A stretch of 63,390 nt of DNA, filler included, from Folioceros fuciformis (Eukaryota): assembly GCA_049999805.1 (NCBI GenBank). It is 10 parts of 10 records of this genome, joined end to end, with 100 filler letters (N's around TTAATTAATTAA, not from the genome) between each part and the next. Parts side by side here need not be neighbours in the genome. Positions count along the whole stretch, not along the records: positions 1 to 7,069 come from JBNGIO010004833.1; 9 more parts are not named here. The stretch is one strand, 5' to 3'. Below, one piece after another: positions 1 through 63,390 of the stretch. Both the position numbers and the translations under genes were made by a program. A model generated the notes under the pieces. The model saw nothing but the letters and a program-made list of their open reading frames with translations, made no database searches and was not told where the DNA came from. How positions within the stretch are numbered: position 1 is the first letter of the stretch; each line of letters opens with the position of its first letter.

Positions 1-342
1 TGACGGCGTAGTGTTTCGTTTCACCCTAAACCTAAAACTATATATATATATATAATTGTCTATACCTAGAAGTAGTTAGGGTTACGTGCTAGGACAGTTA
101 TTTGTTTTTTCTAACTACCGAGATGTCAAGCGACATGGACAAGCCGCGTGTAAGCCACCAGCACGTTCCCGTGCAATATTGAATATACTCTTATGCGATC
201 TGCATGCGTGTGTGATGCTAGCTCGATCCACGTCAGTCTAATCGATGTGCTGGCCGAGGGGTTCTCTCTGAAGAGTTTCTCCTTCAATGAGCACATGAGG
301 GAAAGGCAGCTACACAGAAGCAAGGTGAGACAGTTATCCGTG

Positions 343-1985
343 TGTTGATAGATCTCTGCAAAAGTTAAGGGGAGAGTATGTGCCCGGACTGGAAGATGCT
401 CGTGCAAGGAAGTTGATGTAGGCCGAAATCGCAGACCGCCGACAGGAGGAAATTTTTAAGGAGCAATGGAAAGCTAACGAGAGAGGGAGGCAACAGGCCG
501 CAGAGGAGAGACTAAAACGTGAACTCCGGGGAAGGGATAAAAAACCACTCGAGTCTGGCTCTGGATCGGGTCTGATTTTGAGCAAGGGAGTTACAGTGGC
601 CTAGACAGGGGTCGGAGGTGAAGGCTGCCAGGAGAATGCGTGCGGACGAAACTGAGGGATACCACCTCATCCGGATATAAGACATAAGCGGCACTCGGCT
701 TTCCATCCATTAACAGCAAGCCTGGTTGCTTGTAGGCTGAAAGACTAGCATAGGTGTGCTGTTAGTGGGTGGGAAGCCCAGTGATGGTTATGTTGGCAGG
801 AATGGTGGGTTGTCACTTCTAGTGCCAAGCTTACAAGGTGCTCATTCAGGGGCACTAGGTGGGTAACTTTACCGGGACATGTCCCTTGGCCAGCAGAATG
901 GAGGGGGACCTGTAGGCGAGACGGGTCTTTGAAGGGTTGCAGGATGCTCTGAAGGGAAGGGATGAGACGATCTGAGAGAAGGGATGGAATGATCTGAGAG
1001 AAGAGGGGAGAGTGTTGGGAGGCACTAACCATTTTGGTAGTCTTGAGAGGTTGGTCAATTTTGGTAAGAGCACCTAGTGGTGTCCAAGGGACACAACCCC
1101 TATTAGGTCGGATTAAGGTTAGGTCAGAGTTAGGGTTAGGATTAGGTCAGAACTAGGTTTAGGTCAAAGTTAGGTTTAGGTCAGAATTAGGGGCGGGTTA
1201 GGTCAGAAAGAGATTGTTGGGTGGTTGACTGAGGCTAACCCTAGTAGATAGAGATGGAGGTTTGGGCCAAGGTACTATAAGAGTCTAGACCTGCCATTGA
1301 GGAGGGGGCTGTCTACGGTGCGATTTCCCTGGACCTTGTGTGCAAAACTCCTGGCTTAGGGCGCTGAGCCGGTTGAGACTGAACCGAGGTCCTGATTTCC
1401 CTTGCCACTAGGAGGACGCGGAGGATCCCAAGACTGTCAAGATCCGTGTGGCCGGATCCGCAAGGGCTGAATGATTCGCAGGCTGGCTGAAATGAAGGGA
1501 CAAGACCGTGAGCCAAGGAGGGCTATCCAGTCCTAGTATCCACACTACACTTGAAGGCTGCAAGGAGTGAAGTCGTTGTGTCCCAATTTCCAGGGGATAG
1601 CTTAAGCAAAGAGAGGAAGAGTTGGAGTGAAGTGCATAGAAGTGAAGAGTGAGTTGCTAAGGTGCAGGAGTGTGTGCTAAAGTGACAGGTAAAGGGCTGA
1701 AGTGAAGGAGGAAGGACTGAAGTGGAAATCATGAGGAGCTAAAAGATTGAAGATCTGAAGTGCGAGTTGTGTGAGCTGAGTTGAAGATAGGCTAGGTTAC
1801 TGGCCTCTTTGTTGTGTGTGTGTGTGTTCAGGCCTATAGACCGGCGGATAGGTAGAAGTGTGAGTGGATAGCTGTGGGTGCCTTGACACTAGTTCAATTC
1901 CTTAGGAGCGAATCAAAAGAATGCAACGACAATAAGGGGAGGTGTGGCCCTTTGGTGGTTCTTGGGTGCAAGAAATCACTCCACA
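343..1985 (+). mobile_element. Ty3/gypsy (Athila-like) LTR
   Basis: Starts TGTTGATAGA and ends GCAAGAAATCACTCCACA. 1228-1985 is clearly homologous to 57581-58460, and both termini resemble the LTR at 33461-36937 that abuts a tRNA-Asp PBS. No target-site duplication seen; the 5' boundary is less certain. Confidence 0.7.
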
Positions 1986-2901
1986 GGCATCAAAGGCTAC
2001 AAGATTATCAATCGACGTACAAAGTGGGTGACGCACTCCAGGGATGTTGCGTTTGTAGAGGGCATTGAAGCCAGTCAACCAGTGGGAGCTGCCTTGTCCA
2101 AGGACTCAGCATGACCCCACAGCAGAGGTGGAGGAGATGATGGTGGGACAAATCCCGGTACCTATTCCGGGACCCATTCCAGTGCCTGCACAAACTCAAA
2201 CTCAGGTGGCACCAGCTATAGCACAGTCCCCTGCAATGCACACACCCCTGTGAACATCTGGCCGTGTGCACAGTAACCGTAGCTTGTTTGAGTCACCATC
2301 TGTCCTTGATTCTGATGCATTAGAAACAGTTATTCCTACAGCTACACCTGAAGGGCAGCACAGGAGGAAAGCAAAGTTTGCTCACCTCGAGCCTCGGCGG
2401 TCACTTCGAGCTCAGAAACCTCTTGATATGTATGTGTCAGATGATTTCAGGCACCCTAAGACTAATTTTTCTCACTGCCTAGCTGCGAACACCTTGCTCT
2501 ATGAACCCCCAACCTATGAGGCAGCTCTAAGCTGTCCAGATGCTGAGCACTGGCATGTGGCCATACAGTCGGAGCTGGCATCCCTGCATGAGAATAATAC
2601 ATGGGTTATTGTAAGCTTGCCTGTAGACAAGAAGCTAGTGGGGTCCAAGTGGGCGTTTAAGATCAAACTGAAGGTAGATGGGAGCATAGCACGCTACAAA
2701 GGCAAAGTAGTAGCGAAAGGGTATTCTCAAATACCTAGAATCGACTATGATGACACTTTTAGCCCGGTGGTGAAGCTAAACACATTGCGGGTGTTCGTAG
2801 CACTAGCAGCTATCAACAATTTAGAACTAGAGCAACTTGATGTCACCACGGCCTTCCTGTACGGCAACCTGTAGGAAGAGATCTATATGCAGGTTCCCCC
2901 A
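1986..2901 (+). pseudogene. Ty1/copia pol fragment (integrase C-terminus, linker, RT N-terminus)
   Basis: GIKGYK...HSRDVAF begins right after the LTR. RT motifs KWAFKIK, ARYKGKVVAKGYSQ, TFSPVVK and QLDVTTAFLYG follow, with in-frame stops. Confidence 0.9.
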
Positions 2902-3177
2902 TGAGTGGCATAAAGGTTAAGAATAATAGTTATTTATCCAGCATTACTTAATTACATAATAATTAGGGCAGATAGTAAACGAGTAGATTACAATCGACAC
3001 AACTAAAGGGTTCTGACTCAAAACACAACAGTCACGCACTTTCACGGCCACGGAACACCACAACGGTTGGTCTCGTGACTATTTAAGGAGCCACACGGCT
3101 CTTCCTTAATCTATCCTCCTATTCTCTAATCTAGCTAGCTTGCTCTCTCGATCCTACAAGCTTTATGGTATCAGAGC
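2902..3177 (+). mobile_element. Copia 5' LTR (~260 bp) and tRNA-iMet PBS, nested in the RT of the preceding element
   Basis: RT homology stops at a TG at 2902; PBS TGGTATCAGAGC at 3166-3177. Confidence 0.8.
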
Positions 3178-3178
3178 T

Positions 3179-4040
3179 ATGGAGGGTGCGTCGTCACCAT
3201 GCATCTGTGCGACTTGCAAGAGCCTGAACTATATCAAGAACTTGTCGCTTGTAGATTTCAGGGCGGCAACTTCAGCACTCAGAGTATCTCTTACCAGGTT
3301 TGGCGCGATGGCCGACGCATTCCTTGCAAACGCCGTGAGCCACTATTACGAGTGACTTTGCGCTATGCCGAGAGCATGAGGTAGAGGCAAGAACCTGCCG
3401 AGAGATCCTTTCTTTGGCGGTTGTGGCGCGTCGAAGGATATCCACCTGCAGAATCTGCATTGCTTCTTTGACACGCATTGCAATCTCTATCCTCCGCACA
3501 CGCACAAAGTCAAGAAGAGTCAGTATAGGCATCACACAGCACAAGTCTGTCAGCAACACCAGAAATCTGACTCTCCTGTCTCACCTAGAAGCCGGATTAG
3601 GCAAAGGTTTCACGAATCACACGATTTTTCTGAACAAAGAAGACATCAGTTTGCACATCCTAGCACTGTCCGATAGGTCGCTGATAGAGGTGCTCCATTT
3701 GATTAGGTCACAGACAGCTCAAGTCCACAATCTACTTGCGACTCACGCTGCACAGGCGTGGTAGCGATCCGTAAACCTGTCCATTGAGATTAACAACATT
3801 AATACTCACATTAGAACACTAACAGGACAGATTAAGAATCTTACAGTGTTATCCTTGAAAAATTCTGCACCTGAGTCTTCTTCACTCGCACCGATTCATA
3901 TCACAAGCGCACCGGTTCACATCTTGCAGCAAGAAGAAGAACGACCAATCATGAAGATGATCAAGGTTATTCAAAAATATTATCCAAGCTGCGTGGAGCA
4001 GCTGACAGCCCTTGAAGCTGAGGCTGCACTACCTTTGTGA
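3179..4040 (+). pseudogene. Decayed extra ORF between PBS and gag
   Basis: ATG directly after the PBS with CICATC. Frame 3414-4040 has a single internal TAG (3762) and a heptad stretch LSIEINNINTHIRTLTGQIKNLTV. Confidence 0.45.
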
Positions 4041-4323
4041 ACCCCTGTACATGTCATACAACGCCCTAGGACGTGGAAGTAAGGTTCCGAAAGGTACTAG
4101 AAAAGTCAGAGGCACAGGCAGGGGTGTCATACCTGTATCTAACACATTACCTAAAGATCCACTCTCACTTTATTCCCAGTCCTCATCACAAGGTAGTTCA
4201 GATACTATAGATCCAACACTAGCTGCCATTCAAAGAGCACGTCTTGCGAAAGCCTTAGCAGATACACGTAGAGACCAAGCAGCATTGGTCGCACGAACAC
4301 TTGCGTCACAAGTAATCAATACA

Positions 4324-7069
4324 ATGGCCAATCAAGTACCTGTTGTCACTACCTTGAAAGTAGACTTTAAGGAGAAGGACCGCTTCTCTGGCACTCAGTT
4401 CGACATCTGGTCTCTTAGAGTACAAACTATTCTCAAGGAAAATGGGCTATGGGAGGCAGTCAATGGTGCTGTACCCAAACCTCCTATTGCCACTTCTACT
4501 CCTGCTGCAATTGAGGCTTGGGAGAAGCTCGATCTTCGACCTCTTGCTGTTATCCAGTCCGCACTAGATGGATCTATGATGTCACATACACAAGATGTGG
4601 CCACCACCAAGGAAGCATGGGACTCTCTCACGCATACCTATCAAGTTAACAATGGCTCTTCAATGGTTGGCGCCACAAGAGCATTCTACAACTGCAAGAT
4701 GTGTGAACATGAATCAGTCGAGCAAAATGTGGTGAAGTTTAGACAACTGAGGTCTAAGCTTACCTCAAGCGGAACGAAGACCATGGAGATGCAAGCGGCG
4801 GTTGCTCTTCTTCTCTCTCTTCCTCCCAGCTACAGGACTTTTGTAAGCAACCAGAGTTCTGCACTGCGTGTTGCAGCCCAGAATACACCAGCAGGACAGG
4901 CTCCTGCTGTCACATTATCTGATGTGATTGGAGCTCTTCTCGAGGTGGAGTCCACCAGAACTGTCAATTAAGGCGGCACCTCCTCCTGAGGAGAGTCATC
5001 CACAAGGGCGCTCTACGCAAACAAGGGGCCCAGGAGACAACCACCAAGGCACTCCTGGACACCAAACAACAACAACGCTGCTTACAAGAAACATTCACCT
5101 CAAGCTCCAGCTAAAAAGAAGGGGCCTTGCAACTGGTGTCTCATTCTTGGACACCGGGGAAGCCGACTGCAGAAAGAAGAAGGCTGACGAAGCTAGAAGA
5201 TCGGCACCACCTAAATCTAATGTGGTACAGCGTAAGGCAAACACTCTGCTAGCTGTATGCATGGTCTCCACCGCATCCAATAAGCATGTATGGTTTATAG
5301 ATTATGGTGCGTCTTCTCACATCTGTCACTGCAAAAACTCTTTCATAGAGTACAAGCCATTGCCACCTGGACAATTTGTATTGCTTGGAGATGACAGTGG
5401 TCTGCAAATAGAGGGGATAGGGTTAGTCCCTATCACTTTATTTGACAAAACTACCTTGGTCTTAGAGGATGTTCTTCACGTACCTTCAATGGTCAAGAAC
5501 CTAGTGTCAGTCCGCAAGTTGACTACCCAGCATTTGTTGAATGTGTCCTTTACAAGGGTACAGTGTATAGTCACTGATCCACAGTATAAAAATAAGTTAG
5601 TAGCAACTTGGGCACCATTCCACGACCTGTATCAACTTAATGTCACCTCTAAGCTAGGTCTCCCTCCTACACGTGCACAAGTCAACATGAGTCAGGACAC
5701 CAAGCAGAAAGACAAGGATGCAGCTTGCTGTGGCATTGCCGTCTAGGCCATGCTAATTTCGAGAAGATCAAACAAATGGTGGCTAGCACAACTCTGTACA
5801 GAGAAAAATTCATGCTTCAGTTTGTGGACAAGCAATTCTGTGAGGCATGTGTGTTTGGGAAGCATCAATGACTTCCCTATACGGATGACAATCCTACACG
5901 AGCCACCAAGCTTCTCGAGGTTGTTCATTCTGATCTTTGCGGTCCTATGTCCATAGCTACCTGGGGTGGAGCCTTATACATACTCTCTTTTATTGATGAT
6001 TGGAGCCGCTCTGTGGTTGTCTACTTCCTCAAACACAAGAGCCAGACGCTTGGTTGTTTTAAAGAATATGTTTCGTTTGCACAACGGCAAACTGGAGAGC
6101 AACTCAAAACTCTGCGCAGTGACAATGGCGGGGAATATATCTCAGCTGATTTTCAGGATTATTGCAAGGCACTGGGAATCCAAAGGCAGCTAACCGTACC
6201 TTATACTTCCTCGCAAAATCCGCTTGCTGAATGAAATAACAAGCATATGCAATCTGTAGCCAAGTCCATGCTGAAAGTTGCTGGCCTCCCACGAAGCTAT
6301 TGGGGTGAAGCCGTTGCTACTGCAACCTACATTAGGAACCGGCTCCCCACTAAGGCTTTCCCGGGCTGCACACCTTTTGAGCGCTGGACTAGTCACAAAC
6401 CCCGTATCAATCACTTATGCATTTTCAGCTCCCCGGCATATGCACACCTTGCAGAAAAACAAAGACTCAAGTTAGACTACAAAGCAAGAAAGTTTGTGTT
6501 CATAGGGTACACCGAAGGCATTAAAGGCTACAAACTCCTAGATCCTGTCACTAGGACAACTACTCATGCACGCAGTGTAGTGTTTAATGAGAGATTGTTA
6601 CTTACACCTGCATTGACACAGTCGCAGTTAGACATGCAGTCTCAACCTTCTGATGCTGAGCAAGGTGATGATGGCGATCTTACTACTACTCAGACGTCCT
6701 CCCAACCAGTAGTACCCCCTGATAGTGACAGTGAAGATGAACCGTCTGACTTCCCTGAAGATGAAGTTGAAGAGGTTAGTGAGCATCAGCCTAATCTATC
6801 AGATGCTGATTCATCTCCAGATGATCCTCTACCACAGGAGGAGGACGTACCTGAAGAAGTGCCAGTCCTTCGGCGCAGCTCAAGGCATCATACAGCATCC
6901 TTGGATGAATGGATTCAGCCTCCACTTACATATCAGAGTTTTCTGGTACAGGAAGACATGCCTCTTGACTTGGGAGAGCCCCAGTCATATCAGGAAGCCA
7001 TAAACTCTCCCGACAAGGAAAAGTGGCATGCTGCAATAGAATCTGAGTACAAATCCATCATGGACAACA
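4324..7069 (+). pseudogene. Ty1/copia gag-pol (gag, zinc knuckle, PR, INT, RT start), frameshifted and cut by the contig end
   Basis: Gag FDIWSLRVQTIL; protease WFIDYGASSH; integrase FIDDWSR, RSDNGGEY, WGEAVATA, FIGYTEGIKGYKL; EPQSYQEAI. Confidence 0.93.
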
Positions 7070-7169
7070 NNNNNNNNNNNNNNNNNNNNNNNNNNNNNNN
7101 NNNNNNNNNNNNNTTAATTAATTAANNNNNNNNNNNNNNNNNNNNNNNNNNNNNNNNNNNNNNNNNNNN
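7070..7169. other. Artificial contig linker N44-TTAATTAATTAA-N44 (first of nine)
   Basis: Identical 100-nt linkers carrying stops in all six frames at 7070, 12545, 21500, 25242, 31593, 45798, 55433, 57481 and 61423. Confidence 0.99.
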
Positions 7170-7437
7170 CCTCCACATGTACATAAATTAATTAATTAAT
7201 AATTACATAATTCGTGAAAGGACATAACATCAACTATGTATGTTCTTGTTGTTAGATATTGTTTATAAAAATCAAATGGACTTAAGTCTAAAGCTATGCC
7301 TTATGGTTAAACGCTATAACCCTTAAAATGAGTGTGACTTAAGCATAACTAACACAATAGCACCCATTCTTATCTAACCAGATAAGATTAAACTCTAAAC
7401 CTTGATCATAACTCAACACCCTATCTCTTCACTCCCA
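7170..7437 (-). mobile_element. Copia PPT and start of 3' LTR
   Basis: Minus strand reads GGGAGTGAAGAGATAGGG followed by TGTTGAG at 7418; lies downstream of the RNase H at 8188-8406. Confidence 0.6.
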
Positions 7438-7728
7438 CTTGTTGATTATGAGAAGGATTGTTCCAGCAGCACAAGCTTCTTGTGAAGAGCTTATGTGCAG
7501 CTTAGGTGACATTTGGGCTCTTGTGGTGTGTGTGGAGTGTAAAGCGGTGAAGCCACATTCCATGTCCAGGCTCAAAGTAGAGAATTACGCTTGACTGGCA
7601 GCGCGCAGCCTTCAAAACCCTACACCACGCTTCCTCATTCATTTTTTCTCTTGTTGTTGCTACGACTACTCCTTTGACTATGGCATCTCCTTCCAACAAG
7701 GCAGCAGCGTTTCCCAAGCACCACCTTT

Positions 7729-8186
7729 TTGGCTAAAGATAGCCAAGGGAGGTTCACCTCCCCCACTAGGACAACAACCTCTCCAAAGGGCGAGAGTAGA
7801 CAAGCAGCAGTTACCTTACAAGCTTGCACACCTTCCTTCTACAGTAAGCTTTCTTTTGCTCTATTCCTTTGTGTAGAATTTGCTATTTATTTTTCAGTAA
7901 TTGTTAGCATAACACATACTACTAGTGGTTTTGTATAGGGTCTGAGGACAAGATTGAAATTGAAAGGAGTTTGGAAAGCAAGGATCATTTGTCCTACCAA
8001 GAATGGAAGAGAAGAAACTCTCATCTTATGGACGAAGAGTTTTCTTCGTCTTACGAATGTAATTCCATGGAAACTCTTGAGGATAGTAGCTTAGGTTCCT
8101 TTTCAATGCGATCTGTAAGAGGCAAATCTGCCAGTCCTAGTTCTTTCTTTTCAGATGTTAGTCACTCAACAACCTTCTTACTGTGA
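7729..8186 (+). other. Putative spliced antisense ORF in copia 3' region (intron 7844-7938)
   Basis: A GTAAGC...TTTTGTATAG AT-rich 95-bp intron joins ORF 7729 in frame to ORF 7971-8186. The stop lies 1 nt from the convergent pol stop. Confidence 0.45.
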
Positions 8187-8187
8187 A

Positions 8188-8406
8188 CTAAGAGTGATTG
8201 GCCAAGAAAGTTGAAGACTCTCCCAAGCCTAGACTTTTAACATTTTTTTCATGAAGCTCCTTCCCAATGGGCTTAGTAAAAATATCTACAGGATTGTCTT
8301 GTGTTGATATATACTCCAAGATTATTTGTCATGATGTTCATAAGCTCTCGTATATAATAATATTCCACCCCAACATGTTTAGTGTGTGAGTGGAATACAA
8401 GGTTCT
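8188..8406 (-). pseudogene. Copia RNase H C-terminus
   Basis: NLVFHSHTKHVGVEYYYIRE...DNPVDIFTKP...KSLGL, with a frameshift. Confidence 0.85.
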
Positions 8407-8711
8407 TGCAACAATTAAGAATAAAGGATCCAGCCCTTAGCCCTCACCACGGCTTCACTAGGCGCTGTGCAACACGCACAGCCGGCACACACTACTTCAT
8501 CCAAGCAGGGACAGCCCGAGAGAGAGCATTAAGTAACAAGCGAGTTCTATAGGCTTTCAAAATCTTATAGAAGACTCCTAACTCTAATACCCCTTCTCTC
8601 TCTACAGGGTGACTACTATGACACAACAAGTAGACTAGTAGTTTATCCCAAACTATTAATCTAGGCTGGTGTACCCTACTATCCACCTAACAAGCTTCCA
8701 GCCCCCTTGTT
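8407..8711 (-). mobile_element. 3' LTR (8407-8692) and PPT of an element nested in copia RNase H
   Basis: Minus strand AACAAGGGGGCTGGAAGCT then TGTTAGG...TTGCA; homologous to 14137-14491. Confidence 0.7.
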
Positions 8712-11314
8712 GACCCTACTAACAACCCTTATAGATCATTAGCTGTTGACTACTCTTCCAGCTCTTGTGGGGGCCACCTCCTTATTGTTGGATGGCTGTG
8801 TACAAAGTCTTTGCCTACAACTATTCCGATGGTGGTTGAGGTTGCCTTTGGTCCAATCACCTTCACTCCTGCACATCGCTCATAATGGTTCCATGGCGGC
8901 TGATGCACAACCCTCAGGGGAGGAGCATCTGTCAATCTATTACTTTAGTCCTAAAATGGTGGTCTATGGGCCCATAGATAGTAGGTCAAACTTATCTTAT
9001 CTGTGTTTGTGGCGGTCGGATCTCGAGGAGTGGGACTCCCTCAGCTCCGTCCTTTAGTGGCCACACTTATCCCACTGTCGTTAGTATAGAATGGGTTTCG
9101 ATCCCTCCAAAGAGTGGTTGGTGTTCCCAATCTGTAGTGTATGAGATGACTTCTCCTAACTCCACAACTTCACAACTCTTACATCCAATTGCTGACCCTC
9201 TACTCCTATTCTTGCAACCCCTAGTCAAGACTTGTCTAGCTGCAGACAGATCAGGTTTGTCACCCCGGATCTGACCACACAACCTCCTACTTCACACTTC
9301 TCACGTCTCACAACCAACTTCCATCCAAACCATTCTGATCTTGCTATCTTCGGTCAGAGGTACTACTCAACTTCCAACAAACCTGCCAATTGTAGACAAG
9401 TCAGGATTGTCACTCCTACCCTGCCAACGGTTCAGGTCGCCATTGCTGACCTATGGACAAATCTTCACACTCTCAACTGCTGTAGCTGTTACTGCCTATA
9501 GCCCCCTTACTCGATGTATTGGAAACCACAAGTCAGAACTTGCAAGAGGAAACTACAACCAAGTTGCAACCCTCCCCCATCAGATCCTACTAGCACCACA
9601 TCAAAAACACACACCAATCAGGGTGGATTTGAGGAAACACAGCCTCAGGCTCCTTGCCAAGCCTTGAGCACTCTCGTTGCCTTGCAACTCTAAACACTAC
9701 AATGACCTTCACCTCTACTCCTCTACTTGTTCTCCCCTCCGCGGGTCAGAACTCTCCTACGCTACCCCACAGGTTGATGGAACTTGCCCTTACCTCCTAC
9801 CAGGCACCTAGTCTCCTTGGCCGGCAACACACTAGCAAGACTTGCATGCGGGAACAGTAAGGACAGCAACCATAGACACTTGCACCATCAACCAGCAATC
9901 TCCAACCTCATCCACATCTACAGCGGCAACTTAGCAACATCTGACCGAAAAAAGAGACGAGGTCTCAACCACAACAGCCAGCAGCCAGCTGAAACAAGAG
10001 ACATATGGAGCTCAAGAAGCAAGAGCTGAAGACTAAAGGGTGGCAAATGACAAAATGAGTTCAGGGATCTCTCCTAGCCTTATAAGAGCTCCCCTCTCTC
10101 TTGAGGCTCTCTCTCTCTTTAGTTCAATACTACAAAAATCAACTAAATTAATGAACCTCTTGGCTCATTAACCTAGGCTTGCTTAGAAACTGACTCGGTG
10201 TCAGAAGTCTTAATGGGTCTACCATTTAGGTCCAATCACCACAAGCCAACATAAACTAAGTCTAAACTGTGGGGTCTGACCCCACTCCTGATAGTCCTCC
10301 GCTAGTTGTGTCCTTGGGTGGGAACCTTCTGATCTTTTGCTGGCTGCAATTATCCTCCTTGTCCTCCTGTGTTGTCACCTCATTAGCTGGTCTCTTCCTT
10401 GTTGTTGACTGAGGTGCAGTTGCTGGGCTGGTTTCCAACAGCATAGGAGGAGTCTCCCCCTATCCTGTAGGCAACACAAGTGACAGATCCATGTTAGCTT
10501 TTGTCTTGGGCTCAAGTGTCCCCAAAATCTCCTGTCTGTCAGACGTGCATTCCACATCTGTCAGCAGCACTCCCTTGCCATCTTGAAGTGGGCATAGGAC
10601 CAGTGTTGTCCGTAGAGCCACTCCATCCTAACGTCAGGGTCCGCAGCATAAGGACGGGAGTCCCACAGATCCTTGGGTGACACCTGTTCTGCAAGACACA
10701 AAAATTGAATCTTCTCCTCTTGGGGGCCTTCTTTGGCACTAGAGGGGCGGGAGTGGAATCCACCTATCCCTCTGTCTCACCCATGCCCTTCCTTGTCTTC
10801 ATGTTTTGTTGGTTGAGCCCCAAGTCCTGCCACTGCTGACCACACTTCTGTCCGGCCAAGAGCAAATCACCTCAACGTTGGTGACTCCTATAGCAGGAGC
10901 CCACAGCACCCTAAACCCCTCACAGCACTGCTTTCAACTTTTTCATGAGCTCACAAACCACCCTTCATCACCCCCCCCTACAATTGCTAGATCCCTTGCA
11001 CCTAAGAAGGAAAAGAAATGTGGAAAAGAAAGAACAGGAGGCCAAGAGCCACACCCCCTCCTTTACTCTCAGCCACAGCCCACGAAGATTGAGGCACTTG
11101 CCTTGCTCCTTGCCTCTGAGTGAAAGAAAGGAAAGGAGCACACAAAAGGACCCGGATCTGCACCATGTTCCCCTTTCTCAGAGCCTAATCAATCAGCCCT
11201 TGTGTAATCAATCAGCCCTTGTGAGCAGCCCTCTAGAGGGAGCTTAGCTGGCTCCACACGCTGCTCTCCACACTAAAATCAGCAGATAGGGGGGGGGTGC
11301 AAAAACCCCCACTG

Positions 11315-11465
11315 AAACCAACTCCCCTTGATCAGCAAATTAGAGAGAAAAGTGGAGTCTTGGGAGGCGGCTCTTCACTCCCTTTGCTCAAACCAACTCC
11401 CCTTGATCAGCAAATTAGAGAGAAAAGTGGAGTCTTGGGAGGCAGCTCTTCACTCCCTTTGCTCA
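11315..11465. repeat. 75-bp tandem duplication
   Basis: AAACCAACTCCCCTTGATCAGCAAATTAGAG... at 11315 and 11390. Confidence 0.95.
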
Positions 11466-11761
11466 CAGCCCTCGTCGAATGCAGCCTAGGCCACCTCCAA
11501 CTCACAGATCCCTAGGATCTTGCCTCCAAGTCGCTCCTTGATCATGGAAGGGAAAAAATCCTTGATCATGGAAGGGAAAAAAAACAAAAGGAGGGGTAGC
11601 CGCCATGTTTCTTCTCCCCTTTGGCAGCCTCACTACCTCTCCACTGTCCAAGCTCGTTGCCCCTCCATTGTGGTAGCCTCCCTACTTCCTGCAGCTCACA
11701 GATCCCTGCTGCCCGTCCGTTTGCTCACAAACCGCTACTTCCCTAAGCTCCCAAGCACCTG

Positions 11762-11955
11762 AGGACTTAGAGTGGCCCCATGTCGCATGGAAACTAGGAG
11801 TGCTTGTAGCTTGGTGACTTTGAGTTCTCGCATGCCACTTGGGGACTTAGAGTGGTTGCATGCAACCTAGGAACTTGGAGTTCTCGCATGCCACTTGGGG
11901 ACTTAGAGTGCCGGCATGCAATATGGAGACTTAGGGTTCTTGCATGCAGCCTGGT
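11762..11955. repeat. Degenerate ~28-bp minisatellite (~7 units)
   Basis: Units resembling GACTTAGAGT...GCATGC..CTTGG; two share GAGTTCTCGCATGCCACTTGGGGACTTAGAGTG. Confidence 0.8.
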
Positions 11956-12939
11956 TTAGCAGGTTTTGCCCGGACCTCGTACCAAACCTACTGGTTTGGT
12001 ACCAAACCACTTTTGCCCCCTTTATAGATCCATAAGACTCCTATCCCTTGGACATATTCTTCTCCTTACCATGCGTGAACACCCCACTCACATATATAGC
12101 CACTGAAAAAAAAATTAAAATAGAAAATAGAACCAAAACCAACTAGGAAGGAACCAACCTTCCCTATACTAGCCGCATTTGTACAAATTGTACCAAAATT
12201 GAAACACTGGCCTGAAATTCTATGTGGTGTTAGTAGCAAAAAGAACACAATAAAAGAGGTTAGTAGGGAGATTGCAGAAGCTAAGCTCCCGCCGAAGTAG
12301 GTTAGGATAGCAAGCATGCAAATAATGCATAAGCCGGCCAAGAGAAGTAGAAGCTTGCAAGTTAGAAACGACCCCAAGGGACAATCGGTCGTCAGTCTTG
12401 AGGTGGAGGTCGCTTCGTATTAGCAGGAAGAGTGACAAAAGAAAGGAAAATGGACTAGAGAGGAAGTGGTCAACGGTTGAAACCAGGCTTGAAAATGGTA
12501 GCTTATTCAGCAAAAACGGCTTTCAACCGGAATACTCCTTTGACNNNNNNNNNNNNNNNNNNNNNNNNNNNNNNNNNNNNNNNNNNNNTTAATTAATTAA
12601 NNNNNNNNNNNNNNNNNNNNNNNNNNNNNNNNNNNNNNNNNNNNCGGTTGCCCTGCCGGCTACCGTCGCCTCGTTGTCTCGGCCCTTACTTTGGCCTACC
12701 TGAATGTTCCCAAGGACTCGAGGGTCAGGGAGGCACTCGCTGCTTCCTCCTTCCTCCTTGTCCCGATCTCCAGTACACCCCCAAACCCCGAAGCCCAAGG
12801 TGGACTTTGGGTATAAACACCCTGGTCTTGCTCGCTTACTAAGCCGATTCGCCTGTCCCTTCACAAAAAAAATCACAACCTGCTCATTCCGTTGCTCAAA
12901 ATGGGGATTCCGAAAGTTTTTTTCGTTCACACCCGCCAC

Positions 12940-13161
12940 GATGGTAGGTTGAGGAAGAAGGAGACCATCCTACAGGGCGATCTGGTGTTACTGTATGACA
13001 GTAGGTACATGGATTTCCCAGGTAAGCTGAGGTTGAGGTGGATGGGTCCTTACAAGGTGGAGGAAGTATTTGAGAATGGGTCTGTCCAGTTGAGGGTATT
13101 GGATGGTGATTTGTTGCCAACTAGGGTCAATGGTTGGCAAGTCAAGAAGTACTATCAGTGA
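12940..13161 (+). pseudogene. Ty3/gypsy (Athila/Tat-type) integrase C-terminal GPY/F domain
   Basis: GDLVLLYDSR...FPGKLRLRWMGPYKV...NGSVQL...RVNGWQVKKYY. Confidence 0.9.
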
Positions 13162-13330
13162 GAGAGCAAGTAAAGTGAGTGAGGGAAGTCGCAAATCTGA
13201 GAGGTTAGGGTCGTTGTAGTGACTGGAGTGAGTTTGTGGGCACCAAGAGAGGTGCAGCTGACTGCTGGACAACGAGGCTTGTCCTACGCCTGATCGGAGC
13301 TGGAGGGGAGCCCTCGAATCCATCATCGAG

Positions 13331-13884
13331 TCAATTGAGTCCGACCCTCCATCCACAGCAACAAGGAACCCCATCGCTCCTTCGTGGGAACGAAACCCAA
13401 TGTCTCAACGACAGTGGGATAAGTGTGGTCACTAAAGGTGGAACTCGTCGGCAATTAGTGCTCGGGGTTTTGCCTCCACACTCATCCACAAGAATTTCTT
13501 GTAACTTAATGACGTTCCTGATATATTTCTGTTCTGACAATGACACAAGGTGCCGAGTAAATAGTGATCTCTCGGCTTGGAGATTATGCTCACAATTAGA
13601 ACTTGACCTGAATAATAAATCAGATAGTCCAAAATCCTCCTGTGAATCAGGGTTTTGCCTTCTTCTCCCCTCACAACAAGCGAGATAAGAGCAATTAGTT
13701 GGCCGATAGGTAGGGTGGCTACATGCATAGGGGTCCAGCACCAAAACTCTTGGTAAAGGTGCTGAATATCTTGGCAGATGTCCTCCACGACTAGAAAGTC
13801 TTGGAGATCCACCAGGACAAGGACCTCTATAGCCACCGCGCCTCGGCATGTTGTTTAGGCCTCATTAATGAGGCTCTGATACCA
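13331..13884 (-). mobile_element. LTR retroelement 5' internal region: tRNA-iMet PBS (13873-13884) followed by a 172-codon non-gag ORF (13849-13331)
   Basis: Minus strand ...TACTCA|TGGTATCAGAGC. The ATG-initiated ORF MPRRGGYRG... shows no gag motifs. Confidence 0.6.
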
Positions 13885-14136
13885 TGAGTAAAACGGGCAA
13901 ATACGAGAGTATATAAAGCAACTAGCATGAAAAATGAATTAATTATTCTCAATGTCAAAAAGTGTTTAAATATTGTTTGTGTGTCCTTTCATGATATAAC
14001 CCTAGGTTGTAGTAACTCACTCCTAACTAACTGTGTGTTAGGTTTAATTTCCTTCTTAACATTGCTCTTCTGCTGTAGGTAGTCTTATGTACCTCATGGT
14101 TTGCACTAGACCAAACCTATCATATTCAATAATACG

Positions 14137-14491
14137 TGTTAATAGGTGGTGGATACTTGTGGTGGTAGGGTCAGCAGGTTGTAGGGCCAGCTCATTGGTG
14201 GTAGAATGTGCTAGGAAAGTCTAAACAAGTGGCTGGTGACAGCCAGCTAGGCTAGTGGTCTTATTAAAATCATAATTGTCAAGCTAGAGAGAGGTGAGGT
14301 AAGAGAGAGAGAGGCTCCTATAAGATGGAGTGAGCTTGTAGGAGGCAGGTTGTCACTTTGCGATCTCTCTCAGGCTGTCCCTGCTTGGATACAGCAGTGT
14401 GTGCCGGCTATGCATGTGCGCAGTGTCTGGTAAAGCTTTGAGAAGTAGTGGCCAGGGTTAAGGGCGGGGTCGTTTTAATTCTTGATCGTGC
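14137..14491 (+). mobile_element. LTR (same family as 8407-8692)
   Basis: TGTTAATAGGTGG start; shared core CTCTCT.GGCTGTCCCTGCTTGGAT...GTGTGTGCCGGCT. Confidence 0.7.
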
Positions 14492-14753
14492 TCTCCGTGT
14501 CGTGTCCCCATGATCTATCATTCTCGTTTCCTTGTAGAGTTGGAGTGAGTGCCAACCATGCTTCCATGGTGTCTGGTAGGATCGTGGGTGGCAGCATGTT
14601 CTTCTTTGGGGTTAGTCTAGTGACTCTTGCCAAGTGGGTGAGTTGATAGGGAAGTGTAGAAGGTAGTGGTGTTGTTGCTGGTGTTGGTGCTGGAGTGAAT
14701 GAGTGAAGTGAGTGAGGAAAGTTGTAGATATGAAAGGTTAGTGTCGTTGTAGT

Positions 14754-15057
14754 TGAAGGATCTCTACAGGAGCTACATGGTGAAGGAGGAGAGGAGGAGG
14801 CAAGAGGAGAGGAGAAAGAGAGGTCATACTCTCACATAGAGTCTCAATATGCAAGGGAGCTCAAGGGGGTATTTATACCTTCTAGAAGAGCTCCCTAGGA
14901 AGCTTCACAAGAAGCGCACAGGAAGCTATGCAAGAATCTTCCTACAGATTAGCTTAAGCTAATCTAAACTAATGGTACTTAACTAGACACTAATCTTAGA
15001 CTAAACACATTAGTCAAAGCACATTGGGCTTTAATAACCCTACAACCTTCCACTTAA
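14754..15057 (-). mobile_element. Copia 3' LTR (14754-15044) with PPT
   Basis: Minus strand AAGTGGAAGGT|TGTAGGGTTATTAAAGCCC...; highly similar to the LTR at 60856-61138. Confidence 0.9.
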
Positions 15058-15086
15058 AGGCCAATTTACCTTCATAAGAGAGTGGT

Positions 15087-18000
15087 CTACCTCATGCCCA
15101 TGAGTGTCTGAGCTTGTGCGAATTGCTCCATAAAGAGCCCCTTGGTAAGAACATCTGCAGGGTTCTGACTGGTGTGAACTTTGACAAGCTGTACCCTCTT
15201 GTCTTCTAACACCTCTCGAATGAAGTGATACTTCACTTCCACATGTTTGGTCTTCACATGAAACATTGGATTCTTTGCCAATTGAATAGCACTCTGGCTA
15301 TCACAATGCAACACTGGCAGCTCAACCTTGATCCCCAAATCTCCCACTAAACGAGCAAGCCACAAGGCTTTCTTGAAGCCTCAGCCACTGCAACATACTC
15401 GGCCTCTGTAGTAGATAGCGTTATGCACGATTGCAAACGAGATCGCCATGAGACTGCCCCTCTAGTGCACATGAAGACATAACCTGATGTGGACCTCTTT
15501 TTGTCCATATCCTCTGCATAATCAGCATCCGTATATCCCACTACAGATGCATCTTCACTACCAAAACATAAGCAGAAAGCTTTTGTACCATTCAAGTACA
15601 TCATAACTCCTTTCACTGCCTTCCAATGCTTCTTGCCAAGGTTTGACATAAACTTGTTAACCACTCCTACTGCAAAGGCAATGTCAGGACGTGTAGCAAT
15701 CATTGCATACATCAAACTCCCTACAACTGATGAGTATGGAACCTTCTCCATTTCAGCTTTGTCCTCCGTAGAGCTTGGGCAATCCTTGCTTGAAAGTTTC
15801 ACATATGGAGGCAACGGAGTACTCAATACCTTCTCCTTCTCCATGTTGAAACGTTGAAGCACCTTGTTAATGTATTTAGTTTGAGACAAGTAAAGCAAAC
15901 GCTTCTGTTTGTCTCGATGAATACACATGCCAAGAATATGGCTTGCCTCTCCCAAGTCTATCATGTCAAAGCGAGCATTCAACTTTGACTTCAAGGCTGA
16001 AATCTCATCACTACTATTCCCAGCAATTAGCATATCATCCACATATAGGACCAGAATGAGCAAGCTTCCATCCTTAGCTTGCTTTGTATAGAGGCAATGA
16101 TCCTCATCGCTACGCTTGTAGCCTTGAGAAAGCATAAATGAGTGGAACTTGTAATACCACTCCCAGGGTGCCTGCTTCAAACCATAAAGGCTCTTCTTTA
16201 ACCTGCACACTAGATTCTCTTTGCCCTTCTCAATGAAACCCTTTGGTTGCTGCATGTATACCTCTTCCTGGAGATCACCATGCAGAAATGCCGACTTCAC
16301 ATCCATCTGGAAAAGTTCCATGTCGTGCCTCGCAACCAGACCAAGAACATATTGCAAGGTGGTCATTTTGACAACTTGTGAGAAAATCTCATCAAAGTCA
16401 ATACCTTGCTATTGCTTAAAACCCTTAGCAACCAATCGCGCCTTGTACTTAGGTTTGCCATAATGGAGTATGTCCTTCATCTTTATACACCCATTTGCAT
16501 GGCAACGCCTTCTTGCCCCTAGGCAACCAAACCTACTCCTAAGTTTGGTTCTTGTGGAGTGAATCCATTTGCGACTGCATCGCCTTCTCCCACTTGTCCT
16601 TGTCAGTCACTGACATGGCCTCTTGATAACAAGAGACATCCCCACAATCCGTCAGTATGACATAATCAAGAGATGCAACATACCTGTCATGAGGACGTGA
16701 AATCCTTCCTGACCTACGAAGCACAGGTGCCTCGACCGGAGCTGGTTGCACTCTCTCCTCTGCTACAAGGGGAGGAACTTGTTCCCTCACATCACGACGT
16801 TCAACCTACGCGGGACGATCAAGTCCATCTTCTTAGAAGACCACCCGTTACACCTCCACACTTGGAATAGGCTTCTTGTGCATCTTGGTCTCATTGAAGA
16901 ACACATCATTGCTGCAAACCATACTCTTGGCCTCTGGATTCCACAGACAGTATCTCATCTCACCAGATTCATCATAGCCAAGAAAAATACATTTTCTTGA
17001 CTTAGGAGCCAACTTGTTCCGAAACTCCTTCAGAACATGGTAGTATGCCTTGCAGCCAAACACTCGTAGATGCTTGTATGACGGCTTCTTTCTAGACCAC
17101 ATCTCCTCTCAAACCTGTTCATCCATAGCCCTACTAGGACATCTGTTAATAAGATGCACCGTCGTAGACACTGCTTCGGCCCAAAATCCGTTAGGCAATC
17201 CAGAGTTTGACAACAAACTATGCATCCTCTCCTGGATGGTCTTGTTCATCCGTTCAGCCACACCATTATGGGGAGGAGTATAGGGCGCAATCAATTGTCT
17301 CTTGATTCCCTTGGAATCACAGAATGACTGGAAAGCCTTCGAAACATACTCTCCCCCATTTTCTGTCCTTAGACACTTCAGTCGGAGGCCAGATTGATTC
17401 TCCACAAGGGTGACAAATTTCTGAAACACTGTCAGAACATCATCCTTTTTCCTCAAAGGATAAACCCACAACTTGCGTAAGAAATCATCTATGAAAGTGA
17501 CAAAATAAGATGCACCGCCTAACGATACAGTGTGCATAGGTCCACAAACATCACTGTGAACCAACTCAAGAGGTTTACTTTTGTGTTTACCTCTTGCTCT
17601 TTTTGGTGACTTCGTTAGTTTCCCATACAAATAGTGCTCACACACGGAGAAATCGGAGAAGTCAAAAGCAGGAACGTAACCAAAACGAGAAAGGATCTTC
17701 ATTCCTTTTTGAGACATGTCCTAACCGACTATGCCACAAGGAAACACTTGGCTGTTCCGTGACACAAATCACATGATCCTTGACAATGGTTACTTGAAGT
17801 AAGTACAAAGTGCCACACTTCGATCCACGAGCTAACACAAGAGAACCTTTGGAGATCTTCCAAGAATGATCTCCAAACCAATAGTGGTAGCTAGCGTCAT
17901 CCAACTGCCCTGCGCAAATCATGCTTTTGGTCAACTTCGGAACATGCCTAACATCCTTCAGCACGAATGAAGATCTATTGTTAAACTTCAGCTGCACATC

Positions 18001-18111
18001 ACCAACGCCTGCAATCTTGCATGCGTAGTTATTTCCAAACGGAACACATCCTTTCCTGGTAGCATCATAAGTGCTAAACCACTCCCTATGCGGAGTAACA
18101 TGGAAAGATGC
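15087..18111 (-). pseudogene. Ty1/copia (Tnt1/Tork-like) pol: PR-INT-RT-RNase H, degenerate, gag missing
   Basis: ASFHVTPHREWF; VHSDVCGP; FIDD; NGVAER; QMDVKSAFLHG; LYVDD; YTDADY; TEAEY; NPADVLTK. Confidence 0.95.
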
Positions 18112-18112
18112 T

Positions 18113-20210
18113 TCAAACCTGTGTTATTTGACACAAGTCATTCCCTTGGGATTGAATCCCATGGCTACAACGACATAGAGGGTTTGTGTGGACCTCGCAG
18201 CACCCCCGGGTGCAATATTTTCTCCCACACTTGGGATTAGGCTCCCGCATCTTCACTCGGTTTGTTGCCTTCCCGACTACCTCCTGCTTGCCTACTTGCT
18301 GAGAAAAACACAGCTCACTACTTTTAGAGGCTACCTGAGCGAATAGCCTACTCACACCGTCTTCAACCTCTGAGTTCTTCCTTGCCAGAAGCCCATGCTC
18401 CCCTGCCCTTCCTGATGGCCGACCTATTTGCTCACTAGCCGCGAACTCGTAGCTAGGAACCCCACTGGTCACTGCGTTTTTACAAAGGGAGGGGGCTCTG
18501 TCTTTTAGACTGCCCTTCAATGGCTCGCCATTCCTCTGTTCACTCCTCACTCGTACACCTTTGTGGGTCTTCCCCCTTGGATACTGCTTTTTCCTCCCTG
18601 AATGTTCCAAGCTCTCGGCACCCGCTCCTGGTTGTTGTGCCTGAGCTGTGAGAATCTCAAATGGCCTTAGGATGCCTTGGCCTATTGCTGGAGCTGAGGA
18701 GGGGGCGACCTTGGATAACCCTGGGAGTCCAAGGCCTAAAGCTTTAATCACCTCCCCTTCAGAGAGGCCATCTCCTGAGGTACTTGAGGATCTCTGCTGA
18801 AACATAACCTCTCCTTGAATGTCTTCCTTCCATCTGAGCTCCCACTCCCCTTGAAGTTTGATTGAAATCAGAGAGGTGAGCAATCTTAAGAAACCAAGGT
18901 GAGCTTTAAAGACAACTTTGGTTGCAAGGGTGACCCTGCCTCTGCCAAACTTTGCATCTTTGACTAAGGCTAACACCTTCGACTCCCCCAGCCATTGTGA
19001 CTTGTTGGAATTCAGGATCCGGCACTCCAACCCCAAGTCAAGCAAGGTGTTAAAGTAGAGGATCGCCGAGGAGCCTTCATTTTGATGACACACAGTGCTG
19101 AATCTAGCCTCCCATGAAAATTATTTGTAGAGTCCTCAGGCAGCGCGTGCATTTCCTCCCCATTCAGCATTCAGTAATAGAACGTATTATCCACCTTCTT
19201 CTGCATGAGAACACAAACTTTCACTTGTGTCATGGTCGTGTCAGCCATCCTCGGGAAGATCTCATCCTGGATTCGGCGAGCCCACCGTTGTGTTACCAAG
19301 TTCGCCCTCTAGAGCTTCTTCTGGACACCTTGGAACCCCGGTAAGGGTCCAGACTGTTTCACCTCTACTTTGTCACACTTGCCTCCTGGTCCTGAGCAAA
19401 GCGGACAAGCTTGCTTAAGGTGGTTAGGTAGGCCACAAATTCCACATTTGACTGGAAGACCTGGGTAGTCAAAGAGCTGTGTATAGCACTTAGAAGAATC
19501 TTCCGGGTCACGAACAACCACACCCGCAGGCAAGGATGTGAGATTATCAACTCTTACTCCGAATCGTGGTGACTTGCTTTTGTTGAAAAAACGGGAATCC
19601 ACCTTAGGAACCTCTACTACCCGACCAATTGTCTCCAGAATTTTGTTGATCAAAGGAATAAGTTGCACCGGTAAGGCGGGCAGCTGCACCCAAACAAAGT
19701 GCTTCTTGATCTAGGATTGCATGATTGTGCTTCCAAGAGACCACGACTCTACCATCACCGGGATTGAGTCTCGGAAGAGCAACGTTGTTTGTAGGAGTGC
19801 TAGGGCCCCAGCTGCTTCATCGCATTTAATCTGAAAGGATCCATCCTCTTTCAGGAAGACATATGCGGGGGGACACCCTGTAATTTGCACCATCCAATTC
19901 TCCAGTTCCCCCATAGTAGGAGGCCCTCCAGCAGATAGCCGCCCCACGATAGAGTTGAAGGCCAACCTATCTTCCTCCTGCTGAAAGAACCGTTCCTCGG
20001 TGAGGATGTCCGCCAAAGGACCAAGTTGGATGCCCAAATCCTCATTTGCCGAGACCGATACAGATTATGTACTTGTGCCCTGATTTGACCTCCCATGAGC
20101 GGCGTCATTCTCAAGATTCCGTACCTGGGCCTCCTTCTCATGCTATGCTTTCTTCCACCTAAGATCACTAGGATTAGTTTCTGGTGCCATTGTGTTAGGC
20201 TTTCGGCCAT
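18113..20210 (-). pseudogene. L1-clade LINE ORF1 (DUF4283 + CCHC zinc knuckle), ORF2 absent
   Basis: SIVGRL...ELENWM...GSFQI...VESWS...VWVQLPALP...IGRVV...YPGLPVKCGICGLPNHLKQAC. Frames 20037-19711 and 19689-19309 are one frame with a TAG at 19711. Confidence 0.85.
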
Positions 20211-20924
20211 TCTGCTTGTCTAAGCACATACTGACCACCCTGGCCCACGTGCTGATTGTCATGCCCTCCCACGGGGGCTCACTGCTTCCATCGTAGCTTC
20301 ACGTGTCTAGCTACCGCTCCATGGCGCTCCAATCGCTCCCGAAAAATAGTCCCACAACGACCCAAACACCCTAAACCCTAGACCTTTCCTTTCAATTCCT
20401 TTTTCAAGTGAAGCCATTCCTAATCGGGTAGAGGCTTGTATGTTTCATCTTCAGTTTATTGAAGTCTCGAGAGAGCCTCAAGCTCGTACATCTTTGACTT
20501 TCTCAAGCTCGTACATCTTTGACTTCATGACAACGATTGCCTCTATTAGCTCGTCACATTTTGGAGTGTCTTATGTAGATTTATAATTTCATTTTAGTTC
20601 ACTATGGTGGGTCATCTTGGCATAGCCTCCTACTGAGGTTCTCCTCCAATGGCGTATGCTGTTTGCTGCTTTTGGGTGCACATGCCATCTCTTCTCTAAT
20701 TGCTGAGTGTGCTACTTTCGTTACTAGTGTTGCCACAGCTGCCATAGCAAGCTACCTTGTGATCTTTATTTCTATGGTCGTTGTTTCAACCGTAATGCTT
20801 CTAGGTTGTAACACTCCGCCACGGATTGCATGTGTTACCCAGAGAAATCTGATTTGTTGCTCACGAGGTGTGCAAGCATATATTCACGGTTCCTGTTGTG
20901 GTCCTCTCTATAACCTATGTTAGG

Positions 20925-21499
20925 TTAAGAGGGGGTGTTGGGGGTTAATCTAACTAGAGTTATGCATTCATGGTAATCCTAATTGGTGGTTAACATATCT
21001 ATATTCTGCATGTAAGAAAGATCTTTTGATCTTTTTTAATTAATTGTTCTTGTGTGATTCTTTGCATAAGAATGTTCTTTTTAGTTTATTGTCACAGTCT
21101 CCTCCATAAGACATTTTGGAAAGTATTCACAATGTACAAGCAAGAACAAACTTTGGAAAGGATTCATAAGGTAAGAGCAAGAACAAACTTTGGAAAGGAT
21201 TCATAACGTAAGAGCAAGAACAAACTTTGCAAAGCTTCATAAGGAAGAGCAAGAACAAACTTTGGAAAGGGTTCATAGGGTAAGAGCAAGAACAAACATA
21301 TGCAGCGTAAGCTATCCTTAAGTCACAAGTGAAGATAAAAAAAAAAAGTGTACACTTAAGTGACATCCTTATCCTTTCTTATCATGAAAGACATAACATT
21401 TTTAGAACAATGAGTACTTTTAACATTGCTAATAACAAAAATAGTCTCCCTTAGCATGGTGTCTTGTAGAGGGTTATTTTCACTATAGCTTCATATATA
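20925..21499 (+). mobile_element. PPT and start of a 3' LTR
   Basis: AAGAGGGGG followed by TGTTG at 20936. Confidence 0.5.
21139..21297. repeat. 37-bp minisatellite (~4.3 copies)
   Basis: AGCAAGAACAAACTTTGGAAAGGATTCATAAGGTAAG at 21139, 21176, 21213, 21248 and 21285. Confidence 0.95.
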
Positions 21500-21607
21500 N
21501 NNNNNNNNNNNNNNNNNNNNNNNNNNNNNNNNNNNNNNNNNNNTTAATTAATTAANNNNNNNNNNNNNNNNNNNNNNNNNNNNNNNNNNNNNNNNNNNNA
21601 AGTTTGC

Positions 21608-24600
21608 TTGCGCGGGTTAACACCTGCCTACAAGCAGTTCAAGACTTCCATACAGACTCGGGAAAACATTCCCAATTTCTCAGACCTGATTTCTATGTTG
21701 ATCATAGAGGAGAAAAACCTAGGCGAGGAATCATCCTCTAAGCCTAAGGAAAACTCTGAGCAGGCCTTCTATTCTGGCAGAGGCAGAGGTAGAGCCCAAG
21801 GTGGCAGAGGGCAAAGAGGTAGTAGAGGTCGGAATCCCTACCAAAATCAACAACAGAATCAGGAGTCCCAGTACAAGAGTACACGTGGAAGAGGAGAAAA
21901 TTCTCGAGGCTGGGGGAGTCAAAGAGGACGTGGAAATCAACAACAAAATGATGCAAATGCAGACAATAGTGGTTGCTGGACTTGTGGTAGGTTAGACCAC
22001 TTCGAAAGAGACTGTCCAAGGAGAAATCAAGGCAACAAGAGGCAGCAGAACAATTATGCCTCTAGCAGCAGTCAGAATGACTCAGAAAACTTGTTTGTCA
22101 TGCAGCATATGCTTAACTCTGTGTCTGCTAATGGATCCAACAATGGTGAGATTGTGTGGTATGTAGACTCAGGAGCTTCGAACCACATGACATGCCATGG
22201 GGAGTGGTTCAAAGAAATGCAAGTGCTTGACAGACCTGGATATGTAGAAACTGGAGATGACACAACACATGCAATTGTGCATACAGGAACTGTACCTCTG
22301 AAGATGCAGGATGGCAAAGTGAAGTGCCTGGTAGATGTTCTTCACGTACCCAACATCACAAAGAACTTGGTGTCAGTTGGGCAGATGGTTGAGCAAGGAC
22401 TGCAGGTTAGATTTACACCTGCAGGACTCTTTGTTGAAGAGTGCAAGAAAGGCGATCGCCTGATTGCTCAAGGACAGAAGGTTGGACGGATGTTCACCTT
22501 GAACGTGGAGGTTCCTAAGCTGAAGTCAGCCATGTTTGCGAAGGGTACAAGGGTAGTGACAGACCTAGAGATGTGGCACAAACGCATTGGACATGTAAAT
22601 GTGCAGAAGTTGAAGTCCATGCAGCATCAGAAGGTTGTCACATGCATACCCAAGCTTACAGAAAATGGACTGCAAGGTATATGTGAAGCATGTCAACTTG
22701 GGAAACAGCCTAGGAATGCGTTCCCCCATGACAAACATGTCAGCAGATATGTGTTGGATGTTGTGCATTCAGATGTATGGGGTCCTACACAGACTGCATC
22801 AATCGGAGGCTGCAAGTACTATGTGGCCTTCATTGACGACCACACAAGGAAGGTGTGGGTCTATTTCATGAAAGAAAAAAGTGAAGTGATCACTCATTTT
22901 CATACTTTCAAGGCGATGGTTGAGAAGCAGACAGGTAGGCACATCAAATGCCTAAGATCTGATGGAGGGGGAGAGTACTTCTCCAGAGAGTTCAGCAAAT
23001 TCTTATCAGAACAGGGCATTCAACGGCAGTACTCATGTCGTTATACGCCACAACAAAATGGAGTTGCAGAGCGCAAGAACAGGCACATAGCAGAAGTGGC
23101 GAGAGCCTTGATGACAGAGAAGAAGATGCCTCACTACTATTGGGCTGAAGCTGTAAGCACAGCAGTGTACATCATGAACAGAACTCCCACAGCAGCGGTG
23201 CACAGTGTAACACCGGAGGAGAAGTTCACAGGGAAGAAACCTGACTTGTCACACTTAAAGGTATTTGGTTGCATTGCTTATGTCCATATTCCGGATGAGT
23301 TGCGGACTAAGCTTGATCCAAAAGCAGAAAAGTGTGTCTTCATTGGGTATTCTGTTACACAGAAAGGATACAGGTGCTACAATCCCAGTACACGGACTAT
23401 GAGAGTAAGCAGAGACGTAGTCTTTGATGAAATGGGTAGCTGGTACTTTGAAGTACAAGGAAGTAGTGTAGCTGATGTGCTTGAAACTGAGGTAACAAGC
23501 AATGCAGGTCAACAATCACAAGTGTTGAGTGGACCGCAAGCGTCATCAAACTCGACAAATGTTCAGAATCCATGGAGTGGCAGGTTGCGAGGTAGTGTGA
23601 GTCCTACGAGCTCCACAGCTGTGTCTCGCAAAGGGAAGGAAAAAGTCCAGGATTCAAAGATACCAGACCTAAGTGCAGGTGCGGATGATTCAAGCAACTC
23701 TGAGCAGAGCTTGGATGAGGAATTCGGTGTACCGAAAATCGAAACACCTGGTGCAAAAGAGGTTCAATCAGCCCCTGGAAGTGGTTCAATCCCACGGAGA
23801 TCTGGAAGGCAGAAGGTTCCAATACAGCGGTTGACCTATGATAGCTATGTAGCTAGGCACCATGCCTATATGGCAAAGGTTGTACAAGATGTGGAACCAA
23901 GAAGCTTTGAAGAAGCTATTGGAGACACAAAGTGGGAACATGCTATGGATGAAGAAATGAATGCGTTAAATCAAAATGCAACATGGGACCTAGTACAACT
24001 ACCTGAAGGCAAGAAACCAATAGGTTGCAAATGGGTGTACAAGGTCAAACACAACGCAGATGGTAGTATCAACAGGTACAAGGCAAGGCTTGTGGCCAAG
24101 GGATATGCCCAGACATATGGAATAGATTTTGAGGAGGCGTTCAGTCCAGTTGCCAAAATGGCAACAATTCGAACCGTGATCGCACTAGCGGCATCGAAAG
24201 GTTGGGTCCTACATCATATGGATGTGAAGAATGCGTTTTTACATGGAGAATTGCTGGAAGAAGTATACATGGACCAGCCACCAGGTTATGAGGATTTGGA
24301 TCATCCAAATCATGTGTGCAAGCTGAAAAAAACGTTGTACGGACTGAAGCAAGCCCCGAGGGCTTGGCATGAGCGTCTTGCTCAGCATCTGATTCACATC
24401 GGATTCAACATGGCAGATGCGGATCATTCGTTGTATGTGTGCAAAAGTACAAAACGACTGGTCTTTGTGACCATTTATGTGGATGATCTAATCATTGGAG
24501 GTAATCAGTTGGATCAAGTGGAGCAGATCAAGGAACTTCTACAACAAGAGTTCAAGATGGTGGACCTAGGTGAACTGAGGTTCTTTTTGGGCATTGAAAT

Positions 24601-25241
24601 TATACGAACCAACACAGGCATTTGGCTGTCACAGCGGAAGTATGCGTCGGATGTACTAACTAAGTATGGTATGGTTGAGTGCAAGCCAATCTCGATTCCT
24701 TTGGATCAAAATCTAAAGCTCAGTGCTCATGATGGTGAAGCACTTGAAGATCCAACAATGTACAGGAAGATTGTGGGTAGCTTGATATATCTCACTCTAT
24801 CCCGACCAGATTTGAACTATACAGTGGGATTGCAAAGTCAGTTTATGCAGGCGCCAAGAAAGCCACATTTGGACGCAGTAAGGCGAACGTTGCGCTATGT
24901 GAAGGCAACTATGGATCATCCTCTCTTTTATGTTGCAGATTTAGAAATAAACCTGTGTGGATACACAGATGCAGATTGGGCAAGCAGTGTTACTGATCGT
25001 AGATCTACAAGTGGATTCACTTTTTCACTTGGGAGTGCAGCAATTACATGGAGTAGCAAGAAGCAGCCTACAGTGGCTTTGTCTAGTACAGAAGCTGAAT
25101 ACAGAGGCGCAGCAATGGCAGCGTGTGAAGTGACTTGGATTTGTAAGTTACTCGGAGATTTTGGATTGCAGGTCAACGACAAGGTTGTTATCTACTGTGA
25201 CAATCTTAGCAGCATACAGTTGGCGCGAAACCCAGTGTTTC
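21608..25241 (+). CDS. Ty1/copia gag-pol polyprotein, uninterrupted, partial at both contig ends
   Basis: [29 protein letters not shown]...CEAC; HSDVWGP, SDGGGEY, QNGVAER; IYVDD; YTDADWA, TEAEY, YCDN. No stops over ~1210 codons. Confidence 0.97.
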
Positions 25242-25341
25242 NNNNNNNNNNNNNNNNNNNNNNNNNNNNNNNNNNNNNNNNNNNNTTAATTAATTAANNN
25301 NNNNNNNNNNNNNNNNNNNNNNNNNNNNNNNNNNNNNNNNN

Positions 25342-25853
25342 AGACCCATCTAATAAAGGTAATTCTACTGTACCAGAACCTCTGACCTGTACTCCTCTGG
25401 AATCACCTACAAAAACTAATTGCGGTGACATCTGTTCGTGGAATTTCGAGAAGAGACCATGATTGTTGCAGATGTGCAACGTGGTCCTCAGTCCACAAAC
25501 CACTGCAAAGAACTGCCTTTGGACATTGTGAGGCAAACTGTCAAAGCTGTAGCACTACTGCTACACTGCTGTGAAGTACTATTGGAGCCAGCTAAGGACT
25601 TCTTCTCCTTGTTGGCCTCCTTCTTAGGCTCACCAGCCTTCTTCTTGCGGCAGTCTCGTTCCTAGTGCCCTGGAATCTGGCACCAGTGACAGGTACCTTG
25701 TCGTTTAGTAGAGGCAGTTGGAGTCGAGCTGAAGTCGTTGGACTGCTGCTTCTTCGCTCCTCTATCTTTCCTCTTCCAAGGACCTTTAGCTTTGGCATAG
25801 AGGACTTCGTCATCTCGCTGACGATGGCCTGACTTGCCATTGCTTTGGCTTTG
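25342..25853 (-). pseudogene. Copia gag zinc knuckle and protease fragment
   Basis: CHWCQIPGH*ERDCRKK; HICN...FVGDSRGVQVRGSGTVEL. Confidence 0.8.
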
Positions 25854-26060
25854 TGTGAAGAGAGCAAGTTGCTAGGCATAGCAGACAGAATATATGAGCA
25901 CAAGCCTAAAGGAAGTAATACACACATGAGAAAGTATGTCTTATATACAAGCCTAAGTGTCCTTTTGATATTAACCCTAAACTAAAGCTAACCATGATCG
26001 CTGGTTATATAAACATAACCCTACGGGCCTACGGAGATTATCTTAACACACCCCTTTTAC
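25854..26060 (-). mobile_element. Short 3' LTR (~195 bp) and PPT of a nested copia element
   Basis: Minus strand GTAAAAGGGGTG|TGTTAAG at 26048; ends ...CTCTTCACA against the host gag. Confidence 0.65.
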
Positions 26061-26242
26061 CACGACATTGGTTAGGAGATAGGCGATAAACGCAACTAAA
26101 GACAGGGACACGAAGGTGCAAAAATGGCTGGCACACTTGGTCGCAGCTGCAAAGCTGCCCTTTGCTAGAGGACAAGTAATTCCGGTCATTAGATAGAGCA
26201 GTCGAGCTTCATCTGGCCAGACAGTCCAAATATCACTCCACG

Positions 26243-29200
26243 CTAACACTGCAGAGAAGAGTTGGGCAGGTAGGAGTTGTAGGCTACCAAGCCCAGGGCT
26301 TTTGTATGAAAATTGTGCTTGAGCGTAGGCAGACTTTTTGTGAGGACGTCTGTCATATTCAACTCTGTAGAGATATGCTCAATGCTAACCACCTTCTGCT
26401 CCACTGAGTGCCTCACAAAGTGATGGTGGATTTCTATGTGCTTCGTGCGTGCGTGGAAGCGGGGATTCCCGACCGGGGCAATGGTGGACATGTTGTCACA
26501 ATAGATGGTGGTAGGGATCTTCTGTGGAAAGTTTAAGCCGTTTGCATCTGCAGGGTTTTGGATGAACCCAATAGATTTCAAGTATTTGTCAATACACTTG
26601 TACCATTCTCATGCGCTCTATTTGAGGCTGTACAACGTCTTCTTAAGCTTGCAGACCCAGGTAGGATGCTCAAGGTCCACAAAGCCTTCATGCTATTCCA
26701 TGTATATGTCTTCCTCCAGATCCCCATAGAGGAAAGCCATTGAAACATCCATTTGTTCCAAGTCCCAGTCCCTTGCTGCAGCCAGGGCCAGCATCATGCG
26801 GATCGATTGCATTTCACAACAGGGCTGAAAGTTTCATGGAAGTCCACTCCAGCCACTTGAGAAAAACCTCGGGCTTTAAGACGACTCTTGTACCTGGCAA
26901 TCTCTCCTTGGGCGTTCAGCTTATGTCTGAAGATCCATTTACAACTCACAATTTTGCGTCCAGCAGGTAAAGGACACAATTCCCATGTTTCATTCTTCAT
27001 GAGGGAATCGTATTCATCTTGAATGGAAAGGATCCGGTGATGCTTGTCCTTGCCGTTAATAGCCTCCTTATATGAGCGTGGTTCAGCAGGGTGAACAATG
27101 CTGGTGGAGAAGGCCTCACAAAGTCAAGCTGAACGAGGTTGCCAAAAATCTTCAGGCTGATAAGGTCGTTCACTCCATTGATCTCGTGGAGGACGTGACC
27201 TGATGGGGTATCTTTGTTCTTCCACAACAGGTTCGAGAACAGGAGACGCAGTCACAGCTGGTTCAGGCTCCAAATAAGTGTGAACCTGTTCAGCAGCCTG
27301 TTCATGTTCAGAAGTAGGTGAGAGGGGTTGATCTCCGAAATCTAAATGCTGAACGTGCTCAAAATCATCCATTGCAGGATCAGCTGCTGGTATATCAGCT
27401 TTAGAAGTTGTGTCATCTGTCTCATCTACACCAGGTGCAGCATCACTGATCTGTTCTGCAGGTAAGTGTGCAATTGGCTGAACAACTGACTGATGTTGAG
27501 CTGAGGTTGGCTGTGACTATGAGTCAATAGTATGGGCAGGTGATGGAGCTTGAAATCCAGATTGCTGTCCATACTGTATTTGCAATTCCAGGCTGCTGAG
27601 TAATTCCACCCCCTGAACTACCAACTGCCACAGGAAAAAGGCAGGGGATAGTTCATAGGAAATCCTAGGGATACTCAGAGGGAGAAGAATCGAACTCAGG
27701 CTGGTCGGAAGAGGAATCAGGAGCAAGCCCGTCAAAGGAAGGGGCAGAGTTAACGAGCTCCCCAAAGCTAACGCTACGGGCAAAAACCAGACTGCGAGTG
27801 AGCGGGTCATACAATTTATAGGCCTTAGATTCTTCGCCATACCTGACAAAAATAAGGGGACGGGCCCTATCATCCAATTTCCTGCGTTGGGCAGCATGAA
27901 TGAGAGCATAAGCCGGGGACCCGAAAACCCGAAGGTGAAGAACGCTGGGTTTGCGTTTCCACATGACTTCAATGGGCATACGATCAGGCACAGCAGAGGT
28001 AAGGAGTCTATTTAAAATATAAGTAGCGGTGACAACCGCTTCTACCCAGTATGCCTTACTTAATCCAGACTAGGCAAGCATGCTCCTCGTCATATTAAGT
28101 AAGGTCTGATTCCTACACTCAGCGACACTGTTCTGATGCTGAGTGTATGGAATGCTGAGCTGACGAGTAATACCCTATGCTGCCAGATATTCATTGAAAG
28201 GTGAATTCACAAATTCAATCCCATTGTCAGACCGGAGGTAGCGAAGAAGGCAACCTGTTTTGCGCTGAATCATGACCAGCCATTCTTGGAAACATTGAAA
28301 GGTATTCGATTTCCGTTTCATGGGAAATGTCCAAGAGTACCGACTGTAATCGTCAGTGATGGTTAGCTAATAAAGAGAACTTCCGAGTGATGCCACATGG
28401 ATCTTCCCAGAATTGTCAGCGTGGACAAGTTCTAAAAGCATGGAAGTCCGATATGCAAGGGTAGAGGGAAAAGGAAGCTCTTTCTGCTTAGCAACGATAC
28501 ATGAAGTGCAGGTAGGTAGCTCTTTGAAACACTTAGGTAAGGGCTCCCTATAGCAGTCGAGGATAGACATACAGATCAGCTTGTCCTGGTTGGCATGACC
28601 TAATCTGGCATGCCAAAGCTGTGCTAAAACTCGCTGGGACTTAGCAACCAGGTGAATGCTGCGGGCAGGGACGTATTGCATGTCAAGATGATAAAGGTCA
28701 TTCTCTAAGAGGCCCTGGGCAACTAGCGACTTAACAGAACCTATCTGAAAAATGCTGCAGCCAGTGGAGGTAAAGGTGAGTGTGTAGGCACTTAACCGTA
28801 AAAGTTGACTGACGGATAGCAAGTGCTTAGCCATGTCAGGGACATAAAGGACCTCGTCAAGTTGGAAACACCGGCCACTAGAGTTCTGAAAGTAACAGGA
28901 ACCTTTGCCCAAAATCTTCAGACCTGAACGGGTGAGCTCATAACCTAGCAGGACCCTCTCAGAGGTATGAAGAGGAACAAAGTTGCTAATCAAGCTTCGA
29001 TTGTGGCAGATATGCGTCATTGCTCCGGAGTCCAAGTACCAGGAGTTATCCGCCTTGGAGGAAGTAGACAAGCAAGTTGTCATTACCACCGGCTGCTTAC
29101 CGAAAGTTTGGCCTGAAGATGGCCTGGCCTTGGAAACAGCATGAGCTGCAGCCCCCTTTCGGGACTGATCAGCTGGTTTAGGGTCTCCATATTTCTTTTT

Positions 29201-30655
29201 ACGGCATTCTCGCTCCCAATGACCAGCAAATCCGCACCAGTTGCAGGAGCCAATGCGTTTGATTTGACCTGGTTTCGAGTCCTGTGAAGGGCCAGCTGCA
29301 GATGAGTTTCCAGTCTTGTGTTTATTGTTTGTATGGGGAGGCCGTGACTTAGAACTGTAAAGCACCTTGTCCATTTTAGTTCGGCCAAAGTTGGAATGAG
29401 AGCCTGTACATGTCTGCTCTTCCTGAAACAAAGCCCTAATAATGTCTGTGAAACTGATATGTAAAGGTTGTCCTACAGCCATGGCCTTGGAAGCATCTCT
29501 TAATGATGCTCCATAACTCGAGATGAAAGGCTGGTAACTATTGGGCAGGCTGGTCATCAGCTGTGCGACTACATCAACTTCGGTCATGGGGGAACCAAGT
29601 GAAGGAAGTTGAGAACGCAAGTGTCTAAACTTTGCCACGAAAACAGCTACTTTATCATTGTCTTGCATGCGAAGGGAGAAGAGCTCGCCTCTAACTGCTA
29701 CCAGGGTGAGAATGTTTTTCACGTCGTAGGTCTGTGAAAGCTGGTTGCAGATGTCTTTAGCCTTTGGCAGGTAGGCAACGTCTGGCACCAGAACTTCATC
29801 AAGGCCACTAATTAACAAGGCGTGTGCCACATTGTTGGCATTGTCCCATTTGTCCTTGTCCAATTGATTGGCAGTAACAGCAGGTTGTTGCAGCTGCCCA
29901 CTTACAACTCCCCACACATGTCGGGCTTCAAGAGCAGCTCGCATTCGAACTCTCCAGACAGGTTACTTGTTCCCGTTAAACCTATCTTTTTCCTTAAATT
30001 CAATTGTATAAGAAGGTTGATAGCTCGGTGCTGCGTAGGGAAGCAAATGTTGAAGGCCGACACCACCGGCTGGTGGATAGGGAGGGAGAGGGGGCAAGCC
30101 ACCTGCTGCAGGGAATTGTAGGTAAGGATTTGGAAGGGGACCCGCCCCTAAGCCAGCCCCTAACCCAACACCAAGTCCTGCTCTAGGGTTACCGAGTCCT
30201 GCATCAAACGGTCTCAGGGGGGGTAGTCCTGCTCCAAGTCCGCCTCCATATCCAGCGTAGGGGTTCCCTAATCGGGCTCCAAAAGAAGGTAGAGAGTTGG
30301 CGAATCTTGCTCCTTGTCCAAGCAGAGGATTCCCAAGCCCAACTCCTTGAGTTGGCAGAGGATTGGAAGGCCCTACGCCTGGCGTAGAGGTGGAAGTGGA
30401 AGCGGCCGCTCCAGTCCCTTGCGAGATGGATGCAGCGGCTCTGGTTGAAGGTGGTCGCGTGGGAGGTTGTGTCCCTATAGAGCCTGCAAAGCCTGCAAGC
30501 GTGTCAAACAGGGAGAAAGCGAGGGAAGAGGAAGCCTCCAATGCCGCTGGTCCGCCAAAGCAACACCATGATTGGTGACAGAGTCTGGAAGAGGATCTGT
30601 GTTCTCCGCCATGAAGAGGCGCTTGCAGCAACTGTGTTTGCGCGGAGGTCAACAA
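26243..30655 (-). pseudogene. Copia gag-pol with Gly/Pro-rich N-terminal extension and an internal RT-RNase H deletion
   Basis: FKEKDRFNGNK*PVWRVRMRA (29963 and 28367 ORFs share a frame); CNWCGFAGHWEREC; WYLDSGA; WHARLGH; HLRVFGS; ARYKSRL; YCDN...TDVLTK. Confidence 0.93.
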
Positions 30656-30889
30656 GCTTGGAAGACCCTCCTAGAGATCTGAGTCCACCAGCATCCGGGG
30701 CGATTTCAATCGGAATAGGCGCGCCGGTTGGTTAGACGAGATGGAGGGACGCGAAAGATGCCATTGCCTAGAGTCGCACCAGTAAGAGAGGCGCAAGCCA
30801 CTCCAAGTGTCTTCCTTCATGCCGAAGCGCCCTTGCTTCTTGAGAAGAGGTGACTCTTGAGATCTCTCACACCAATTCTCCTCTGCAGG

Positions 30890-31592
30890 TGTGAGCCTCC
30901 AAAGTTTGGGGTACTAGTTTGTTTTGGTTGAAAAAGGGTTAATAGTGGTATGGTTTGGTTTTCTTTTTCTACTTTTTTTCCTAAATTTTCTTTATTTTCT
31001 GGTCATTTTTCCTATTTTTCTTTGTTCTAATTAGGTTAATTGACTAGGAAATAGTTGGTTTGGTTATTAAAGTGGGTACAAGTCTGGTCCTAGACCTGGG
31101 AAAGTTTAGGTCCGGTACAGGGCCATAGGGTTGGGAAAGTTTGAGTCTAGGTCTGGTGATTAGTTTAATATTAAAGATATATAATATTAAATGATTAAAT
31201 AATAATAATAATAGAATAATATAAACTTAATAAAATAATGGTCTGAACATAGGAACGGGAATATGTGGGGTATGTCAGGGTCTGACATCAGGCTGGCTGA
31301 TTGCCTGGCTGGCCTAAACGGTCATGGAGGCCGTACCCTAGCTAGGGCTAGAGGTAGGGGTTGCGGCTGCCCCCATCTACCTCCCCCTTTCTCCCTTTCT
31401 CCCTTCCTCCTCCATTCCCTTCTTGTCCCACTTCCTCTTCTTCCCCTTCCCTCTCCATCTCTTTGTCCTACTTCTTCTTTTGGATCCATATTGCATGTAG
31501 ACCGAGTGATGGGACTGAGGGCAAGCACAGAAGGAGCATGAGGCGAGCTGGAGGATTCAGCTGATGCAGGGCCAGGCCTGCCTCCGTCTTCT
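30890..31592 (+). mobile_element. Probable LTR 5' end of a high-copy family (also at 45752-45797)
   Basis: TGTGA.CCTCCAAAGTTTGGGGTA.TAGTTTGTTTT(T)GGTTGAAAAA begins abruptly at both sites, and both copies run to contig ends. Confidence 0.65.
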
Positions 31593-31692
31593 NNNNNNNN
31601 NNNNNNNNNNNNNNNNNNNNNNNNNNNNNNNNNNNNTTAATTAATTAANNNNNNNNNNNNNNNNNNNNNNNNNNNNNNNNNNNNNNNNNNNN

Positions 31693-33244
31693 ATTATTCT
31701 GAGCACTTACGTGTGCATTGATTTTTTGGTCACTTGACAACAACACCCCCTGGTTGCCCAGCCACTCTCCCCACCTGGTTGCTGCAACCACCCATGCCCA
31801 TAGGATTTCGTAGAATCGACGGATGGGCTGTCTTGGGGTATGCTGACCTTGGGAAAATTCCTAGATTTGGTAGGAGTCCTCCACCGGCCACTCCTCCTCC
31901 TCCCCCTCATAGGCCAGCAAGTGCACCTTGGCCCCTTGGCAATGGGTCTTGGTGTGGCCTTGCTCACCACAAGTGGAACAAAACAAGTTAGCCTTGCCAC
32001 TAGCTGCAGCCCTCCTCCTCTCATGCTCCTTGACAGCATGAAGGTGGAGCTTCTCAAACTTACTCAGCATCTCCTCCATCTTGGATTCTTGCTGTTCCAC
32101 CTTCTTGGCTGCAGCCTCAGCCTCTTTTTTGACCTGCTCCACCTCCCTCTTAGCATGGGCCACCTGTTGCTTGGCCTTGGTCAGATCCTTGGCCTTCTTG
32201 GCCTCCCTCTTTTTCCTTCCCATCTCCAGCTCCTTCTTCTTCCTTCTCCTCCTAGCAGCCTCATCCTCCGAGGACTCCTCATTCGAGCTATCCTCCACTG
32301 AAGATATGGAGGCCCCTGCTAATCCTCCTGAAAAATCACTTTCCTCGAAGGATGAGTCCCTCTTCTTCTTCCCCTTCTTAGGCCTGTTCTTCCTCTTGTC
32401 CTTCTCCTTTCCTCTCTCCTTCTCCTTGGATTTCCCTTTGCCCCAAGGATGAGACTCCTCGTAATTGAGATCTGCCCTTATAGCCCTGTCCACATCCTTT
32501 TCTGCAAACAACTTCACATGGCCCCCCATCCTCGATCCTAGGCCTTCAACAAACCACCTAATGGCCTGTAAATCTAAATGAGGTCCACAGCGATCCCGCA
32601 GGCTGTGGAACCTCTCCACATAGGCCTACAAGGTCTCCTTCCTCCTCCTCCTCAAGGCCTCCAGCTTGGACAACACGTAGCCCTCTACGTCTATCCCCCT
32701 GAACCGCTCACAAAAGGCCCTCTTTAGCACATCAAAAGGTGGCTGGAAATGTGCCAGCCATGAGGTACTCCCTCTTGTACTTCTTGGCAGGCCCCCCACA
32801 CAGCACACCATAGAACAATTGGATGCGCTGTGCATTCGCTGATTCCTGGTTAGCAAGGGTTAGCTGCTCAAACCTCTTCACAAATTCATCCGGGTCCTCA
32901 TAGCCCTTCTTCTCCCCATACAAGGGGTACGGCTGCTTGGTGGACATTGCAACAGCTGGTGTCGCCATGGTGCTTGCACTCCCTCTTGCAGTTGCAGATC
33001 CAGCAGGTCCAGCCCCTGGAATTTGGCTAATGTTGCTGAATCCTTCAGCTCCTGCACTCCTAAGCCCTTGCACAAGCCCAGGTTGACGACCAAAGGGTAG
33101 ACTCGGGTTAGGTTGGCTTGAATTAGGCCCTCGCCCATAGTAGAAAGTTGGGGGTCTTGCTCCAACGTGACTGAATCCCCCATGGCCTGCTGGTTGCTCA
33201 CCCCTCTCCTCCTCCTTGCTGGTGTATGACCTGGTTGTGCCCAC
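31693..33244 (-). pseudogene. Ty3/gypsy gag (capsid + K/E-rich linker + CCHC knuckle)
   Basis: EDPDEFVKRFEQL; LKRAFCERF; RWFVEGL; CSTCGEQGHTKTHC. Located just downstream of the PBS. Confidence 0.88.
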
Positions 33245-33439
33245 CTCAGCTCCCTCTATATTGCTCTTTGCTCACGCTCCAATGCTTGTTGCTGCCTCCT
33301 TGCTTGAGCTTGAGCTCCCCCTTCACAGCTGGAGTTCAAATCTTCAGCACCTATGCCGGGCATCCATCAGCCCTGCCACACTCCCTTGTACAAACCCCTA
33401 TCCAGGTCAGTCCTCTCCAGCCCTTGATAGCAATGTCAC

Positions 33440-33457
33440 TCCTTGGCAGCGGCGCCA
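33440..33457 (-). promoter_or_regulatory. Primer-binding site, tRNA-Asp type (Athila-like)
   Basis: Minus strand TGGCGCCGCTGCCAAGGA versus the Athila consensus TGGCGCCGTTGCCGGGGA, 3 nt after the LTR end CACCACA. Confidence 0.8.
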
Positions 33458-33460
33458 AAA

Positions 33461-36400
33461 TGTGGTGTGATTTCTTGCACCCAAGAACCACCACACTTAG
33501 CAACGGTAGGGGAAGGTGAACCACCGTCATGGAAGGACGACTAGTCGAGGAGCTCTAGGGGGTGGCCTAAACCTAACCCAAATCTAAGACATTCGCCTGG
33601 CGAAGACAGCTAGCCAGGCCGCTAGCCCAACCCCCCTCAGATCCACTTTGTCCTGCTTGCCCAAGCAGCTGGCCAGAGGCCCCTAGGTGCCAGGTCGCCG
33701 TCGGCTGGATACTCCTGCAGCCTGTCTCGGTTGCTTTCCATGGCTGCATATCCTGCCAATCGAGCCGTTCTATGCACACCAGCCAGGGTCCGTCCTCCAG
33801 ACATCCCTGGTCTAGCAGTCCTCCGGCGGGGGATACTTGCCAACCATCAAGGATATCCCCCACAATCCCAATTTTGGGCTCGCTTCCTTGTTGCCGGTCG
33901 TCGGCCGGGCCATCTGCCGAGACTTGGCTAGGCGACCATTTCTCCCCCCGGGACCGGTCTGCTCGGCTCGCCTGCCTTCATCCTAATCTACTCCTGTGGT
34001 TCGGCCTGGCTTCTAAATCATTTGACCCCAGCCACCTACCATGCCGACCCCTCCTGGCTGTTTTTAGGCCGGGCGATCGACTACCCAATGTAGTCAACCA
34101 TGCCACTATGCTCAGCCGAGACCAGCCACGCCGCCTAGCATCTCGCCATGAACCTACCCTGGTAGTTCCTACCAGCCAGATGGCATGCCTGCTCCCCTAG
34201 CTGCCGGGCCGCCCCAGCCAGCGGATCCGCACCCCGATCGGCCTCTGACCGCCTGGCTACTGATCAGCGGCTGGTCGCTGTTGAGCCGGCCCCCTTGCTA
34301 CTCGCCTTGCCGATCCAACTAGGCGCCCGCCTGCCATGCTGATGGGCCAGGCTGCCTACATGCTAGCTGCCTGGCGGGATCCGCCTGCCAGCCTTTGCCC
34401 TATAGCCAGCCGGCCTGCTAGGCCCAATTGGGACCCGAGCCTGGATCCTACCCTGGCCTGCTACACCTGCGGATCCAACTCCGCTTGCCTGGCCTGGATC
34501 CTGTGCCGCCGCCTGCCTCCAGCCACTGCCAACACGGCTAGCCGACCAGCCAGGCCGTCGGCCTGGCTCCCGAATCGGACAGCCAACTTGCTGCGTCCCG
34601 ATCTGCCCCTACAGCTGGCAGGCGACTGCCTGGCTAGCGCTCCACCTGCTAGCCAGCACGGCGTGTAATAGCCCGAGGCCCGCCTGCCCATTCTGATTTC
34701 CACGCCTACGAGGCTGCCTTTCTGTTGGCGGCACCGATCCACCAGCCCCCCCGGCTAGCCCGTCTACCAAACCTGGATCGGCTTGCAGCTCGCCCACACC
34801 CCCTGCAGTGGCCCTAGCTAGCCGATCAGCCAGAACGCCCGCCTGGCTCCAGCCGTGGCTAGCCGTTTCACCAGCCACCAACTTTCTTGGCTCGCTCCTG
34901 GCCAGATCCGATGCCCACTCGGCCTAGTTCCAACCCCGAGCTGCTACAGCCAACCCGACTGATCGCTTCACGAGAGCTCGGGCTGCCTGACTAGCTTCAG
35001 GACCCAACCCCAGCTGCCAACGCCTTCCCCTCAACTCCGACCAACCCAGCTGCCCAGCTCGACTCCAGCCCGCGCTCCAACAGCCCGCATGCCCGTCTAA
35101 ACCATACCGAGCTAGATCAGCCTGCGTCTTACTGCTGCCTGGCCGCGCCTGGATGTTGTCAACCCCCCTGGCTGATCCACCCCGGCCTCGTGTCCCAGCC
35201 TGCCTCTAGCCACCGATCTATCCAGCCTGCATGGTTTGCCCCAACCAGACACGTGTGTCCCCGATCCGGCCTGCCTCTAGCGCTCGCCATCACCAATCGG
35301 TTCCAAGCCGGCCTGCCCTGTTCACCTGCAGCAGCTTGGCTTGCTTTAGATCGACTAGCCAGGCCGGCGGATCCAGCGCCGCCACTGCCTGGTGGCTTCT
35401 CACCATGGTCCAACTCTTTCCCCTATGGCGAGCACAGAAAACATGCTGCAGCTTTTCGCAAGAACCACGAAACCGACTACACCACATGCAGCCCTGCACC
35501 TTCCACCGACCCACGCTGGCTGCCCAGATCTACCCCAACACCATCTAACCGATACCAGCCGATGGCGGTGCCTACCTAGAACCTGGATCCATCGTCTCCC
35601 TGGCCCTCTTGGTGCGGCCTGGACCCCAGTTGCTGCCGATCCCCTGCTAGCTGCCCGTTCGCGGCCTACACCGGCCTGAATTGGCCACCGACGGCCTGCT
35701 CCAAAGTCACCATGGCCCGGCCTGGTTGTCCCCTCTATAGCAGCCGCCGATCCGGCACCTACTGTGGTCGGGTCTACCTTCTGCCATAGCCGCCACTACC
35801 CGGTCTCGCCCTCGGCCCGGATCTGCTCGTCTCCTGGATCCTCCCCTGTCAAGAAGCTCCCCCGGGCTGCTGCCATCGCCGCCATCTACCTAAGCTAGCC
35901 AGCCACTCCAATTAGCCGGCCTGCCTGCCGGCTGGCTACCCCTCAAGCTCCCATACTACCTGGCTCCGGTCGTGAATAACCCCAGCCAGCCCGACCCTCG
36001 GCCTGGCTTAGGTCCATCCTGGCCAGCATGGGTGCGCCGCCACCACCCGCCTTGCCCGCCACCCATGTGTACCGAGGCCACACACCAGCCTTGTTGGCTT
36101 CCGAGTCCAGCACCCTGCTCAGCTGCTATGTTTGGACCAGAACGGAACTGCTCACGCCTTGCCTGGCCACCTAACCCGCCCACTGCTCTAGTAACAGCCC
36201 TAGAGGCCTGCAACCCTGCGGCCATCTTTGGCCAGGCCCCCTTAGATCCGGCCAACCCCTTGGCCTAGCTCAGTTGCTCGACACGCCTTACTCCTAGGTC
36301 TCCATCGGTCGGCCCCCTTCGGCTTCGCTACCCTCCAGACTCGGACTGACCCGCCTCCCAGCGTCGCCTAGCCTAGCTGCATGGCCGCTTGCGCTGGTCT

Positions 36401-36937
36401 CGAGTATGCCTTCACCTGGCTGGCCTGCTGCATGGCCCAGCCGAGTCCCATCCATCCTGGTCCAGTGCCGTCCTCCTGCTGAAACCAACCGCTTCGGCCT
36501 GACACGCCACGTCTGCCAGCCCTCACCGCTTGGATCCACCAAGGCTCGCCTAGCCCAAATCCGACACCACCTCTGCTTCCTACCTGACTGGATCGGGCTA
36601 GGTTGCGGCCTAAGCTTCCCAACAGTCGCCAACCCGGCTGCCTGCTCCCAGGTCCTCGGCCCCAGGCACCTCGATCTCCATCTCCCGCTTCTCCCAACAA
36701 CACCCAGAGGAACCCCGGCTCGCCTTCCACGACCCATCCTAGGGTTTCCTATTCCTCCGTTACCTTACCCTGAGGAACCAGAGCCCGTGTCCTATCTACC
36801 ACACAACCTACCTACCCTATCGACTCACCATAAATCTAGCTACTATTCTAACCTAATATCCCAACCTTTCCTCTACAGCACTCACTCACAGATCCAAAAA
36901 AAAGAAAACCTATCATTTCCCAGGGGTCTATTCAACA
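33461..36937 (-). mobile_element. ~3.5-kb GC-rich 5' LTR of the Athila-like element, inserted in a copia integrase
   Basis: Minus strand TGTTGAATAG... to ...GCAAGAAATCACACCACA; copia integrase homology resumes at 36938. Confidence 0.75.
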
Positions 36938-38855
36938 TGTAGAGTCCAAAATCCCCCTCTCAAGACAGAAGTCCTTAAATTGCTGATTATTTAATTCTTC
37001 TGCATTGTCAGATCTAATGCACCGAAACTTGCAACCGGTTTGCCGCTCAACCATAGTGACAAAAGGAGTACAGGAGCCGAAGGAATCACTCTTCAACTTG
37101 AGCGAAATAGCAAAGGTATAGCGACTATAGTCATCAACAATAGTCATAAAGTACTGTGCACCGCAAAGGGAAGGGACAGGGAGTGGACCACAAAGATCAA
37201 CATGGACCAACTCCAAGGGCTGAGTAGCCCGATGGGCAGGTAGAGTAGGATAGGCGAAGCTACATTGTTTAGCACGTATACAAGGTTCACATAACGGTGG
37301 AGTCTATGAAAAGTGTTGTAGCTTATCCCTAAATAAATCCTGCCTAGACATCTCTAAAAGCTTATCATGATTAATATATCAAAGTCGAGAATGCCATAAT
37401 AGGGAGTCACCTTTGCGAGAACTCCCTCTATCGATCGCAGTGGCCATTGCAGGAGCTGTGGTTGAGGAATCATGGATCACTGGTACGGTGGAGAAGACAT
37501 ATAGGTCATGTCGCGGATGACCTCTAGCAATCACGCGACCATGAGCAACAGATCTTGTGAGGAGACAATCGCCTTTGCCTAACTCTAGCCTGAAAGTACC
37601 GTCCTTCACCAAGTGTCGGACGGAGATAAGATTCGTCGCCATTTGCAGAACATGTAGCACATCACTTAAAAGAAAGACAGAACCATCTTCAAGAGTAAAA
37701 GTAACAGTGCCAGTGCTCGCAATAGTAAGGCTGGAGTCGTCCCTAAGAAGAACAAAACGTTGATCTTCGGAAGGGGATAATTAGAGAACATATGGTGATG
37801 ACAGAAGATATGTGCCGAGGCAGCTGAGTCCAATAGCCAAGAGGTCTTATATTCAAAAGCTACCAAGCAGACTGTGAGAGCAATGTCGGCCTGCTTTTGC
37901 TTGGAGGTCGAAGCCATATTAGCAGAAGACTTGGAAGGGCGTCCAGGCTCACTAGCTTTCTTCTTGCGGCAGTCAGGCTCCCAGTGGCCTGGAATCTGGC
38001 ACCAATTGCAAGTACCAAGCTTGCGGCCGTAACCACCAGGCTTGGAGTATGGAGGGCCGCGAGAGGGAGTCGGAGAAGGCGCAGTGAAGGGCCGTCTCTC
38101 AGGTGGAGGAGGACGACGTCGCGGCTGGGGTTGGTGACATTGACAGCCTTTGCTAACAAACCTAACTCTTTCACCACGATGCTTCGAAGTGCCAGCTTTG
38201 TATCTGGAAGCCTCCTCTTGAAGGAGTGTGCCAGCAATTTTGGATATGGAAATGTTGGGGGCGCAGCCAACCTTTGGAAGCATGATGAGCCTCTCGAATA
38301 GTGCCATTCTGAGAGCACACAAATGCTTGAAAGCTCGCGGGAAGGAGGCCAGCAATTGGACACAAGCTTCGAATTCCGATAAGGGAGTCCCTAAAGCAAC
38401 AAGTTGTGCCCGAAGATAACGAAACTTCCCGACATCAGTACCAATGCTCTCATTATTAAGCATGCGTAAGGAATAAAATGTGTTACGCACGGTTACTGAT
38501 GTCATAATATTGGTAGATTGAAAACATATCGGATAGCTGCCGCCAAGCCTCTGCAACAGTGATAGCACCACCATCAATATGATGAAGAGTGACTTCATCT
38601 AGGCCGGAAATAAGGATATGCATAAGCAAGCTTGTCTTGTTTCAACCAAGAGTTGAGGGCTGGCAAGGGCCCAATGGGCTTGAGAACAATCCCATCAACT
38701 ATGCCAAGGAAATCTCTGGTATTCAAGATAGATTGTATACACTTGGACCATATTTCAAACTTAGTGCCGTCAAAACGGTCGTTCTCCTTAAAGTCAGAAG
38801 TCATATTCATATAAGTGAGGATGGGAATAGGTGGCACAATCGAAGAGGTAGCCAT
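36938..38855 (-). pseudogene. Copia gag-PR-INT (degenerate)
   Basis: FKENDRFDGTKFEIWS; CNWCQIPGHWEPDC; WLLDSAAS; LWHSRL; VHVDLCGP; IVDDYSR; IRSDNA. Confidence 0.92.
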
Positions 38856-39056
38856 GGTTTGATAGAGACAAACAATTGAAATAGATAGATATGTATATAT
38901 AAAGAGAAAACTACCAACTCCAAGTTATGACAAGAAGCTGATAAATCTTCAAATATATATATATATATATGCATGAATAAAAACAAATGTTATGTTGATA
39001 AAGGTCCAAAAGGCCTATAGGAGTTATAAAGATCAAACAGCCCAGTGCACGGTGCC

Positions 39057-40577
39057 TCAGTCACTTGGAGCATAAACAGTGGCAAGTTGCTGAATAGCTT
39101 GAACAATTGATTTCACCGACTTAGAGAGCTGGTGAAGATGATTCCAAAGATGATGACACTCTTGTTGGAATAGCTCTTGAGCAGTAGCACCAGCTTGCTC
39201 GTAAAAATAACACTGAGGAGTAATGTCTTCAGATTGAAGGCGTGGTGACAAGGGCTCTTGCTTGATTGCTAGAGGTGGAGTAGCTGAAACGTGAACCAAT
39301 AAAGGCTGCTTACAAGGGGGTGTCATGCTCCGAAGAGTTGCAAGCGAAGGTTGTTAAGGTGCACTAGGAGATCTAGAGGAATATGCTAGGTGGGCCCCAC
39401 CAGATACCCCAAGAGCCAATCCTGTATGCACATCAAAAACATATTGAAACTGGCGTTTCAAAACTCGCCCGTTTGCGAGATGGCACCGTTTCGCGAACGG
39501 GTGCTGAAAAATTAGTTTTCGGGCCTCTTTCACGAACAGGTGCCCAAAAAAGGTTTTTAGGGCACCCTTCGGAAACGGGTGCCACCAAGGAGGGGGCGCC
39601 CTCTAGTGAGACACGCGCACCACTGCTCAGCGGCGATCCGGATCTGGAGTCTCCGATCTGGATCGATTCTGGGCGGATTTGGGGCGCACCTGCTGTAGGA
39701 GGGGCGCCCTCTCGAGGCGACCTTGCTGGCTGGAGATTTGAGCCGGCGCCGGCAAGAGCTGAAACTAATTGGTCTTGGATGCCCGCTGAGGGATTTGCAG
39801 AAATCTCGATTTGTTTGAACGTTGGAGCTCTCATGCCTGTAGGAATTTGGATGCCAGATGATTGCGCCGTTGCTGAAGTGCAGGTACAACTGATTTGATG
39901 AGGCATTATGCCCGCAATAGCAAAGGTGCAACTATTCAAATCTTTGATTCATAATCTGTTTGGTGGAACCCTAAAAACCTGCAAATCTGACGAGATATTA
40001 GTGTGTGAGGGGGCGCCTCGGGGAAATGAAGCGCCTCCTGTAATCTCAATGATGGGTCTTAGCTCTCGGGTCCAAAATCTAGAGAGGAAGGCAGTAGCTG
40101 CAGAGATGTCAGCCTTCAACTGCTGATAAGAAGTCTCCTATTTAACTGGCTGAGAACCTTGTGCTGGGAAAGCATGAGAAGGTACCCTGTCCAGATCAAA
40201 TTGAGATAACTGATGATCTTCCACTGGGCTCAAATTAAAACAGTTGACTGGGACTTCTACCTTCTCCATGGATTGCCCAGATGATAAATAGCACTTCTTC
40301 TTATTTGAGCCAGTAGGTGTTCGATCATCTTTAGCTGACCTCTTAGATAGTGAAGTGAAGAAGAGGAAGTGTGAGTTAGAGTGGCTGGAGTATGTTGAGG
40401 TGAACTCCTATGTTGTCGAAAGGATGATGATTGATGATAGCTGCTAGATACATCCCCACAATGACGCAATAGACTGGAGTCTGAACTGTTTGACCAATGT
40501 CCTTTAGATAGATGAGATATCCGAAAGCTTGAGTCTTTGTTAGGAAAATCATTTTGAAGAAAGAAGTTGGATAGCAT
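39057..40577 (-). pseudogene. Decayed extra ORF upstream of copia gag
   Basis: Chain of sense ORF pieces (40577-40257, ~40260-39433 with only two internal stops, 39326-39057) ending in heptads LWNHLHQLSKSVKSIVQAIQQLATV. Confidence 0.45.
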
Positions 40578-41293
40578 GAAGGCTATCTTGCTCCCTAGGT
40601 TGTTGAGAAATGTAGAATTCAGCCTATTATAGTTATGAGAACATCAAGGATGCACTGTACGTCTACTTCTCCTCTCTAATTCTCCATTTCTCCTTGCATG
40701 ATAGCTCTTGTGATTGTTTCTTCTTGCCATGTTGTAACTTTATGTTAAACAATAAAGGAACAATATTTTGTGTAAGGAAGAATGAGTAGAGTGCTAAAAG
40801 GAATAAGATGAAGAATGAGAGAGTGGCAATGAGCTATGAAACTTTAATGAATATAAAGGTTAATCATAGAAGAAGCAAAACTATTTTATTAGAAAAAACA
40901 TGTTTGGTTGAATATAAGGGAAACTATGAATAAGTATAAAAGAGCTTCATATTACAAATACCAAAGGCATAAGAAAGACGTTGCATATTATAAGAACATC
41001 TAGATTCATATCATAATGCATGATGAACTTAGTAATCAAACTTGTGCTATGATACCAAGTTTGTGGTGCTTTGCAAAAGCGTTTGATCAAAGTTAGTGCT
41101 TTACTAATTGATACAATTGATTACAAAAGGTGGGCTTTTATAGCCTGTGTTTTTAGAGTTGTACCTCTTCGGTACTAAATACCAAAGAGTATGACCACGC
41201 TGGGTTTAGCTAAGTTAACCTTAACCAACGCGTTCTGTACTTCTAACTCTCCTGGTGTTCAACCCAAGCCTCTGGTTTGTAAGGTTCCTCCAA

Positions 41294-43999
41294 TCATTCA
41301 GCCCGAGGCCTGTGAGGGCGTGTTGAGTGACATAGGGGAATGGGAGGATCAAGAGGAGGCACTACAAACTGCACTGGGTCATCAACCTCTAGGTCTGTAT
41401 CAGGTAAATTGAGGAAGATAGTAGGAGGAACAGAAACTATTTCTGGGGGCTGTTCTAAGTCTGTTACAGAGTCTGAATTAGTCAAATCATAAACACTAGT
41501 TTGGAATTCAAAGGTGGGAAATGTGCTAAGACATGGGACAATGTCATCAGTAAAAGAACGGTGAGAGATAGGAAATTTGACAACATCTAAATCTATCTTT
41601 GAAGGTAAGTTCTCTTCTGATTCAGGTACTAAAACTGGATATTCATAATTTGCAGGATCAACCACCTCTGCGGGCTTCAAGATCGGGCGCTCATCAAAGG
41701 CAATAGTCCTAGCATGAATCACCTTTCGTGAGGTAGGGTCGAAAAGCTTGTACCCATGAATTCCAGCAATATAGCAGATGAAGATGTGCCTTCTAGACTT
41801 GTAGGCAAACTTATGCCGCAGCTTGTCATGAATGTGAGCATAGGCTACTCTACCAAAGATACGAAGATGAGATAAATCAGGCTTGAGACATGTCCACGCC
41901 TCAAATGGTGTCACTCCACGAAGAGAAGAGATGGCAGTCCTGTTCTGCAGATAAGTAGCCACTTGCACTGCTTCTGCCCAAAATCGTACTGATAGCCTCC
42001 CTTTAAAGAGTAAGGAATGAGTTACATCCTGTATAGTACGATGTCTCCTCTCAGCCCTTCCATTCATGTCACAGTGATAGGGGATTGTTAACTGTCAAGT
42101 GATCCCTTTATCCTGACAAAATTGTAGAAAAGCTATAGAAAGGTACTCTTTCGCATTGTCTGAACGTATGCACTTCAATTGCTTGCCTATTTATCATTCA
42201 GTATAAGCTAAGTACCTTTTAAAATCTCAAATACCTTGCTCTTATGCTGCAGAAGCTCCATTACTGTGAAATGAGACATATCATCTTCAAATACAACAAA
42301 GTAACGAGCTCCTCCACATGAGGTGACAGACATGGGACCACAAATGTCTATGTGGATGAGATCAAGAACATTTGTGGGTCTGCGTGGCTTACCACTGCCA
42401 AAATGGGACTTAGACTGTTTCCCATGTACACAAGCCACACACAAATCCAGGTCAAGTAATTCGGATTATGTAAATCTTGTTACCATTTTTTCTTCGAGTA
42501 GCCTTTGCATAGCCTTAAATGTTGGGGTGGCCAAGCCGGCAATGCCAATGAAAAGCCTTACTTGCTGTTAACTTTGCTCTTGCTGGGTGTGCTGCAGGCT
42601 TGGATGAAGATGGGGAAACAAAATCCAGCAGATATAGATCGTACAGGGGAGAACTCCTAGATATGATCCTAGAGGGAGAGTTCAATGTAGAGATCACACA
42701 CGAGGTACCCTTGAAGGTGATTCTGTAAAGGCTAGTCTTACCAAGTGCCATAGTGCTCACCAAGTTTTTAGCAAGCAAGGGTACATGTAAGGTATTCTCT
42801 AGCCTTAGAGTCCCTCCATCCTTCAAGGAAATTTGGACTGTTCCAACACCCTTGATGGGGACTTCTAAATTATCTCCTAACGAAACTGCTGATTTGTGAC
42901 AGGTCGGAACACGTTCATATGTAACAAACTGCTTTCAAGATGAGCACATGTGATTTGATGCTCCACTGTCAAGAAACCATCGATGTGAATCACGAGCAAC
43001 TGAGATAAGACAAGCTACAAGCAACCCCGGCGTTGAGGCTCTCGCAGTATGTCCTTTAGGTTGCTTTCCCTTTGATGCCTCATCTGCTTTCCGTTTCCTG
43101 CAATCTTTAATCCAATGCCCTAGCTTGTTGCAATAATTGCAGTTGCCGAGCTTCTTCCCGCCTTGAGGAGAAGTGATGTTTCCATAATTGAATGACTAGC
43201 TTCTGCCATGTCCAAAGCCTCCTTGTCCTCTGCCACTACCTTGGCCTCGTCCTCATCCCGAGAACAAAGCAGTATTAGTCTGTCTGCGGGAAGAACCTGC
43301 TCCACTAAACCCTAATTTATGCATGTGCTATCTGTTAGCCTCCGCTTGTAATAAAGCTCCAACTAACCTTTGCACTGTCATGTTTGTTGTAGCAGGTGTA
43401 CTAGCCTTTGCTGGTACAACGATTGCTGCAACCTGTTGGCTAGAGCTCCACTGTTCATAACTTGGTGGTAGGGATGCTAGTAACTGAATGGCTGCCCTGG
43501 ACTGAGTAATTATAACACCACACGAAGCAAGCTTAGCTCTTGCAACTCGAAACCTAGCAACATGTGCTTTGACAGAATCAATCTCTCTCATGCGCAAGTT
43601 TTGGAAGTTAAGTGTTGCAGGAACTTCCGTCATCACGTCCTTAGCTTCGTAGGTGTCTGAAAATAATGACCACACTTCATGTGCATGTTTTGCTAGCTTG
43701 ATGTGTGGGATCATTTCATGTGACATAGTAGAGACCAAAATTGTCTTCGCTTTTCTATCTTTATGATTCCACTTTAATTTATCTATAATTGTCCACGGTA
43801 TAGAGCTACCACCAGGGGACACCCTGTCAGAGGGCTGTCCAGCAACTCGTTGGGGAACACTTCCATCTGTCACATCCATTAAGAGCTTCTCCTCCAGAAT
43901 TGTCCTAACCCTAAAACTCCAGGCATCAAAGTTTGCAGAGGTAAGACCATCTTTCTCTTGAAGTCGATCCATATATGAATCAGCTGCTCCCGTTGCCAT
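41294..43999 (-). pseudogene. Copia gag-PR-INT (degenerate, RT missing)
   Basis: NFDAWSFRVRTIL; CNYCNKLGHWIKDC; WFLDSGAS; WHCRLGH; IHIDICGP; NGRAER; HLRIFG. Confidence 0.92.
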
Positions 44000-44022
44000 G
44001 GTGCCTACAATGTGTTAGGAAA

Positions 44023-44451
44023 CTAGGAGGATTGAACACTCAAGGTAGCAATCTACTCCTTGAGGCATGTGATCTCTTTGAAGTGTTTCTTTACCTCTAA
44101 TTCTATGCCTACCAATGACAAAGAATCTGACCCCTTTTGATTCTCTAAACCATCCATACGGGAAGAAAGACTGTCTTATCTTCTGGAAGACTCCAGGATA
44201 GAAGATTTGATGATCAAGAGAGAGTTCAGGATAGCATCAGATTTTTCAAGGTCCAGAGGTGAGTGATAGAGAGAACAATTTACAGATTCGGGAATGTAAC
44301 TTACTGAACAACTGACTCTATCTAACCTATTTGATCTGTTGACAGACGTGGAGGATTCAAGGCTAGGAGGATCTGGATTATAGGAGTCAATAAAAGATTT
44401 CAAGAACCCGAACATGCTCACGCTATTCGTTTGGTGTAACTGTGTGGGCAA
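44023..44451 (-). pseudogene. 3' part of a decayed extra ORF upstream of copia gag
   Basis: One frame with TAA/TAG interruptions reading ...LSSRMDGLENQK...VKKHFKEITCLKE*IATLSVQSS*, ending ~25 nt before the gag ATG. Confidence 0.45.
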
Positions 44452-44618
44452 GCGGGTGTGGTATCCCTAACAGGCACCCGCTCACATGTATCGTGGCCAC
44501 ATCAATCCCACGGTTGTCGTAGGCTCCCCGGAATCGCTCCCCTCTGAGGTTGGTCAGCTACGTCTATCGTTCCCCTACAATAGTCAACTCTCCTAATCAC
44601 GTACCTACCAATCCTGCC

Positions 44619-45002
44619 ACACGTCTTGTCAGTAAGTAGGCACCATTCCTTCACTTGGAAGGGCCCCAATACCTCCCCTACCGATTTCTACCTCCCTACA
44701 CTCAATACCTTTTCCTCACAAGGCTCCCTACAACACCTTCCTCAACCTACAATCTAGCTGCTTGTCTTTCTACGCCCAACGACCAAGTTTTCCTTTGAGT
44801 CTGCTCCACTCCCTCCAACTGTGTTTATCGTTCACCTACGACATTCAACCTTTCCCAGCGCATACCTTCAACACGTCCAGTCAATAGGAAGGCACCATTC
44901 CTTCACTTGGAAGGACCCCAATACCTCCCCCTACCGACTTCCAACTACCTACACCCAACACCTTTCCCCACAAGTCTCCTCACAACACTTTCCACACGAT
45001 CC
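44619..45002. repeat. Diverged direct repeat, ~130 bp, period ~252 bp
   Basis: AGGCACCATTCCTTCACTTGGAAGG.CCCCAATACCTCCCC at 44638 and 44890. Confidence 0.85.
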
Positions 45003-46139
45003 AACTCCGAGTTTCCTTACGTTGAAGACTCCCAACTAGACATCACAATAACCTTTGCAATCGGCAATAGAAAGGGCCCTCGCATCTCCCCCTTCTACCA
45101 GGATGTCCATGCAGGCTTACGAAAGTTGGTTCACTATTCGAAACACTTACAATTCAAAAAAAGATTGGGGCCTCCGGCTCAAGTTCTTCTTTCTACTTAT
45201 ATAGGATGGTAGACGGGTTCCTACCTACCACTAGCCGCCGCCACCTTTAACTACGCACACCTACCAAGAGGCAAAGACCTACCAATAATTGCTAAGGCAT
45301 TGCGCGCCAATGAAGATTAGGACTGTCGGTGCCGCCGTAGAAGATTTTAAAGCGGTAATGTATATGGTGCAAAGATGCGCGTGCTGACTGATTAAGTTCG
45401 GGGTCTTATATACACGTTACCGTATTTAGTTGAACCGTAATTAACTGTTTTATAGTTTGTAACTATGCGAACCGCTAATTTTCATAACTAGACGAACCGT
45501 GCCCTAATCCCGTCGAGTCTCCGTTCCGTCAACGTGTCGCTATTGTCACAACACTCCCCCTCGGTGCGGATAAGGAGACTGCTAGGCTGGTCAGTCAGTC
45601 TTCGACAGATGGCCTCTTTGGTGCGTACGTGTCTTCAGCTGTTGTTGTGCTTGCTGTCCGCACTATGATGGCTGCTGCAGCTAGCGAGTTGTGCTGTACA
45701 GGTTACATGTGAACTTGTAGAGAAGCGCGATCCGTCTGCTGTGATGGCGCGTGTGAACCTCCAAAGTTTGGGGTAGTAGTTTGTTTTGGTTGAAAAANNN
45801 NNNNNNNNNNNNNNNNNNNNNNNNNNNNNNNNNNNNNNNNNTTAATTAATTAANNNNNNNNNNNNNNNNNNNNNNNNNNNNNNNNNNNNNNNNNNNNCCC
45901 TTGTACAGCCGGCCTTGGAGCGCCATTACTGCTGCAGCCTTTCAGAGTCTTAGGAAAAAATCAAAGGTTCCTGGCACGTTTCTACAATCAGCACTGCTTG
46001 GTTCAGACTTTATGAATTATTATCCTACAATAAAAATCTGACCTAGTGTCTCCTAGACTATCGTGCCCATCTCCGTTGTGGCCGTCTCAGCCTCCGCTCC
46101 CTTGGAATCCTTCTGGCCCTTTTGACCCCGTCGCTAATT

Positions 46140-48227
46140 CAGGAGATCTTCCCACAATACCTCTACTTCGCTCCCAATGTCCACCACCCTTTCCTCCCTC
46201 CTGATCACTGGATAACCACAGCATGTGGTCTTCCACCCAAGCCCGCACCTCCTCCCCGGTCATCTCTTACAGTCTCACCTATGAAGGGTACGCCCTAGCA
46301 CCCATTCGCAAGAACCAGTGGTAACAGCCCGTGGCTGTTAAAAAGTGTAGCCATTAGTTCCTGCCCCCTCCTATTCCAACCATCACATACACATTTAGAG
46401 TGAGCACCTGCTCCCCATGCAATCGAAAGCTAGGGACATGGGTATCTTCATCCCTACAGCGCAGCACTATGGGGCCCCCTACTATAGAGGTCTTTACCCA
46501 CTCCTCCTATTGACAGCCCTGGGGTGGCTGCTCCTACATTCCAAGGGTGTTGCCTGCTCCTCTACCATAAATTTGTTGATAGCCAGTTCCACCACCCCCG
46601 TTCCTCCTTCCGCCACGGTTACTGATTTAGCCACTCTGGTTTCATGTTCGGCAATCGTGGTTGGCTTCACCACGGTTGCGGCTTCAGCCACTGCGGTAGT
46701 GGAACCTTTCCCTTTCTATGACTTCCCTGCCTCACTCTTGACCTTGGCTCTTGCCTCATCCCATTCCCTCTTGTACCTCTCGGCTAACCTTCTGAATTTC
46801 TCCAGGTTGGCCACTGGCTTCTAAGTCTATGAAGCTCTTCAATTGTAGCATGGGTTGTTTTCACTTGATTTACCAGGGCTCCTGATATACCTTGTCAATA
46901 CCTTCAATTCCTCCTATGCCTTGCCCGGCAGCTCGTCACTCTCCCGCCTTTGATCCTCCGCTACCTTATTCCTTCCCTCGACCTCCTCCAACTTTTCCTT
47001 CAGCACTTGCTCTTGGTGTCCCTGCATGCTAAGCCATGTGAGCGCCACGACAACCTGATTGAACAAATCCACCTAGTTTGGGCCATTGCAAATCACCGAT
47101 TGACGTTGCTCCTGTCACCATTCTTCTCCAAACCCACTCCTTCACTCGTGCTACGTCCTTCGCTTCCACCCCTGTTGGTCAATTCAAGGGAGTGGCCCCG
47201 AAGGTGGCCTCCTACCCTTCAAAATTCCCCTCTGCCAACTCTAACCCTCCTACCCCAACTATAGTCTCCTTAATCCCCCGCCCATCATCTTTCAGCGCCG
47301 TGGCGGAGGTAGCCTGCCCTTTTCCCTTTTTCAGCCCTTCTCGCGACCCTGTGGCGGTCCTAGACATGGTGATATGGGTCAAGGTTGCCACCTCTTGTTC
47401 TCCGGTTAGGGTCTTCCCTTTCTTAGCCACCCCTCGCTTTATCGCTTGGCTTTTCTGCTTCTGGACTTTCGTGGTTTCCCCCTTTGAGTCTCCGGGGGAC
47501 TCAAGCTCCCGGGTGCTGGAGTCTTCCTCTAAGGTTTCCTTCAAAGCTTTTCCTCCTCCACCTTAACTTCTCTACTGTTTTCTAGCTGTGAAGGGAGGAC
47601 ATGATTTCTATCTCAGTTAAACACGTGGAGTGCATAAAAACGTGGATCAAAAAAGGTGAGATGAGAGAGGGGCGTGGGGAGACAGCCAGCAAATTTACTC
47701 TCCTCACAGGCTTGCTCAAAAATGATTCTACCCAAGTCCACTTGTGCCCCCAAAACTACCTCATGGAGAAAAACTAGGAAGTGATCTGCCATATGTTCTA
47801 GCTTTTTGCTCTGGAGAAAGCACATGATGCACTTGGCTAGTCCAACCAATTGCTCTGAGACCAACTGCCTGACCATCCACCCATTGTTAACCCTCACCTC
47901 CCCGGGCTTCATGAGTGCTGATGTTGCCTCCCTCATGCTTTTTTTCCTCTGGAGGTCTAACACTAAGCCACCCTCTTCCGCCTCCGTATACTGCGCGAAA
48001 GAGCCCCAGACTTCAATTTTGTGGCCTTTGCCTCACCGTCTCTCCTGGTACATTACTCCTTAAGTAGCAGGCGCACTCGAGCACCAGGGCGGGGTTGTCA
48101 TAGCACCACTTCTTCTGCATGAACTCCAAACCCAACTCCTACACAAGACCACCAACTCTTACTTTCCAGTGGTCCATATTGGGCCACTGCATAGTATAAA
48201 TCATTGGCCCGGGAAGAGATTTGGCAT
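46140..48227 (-). pseudogene. Decayed Athila/Tat-type accessory (ORF2/env-like region) ORF
   Basis: Fragments LGLEFMQKKWCYDNPALVLE and VDLGRIIFEQ, then a K/E-rich linker and coiled-coil-like stretch. Family assignment is by eye. Confidence 0.4.
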
Positions 48228-49535
48228 CTTGTGCCCTTGCATAAGCTTCAATATCTTTTCTAATTACACTATTACATGATGTTTTAGGTGCTATTTGTAG
48301 TCATTAGGCTTCAGGGGGTTAGCCCCTTATGTTCCTATCATGGTTTATCTCGTCTCTAGGGGTAGGTGGGTTTTTCCATCTTGTTCTTCTAAAACAAATA
48401 AGTTTTCATATCTCACTAGTAGATAGAATGAATTAATAATTTAACATAAACAAGGACAACTTTCATATATACACGATGATGAATAAACATATCATATATG
48501 CTCATTGTACTTATGAATATGTACCAAAATATATCAAGCTATGCTGTAGTTTCTCGTAGATGAATTATTGTACAATAGGTGATCACTCAACCATTTACCA
48601 TGTTGCACCTTGCAAATTAAGGTGATCTCATGACTATTTAACATATTGTACCGCATGAGACCGAAGTGACCACCAGGTTGTTAGGTATGTTTCAATGCCT
48701 TAATATGAAACCTCTTTTATGAAACTACAACATATATAAGCATATCTAAAAACCCAAACATCCATAATGCCTTGGACATCCAATTTTCATTTTTGCCTCT
48801 ATGTGCACAAGAGTTCGGATGCAAAACATTCAGTGTTCTACGGTTTTTAAGCCCTTGGAATGCTAAGTCCGGGCTTTTTGTGCCCAAAGCCCCGAACCTA
48901 GGTGTGTAGGGCGCTTAAAACATGGATGTTCGGGTCTGAGGGGGTTACAGGCAAATATAACCCTCAAATGTAGGGGTTTATGAGGTGGACATTTTGGGTC
49001 TTTGGTTGGGACACCTTTTTGAGAGCCGAGGCCCCAAATGTCCCCCACTATCAATCCATTCACATGGCACTAAATCATGAGTTTAAACACAAGCACTACT
49101 ACATACGCCCACTTTATGCAGCTAGATTTCATTGATGTATTTGCAATATTACATATCAATTATATAAGCCTATGACAACACAACAACTAGAAACATGGAC
49201 ATGTCGAAAATTGTAGATATGTCGGGAAGTCTTGATTGCAATAGTACAAGACATTAACATCCTAGGTATATATTGTGGACTCATTTCCTCAAAGAACTTA
49301 TGTTGAGCTAACATCTTCATTTTCCTATATCTTATGACCATAAATGCATGCCCCATTTTCCACAATATATTGGGTCTTTTATGTTTTATCATTTCAATGA
49401 TTGTATTTGCATTTTCTAGTTACCTCACTTATTCATCAAAATATGTAAATTCATTATTTTTAAAGAACGTGGATCACTTGTTTGCCTCTAACGACTAGAG
49501 ACCAGAATTTGTCCAAGGGGAAAACATGTTTGTGT

Positions 49536-49900
49536 CTAGAGACCAGGATTTGTCAAGGGGAGAACATGTTTGTGTTGCTAATGTGGTTGTTATGGAATCC
49601 TAATAGGGATTCGATTTGCGAGCACATCATCTCTAACCTCTTTGGAGGCGAAATGAAGGGTTGTGCTACTGCCAAAGTCTATAAGTATTCTCCCTTGCAA
49701 GATGAACATGTTTTCATCCCCCTTGCTCTCAAGACCCATGAAGACATGGGCAAGCACTTGTCAAGGCTCATCAAAGAATGAGCAAAGGTATACCATGGTC
49801 ATAGGAATGAAGTTCTTTCTCTTTTCACAATGGTGGCATTCTCACAACACCGCGTATCCATTGCTTTGAAAAAGGGCGTTGACCAATGAGGTCTTTAGAA
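49536..49900 (+). pseudogene. Degenerate 3' end (RLE domain) of a CRE-like non-LTR retrotransposon
   Basis: Nucleotide match to 63340-63390 (AACA.GTTTGTGTTGCT.ATGTGGTTGTTATGGA); AKVYKY...FIPLALKT...G; HRVSIALKKG. Confidence 0.75.
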
Positions 49901-50451
49901 CAATGATAAAAGTTCAGATCATGCGACTTCTTCAACATCGGCCTTTTGTTATTTCACATTACAACATTTTAGGAGCAATAGGTAATTTTGGAAATGATGT
50001 TCGAGGGGGCAAATGCCTCTTTTGTCATGTGGCCCTCTTCGGGTTGTTCATCCTCATCTTTAGAGTAGATAGAATTTTTCATCTATGTTTTCAGTATGTA
50101 GATAGAATTTTCCATCTATGTTTTCAATTTGTATACTATCTTTACTAGTATGCACGTTTATTCTAAAGCGATCCGAACATTCTGATTTTTTTAAGACAAG
50201 AACATAGGCGAATACAAAAGGCAAGGAGTTCTTTATGAATTCTAATGTCATATTATATAATCATTGAGCTATCTTCTAGAATGCACAATATAATGAATTT
50301 ATAAGTTAATTGATATAATAATATGAGCTACTTTACATAAACAATTTTGAACCTAAACTTTCACAATAATTAATTAAACACATTATAATGTCACTCACAA
50401 ATTTGCATAATGAAGCAAACTTTTTACATTTGATACATATAGGCTTCAACA

Positions 50452-53400
50452 TTAACAATCTACAATCTTCCCCTTGCACTTCTTTCTACATTCATCACAC
50501 ACCCATGCTGTTTTTTTGTCTTCCAAGTATCTTACTTGTGTCAATCGAAATAACTCCCACATTCGATTTTGAAGTGACTTTAGAAGCTCTTTCAAACCTG
50601 CATCCATGGTCACTTCACTATCATCCTTATCTGTAACTTGCATTAGGACGAATTCACTCTTAGTCAACATGGATTCCATCATCAATGCAACTGCTTTTAC
50701 GTTGTTTGGTATGTCTATGCCACCAACCACATGAAGGCCTGCTTTGATAAAAAAGAAAAGCACCTTAGCACCATTCACTGAAAGCTTCCGAATCCACTTG
50801 CAATTTTTCTGCTCTACAACAAGAGTGTAGCCAAGTTGTCGTTGCACTACATGATTCCCACCTCTCGCTTCACACATGAGGTGCAAGCGAACTGCCGCAC
50901 CAACCTGAACCAAAGCAATTAACTTTTCTGGGAAAGGTACATCATCACGAGAAAAGTAAGGACGACAAGGAAGCATGGAAGAACTATGATACCCAATAAT
51001 ATCATTCATTTTCGAATCCAATAAGCGCAGAGTATCTTTTTTTAACATTGCTAGCTTCTCTTCATTTTGTCTGATGGCCTTCAAAATCTCCTGTTGATTA
51101 AGATCTAATTTTCTCATAATCTCCTGGTGATATATATCTTGGTTGTCCTTTACATTCTTCAACTCATATTGGATAGCTTCTAGTCGTATCCTTGTTTCAA
51201 TAGCTCCCAATTTTGTTTCACCAGAAAGGTCAGAGTGACTCTGTAGAAAAGAAACATTTGTTGAACTCGTAGTCGCCAAAGGACCCTTAAACTTTGAGCT
51301 TGAAGCAGTCTCTTCTCCTTTCACAGACCAAACATCACTTGTATCTATTTGCTTGCCATGTATAAGACTATCTGCTATCTTCAATATTCGCTCATGTTGT
51401 TGCTCATGAAACTTAGTATTCTCCCATACTATGTCAGCCAAGTCTTCTGCATCCACAAAATCTTCCATGCGCATCGGTATAATAGGGCCTTGATCATGAA
51501 TTGAAGGCCAATAATATACTCGATCCAATATGTTATGCATAGCAAAGAATCCCTCACCGCACTTCAAAGCTTGGTTTTCATCTAAAAGAAGCTCTCTAAA
51601 ATCCTTTTGAAAACATACTTGCTTTTGTCTCTCACTACAAGATATCAATTCACGCACACAATAGGGATTGATGATACCTTGCATTAATGCAACTCCTGGG
51701 CAACCTTTTGGCGAAGCACAAAAAACTGTCAATTCATCAAGAATATGACGTTTCACAAATGTATTAGCCAAATTGGAATGTTGTTTTGATCTGATGAGTA
51801 TGTCAATATGATCACCAATCACTTCTCCACCACAAAATTCTATCAAAATATCAATGCCATCGCAAGCCATCGAGATAAGATTGTATCCAAACTTGTATTG
51901 ATAAGGATGCATTCCTAAGTTGAGCTCAGAAAACAGATGATTTCGTAAGACCACCTAAAAACAAGGAAATACGAAAAATGAATAAAACTAGTCACCCTAT
52001 ATAGATTAGTGTATGTTTCATATTCTTCAAGAAAAGTAATTTAGATTCAGAAATAAAGAGTACCTGGAATCGTGGAAAAAAACCTTCTGTTAAGACCGTT
52101 CGACGTTGATCTTCGCATTGTAATCTACGCCCAAAAAATTCATATCCTTCATCTTGCAGAATGGACGTCTCATCTTGGGATAGCCATTTTAAAGCCCGTG
52201 GATTACTAGAGCTTGAGGGGTAACAAATTGTCGTTGGAATGTAGAAGCCTTGTGTTTTTCCATCTTCTAGAGTAGCTTCACAACACAATTCCAACTCCAC
52301 CATAATATTCACCAAGTCTTGCGTTTTGAAGTTAATATGATTAGAATTGATTGTAAATATAGAATCAAGAACATGACTAAGATGCTCTCGTCTCACGAAC
52401 CCTTGTTCACTAACTTCTTGTGTTAATGGGGAATTTGGTTGAATAAGTTTACCTAGAAAATCGTGAGTAATCCAATTTGGATTTACTACTCTAAGATTTA
52501 AGTTTTTGAAATAAATAATATTTCCACTATCATGCAGATACGATGAAATGGCAATTACAATGTCACTTAGGTCAGTAGGATTAAATCTAATTAATTGTTT
52601 ACATTGTTCTCTACAAAAGTCAGCAAACTCTTTCTCGGTCATGAAGGATTTAGAAGGATGCTGTGATGTCCACTTTACTAAGGCACTAGTTACCTTCTCA
52701 CATACTTTAGGTACTTTAACTCCCTCTTCGCAAAACCATTTCAATGTTTTTGACACTTTAGACCATATTTGTTTCACATCAATTTTAACATAAGTGTCAA
52801 TTATTTCCATATCCAAAGAGAAACTTATTAGATCTTTATATTCTTCCTTTAGTTTAGTTAATATTAGTTGTAACATATTTTGAATAGATTCTCTTTGTTC
52901 TTTAAATTTATCTAGATGAGTGATTACAACAAATAATTCTGGTTTCTTGTTCTTTTTCTTTTGAACATTAGATGCGATAAACTTTAACCAATATCTCAAT
53001 TTCTCCTCAAATTGTGTGCTAATTTCACGACCAGCTAAGACTTTTGCTTGTTCATAGTTAAAAGGACTAAACACAAACAAAAATACGCAAGCTTGGTGAA
53101 TATTAGGGAAGAGGAAATCATGAAGGATGCGATACTCATCTTGACCAGCTAAATCCCAAAAGCTTACTTGTATGCCATCTTTAGGATGAATGAGAGACTC
53201 CACTTCTATCCCTTCAGTCTTTTTCCACGTCTTTTTCTGTGAAGCAGACTTCGACCAAGGAAATCCCCAAACGCATTTCATCTTTTTAGAGCAAAGCAAT
53301 TGAGAGATTGTTTGCCTCAATGAGGTTTTCCCTGTAACATCAACATTCCATCCTATTAGTTAGTTACAAAGATATATTTTAATAAAATAAAATAAAATAA

Positions 53401-53618
53401 AAACTATTACCTGCTTTTGGTGGACCACAAAAGAAGAGTCTACCAAATGTGGGAGTAACAAATGCTAGCTGCTTTGTTCGGAAGGTTGGGAGATATGTCG
53501 CTAAGCTGATGTTTCGCTGAAGCTTTTCCCTCAACAATGCTGCTTTCCCATTGCTGTGACTTGCATACTTCCATTGTATATTTTTCAAAGTTATATTTTT
53601 TTCCAACATTTCCATAAT
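50452..53618 (-). CDS. TRN1: TORNADO1-like Roco GTPase (last LRR, Roc, COR, coiled coil, C-terminal domain); exons 53618-53411, 53331-52064, 51954-50452; 5'-partial
   Basis: GT-AG introns at 53410-53332 and 52063-51955 give one open frame of 992 aa. Roc motifs: G1 GPPKAGKTS, G2 TEGIEV, G3 WDLAGQ, G4 THLD. COR: YLHDSGNIIYF, GRRLQC, FFPRFQV. TRN1-type tail: LHLMCE...QVRY...AWVC. Family call, not proven orthology. Confidence 0.88.
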
Positions 53619-54712
53619 CTGCATAAATACAAGAACATGACCCCGCGGATTACGATGTCTCTGCTATGCTTGCCAGCCAAAGCATCGTTCGTGTACACCC
53701 CAGCATCACTGCCCCCGTCCTGAGTAAGGGCAACGAGGTTCAGCCTGTCACTGATCAATTCCAATCGATGGCAGGATGGTATTTTGCTTTGTGACGTTGC
53801 TGCCACTCGTACCCGTGATCCTTATCTGTTCGACGTTCACGTCCAGGCTTAGGCTCCGATCAGCCCGCTGCTGCCATTGCCGCCCCTCGAAAGGTACACC
53901 CGGTGATCCACCGTGGGCGCCAGAGGTAGAGCCATAGCTCAAGAGAAAATGTTGAATTCTACACGCGGAGATCACAAAGGGAACCTATTGTTCCACCTGT
54001 GCGGCACATGTTCTGTTGAGGTGAAACATTACAGTTGGCACCAGATTTGAAGTTGCCGCTGCCTGTGCCACCTCCATCACCTGTGCATTTCTCCCCAAGT
54101 GTGTAGACGCCCGAATGTGTCTTTACCATCATGGAGTATGTGCCTCACGGTAATCTGCAGACCTCGACATGTTTCGAAGCGTTGGGCTTACTGTAGAAGC
54201 GCGCATGTATACCAATACGCATGTGTCTGTCTCGATACAGTCTGGTGTTGTTGGTTCAGGAGAGAATGTCACTCGAATGTCAGCTCTGATGAAACGTAGT
54301 GAGCCCGTGTCTTGAGTCCGACCTACTTCGGATGCAGGTCATGTCAACTATCAATTATAGCCACCAGCACAGGCCGGCGCAAGATCAGGGTCACATCCGC
54401 GATTTACATCTGGGGTGGACTCCATTTTCTCGACAGATGTCTGAAGTTGCTACGTGATGGTCTTCGCACTCCTCTTCAGGAAGCTAGCGTTCTTTGTACT
54501 CTTGTGGAGGAAGCCACCGTAACCGATACCACATGAGAAGTGGTTTATTACAACATATTAAAATTAGTTAATGAAAAATACCTTGAACTATATGAAAGGT
54601 ACCTAAAAATGAGTTTTCTAGACAAGGATTAGAAAGCATCTTCTAAATAAAGACAAAAAGCATCTTCTTGAAGGAGGAGGCCAAAGTCAAGCCCACAAGG
54701 GAAGGGGCAAGT

Positions 54713-54891
54713 CAAGGACCAAAGCATGGAAGGGCTAGGAGCTTATAAAGGCCTAGCCAAGGACCAAAGCATGAACGAGCTAGGAGCTTATAAAGGCCTA
54801 GCCAAGGACCAAAGCATGGAAAGGCTAGGAGCTTATAAAGGCCTAGCCAAGGACCAAAGCATGGAAGTCTAGGAGCTTATAAAGGCCTAGC
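54713..54891. repeat. 45-bp minisatellite x4
   Basis: CAAGGACCAAAGCATGGAAGGGCTAGGAGCTTATAAAGGCCTAGC at 54713, 54758, 54803 and 54848. Confidence 0.97.
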
Positions 54892-55199
54892 CTACCCAAG
54901 GGTAGTGAATACTTGTGTGTAGGCTTGTGTGCCATCTTATGTCCTATATTGTGTGAGAACATTGTATGACCTCTCTATAAAGGCCTAGGTTCTTGGTTTC
55001 CTAACGGAGACCACAGGAAATCCCTCCGCATTTGGAGAATACTTATGAGTTCGCATCCTCTCAATCTTTCAATTGTGGAAAAGTGCATCGTGATGAATCT
55101 GATTGTTAGTTCATATATTGAATGTAGTGTGGAGACTATGAGTTTCATGTTCAACTAACAAAGATTGAGCTGGTGCTCGAGACCTATTTGGGAAGATGT

Positions 55200-55432
55200 T
55201 GACGCTTCGACCCTCTGATTGCTACAGCTAGGCTGACGCTTCGTCCCTCTGACTGCTGCAACTAGGCACGAGGCTCCTCCGTTGTTCAAGTGCGTTCAAC
55301 TAACAATCCCTCTGACTGCTGTTGCTAGGCACGAGGCTCCTCCGTTGTTCAAGTGCATTCAACTAACAATCCCTCTGACTGCTGCAGCTAGGCACGAGGC
55401 TCCTCCGCTGTTCAAGTGCATTCAACTAACAA
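55200..55432. repeat. 34-bp duplication merging into a 63-bp minisatellite (x3, runs off the contig)
   Basis: TCCCTCTGACTGCTG...AACTAACAA at 55244, 55307 and 55370. Confidence 0.95.
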
Positions 55433-55532
55433 NNNNNNNNNNNNNNNNNNNNNNNNNNNNNNNNNNNNNNNNNNNNTTAATTAATTAANNNNNNNNNNNN
55501 NNNNNNNNNNNNNNNNNNNNNNNNNNNNNNNN

Positions 55533-57480
55533 ATAACACCCTGGATGTCTCTTTTAGAGGTCTGCAATGCACTGTTACAAATCCCCAACATAAAAATAAA
55601 GTATTAGCCACAGGTGCACCTTTCCATGACCTGTATCAGCTGAACATTTCCTCCAAGTTTGGTCTCAAACCTGCACAAGCACACGCCAATGTCAGCCGTG
55701 AAACCAAAAGGAGGGAGGCAGTTATGTTGTGGCACTGCAGACTTGCCCATGTAAACTTTGACAAGCTAAAGGCAATGGTGGCCAGCCCAACCTTTATAGA
55801 GAGCCATTTGTGCTTCAGTTTGCAGAAAGACAGTTCTGCGAGTCGTGTGTGTTTGGCAAACACCATCGGCTGCCATACAAGGATGTGAATCCTACTCGGG
55901 CCACCAAGGCACTTGAGCTGGTCCACACTGACCTGTGCGGCCCTATGTCTACAGCTTCCCTAGGAGGAGCACTCTATTTCCTTACATTCTTAGATGACTG
56001 GAGTAGATATGCTGTGGTATACCTGATCAAGGAGAAAAGCCAGACCTTGGGTTGTTTTCAGGAGTATGTACCATATGCACAATGGCAGACTAGAGAAACT
56101 CTGATTGCCCTGCGCAGCGACAACGGGGGTGAGTTCACTTCAAATGCCTTCAAGGATTATTGCAAGGAGCTGGGGATAGTCAGGCAACTCACCGTACCCT
56201 ATACTTCCTCGCAAAATCCTCTAGCAGAGTTGAGTAATAAGCATCTTCAGGAATTTGCTAAGTCTATGCTAAAGCTGTCTGGTCTTTCCCGTGATTACTG
56301 GGCAGAAGCCATAGCAACTGCAGTCTATGTCAGAAATAGAGTACCCACTAGTGCATTCTCGGGTGCCACTCCCTTCCAGAGATGGAAAAAACATAGGCCC
56401 CGAATTAACCACTTGAGAATATTTGGGTCTCCAGCTTATGCACACCTGTCAGAACAGCAAAGGGTTAAGTTAGATTACAAAGCCCGAAAGTACATCTTTA
56501 TTGGCTATACAGAAGGTATAAAGGGCTATAAGCTGTTTGATCCCTCTACTAGAACAACAACACATGCACGCAATGTGGTATTTAATGAGCAGCTACTCCT
56601 GAATTCTGTTGTACCCCAACCTGACCTTGATGATGACCATGAAGGCGTTACAAGTCAGTCAGATAGTCCTCCTTCCTTTCCAGTAAATCAGACTTCAGCT
56701 GTTCACCCTTACGTTCCAGCTAACCAGAACCAGACAAGTTCTACCCTACAGCAGTCTGATAGTAACACAGAAGAGGAACCCTCAGACTTCCCGGATGATG
56801 ACTCTGTCAGATTTCCAACTGACACACCTGCAGTAGACACTGAAATTAGGGAATCATCTGTGGAAGATAACTCTGGAATAGAGGGACTGCATGACAATAT
56901 ACCTGAACCTGAAGAGGTAACAGCTCCAAGACGAAGCTCTCGGAGGCACACATCATCTCCAGCTGACTGGAAGGAACCACCTTTGACCTACCAGTCATTT
57001 CTAGTGCAAGATGGGAATGAACCACTAGACCTGGAAGAACCTCAATCATATCAGGAGGCAATCAATTCAGTAGACAAGGAGAAGTGGACTGCTGCAATTC
57101 AGTCCGAGTACCAATCAATTATTGATAATAAAACTTAGGTGTTGGAGGACCTTCCTCCCGGACGCAAAGCGGTCACATGCAAATGGGTGTTTAAAAAGAA
57201 ACTAAACTCAGATGGTTCAATTGCTAGATACAAAGCACGCTTGGTTGCACGAGGCTACAGCCAGGTAGCAGGTCTGGACTATACTGAAACATTCTCACCT
57301 GTTGTACGAGCAACATCTGTGCGGACCCTACTGGCGGTTGCTGCACAACATGACTATGCCATGCATCACATGGATGTGAAGACCGCATTCTTGAATGGCA
57401 CTTTGGAGGAGACTATCTACATGCGCCAACTTGAAGGGTATGTAGATAAAAATCACCCAAACAAAGTTTGTAAGTTGTTA
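55533..57480 (+). pseudogene. Copia INT-RT, close relative of the 4324-7069 element
   Basis: [54 protein letters not shown] at a conserved Trp (57136). Confidence 0.95.
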
Positions 57481-57580
57481 NNNNNNNNNNNNNNNNNNNN
57501 NNNNNNNNNNNNNNNNNNNNNNNNTTAATTAATTAANNNNNNNNNNNNNNNNNNNNNNNNNNNNNNNNNNNNNNNNNNNN

Positions 57581-58460
57581 ACTGAGGCTAACCCTAATAG
57601 ATAGAGATGGAGGTTTGGGCCAAGGTAATATAAGAGGCTAGACCTGCCATTGAGGAGGGGGCTGTCTACGGTGCGATTTCCCTGGACCTTGGGTGCAGAA
57701 CTCCTGGCTTAGGGCGCTGAGCTGGTTGAGACTAAACCAAGGTCCTGATTTCCCTTGCCACTAGGTGAACGTGGAGGATCCCAAGACTACCAAGATTCAT
57801 GTGGCCGGATCCGCAATGGCTGACCACCTTGCATGCTGGCTGAGGTGAGGTTGCAGGGCCGTGAGCCAAGGAGGCTACCCAGCCCTAGGCCTCGCCTTTG
57901 CCTTGAAGGCTGCAAGAAGGAAGGTTGTTGTGTTCCAAATTGCAGGAGAGAAGGGTTGAGTTGCAGATTTTGGAAGTGGAAGTGAGGGGCTGGAGGGTGA
58001 AGTGAAGTGAAGTGCTGAAGTGAAGGACTGAAGTGCTGAAGTGAAGTGCTGAAGTGGTGGAATGAAGTGTTGGAGCTGGAGTGAGGAGCTAGCTGAAGTT
58101 GAGGTTCTCGTTCAGCTGCAGAGGTAGACTAGGTGCTGAGAGTTGGAGGCCAGACTTGGGGCTAGAGCCTCCTCTTAGCACTGAAGTGATTGATACTTGG
58201 AGCTGAAAATGAGGGCTGAAGACAATGCTGGAGTTCTCATTTTGTTGAGGCTAGGGTTGGTGTTGTGGTAGGAGCCGAAGATAGGACCGAGACTTCTGAC
58301 CTATTGCTGTAGCACTTGGTATATGCTGATAGATAGGGTGAGATTAGGGAGATGTAGGTAACCTTGACATTAGTTCACTCCCTTGGGAGCAAATCATAAG
58401 ACTGCAACGATAATAAGGGGAAGTGTGGCCCCTTGGTGGTTCGCAAGAAATCACTCCACA
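57581..58460 (+). mobile_element. 3' part of an Athila-like LTR (family of 343-1985)
   Basis: Alignable with 1228-1985; ends GCAAGAAATCACTCCACA; no PBS follows. Confidence 0.85.
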
Positions 58461-58534
58461 GCTTATCACTCAAGTGTCCAACTACTCCTCACGCTCCATT
58501 GCCTTGCACTCCACAGATCACCATAAAGGCAACA

Positions 58535-59191
58535 ATGGCCACACTAAGTACTATTGAGCTCACGTTGCTTGTGGTGATTGTCTTCATCCTCGGCGCCTTC
58601 TGTTACTAGCGGTCTTCAATCGCTCACTCGAGTTGCGCACACTCCAGAATTTCCTGGCTTGAGATGGAAGACTCTGTTCAAGGTCTCAAGTGCCTGGGGT
58701 GTGAACGCTTGTAGATACCAGTGCGCAAATTCTCTAAACGTCAGTCCTACCTTCATGCAATGAACTGTCTTGACTCCAACATAGTGTCCTTCGAGTCTCC
58801 TACTTGTGCTCCACTTCCTACAGATGGCTCAAAGGGCAAGACTGCAAGGAGAATTCACAACTTCGACAACAAAGGAAATCCAAAACAGGTGTTTGCAGCT
58901 GCCTCAGTGGACTTTGAAAAGGTTGCTTGTAAGGAGACAGAGCAGAAGTGCAAGCAGGCTGGTGTGGTGGATGTCAGTGTAGACCCAAGCATGGAGGAGT
59001 TTTTGCGCTTCACCAAGGTGCCTCTTCCTATCGACTTTGAGGATGAGAAATAGAAGGAAAAAGAGTGGGGACGAAAGCCTATGAAGAGTGCACCAAGGAA
59101 AAGGAGCGAAGCAAAGAAGCCTGAGCCTCACATTACTGAAACTAGTATGTTGGTCACCTATAGCTGTAAGTACCTAAGCTCTGTTTGCTGA
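58535..59191 (+). pseudogene. Antisense ORF in copia 3' region with N-terminal hydrophobic helix
   Basis: 219 codons in one frame with three internal TAG (58607, 58712, 59051); MATLSTIELTLLVVIVFILGAFCY; CLGC. Confidence 0.5.
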
Positions 59192-59322
59192 CGACCTGTA
59201 CATATTCTAACCCATATTCCTACTGTACAACCCTTTTTGAGGAGTTTGCCAAAGCCAATAAGACACAAGAAGAATTGATCAAGTATCTGAACAAAGATGG
59301 CAAGCTCCCACACAAGGGTTAG

Positions 59323-60855
59323 CTAGTGAGCAGTGCCCTTAGTATCAACAAAGGGAATTAGGCAAATACCAGCAGCAGACGTGTGTTTTTCATGAGCTAG
59401 TTTAGATAAAGCCTTTGTGAGAAGGTCTGATACATTGTCCTCAGTTGGGACTTAAGGAACTGTTACCTCTCCATTATCTGCTACCTGACGTATGAAATGA
59501 TGGCTGATCTCAATATGCTTTGATCGTGCATGGAATACTGGATTCTTTGTAAGTGCTATAGAGGACTGATCGTCACACCAGAGGGGAGTTGGACTAATCT
59601 ATTGTAGCCCTAACCCCTTGACAAAACTCCGAATCCAAATAATATTGTTAGATGCTTGTGTCATGGCTGCATACTCAACCTCAGTTGAAGAGAGACAAAT
59701 TGTAGGTATCTTTTTACTGGACCATGACACTACAGAAGTGCCCATAAAAGTGCAGTTTGCAGCTACACTTTGTCTCGTGTCTAGATCCCCTGCCCAATCT
59801 GCATCACAGTATGCTGTAAGATTCAAACCCTCCTTGCATTTCCTAAATCGTAAACCCTTTCTGGCAGTTCCTTTTAAATAACGGAATATACGTTTTATTG
59901 CTGTCAAGTGTACAGGTCCAGGGTTTTCTAGAAATTGACTGACAGCTCCCACTGCCCTGGTGATGTTCATCCGAGTCCAACTAGACAGATAAATGAGAGA
60001 ACCCATAGCCTGTCTGTAAGGTGTTTCAGTCATAGCTTGTTTCTCTTCTAGGGTAACTAGGCACTGTTCTAGGGAGAGTTTCTCACCAACAGCCATAAGC
60101 CATAGGAGTGGCAACTGGTTTGGCATCTAACATATTGAAACGCTTAAGGAGCTGATGGACAAAGTGTTCTTGATGTATGTTAATTGTACCATCAGCTTTA
60201 TTGAAATGAAACTAAACACCCAAAGAGAAAGTGAGTTCCCCTAGATTAGTCATCTCAAATTTGGAAAGAAGAATGTCCTTAATCTTAGCCATCATAGTTG
60301 GCACATTGCTAAAGAGAAAGTTGTCATCAACATAAACACTGAGTATCACAAACTCATCATCATTCCACAAGACATATACGCTAGTGTTCGCATCAAGACA
60401 AAGAAAGCCAAGTTCTATGAGCAGCTTGTGAACTACCTTATACCGGGCTCTTGGAGCCTGTTTAAGCCCATATAAAGTCTTAAGGAGCTTACACACCTTA
60501 TCTTTATGAACAATGAAACCTTCTGGTTGACACATATATATGTCTTCTTCAAGCAAGCCATTCAGAAATGCTGTTTTGACATCTAGTTGATGCACAAGGA
60601 GATTGTAGTGGGAAGCTATAGCCAGGAGAATTCTTATAGATGTAGACTTAACAACGGGTGCAAAAGTCTCGTTGTAATCAAGTCCAGGAATCCGGCTATA
60701 GCCCTTTGCAATAAGACGTGCTTTATACCTTCCTACAGTGCCATCGGTGTTGAGCTTTTTCTTAAAGACCCATTTGCATTCTACAAGCTTTCTAGCTTTA
60801 GGAAGGTCCACTAATTTCCAAGTTTGATTTTTAAGGAGTGATTTATATTCAGATT
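59323..60855 (-). pseudogene. Copia RT-RNase H
   Basis: KWVFKKK, RYKARLIAKGY, QLDVKTAFLNG, VYVDD, YCDADWAGD, STEVEY, SDLLTK. Confidence 0.95.
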
Positions 60856-61152
60856 TGTAGGGTTATTAAAGCCCAATGTGCTTAGACTAATGTGTTTAGT
60901 CTAAGATTTGTGTCTAGTTAAGTATCATTAGTTTAGATTAGCTTAAGCTAATCTGTAGGAAGCTTCTTGCGCAGCTTCCTATGCGCTTCTTATGAAGCTT
61001 CCTAGAGAGCTCTTCTAGAGGGTATAAATACCCCCTTGAGCTCCCTTGCTATTAAGACTCATTGTGACCTCTCTTTCTCCTCTGCTCCTTGCCTCCTCCT
61101 CCCCTCCTTCACCATGTAGCTCCTGTAGCGATCTTACAAGTGGTATCAGAGC
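60856..61152 (+). mobile_element. Copia 5' LTR (60856-61138) and tRNA-iMet PBS (61141-61152), nested in opposite orientation
   Basis: TGTAGGG...CTTACA AG TGGTATCAGAGC; same LTR family as 14754-15044. Confidence 0.92.
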
Positions 61153-62421
61153 AGGTGTGGAGCAAGGGTGATGGTGCGCAAAGCTTCGCAGTGAGAGCCA
61201 CCAGGAGCAGTGTGCGACAATCCGGTGCTTGGGTGTAAGAGTCTCCAATCCTGCCGTGCAAGGCAGCGCGGAGCGGGAGTGCGGAGCCAGAGTGCGGGGT
61301 GTGCCCCAAGAGCGGGGCACCTAGGCGCCGCGGGAGTGAGCAGGCGCAGAGGGCGCCCGGCCAGGCCGGGGCGCCATCTAGCGCGCATGCGCGCGGGGCA
61401 CCCAGTCCGCTGGGGCGCGGGGNNNNNNNNNNNNNNNNNNNNNNNNNNNNNNNNNNNNNNNNNNNNTTAATTAATTAANNNNNNNNNNNNNNNNNNNNNN
61501 NNNNNNNNNNNNNNNNNNNNNNGGCCAGCACCAAGGCCCTGGATCTCAGACTGGAGGAGGAGCCGGTGCTTGTTAGCTACTACTTCTACTATCCATCGTT
61601 CTGACCCATCGTTCCTGGGTGCAAGCCCTGACCTGAAGATCGTTCCTTCAGGGAGATGTGGCACCGGACTGCCCCGATCTTGAAGCACTGAGCGCAATCC
61701 ACCGGGATTGAAGTCGCGGGGAAGGCTATCCTGGCGGCGACTGGAGGAGGGCCACACGATGTGCACAGCCCCGGCTCACGTTGGATTCAGCATCGCCGCT
61801 GTGGCAAGACATCTGGAGGGCGGAGCTGTGAGGCAGGAAGTGGCCTGCTTCTCGAGCTACTTGGGCCGGCCCACGCATCTAGGCATGACGGAGAAGACCG
61901 CGGACCACGGCAGGCCACTGCACCAGCCACGGGCGGCGTCGCTCAGGAGCTAGGTGCTGAGTCCGATGAGGACGAGGCACGGAGTCCCGATGTTGGCCAT
62001 CAATCGAGTCCTGGAGCAATGTGTACATTGCTGGAGGGTGGCACAGCAGTAATTCCGACTCGAGAGATTGGCAGGAACGGGTGGCTGTGGAAGCTGGAAG
62101 AATGCATCCCGCGGCCCCACGGGAATGGACGCCTTGCAACAAGCCAAGGGCGACGGTCGGATCTCCGAATTCCGGGGATGGAACTTCGCAGCCAGGCTGA
62201 CAAACGCGCGTGAGCAGAATTGTTTCGCTCGGCGGAATCAACTACATCAAAACAAGATTTTCATAGAAGAAACCGTAGCCGCATCGACGGGAGCAACAGC
62301 TGTTGTAGCGGGCGGCTTGTTGATTTGAGGTTACTGAAGTCTCGTTGTAGCCATAGCTAAGCAAGGAGACTGTGCAGGGAGTCGGTGAGCCGGATCAGGA
62401 CGCTCCTCTTATCTGCCCCAG

Positions 62422-62543
62422 CTATGCAATGAGAACATTTAGTTTGTTGCAAGCCAACACATCAGCATGCACATACCGCCCAGACTTCAAATCTCCTCCC
62501 CTTGCACAAGCCTGGAGGGCAGCCACAAACACATACCCATCTG
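62422..62543 (-). pseudogene. Isolated PLS-class PPR motif fragment
   Basis: PDGYVFVAALQACARGGDLKSGRYVHADV fits a PPR L-motif; no flanking PPR repeats. Confidence 0.7.
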
Positions 62544-62665
62544 GAATCGCAATCGCACTCGACCTGCGCATTTCCTGTCTCAAATTGAGAACGGCGAGAC
62601 TGTAAATCGATCCTGTGGATTGTAAATATGAAAACTGTACAAGGAATTGCTCAGAGAGCATATGA

Positions 62666-62808
62666 GAGATGAGTCACGAAGAGTCACTGCGAGATGAGTC
62701 ACGAAGAGTCACTACGAGATGAGTCACGAAGAGTCACTACGAGATGAGTCACGAAGAGTCACTACGAGATGAGTCACGAAGAGTCACTACGAGATGAGTC
62801 ACGAAGAG
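62666..62808. repeat. 25-bp minisatellite x5.7
   Basis: GAGATGAGTCACGAAGAGTCACTAC units from 62666, nearly identical. Confidence 0.98.
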
Positions 62809-62928
62809 GCATGACAGGTCATGCATGGGCATAAAACTGCAGTCCTAATTCCACGGTCAGCTTATGTCTATGTTTTCCTACATGCTCATACACTCCCTAA
62901 CAGCCCTTCTTTCATACTCATCCATCCC

Positions 62929-63390
62929 TAGGTCTTCTCGAGCTCGTATTCGATAGGTCTTCTCGACTCGTATTCGATAGGTCTTCTTGAGTTCGTATTC
63001 GATCTTGTTCAGGTAAAGGAGCGGGCTCTTGGCTTTTAGCTCGACCTTGCATCCAAGCGTTTCGAATCGCACCAGCAACTTTCGCCACCGTGATGAGATT
63101 TGGCTTAGGTTTGGCCCACCCCTTGGCTTTTTCTCTCTCTACATGCAGTTGTGGGGTTGCCGTTGTCGATACAGGGTCCCATTTGGCACGTTGTCCTGTT
63201 GGGGGGCACCGCATTGCCACTCATGATGCAGTTCGGGATGTCATGTTCTCGATGGCTAAGGAGAATGGGTTTCTTCCGTATAGGGAGCGTCCATATACTT
63301 TGCGCAATGGGGTTTCACTTAGAGCCAACCTTTTCTTCACTAAAGGAAAACAGGTTTGTGTTGCTGATGTGGTTGTTATGGATCCCACTA
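62929..63390 (+). mobile_element. CRE-like (RLE-type) non-LTR retrotransposon, post-RT CCHC and endonuclease region
   Basis: Frame from 63000, absent from the ORF track because it runs off the end: RSCSGKGAGSWLLARP...F..VMRFGLGL...CSCG...HLARC..GGHRIATHDAVRD...RE......RANL.....ADVVVMDP. Confidence 0.85.

Follow-up and report, generated by a model that had tools for sequence, protein, structure and literature searches.

Two short protein-coding ORFs precede gag in a clade of Ty1/copia retrotransposons of Folioceros fuciformis

Copia elements are the textbook minimal LTR retrotransposons, and a sense reading frame between the primer binding site (PBS) and gag of such an element raises the question of what this leader encodes. 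The element considered here lies in 63,390 nt of Folioceros fuciformis DNA (GenBank assembly GCA_049999805.1), a stretch of contigs joined by N-linkers that we refer to as the window. It sits near 3 kb on contig G000:C4833, which ends at 7069, and is called the 3-kb element below. An initial annotation had read 3179-4040 as one frame, a lineage-specific accessory ORF0 interrupted by stops and ending in a coiled coil. We find that the PBS-to-gag leader of the 3-kb element is two genes, not one. After the PBS come ORFa, a 9-nt spacer, ORFb, a 10-nt spacer and the gag ATG at 4051:

2906..3165, + strand: 5' LTR of about 260 nt with TG...TA ends; the start is approximate and is where similarity to the sibling loci L002 and L004 begins
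3166..3177, + strand: primer binding site, which we take to be of tRNA-Met type, TGGTATCAGAGC
3179..3355, + strand: ORFa, 58 aa, open in this copy, with a Cys-rich N-terminal loop and a helical hairpin
3356..3364, + strand: ORFa-ORFb spacer, 9 nt
3365..4040, + strand: ORFb, with an RG-rich N-terminus, helices and a coiled coil near 3765-3850; three breaks in this copy
4041..4050, + strand: ORFb-gag spacer, 10 nt
4051..4323, + strand: gag N-terminal extension, RG-rich and starting at a weak-context AUG; an inner strong-context AUG follows at 4324
4324..7069, + strand: gag-pol, decayed and cut by the contig end, with gag, protease (5291-5530) and integrase (5911-6441)

The gag-pol assignment comes from Pfam (PF14223, E 5.5e-25; PF13961; PF25597) and from tblastn. 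tRNA-Met is the usual PBS type of copia elements (PMC6317226).

Evidence for two cistrons came from related copies in the same genome. The leader DNA used as a query gave 18 matches at 65-100% identity, and their translations keep a fixed order: the PBS, an ATG a few bases on, a 58-codon ORF, a stop and a short spacer, followed by a second ATG that begins an RG-rich ORF and, past its stop and another short spacer, an ATG in the gag frame. When ORFa was searched as a protein, 90 of 92 candidates matched, the most distant at 38% identity; one locus from an ORFb search brings the set to 91 loci. These include 59 distinct copies with an open ORFa of 53-64 aa, in 22-27 families at 70-80% DNA identity. 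A stop is present at the homologous ORFa site in 87 of the 91 loci (three lack it and one is interrupted), as TAG in 54, TGA in 26 and TAA in 7. The ORFb ATG lies 5-13 nt past the ORFa stop in 62 loci, in frames 0, 1 and 2 in 21, 12 and 29 of them. Because the stop is fixed in place but can be any of the three codons, and because ORFb occurs in all three frames, ORFa and ORFb are separate cistrons. That they form one protein through stop-codon readthrough, as the single ORF0 would imply, is extremely improbable: they are in frame across a TGA in the 3-kb copy, as they are in 21 of 62 loci, but ORFb is in another frame in 41 of 62 and all three stop codons occur, and the use of three frames therefore excludes readthrough as a rule. 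The initial annotation was right that the leader is coding, is lineage-specific and contains a coiled coil, but its single frame is two cistrons divided by the conserved stop at 3353-3355. This stop had been counted among the interruptions of that frame, and the more conserved cistron, ORFa, had been missed.

The remaining interruptions are a TGA at 3377, a 17-nt deletion and frameshift near 3663 relative to the closest siblings, and a TAG at 3762, all of them decay of the 3-kb copy alone. Among 62 distinct loci with an ORFb ATG, 44 have a recognisable gag ATG and could be evaluated; ORFb is stop-free in 12 of these 44, with 188-243 aa, and ends 8-17 nt ahead of the gag ATG. On balance, we read the 3-kb element as a decayed copy from a Ty1/copia clade with a three-cistron RNA, encoding ORFa (~58 aa), ORFb (~190-245 aa) and gag-pol.

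Both ORFs have recognisable features of their own. An AlphaFold2 model of ORFa (pLDDT 87) consists of an N-terminal loop followed by helices at residues 24-37 and 43-57. The loop carries three cysteines, each kept in 90% or more of 46 rows; ORFa also has two conserved histidines, and these residues suggest that it may bind zinc. ORFb always starts with MPR and continues with a basic RG head and helices; many families also have a Cys-x2-Cys. A long helix is predicted at residues 108-159 (52 residues; pLDDT >89 over most of it, in an uncertain overall fold with pTM 0.27), and hydrophobic residues peak at a period of 3.5 over residues 126-160. Prediction of an ORFa-ORFb complex, run without alignments, scored 0.01.

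Evidence that the two ORFs are protein-coding came from substitution patterns. We calculated dN/dS by NG86 on natural copies with stops masked, for pairs in the pS 0.3-0.5 bin. Between families, dN/dS was 0.26 for ORFa (40 pairs) and 0.22 for ORFb (4 pairs), as compared with 0.20 for the gag extension (10 pairs) and 0.12 for the gag core (12 pairs), while shifted-frame controls on the same columns in the same bin gave 1.08-1.70. The initial annotation had named a value near 1 as the outcome that would speak against coding, and both ORFs are far from it. Since protein-guided alignment may bias dN/dS, the comparison was repeated on DNA-only alignments at 70-80% identity. Mismatch at codon positions 1, 2 and 3 was 0.21, 0.15 and 0.45 for ORFa (84 pairs), 0.20, 0.15 and 0.47 for ORFb (6 pairs), and 0.24, 0.18 and 0.36 for ORFb of the sister subclade described below (44 pairs). 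Conserved residues use many synonymous codons. Since pairs and families are related, these counts cannot be treated as independent, and just 4-6 pairs fall in the unsaturated ORFb bins. A leader that is non-coding, or a captured host fragment in neutral decay, has almost nothing to recommend it: ORFb has stops or frameshifts in most copies and near-identical copies show dN/dS of 0.86-0.89, as expected for decay after insertion, but dN/dS between families is 0.2-0.4 with synonymous sites saturated (as in most pairs), third positions show an excess of mismatches, and start and stop are fixed across 22-27 families. ORFa and ORFb are thus, with near certainty as to their coding status, protein-coding genes under purifying selection, distinct from each other and from gag.

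The two extra ORFs mark a single integrase clade. In long ORFa loci, gag, protease (PR), integrase (INT), reverse transcriptase (RT) and RNase H (RH) are collinear at constant spacing in many loci, the domain order of Ty1/copia; gag, PR and INT are present in the 3-kb copy. A 3' LTR match was found in 14 of 20 long loci at 87.6-100% identity (three matches are short or doubtful), with a purine-rich tract ahead of it, and the elements, 5.7-6.8 kb in length, thus have two LTRs, a PBS and a polypurine tract. Ty1/copia LTRs canonically have TG...CA ends, with a 5-bp target duplication. Here the LTR ends in TA in 51 of 76 PBS-bearing loci, including the 3-kb copy (3164-3165), and in CA in 16 of 76; near-matching 5-bp flanks were seen in three of six elements checked. 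TGTA and TATA LTR ends have been described in lotus copia elements (PMC9804982). The integrase tree has 43 rows; four nested-insertion loci were relabelled, and loci whose integrase is short or missing were excluded. In it, all 31 rows with ORFa group with a further integrase of the window in one clade (support 100/97), in which the sister subclade is basal:

55912..56439, + strand: integrase of a second ORFa-clade element, placed within the clade and 97% identical to that of L114; the contig start cuts off the leader of this element

Among named proteins, those closest to the integrase come from ferns (53-57% identity), and one further protein matches at 76%. The gag of the 3-kb element as a query gave no protein match at 1e-10.

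The sister subclade was counted at 24 loci; L059-L069, L074-L077, L108-L111, L122, L126-L128, L131, L144 and L148 are assigned to it. ORFb starts 168-384 nt past ORFa in 18 of the 24, across a spacer that contains AUGs, and is 196-228 aa long in the 12 examined. The spacer also holds a decayed RT-like piece, presumably resembling the RT C-terminus. ORFb of this subclade has a Cys-x2-Cys-x4-His pattern, which we take to be zinc-knuckle-like with the last Cys missing and which gives no Pfam zf-CCHC hit. In this subclade gag is extended by a long Ser/Pro/Glu-rich stretch whose frame overlaps the end of ORFb.

AUG depletion and graded start contexts lead us to lean towards a scanning-based mechanism for reading three cistrons, with two forms of Gag, from one RNA. 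Ribosomes scanning the full-length RNA would read all three cistrons, partly by leaky scanning and partly by resuming once past the short ORFa; AUGs would have been thinned in ORFb and the gag extension so that ribosomes could pass; and of two gag AUGs, the weak upstream one would yield a long RG-tailed Gag and the strong inner one the canonical Gag. In 14 family representatives, ATG occurs 41 times in the first 80% of ORFb against 92.8±6.2 expected, a depletion of about 2.3-fold, and 17 times in the gag extension against 44.1±5.2. It is mildly low in ORFa (77 against 98.8±6.6) and enriched in the gag core (158 against 120.8±8.2). Counting against the scanning model, the control triplet CAT is somewhat low in ORFb too (121 against 150±10), though normal in the gag extension and ORFa, and ORFb is AUG-poor rather than AUG-free, with 3-9 AUGs per copy, mostly in the last fifth. 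Eight families share among siblings 10 AUGs in the first three quarters of ORFb, none of them in frame and none in a strong context; the L099/L101 gag-core control was excluded from this comparison because of a nested insertion. An in-frame AUG lies 18-27 codons ahead of the ORFb stop in 7 of 8 families, and ORFa has a conserved in-frame Met 15 codons ahead of its stop in 49 of 59 copies, in a strong context in most; these AUGs may be structural methionines or short catch-and-restart frames. The start contexts are graded. The first gag AUG has a pyrimidine at −3 in all 44 copies; the ORFb AUG has a −3 purine in 43 of 44; and for the inner gag AUG, −3 is A in 24 of 31 copies and +4 is G in 28 of 31. 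At the ORFa AUG, 54 of 59 copies have G at +4 and 40 of 59 have a purine at −3; this start cannot be called weak, which also argues against scanning.

It is unlikely that ORFb and gag-pol of the same three genes are instead expressed from spliced or internally started subgenomic RNAs. The fairly strong ORFa AUG and the length of ORFb fit such a model, and splicing is used by the plant copia elements EVADE and BARE1 and by Ogre, according to PMC12786077. However, we found no invariant splice dinucleotide (GT or YAG) in a splice-like context in any alignment column, the most conserved AG/GT columns are explained by conserved codons, and the model does not predict AUG depletion in ORFb and the gag extension. 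The one presumed RNA sequencing run covered 3 of 30 bins, none of them in the leader.

Still less likely is strict termination-reinitiation, in which ribosomes would restart at the AUG 5-17 nt past each stop, as in caliciviruses or SART1. A conserved UGGGA upstream of the stop constitutes the TURBS motif, and of the 59 ORFa copies only 12, and of the 24 ORFb copies only 5, have TGGGA ahead of the stop. The free choice of frame between the ORFs is consistent with reinitiation, which moreover ignores Kozak context and would suit the weak gag AUG. Both spacers of the main subclade (5-13 and 8-17 nt) are within the range of less than 20 nt given for TURBS-type reinitiation (PMC10275272), but the AUG-containing spacer of the sister subclade is far outside it, and reinitiation leaves the depletion of AUGs unexplained.

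The functions of the two proteins can be approached through composition and fold shape. With its basic RG head and coiled coil, ORFb would be an oligomeric accessory protein that binds the element's own RNA and serves its export, translation or packaging, and ORFa would be a small zinc-binding partner or regulator. We put forward this RNA-handling role tentatively. We give less weight to the possibility that ORFa, ORFb or both act in counter-defence, as anti-silencing proteins, or that ORFb is a particle-associated coiled-coil protein. Some plant-virus silencing suppressors are small, Cys-rich, basic and coiled-coil proteins, which the leader ORFs resemble, and the leader ORFs evolve faster than the gag core. 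Coiled-coil oligomerisation has also been predicted for VANC21 and an Athila domain (PMC13547354). Nevertheless, Pfam, sequence and fold searches give no link from ORFa or ORFb to any such family.

Homology searches with both ORFs were blank, in protein libraries that hold few eukaryotic transposon ORFs and in which blanks do not show absence. Pfam gave nothing near the cut-off for either ORF, a phage collection no match, and fold searches no match above background; for ORFa the best Z was 4.4 among 48,161 chains, with Foldseek E of 8.8 (PDB) and 2.8 (viral). An ORFa profile run against 1.84 billion representative proteins gave three hits, all tandem-repeat artefacts, the ESM Atlas gave no usable hit, and a metagenome scan with one ORFa copy matched 0 of 600 stretches. 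An ORFb alignment matched none of 2701 candidates from 5.8 billion proteins; the ESM Atlas returned only leads under 0.9 and a PDB sequence search generic coiled coils only, at E 0.06 or worse.

The initial annotation had also linked the 3-kb leader to two further copia elements of the window, near 44 and 39 kb, through a coil motif shared by the ends of their 5' frames. All three heptad-like peptides and the gag starts are present where it had placed them, and sibling copies and relatives bear out that the 44-kb and 39-kb elements carry 5' ORFs of their own:

3819-3848, + strand: LTGQIKNLTV, in the 3-kb element
ending at the stop 44025-44023, − strand: LKE*IATLSV, in the 44-kb element
ending at the stop 39059-39057, − strand: IVQAIQQLATV, in the 39-kb element
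44023..44442, − strand: 3' remnant of a different 5' ORF of the 44-kb family, its 5' part displaced by another repeat; no ORFa
39057..40730, − strand: decayed long 5' ORF of the 39-kb family, ending in the coil, with a tentative 5' end; no ORFa

The three elements do not belong to one lineage, as had been proposed: in the integrase tree the 39-kb element groups with two relatives (100/100) and the 44-kb element forms a long branch whose exact place is unsure, both outside the ORFa clade. The 5' ORF of the 44-kb element stops 23 nt ahead of the gag ATG at 43999. In its family this ORF encodes 181-182 aa, mostly ends 23 nt ahead of gag, and has 0-2 stops in five siblings; mismatch by codon position is 0.165/0.163/0.314 in 2 pairs and 0.117/0.110/0.188 in 6 pairs, a third-position excess. 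In the 39-kb family an AT-rich spacer of about 180-200 nt leads to gag. At L169 the coil of this family is fused in frame with gag, as opposed to the ~200-nt AT-rich spacer at window 39057-38855 (− strand) and at L170, a difference that an intron or a fission might explain.

The recurrence of a 5' ORF across the three elements holds; a shared motif is unproven. Smith-Waterman comparison with shuffled controls showed no clear excess, one pair being marginal (p = 0.34 for the 3-kb and 44-kb coils, 0.04 for 3-kb and 39-kb, 0.62 for 44-kb and 39-kb). The score of the 44-kb coil against an ORFb profile was reached by 71 of 500 shuffles and that of the 39-kb coil by 22 of 500. Profile-profile comparison of the coils of four ORF groups gave probabilities of 1.2% or less, a weak test of low power given that the two sister ORFb groups also scored 1.2%. 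A fourth copia family (window 13884-13532, − strand; L175-L185) has a PBS followed 23-34 nt on by an ORF of 201-209 aa, which starts MPR/MSR-x-GG, is coiled in its C-terminal half and is separated from gag by about 500 nt. The ORF is open in 3 loci; the family has no ORFa, the ORF gives no clear match to the ORFb profile, and its diverged pairs mismatch least at codon position 2. We consider rather doubtful the broader proposal that copia elements of this host have both evolved a three-gene RNA resembling that of badnaviruses, encoding two new protein families, and acquired, in at least four separate lineages of the genome, a basic-headed coiled-coil 5' gene, through an ancient diverged gene or convergence under one host defence. 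If this is real, copia biology would generally include small 5' accessory genes, overlooked because of the 250-codon cut-off of the main survey.

Elements of the ORFa clade share LTRs, a tRNA-Met PBS, the gag-PR-INT-RT-RH order and a length of 5.7-6.8 kb with plant Ty1/copia. The internal region of Ty1/copia is almost all polyprotein, whereas the ORFa clade has two selected ORFs before gag and an RG-rich Gag extension. The extra ORFs of copia in REXdb are those of SIRE (3', 74%) and of a few percent of Bianca and Ikeros, in a table whose column placement is ambiguous, and the survey set a minimum of 250 codons (PMC6317226), which neither ORFa nor ORFb reaches. SIRE elements (Sirevirus) have their extra ORF 3' of pol and are ~10 kb long, whereas in the shorter ORFa elements the extra ORFs are 5' and the 3' LTR follows soon after RH. 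Sense extra ORFs on the 5' side have been described in the gypsy lineages Tat/Ogre and Tekay (PMC4408406; PMC6317226). Ogre/Tat lineage IV and Tekay are alike in having a sense extra ORF ahead of gag, reported with a coiled coil in Tat lineage IV, but theirs is a single long ORF with a plant mobile domain in gypsy elements, in contrast to two short ORFs in copia; Pfam finds no plant mobile domain in the leader ORFs, and their pol order is that of copia.

The nearest functional parallel is with viruses of the family Caulimoviridae. RTBV and badnaviruses express ORF I, ORF II and a polyprotein from one RNA via leaky scanning (PMC5902531) and are described as having a Met-tRNA primer site, two small ORFs, a capsid-RT polyprotein and an avoidance of internal AUGs. 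They differ in that the ORFa clade consists of LTR elements with a copia integrase and RT, and that badnavirus ORFs I and II are AUG-free, whereas the ORFs of the ORFa clade are AUG-poor. The Pfam viral ORF I/II families do not match ORFa or ORFb. The Cer1 nuclear export protein of C. elegans, an LTR-element accessory protein that acts on the RNA of its own element, offers a functional model only: it is made from a spliced RNA of another superfamily (PMC12786077). Green-algal polycistronic mRNAs likewise have short spacers between ORFs, and upstream AUGs limit their leaky scanning, but they are described as host genes with a weak first AUG (PMC11291117), and the ORFa AUG is moderate to strong. 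Searches of a largely open-access literature turned up no account of a copia element with two ORFs ahead of gag, and the REXdb supplements may list single copia elements with 5' ORFs.

The ORFa clade is diverse (22-27 families, 90 matches, some with near-identical LTRs) and has kept two orphan proteins ahead of gag until synonymous saturation. Accessory genes, and probably polycistronic translation as well, are present in elements in which neither was expected, and the clade suggests that other genomes have similar genes concealed by length cut-offs. Its two proteins, small and foldable, and its two short junctions lend themselves to direct tests of RNA binding, silencing suppression and translation control.

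The window contains several further features. Additional copia families (30670-29963, − strand; L133, L171 and L172) have long low-complexity Gly/Pro/Ala-rich frames that run into gag. Decayed frames at 19300-20220 (− strand), upstream of the copia pol near 18 kb, look like a non-LTR ORF1 by eye and have no Pfam hit. The 39-kb element is interrupted by a GC-rich stretch (32000-37000, up to 65%), whose tested ORFs gave no Pfam hit; tandem arrays of 25, 45 and 63 nt also occur, and 62641-62836 and 54702-55432 were noted along with the GC-rich stretch. A host-type Roc-COR gene lies in AT-rich DNA at 50452-53663 (− strand; PF16095, E 2.2e-8; PF08477, E 3.5e-6). Finally, an open copia pol frame of 1213 aa from another lineage (21602-25240, + strand) fills a whole contig, and its integrase is 98% identical to that of an element nested in L101.

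What the first reader, a model, noticed from the sequence alone, without database searches (positions are those of the whole stretch)
58535..59191. Antisense ORF with a transmembrane anchor downstream of copia RNase H
Seen: ATG-initiated 219-codon frame convergent with pol. All three internal stops are TAG and there is no frameshift. It begins with a strongly hydrophobic helix (LTLLVVIVFILGAFCY), followed by CLGC and a Lys-rich tail. The ORF track shows only the middle part. Established: 3' antisense ORFs are known from gypsy Tat/Grande-type elements, whereas copia env-like ORFs are sense. Inference: an undescribed membrane-anchored accessory protein expressed from the 3' LTR side.
Basis: partly seen in the sequence, partly recalled or inferred. 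Interest (0 to 1): 0.7.

Follow-up and report, generated by a model that had tools for sequence, protein, structure and literature searches.

The report
Backwards accessory gene in hornwort retrotransposon
A family of jumping genes in a hornwort-type plant carries an extra gene on the opposite strand that evolution has kept as strictly as the element's own enzymes, though its protein resembles nothing known and this copy is broken.

Summary
58535-59191 (+) is a 218-codon ATG frame with three TAG stops, convergent with a copia pol that ends 131 bp away. It is a real family gene. Relatives lie on 16 contigs of this genome; 13 of 16 face a copia RNase H, and the other 3 run into contig ends. Two copies sit inside LTR pairs with 5-bp target duplications. 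The core (codons 44-180) has dN/dS 0.10-0.23 between sub-branches, like pol; the other five frames carry shared stops. The host's LEAFY is hornwort-type. Two corrections: the LTR beside the window copy belongs to a different, high-copy element, and the membrane anchor looks optional. One subfamily (6 of 12 aligned copies) shares a stop before Met44, yet its core stayed under purifying selection. The constant part is a Cys/His-motif core with no known family or fold and one outside relative. None of the 12 aligned copies is intact, and expression is untested. Most likely it is a trans-acting, cytosol- or nucleus-facing helper of transposition (counter-silencing or RNA handling); that mechanism is inferred only. 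Antisense 3' genes are known in gypsy elements; I found no family-wide copia case in print.

The parts
58535..59191 (+). Antisense accessory ORF, 218 codons, broken in this copy by three stops
   Evidence: selection
58550..58603 (+). N-terminal hydrophobic helix (residues 6-23): signal anchor or signal peptide; in frame in subfamilies A and C, cut off in subfamily B
58607..58609 (+). Internal stop, codon 25 (absent from 7 of 7 covering sister copies)
58664..59074 (+). Conserved core, codons 44-180, starting at an ATG present in 12 of 12 aligned copies; dN/dS 0.10-0.23 between sub-branches
58691..58768 (+). Cys/His motif, family pattern C-x2-C-x15-C-x-H-x3-C (Cys53 12/12, Cys56 11/12, Cys72 11/12 with the window lacking it, His74 12/12, Cys78 12/12); zinc binding inferred
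58712..58714 (+). Internal stop, codon 60 (open in 12 of 14 covering copies)
59051..59053 (+). Internal stop, codon 173 (open in 13 of 13 covering copies)
59054..59134 (+). Basic patch, 10 K/R in 27 residues, leading into a variable, weakly constrained tail
59192..59322 (.). 131-bp spacer between the two convergent stop codons, about 80% alike in three close copies
59323..60855 (-). Copia pol remnant (RT and RNase H) with stops and a frameshift; cut at its 5' side by a foreign LTR
58461..58534 (+). 74 bp of the family's own sequence before the ATG (85-91% identical to three close copies)
57582..58460 (+). End of a different, high-copy LTR element that displaces this family's 3' LTR; not part of the family
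   Evidence: 18 of 18 other loci end at the same CA; depth in thousands against tens
60856..61138 (+). LTR of a third element, followed by a tRNA-Met-type PBS at 61141; it truncates pol
   Evidence: PBS type recalled

Best explanation
A genuine third gene of a hornwort Ty1/copia family (about 6.1 kb, short TA...TA LTRs, layout LTR-gag-pol-antisense ORF-LTR). SHOWN (about 0.95): it travels inside transposed units, shares pol's history and was held under protein-level selection as strong as pol's; the window copy is a dead, doubly truncated relic. INFERRED (about 0.8): it is read from a separate antisense transcript starting in or beside the 3' LTR, so it is made apart from Gag-Pol and works in trans. 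INFERRED (about 0.65): the working part is the core from Met44, facing cytosol or nucleus; the helix is an optional N-out/C-in tether that one subfamily lost. INFERRED (about 0.45, the weakest step): the Cys/His motif binds zinc and, with the basic patch, binds nucleic acid, so the protein shields the element's RNA or DNA from host silencing or helps handle its RNA.
For: Linkage: a convergent RNase H within 1.5 kb in 12 of 16 loci and at 1.6 kb in a 13th. The other 3 reach a contig end on the pol side, and 2 of those 3 carry the family LTR region. LTR pairs with matching 5-bp TSDs enclose the ORF in L054 (6127 bp) and L051 (4610 bp, most of pol deleted but the ORF kept); the ATG lies 155 and 187 bp from the 3' LTR. 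Coding frame: 4 stops in 1608 codons against 40-135 in each of the other five frames, all five with stops shared by 4 or more of 12 copies, including the pol-sense frame that shares the wobble base. dN/dS on a DNA alignment: core 0.10-0.23 with p<=1e-6 in 14 of 16 pairs; pol RNase H 0.08-0.43 in the 10 of those pairs where it was measured; the 2 youngest pairs look neutral, as dead copies should. Core and pol trees give the same main groups. Optional anchor: TGA at codon 41 in 6 of 6 subfamily-B copies and a 1-nt deletion at codon 11 in the 5 with an alignable leader, with core dS 0.38-0.53 and dN/dS 0.16-0.23 between B branches. Topology: net charge of residues 24-40 exceeds that of 1-8 in 4 of 5 N-termini (positive-inside rule recalled). 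Analogy: own-promoter antisense genes in Grande and Retand and a proposed regulatory role (PMC7264820).
Against: No expression evidence. No homolog with a function and no usable fold (pLDDT 51.7 and 36.1), so zinc binding, nucleic-acid binding and counter-silencing rest on motif and analogy alone. None of 12 aligned copies is open from codon 1 to the end. The leader was clearly selected in A-A and A-C pairs (dN/dS 0.18, 0.18, 0.31, p<0.004), so the anchor mattered there. Within B the leader has diverged less than the core's silent sites (dS about 0.15 against 0.5), so its lesions may have spread late by recombination; that would undo the 'optional anchor' argument. The two leader estimates that include L062 are unreliable because its 5' part is unrelated sequence. 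The TATAAA motifs on the ORF strand inside the two LTRs do not map to the same place. The basic tail is weakly constrained (dN/dS 0.4-0.6, not significant). Pairs are not independent of each other.
Confidence: 0.45

Rival explanations
1. Integration or chromatin adaptor: the core binds the pre-integration complex or chromatin and steers insertion or nuclear entry.
For: Zinc-finger-like motif and basic patch. A soluble form seems viable in subfamily B. Grande GENE23 is nuclear and a role in nuclear entry was proposed (PMC7264820). Non-TGCA copia elements lie near genes (PMC9804982).
Against: A selected membrane leader in subfamilies A and C fits poorly with a nuclear protein. No chromatin-reader domain was detected.
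Confidence: 0.17
2. Membrane protein for cell-to-cell spread: an env substitute like Drosophila sORF2/FAST proteins or a plant-virus movement protein, carrying particles to the germ line.
For: One N-terminal helix with a more basic C-terminal flank and a Cys at its end (10 of 12). Leader under selection in two subfamilies. Precedents: sORF2 (10.1101/2025.03.14.642691) and a 70-aa single-helix minus-strand ORF in sunflower Athila 14 (PMC11728184).
Against: 6 of 12 copies share a stop that cuts the helix off while the core stays selected. No MGxxxS/T start. The flank reaches +3 in only 2 of 5 N-termini. The tail of about 195 aa exceeds the 150-aa limit used for sORF2.
Confidence: 0.12
3. Secreted Cys-rich protein: the helix is a cleavable signal peptide and the cysteines form disulphides; it acts outside the cell, for example by favouring carrier cells or gametes.
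For: Helix at the very N-terminus followed by small Ser-rich residues, most clearly in L008; six conserved Cys.
Against: Continued selection on the core after loss of the leader in B; an invariant His inside the Cys cluster; an in-frame ATG with purine at -3 and G at +4 at codon 44 in 12 of 12. SignalP and TMHMM were not available.
Confidence: 0.1
4. Captured host gene riding along with no role for the element.
For: LTR elements do transduce host genes (PMC7264820). The assembly is fragmentary and genome searches score only the best candidates.
Against: No match was shown to lie outside an element; 3 of 16 could not be checked on the pol side. Selection matches pol over saturating silent divergence, and the trees agree. 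No plant homolog in two very large protein sets apart from one unnamed singleton.
Confidence: 0.05
5. Not coding on this strand: a shadow of a pol-sense ORF, or a structured non-coding region.
For: The pol-sense frame sharing the wobble base also shows low pN/pS (median 0.47 against 0.38 over 115 pairs).
Against: That frame has 40 stops in 1608 codons, one shared by 10 of 12 copies; the antisense frame has 4 and none shared. Third-position excess is plain in a DNA-only alignment.
Confidence: 0.02

Closest known systems
Antisense 3' additional ORFs (aORF-3R) of gypsy elements: maize Grande gene23, rice RIRE2, Silene Retand, bean PvRetro13, Botrytis Boty (PMC7264820, PMC11963269)
   Same: Between pol and the 3' LTR, antisense, present family-wide, conserved about as well as pol, function unknown.
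   Different: Here the carrier is Ty1/copia in a hornwort-type host; the pol-to-LTR stretch is about 1 kb, not 2.9-6.6 kb; no TRP28 or other Pfam domain; an N-terminal hydrophobic helix and a Cys/His motif.
Sirevirus (SIRE) env-like eORF-3'F, the common extra gene of plant copia (PMC6317226)
   Same: Copia carrier, position after pol, hydrophobic segment.
   Different: SIRE ORFs are sense (74%); antisense ones reach 1% in SIRE. This family has 230-250 bp TA...TA LTRs and is about 6 kb against a 9.9 kb SIRE average. Its REXdb lineage was not determined.
Sunflower Athila 14 aORF(-) (PMC11728184)
   Same: Minus-strand extra ORF with one predicted membrane helix, N-out/C-in.
   Different: Gypsy, 70 aa, helix in the middle; I saw no selection test for it in the section read; no sequence comparison was made.
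Drosophila MDG1-group sORF2/FAST-like proteins (10.1101/2025.03.14.642691)
   Same: Small single-pass accessory protein of an env-less LTR element.
   Different: 63-107 aa with an ectodomain, myristoylation motif and polybasic patch; here 218 aa, and the helix is missing in one selected subfamily.
Non-canonical TATA-ended copia elements (PMC9804982)
   Same: TA...TA termini and short LTRs (229 bp average in lotus; 229 and 253 bp here).
   Different: The terms 'additional ORF' and 'antisense' do not occur in that paper's main text; relatedness was not tested.

Membership tests
Ty1/copia LTR retrotransposon | Copia-type RT | tested here: met
   Pfam RVT_2 E 1.6e-64
Ty1/copia LTR retrotransposon | Order gag-protease-integrase-RT-RNase H | tested here: met
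   Colinear match to a copia polyprotein in L054 and L059; the window copy keeps only RT and RNase H
Ty1/copia LTR retrotransposon | Paired LTRs, PBS, PPT, 5-bp TSD | tested here: met
   L054 and L051; tRNA-Met identity of the PBS is recalled; both own LTRs are missing from the window copy
A named REXdb copia lineage (Bryco, Lyco, Gymco, Ivana and others) | RT/RH/INT placement among reference elements | not testable with these tools
   The REXdb sequence file was too large to read; the RT search gave 36-57% identity to mixed hits
aORF-3R class (positional) | Antisense, between pol and the 3' LTR | tested here: met
aORF-3R class (positional) | In most family copies, conserved like pol | tested here: inconclusive
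   Conservation met. The share of pol copies that carry the ORF was not measured: copies were found through the ORF
aORF-3R class (positional) | Own antisense transcript | tested here: inconclusive
   No run on record as RNA held the stretch
Retand/Grande TRP28 antisense protein family | Transposase_28, DUF390 or plant mobile domain | tested here: not met
   No Pfam hit at E<=1 for the window protein; only two chance-level hits among 18 alignment members
Retand/Grande TRP28 antisense protein family | Carrier is a Tat-clade gypsy element | tested here: not met
   Carrier is copia
Sirevirus env-like ORF | Same sense as gag-pol | tested here: not met
sORF2/FAST-like fusogens | Single membrane helix, N-out/C-in | tested here: inconclusive
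   One hydrophobic helix and a charge bias; no topology predictor available
sORF2/FAST-like fusogens | MGxxxS/T motif, polybasic patch, cytoplasmic part under 150 aa | tested here: not met
   against the criteria read
Known zinc-finger families | Profile or fold match | tested here: inconclusive
   No Pfam or PDB sequence match; models too poor for a fold search

The most novel reading that the evidence does not exclude
The first copia lineage with a family-wide, strongly selected antisense accessory gene, encoding a new zinc-binding protein family that switched in evolution between a membrane-tethered form and a soluble form behind an upstream ORF, and acting as the element's own counter-silencing or spread factor in a haploid-dominant land plant.
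Probability: 0.3. Interest if true: 0.82.

Novelty: new variant of a known kind. Interest (0 to 1): 0.6.

Why it matters
The role and origin of antisense extra genes in plant LTR elements is an open question, so far seen almost only in large gypsy elements of flowering plants. A compact copia family with such a gene shows the design arose independently. It comes with a measured selection signal, a short conserved core and a natural contrast between anchored and anchor-less subfamilies, which makes the function easier to dissect. It also suggests that surveys with a 250-codon cut-off, whose main text names no hornwort or liverwort, miss these genes.

Tried and rejected
Homolog searches: none for the window protein among 74 candidates or for the 18-row alignment among 2641 candidates; both covered near lengths only, so fused or longer forms were not searched. 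The 1.84-billion representative search gave 1 hit, P0002 (54% over residues 82-213, E 6e-28), an unnamed singleton on a 1658-bp contig whose context could not be read. Metagenome and viral contigs: 145 and 9 pattern matches, none confirmed. PDB sequences: nothing, or one hit at E 1.3. PHROGs: one hit at E 0.037 in 1 of 17 members. ESM Atlas: nothing for P0002; for a sister copy's core only scores of 0.83 or less, among them a zf_UBZ cluster at 0.78, all within the chance range and not used. AlphaFold: 51.7 and 36.1 mean pLDDT, so no fold search was run. Expression: no RNA holder listed; the one run guessed to be RNA did not cover the ORF; neither counts as evidence. My first reading that 58370-58390 is this element's PPT and LTR start was wrong. 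An intron removing the helix in subfamily B is not supported: the shared stop is TGA, not an AG acceptor. Selection on B's shifted upstream ORF: pN/pS 0.44-0.82 in 4 of 6 pairs, 1.05 and 1.70 in the other 2, none with p<0.05. The + strand copia at 55533-57480 is another family (RT 61% identical). The terminus script matched nothing and was redone, whose Cys counts used wrong positions and were redone. Earlier findings of the scan: nothing. Rows left out: L055, L056, L059 and L063 were not in the 12-copy DNA alignment (too distant, internally deleted or too short), so its counts cover 12 of 16 copies; one search dropped pairs with under 60 codons.

Full report
OBSERVATION. The frame is as described: + strand 58535-59191, 218 codons, TAG at codons 25, 60 and 173, no frameshift. 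Shuffles give 11.6 stops on average, P(<=3)=0.0026. A copia RT and RNase H run on the - strand and stop at 59323-59325, 131 bp from the ORF's stop. The window is a string of contigs joined by N linkers, and the finding lies in one of them, 57582-61422.

LOCAL ANATOMY. The window copy is cut on both sides. 57582-58460 matches 18 other loci that all end at the same CA, with mixed flanks or, in 5 of 18, a shared PBS-like motif. Read depth there is in the thousands against 17-55 over the ORF in run X1. It is the LTR end of another element, inserted 74 bp before the ATG. A third element's LTR (60856-61138) truncates pol. The low depth at 85% likeness also argues against a hidden young, high-copy subfamily close to this copy.

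HOST. The genome (87 Mb, 7240 contigs) gave one LEAFY match. Its DNA-binding domain has Gln at 312 with His387 and a Lys in place of Arg390, and scores 218 bits against PDB 9fwy against 181 and 159 for two other LEAFY entries. The preprint 10.64898/2026.04.13.717636 (passages) gives this signature for the hornwort protein and notes such a form also in some ferns. A hornwort is inferred from this and the small genome; the organism of 9fwy was not shown in the call.

FAMILY AND LINKAGE. The protein search gave 20 matches on 16 contigs; a second query added no contig. A convergent RNase H lies within 1.5 kb in 12 of 16 and at 1.6 kb in a 13th. The last 3 reach contig ends on the pol side. In L054 the order is LTR, PBS, gag, integrase, RT, RNase H, antisense ORF, PPT, LTR: 6127 bp with a 5-bp TSD. 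L051 is a 4610-bp deletion derivative with a TSD that lost most of pol and kept the ORF. The LTRs are 229-253 bp, end TA...TA and differ at 14 of 228 and 16 of 241 sites. The ATG is 155-187 bp from the 3' LTR. Copies were found through the ORF, so the share of pol copies lacking it is unknown.

IT CODES, ON THE ANTISENSE STRAND. Over 115 pairs the median pN/pS is 0.38 in this frame, 1.0-1.35 in four others and 0.47 in the pol-sense frame that shares the wobble base (this mapping is protein-guided and biased low). A DNA-only alignment of 12 of the 16 copies settles it: 4 stops in 1608 core codons, none shared, against 40-135 in the other five frames, each with shared stops. Core dN/dS is 0.10-0.23 in 14 of 16 pairs (p<=1e-6); RNase H gives 0.08-0.43 in the 10 of those pairs where it was measured; the two youngest pairs are neutral. 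Stops are rarer in the core (4 of 1215) than in RNase H (21 of 1916) in the same 9 copies. Core and pol trees recover the same main groups. The window's stop positions are open in 7 of 7, 12 of 14 and 13 of 13 covering copies, yet 0 of 12 copies are open from codon 1 to the end: the family looks extinct in this assembly.

PROTEIN ANATOMY. There are three parts. (1) Leader, codons 1-43, with one hydrophobic helix (KD 2.1-2.7 in 5 of 5 N-termini tested). It is selected in A-A and A-C pairs (0.18, 0.18, 0.31) but not in one A-A pair (0.47, p 0.12) or the C-C pair (1.01), where one copy is frameshifted. (2) Core from an ATG at codon 44, present in 12 of 12 with a purine at -3 and G at +4, holding C-x2-C-x15-C-x-H-x3-C. 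The most distant copy keeps the first two Cys and has His at later positions. (3) A basic, variable tail. Subfamily B (6 of 12) shares a TGA at codon 41, and the 5 with an alignable leader share a 1-nt deletion at codon 11; their cores still diverged to dS 0.38-0.53 at dN/dS 0.16-0.23. The simplest reading is that the core works without the helix, which favours a cytosolic or nuclear core over a secreted or fusogenic one. Against this, B leaders differ less than core silent sites, so late recombination could have spread the lesions. In 3 of 6 B copies the first ATG now opens a 49-51 codon ORF overlapping Met44; selection on it was not significant.

RELATIVES AND FOLD. No Pfam, PHROG or PDB match of weight. 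One outside relative, an unnamed singleton. Models are unusable beyond the helix. No expression data could be had.

MECHANISM. Shown: an integral, selected, antisense gene. Inferred: a separate transcript from the 3' LTR side; action in trans; a zinc-stabilised, nucleic-acid-binding core with an optional tether; most likely counter-silencing or RNA handling (0.45). Rivals are an integration adaptor (0.17), cell-to-cell spread (0.12), secretion (0.10), a passenger gene (0.05) and non-coding sequence (0.02).

COMPARISON WITH PRINT. PMC7264820 (parts 1-2 of 3, main text through the conclusion) lists protein-coding antisense 3' ORFs for Grande, RIRE2, Retand, PvRetro13 and Boty; that all five are gypsy is partly recalled. 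PMC11963269 (passages) ties 97% of Retand clusters to TRP28. PMC6317226 (passages and additional files 4 and 5) gives eORF-3'R in copia only for SIRE at 1%. Its Bianca and Ikeros rows hold two values (5, 2 and 4, 6) whose columns could not be told, so rare antisense cases there are not excluded. It used a 250-codon cut-off and its main text names no hornwort or liverwort; its element-level files 1 and 3 were too large to read and may list single copia cases. PMC11728184 (passages and section 2.5) gives a gypsy precedent for a minus-strand single-helix ORF. 10.1101/2025.03.14.642691 (passages; supplements closed) gave the sORF2 criteria. PMC9804982 (passages) covers TATA-ended copia; 10.1101/137141 was seen as a listing only. 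Searches found no description of a copia or hornwort antisense accessory gene. The library lacks most subscription papers, and no hornwort genome paper with a TE annotation came up, so absence from print is not established.

VERDICT. A real, apparently undescribed gene family: a new variant of a known kind (3' antisense accessory ORF), new in carrier, host and protein. Interest 0.6.

Noticed in passing
window 50452-53359 (- strand), continuing to about 53620: Long ORFs that look like a Roco-type (ROC GTPase plus COR) protein gene; the label is recalled from motifs, no family scan was run.
   Followed up: no
L054:1468-7594 and L051:1876-6486: The family's LTRs end TA...TA instead of TG...CA, are 229-253 bp long and have 5-bp TSDs, like the rare TATA-ended copia group; TG...CA-based finders would miss them.
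   Followed up: partly
window 57582-58460; also 1229-1986; L013-L030: High-copy LTR family (read depth in the thousands); 5 of 18 loci continue into a shared PBS-like motif of the type recalled for tRNA-Lys-primed gypsy elements.
   Followed up: partly
window 60856-61138 and 14851-15045; L050 from about 3104: A short very-high-depth LTR family truncates pol here; a similar-looking insertion truncates RNase H in sister copy L050.
   Followed up: partly
L054, L058, L060, codon 1 onward: In subfamily B the first ATG opens a hydrophobic 49-51 codon ORF that overlaps Met44; possible translational control, not significant by pN/pS.
   Followed up: partly
L054/L057 against L060/L061, codons 181-217: The tail shows pN/pS 0.22-0.25 (p<0.01) in a shifted frame after a 4-nt insertion, so subfamily B may have its own C-terminus.
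   Followed up: partly
L055:2005-8897: A distant relative with longer (about 490 bp) repeats and a 1.6-kb gap between the ORF and RNase H; its termini were not resolved.
   Followed up: no
L059:2952-3410: A copy with an internal deletion that removes the first two Cys and joins the helix directly to the rest of the core.
   Followed up: no
window 21548-25297 (+): A 1249-codon open copia polyprotein filling a whole contig; a young element of another family.
   Followed up: no
window 54702-54890, 55244-55432, 62641-62836: Tandem arrays with periods 45, 63 and 25 bp.
   Followed up: no
window 62991-63389 (+): Open frame at the window end with Cys/His motifs resembling the tail of a non-LTR or DIRS-type retroelement; label recalled.
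   Followed up: no
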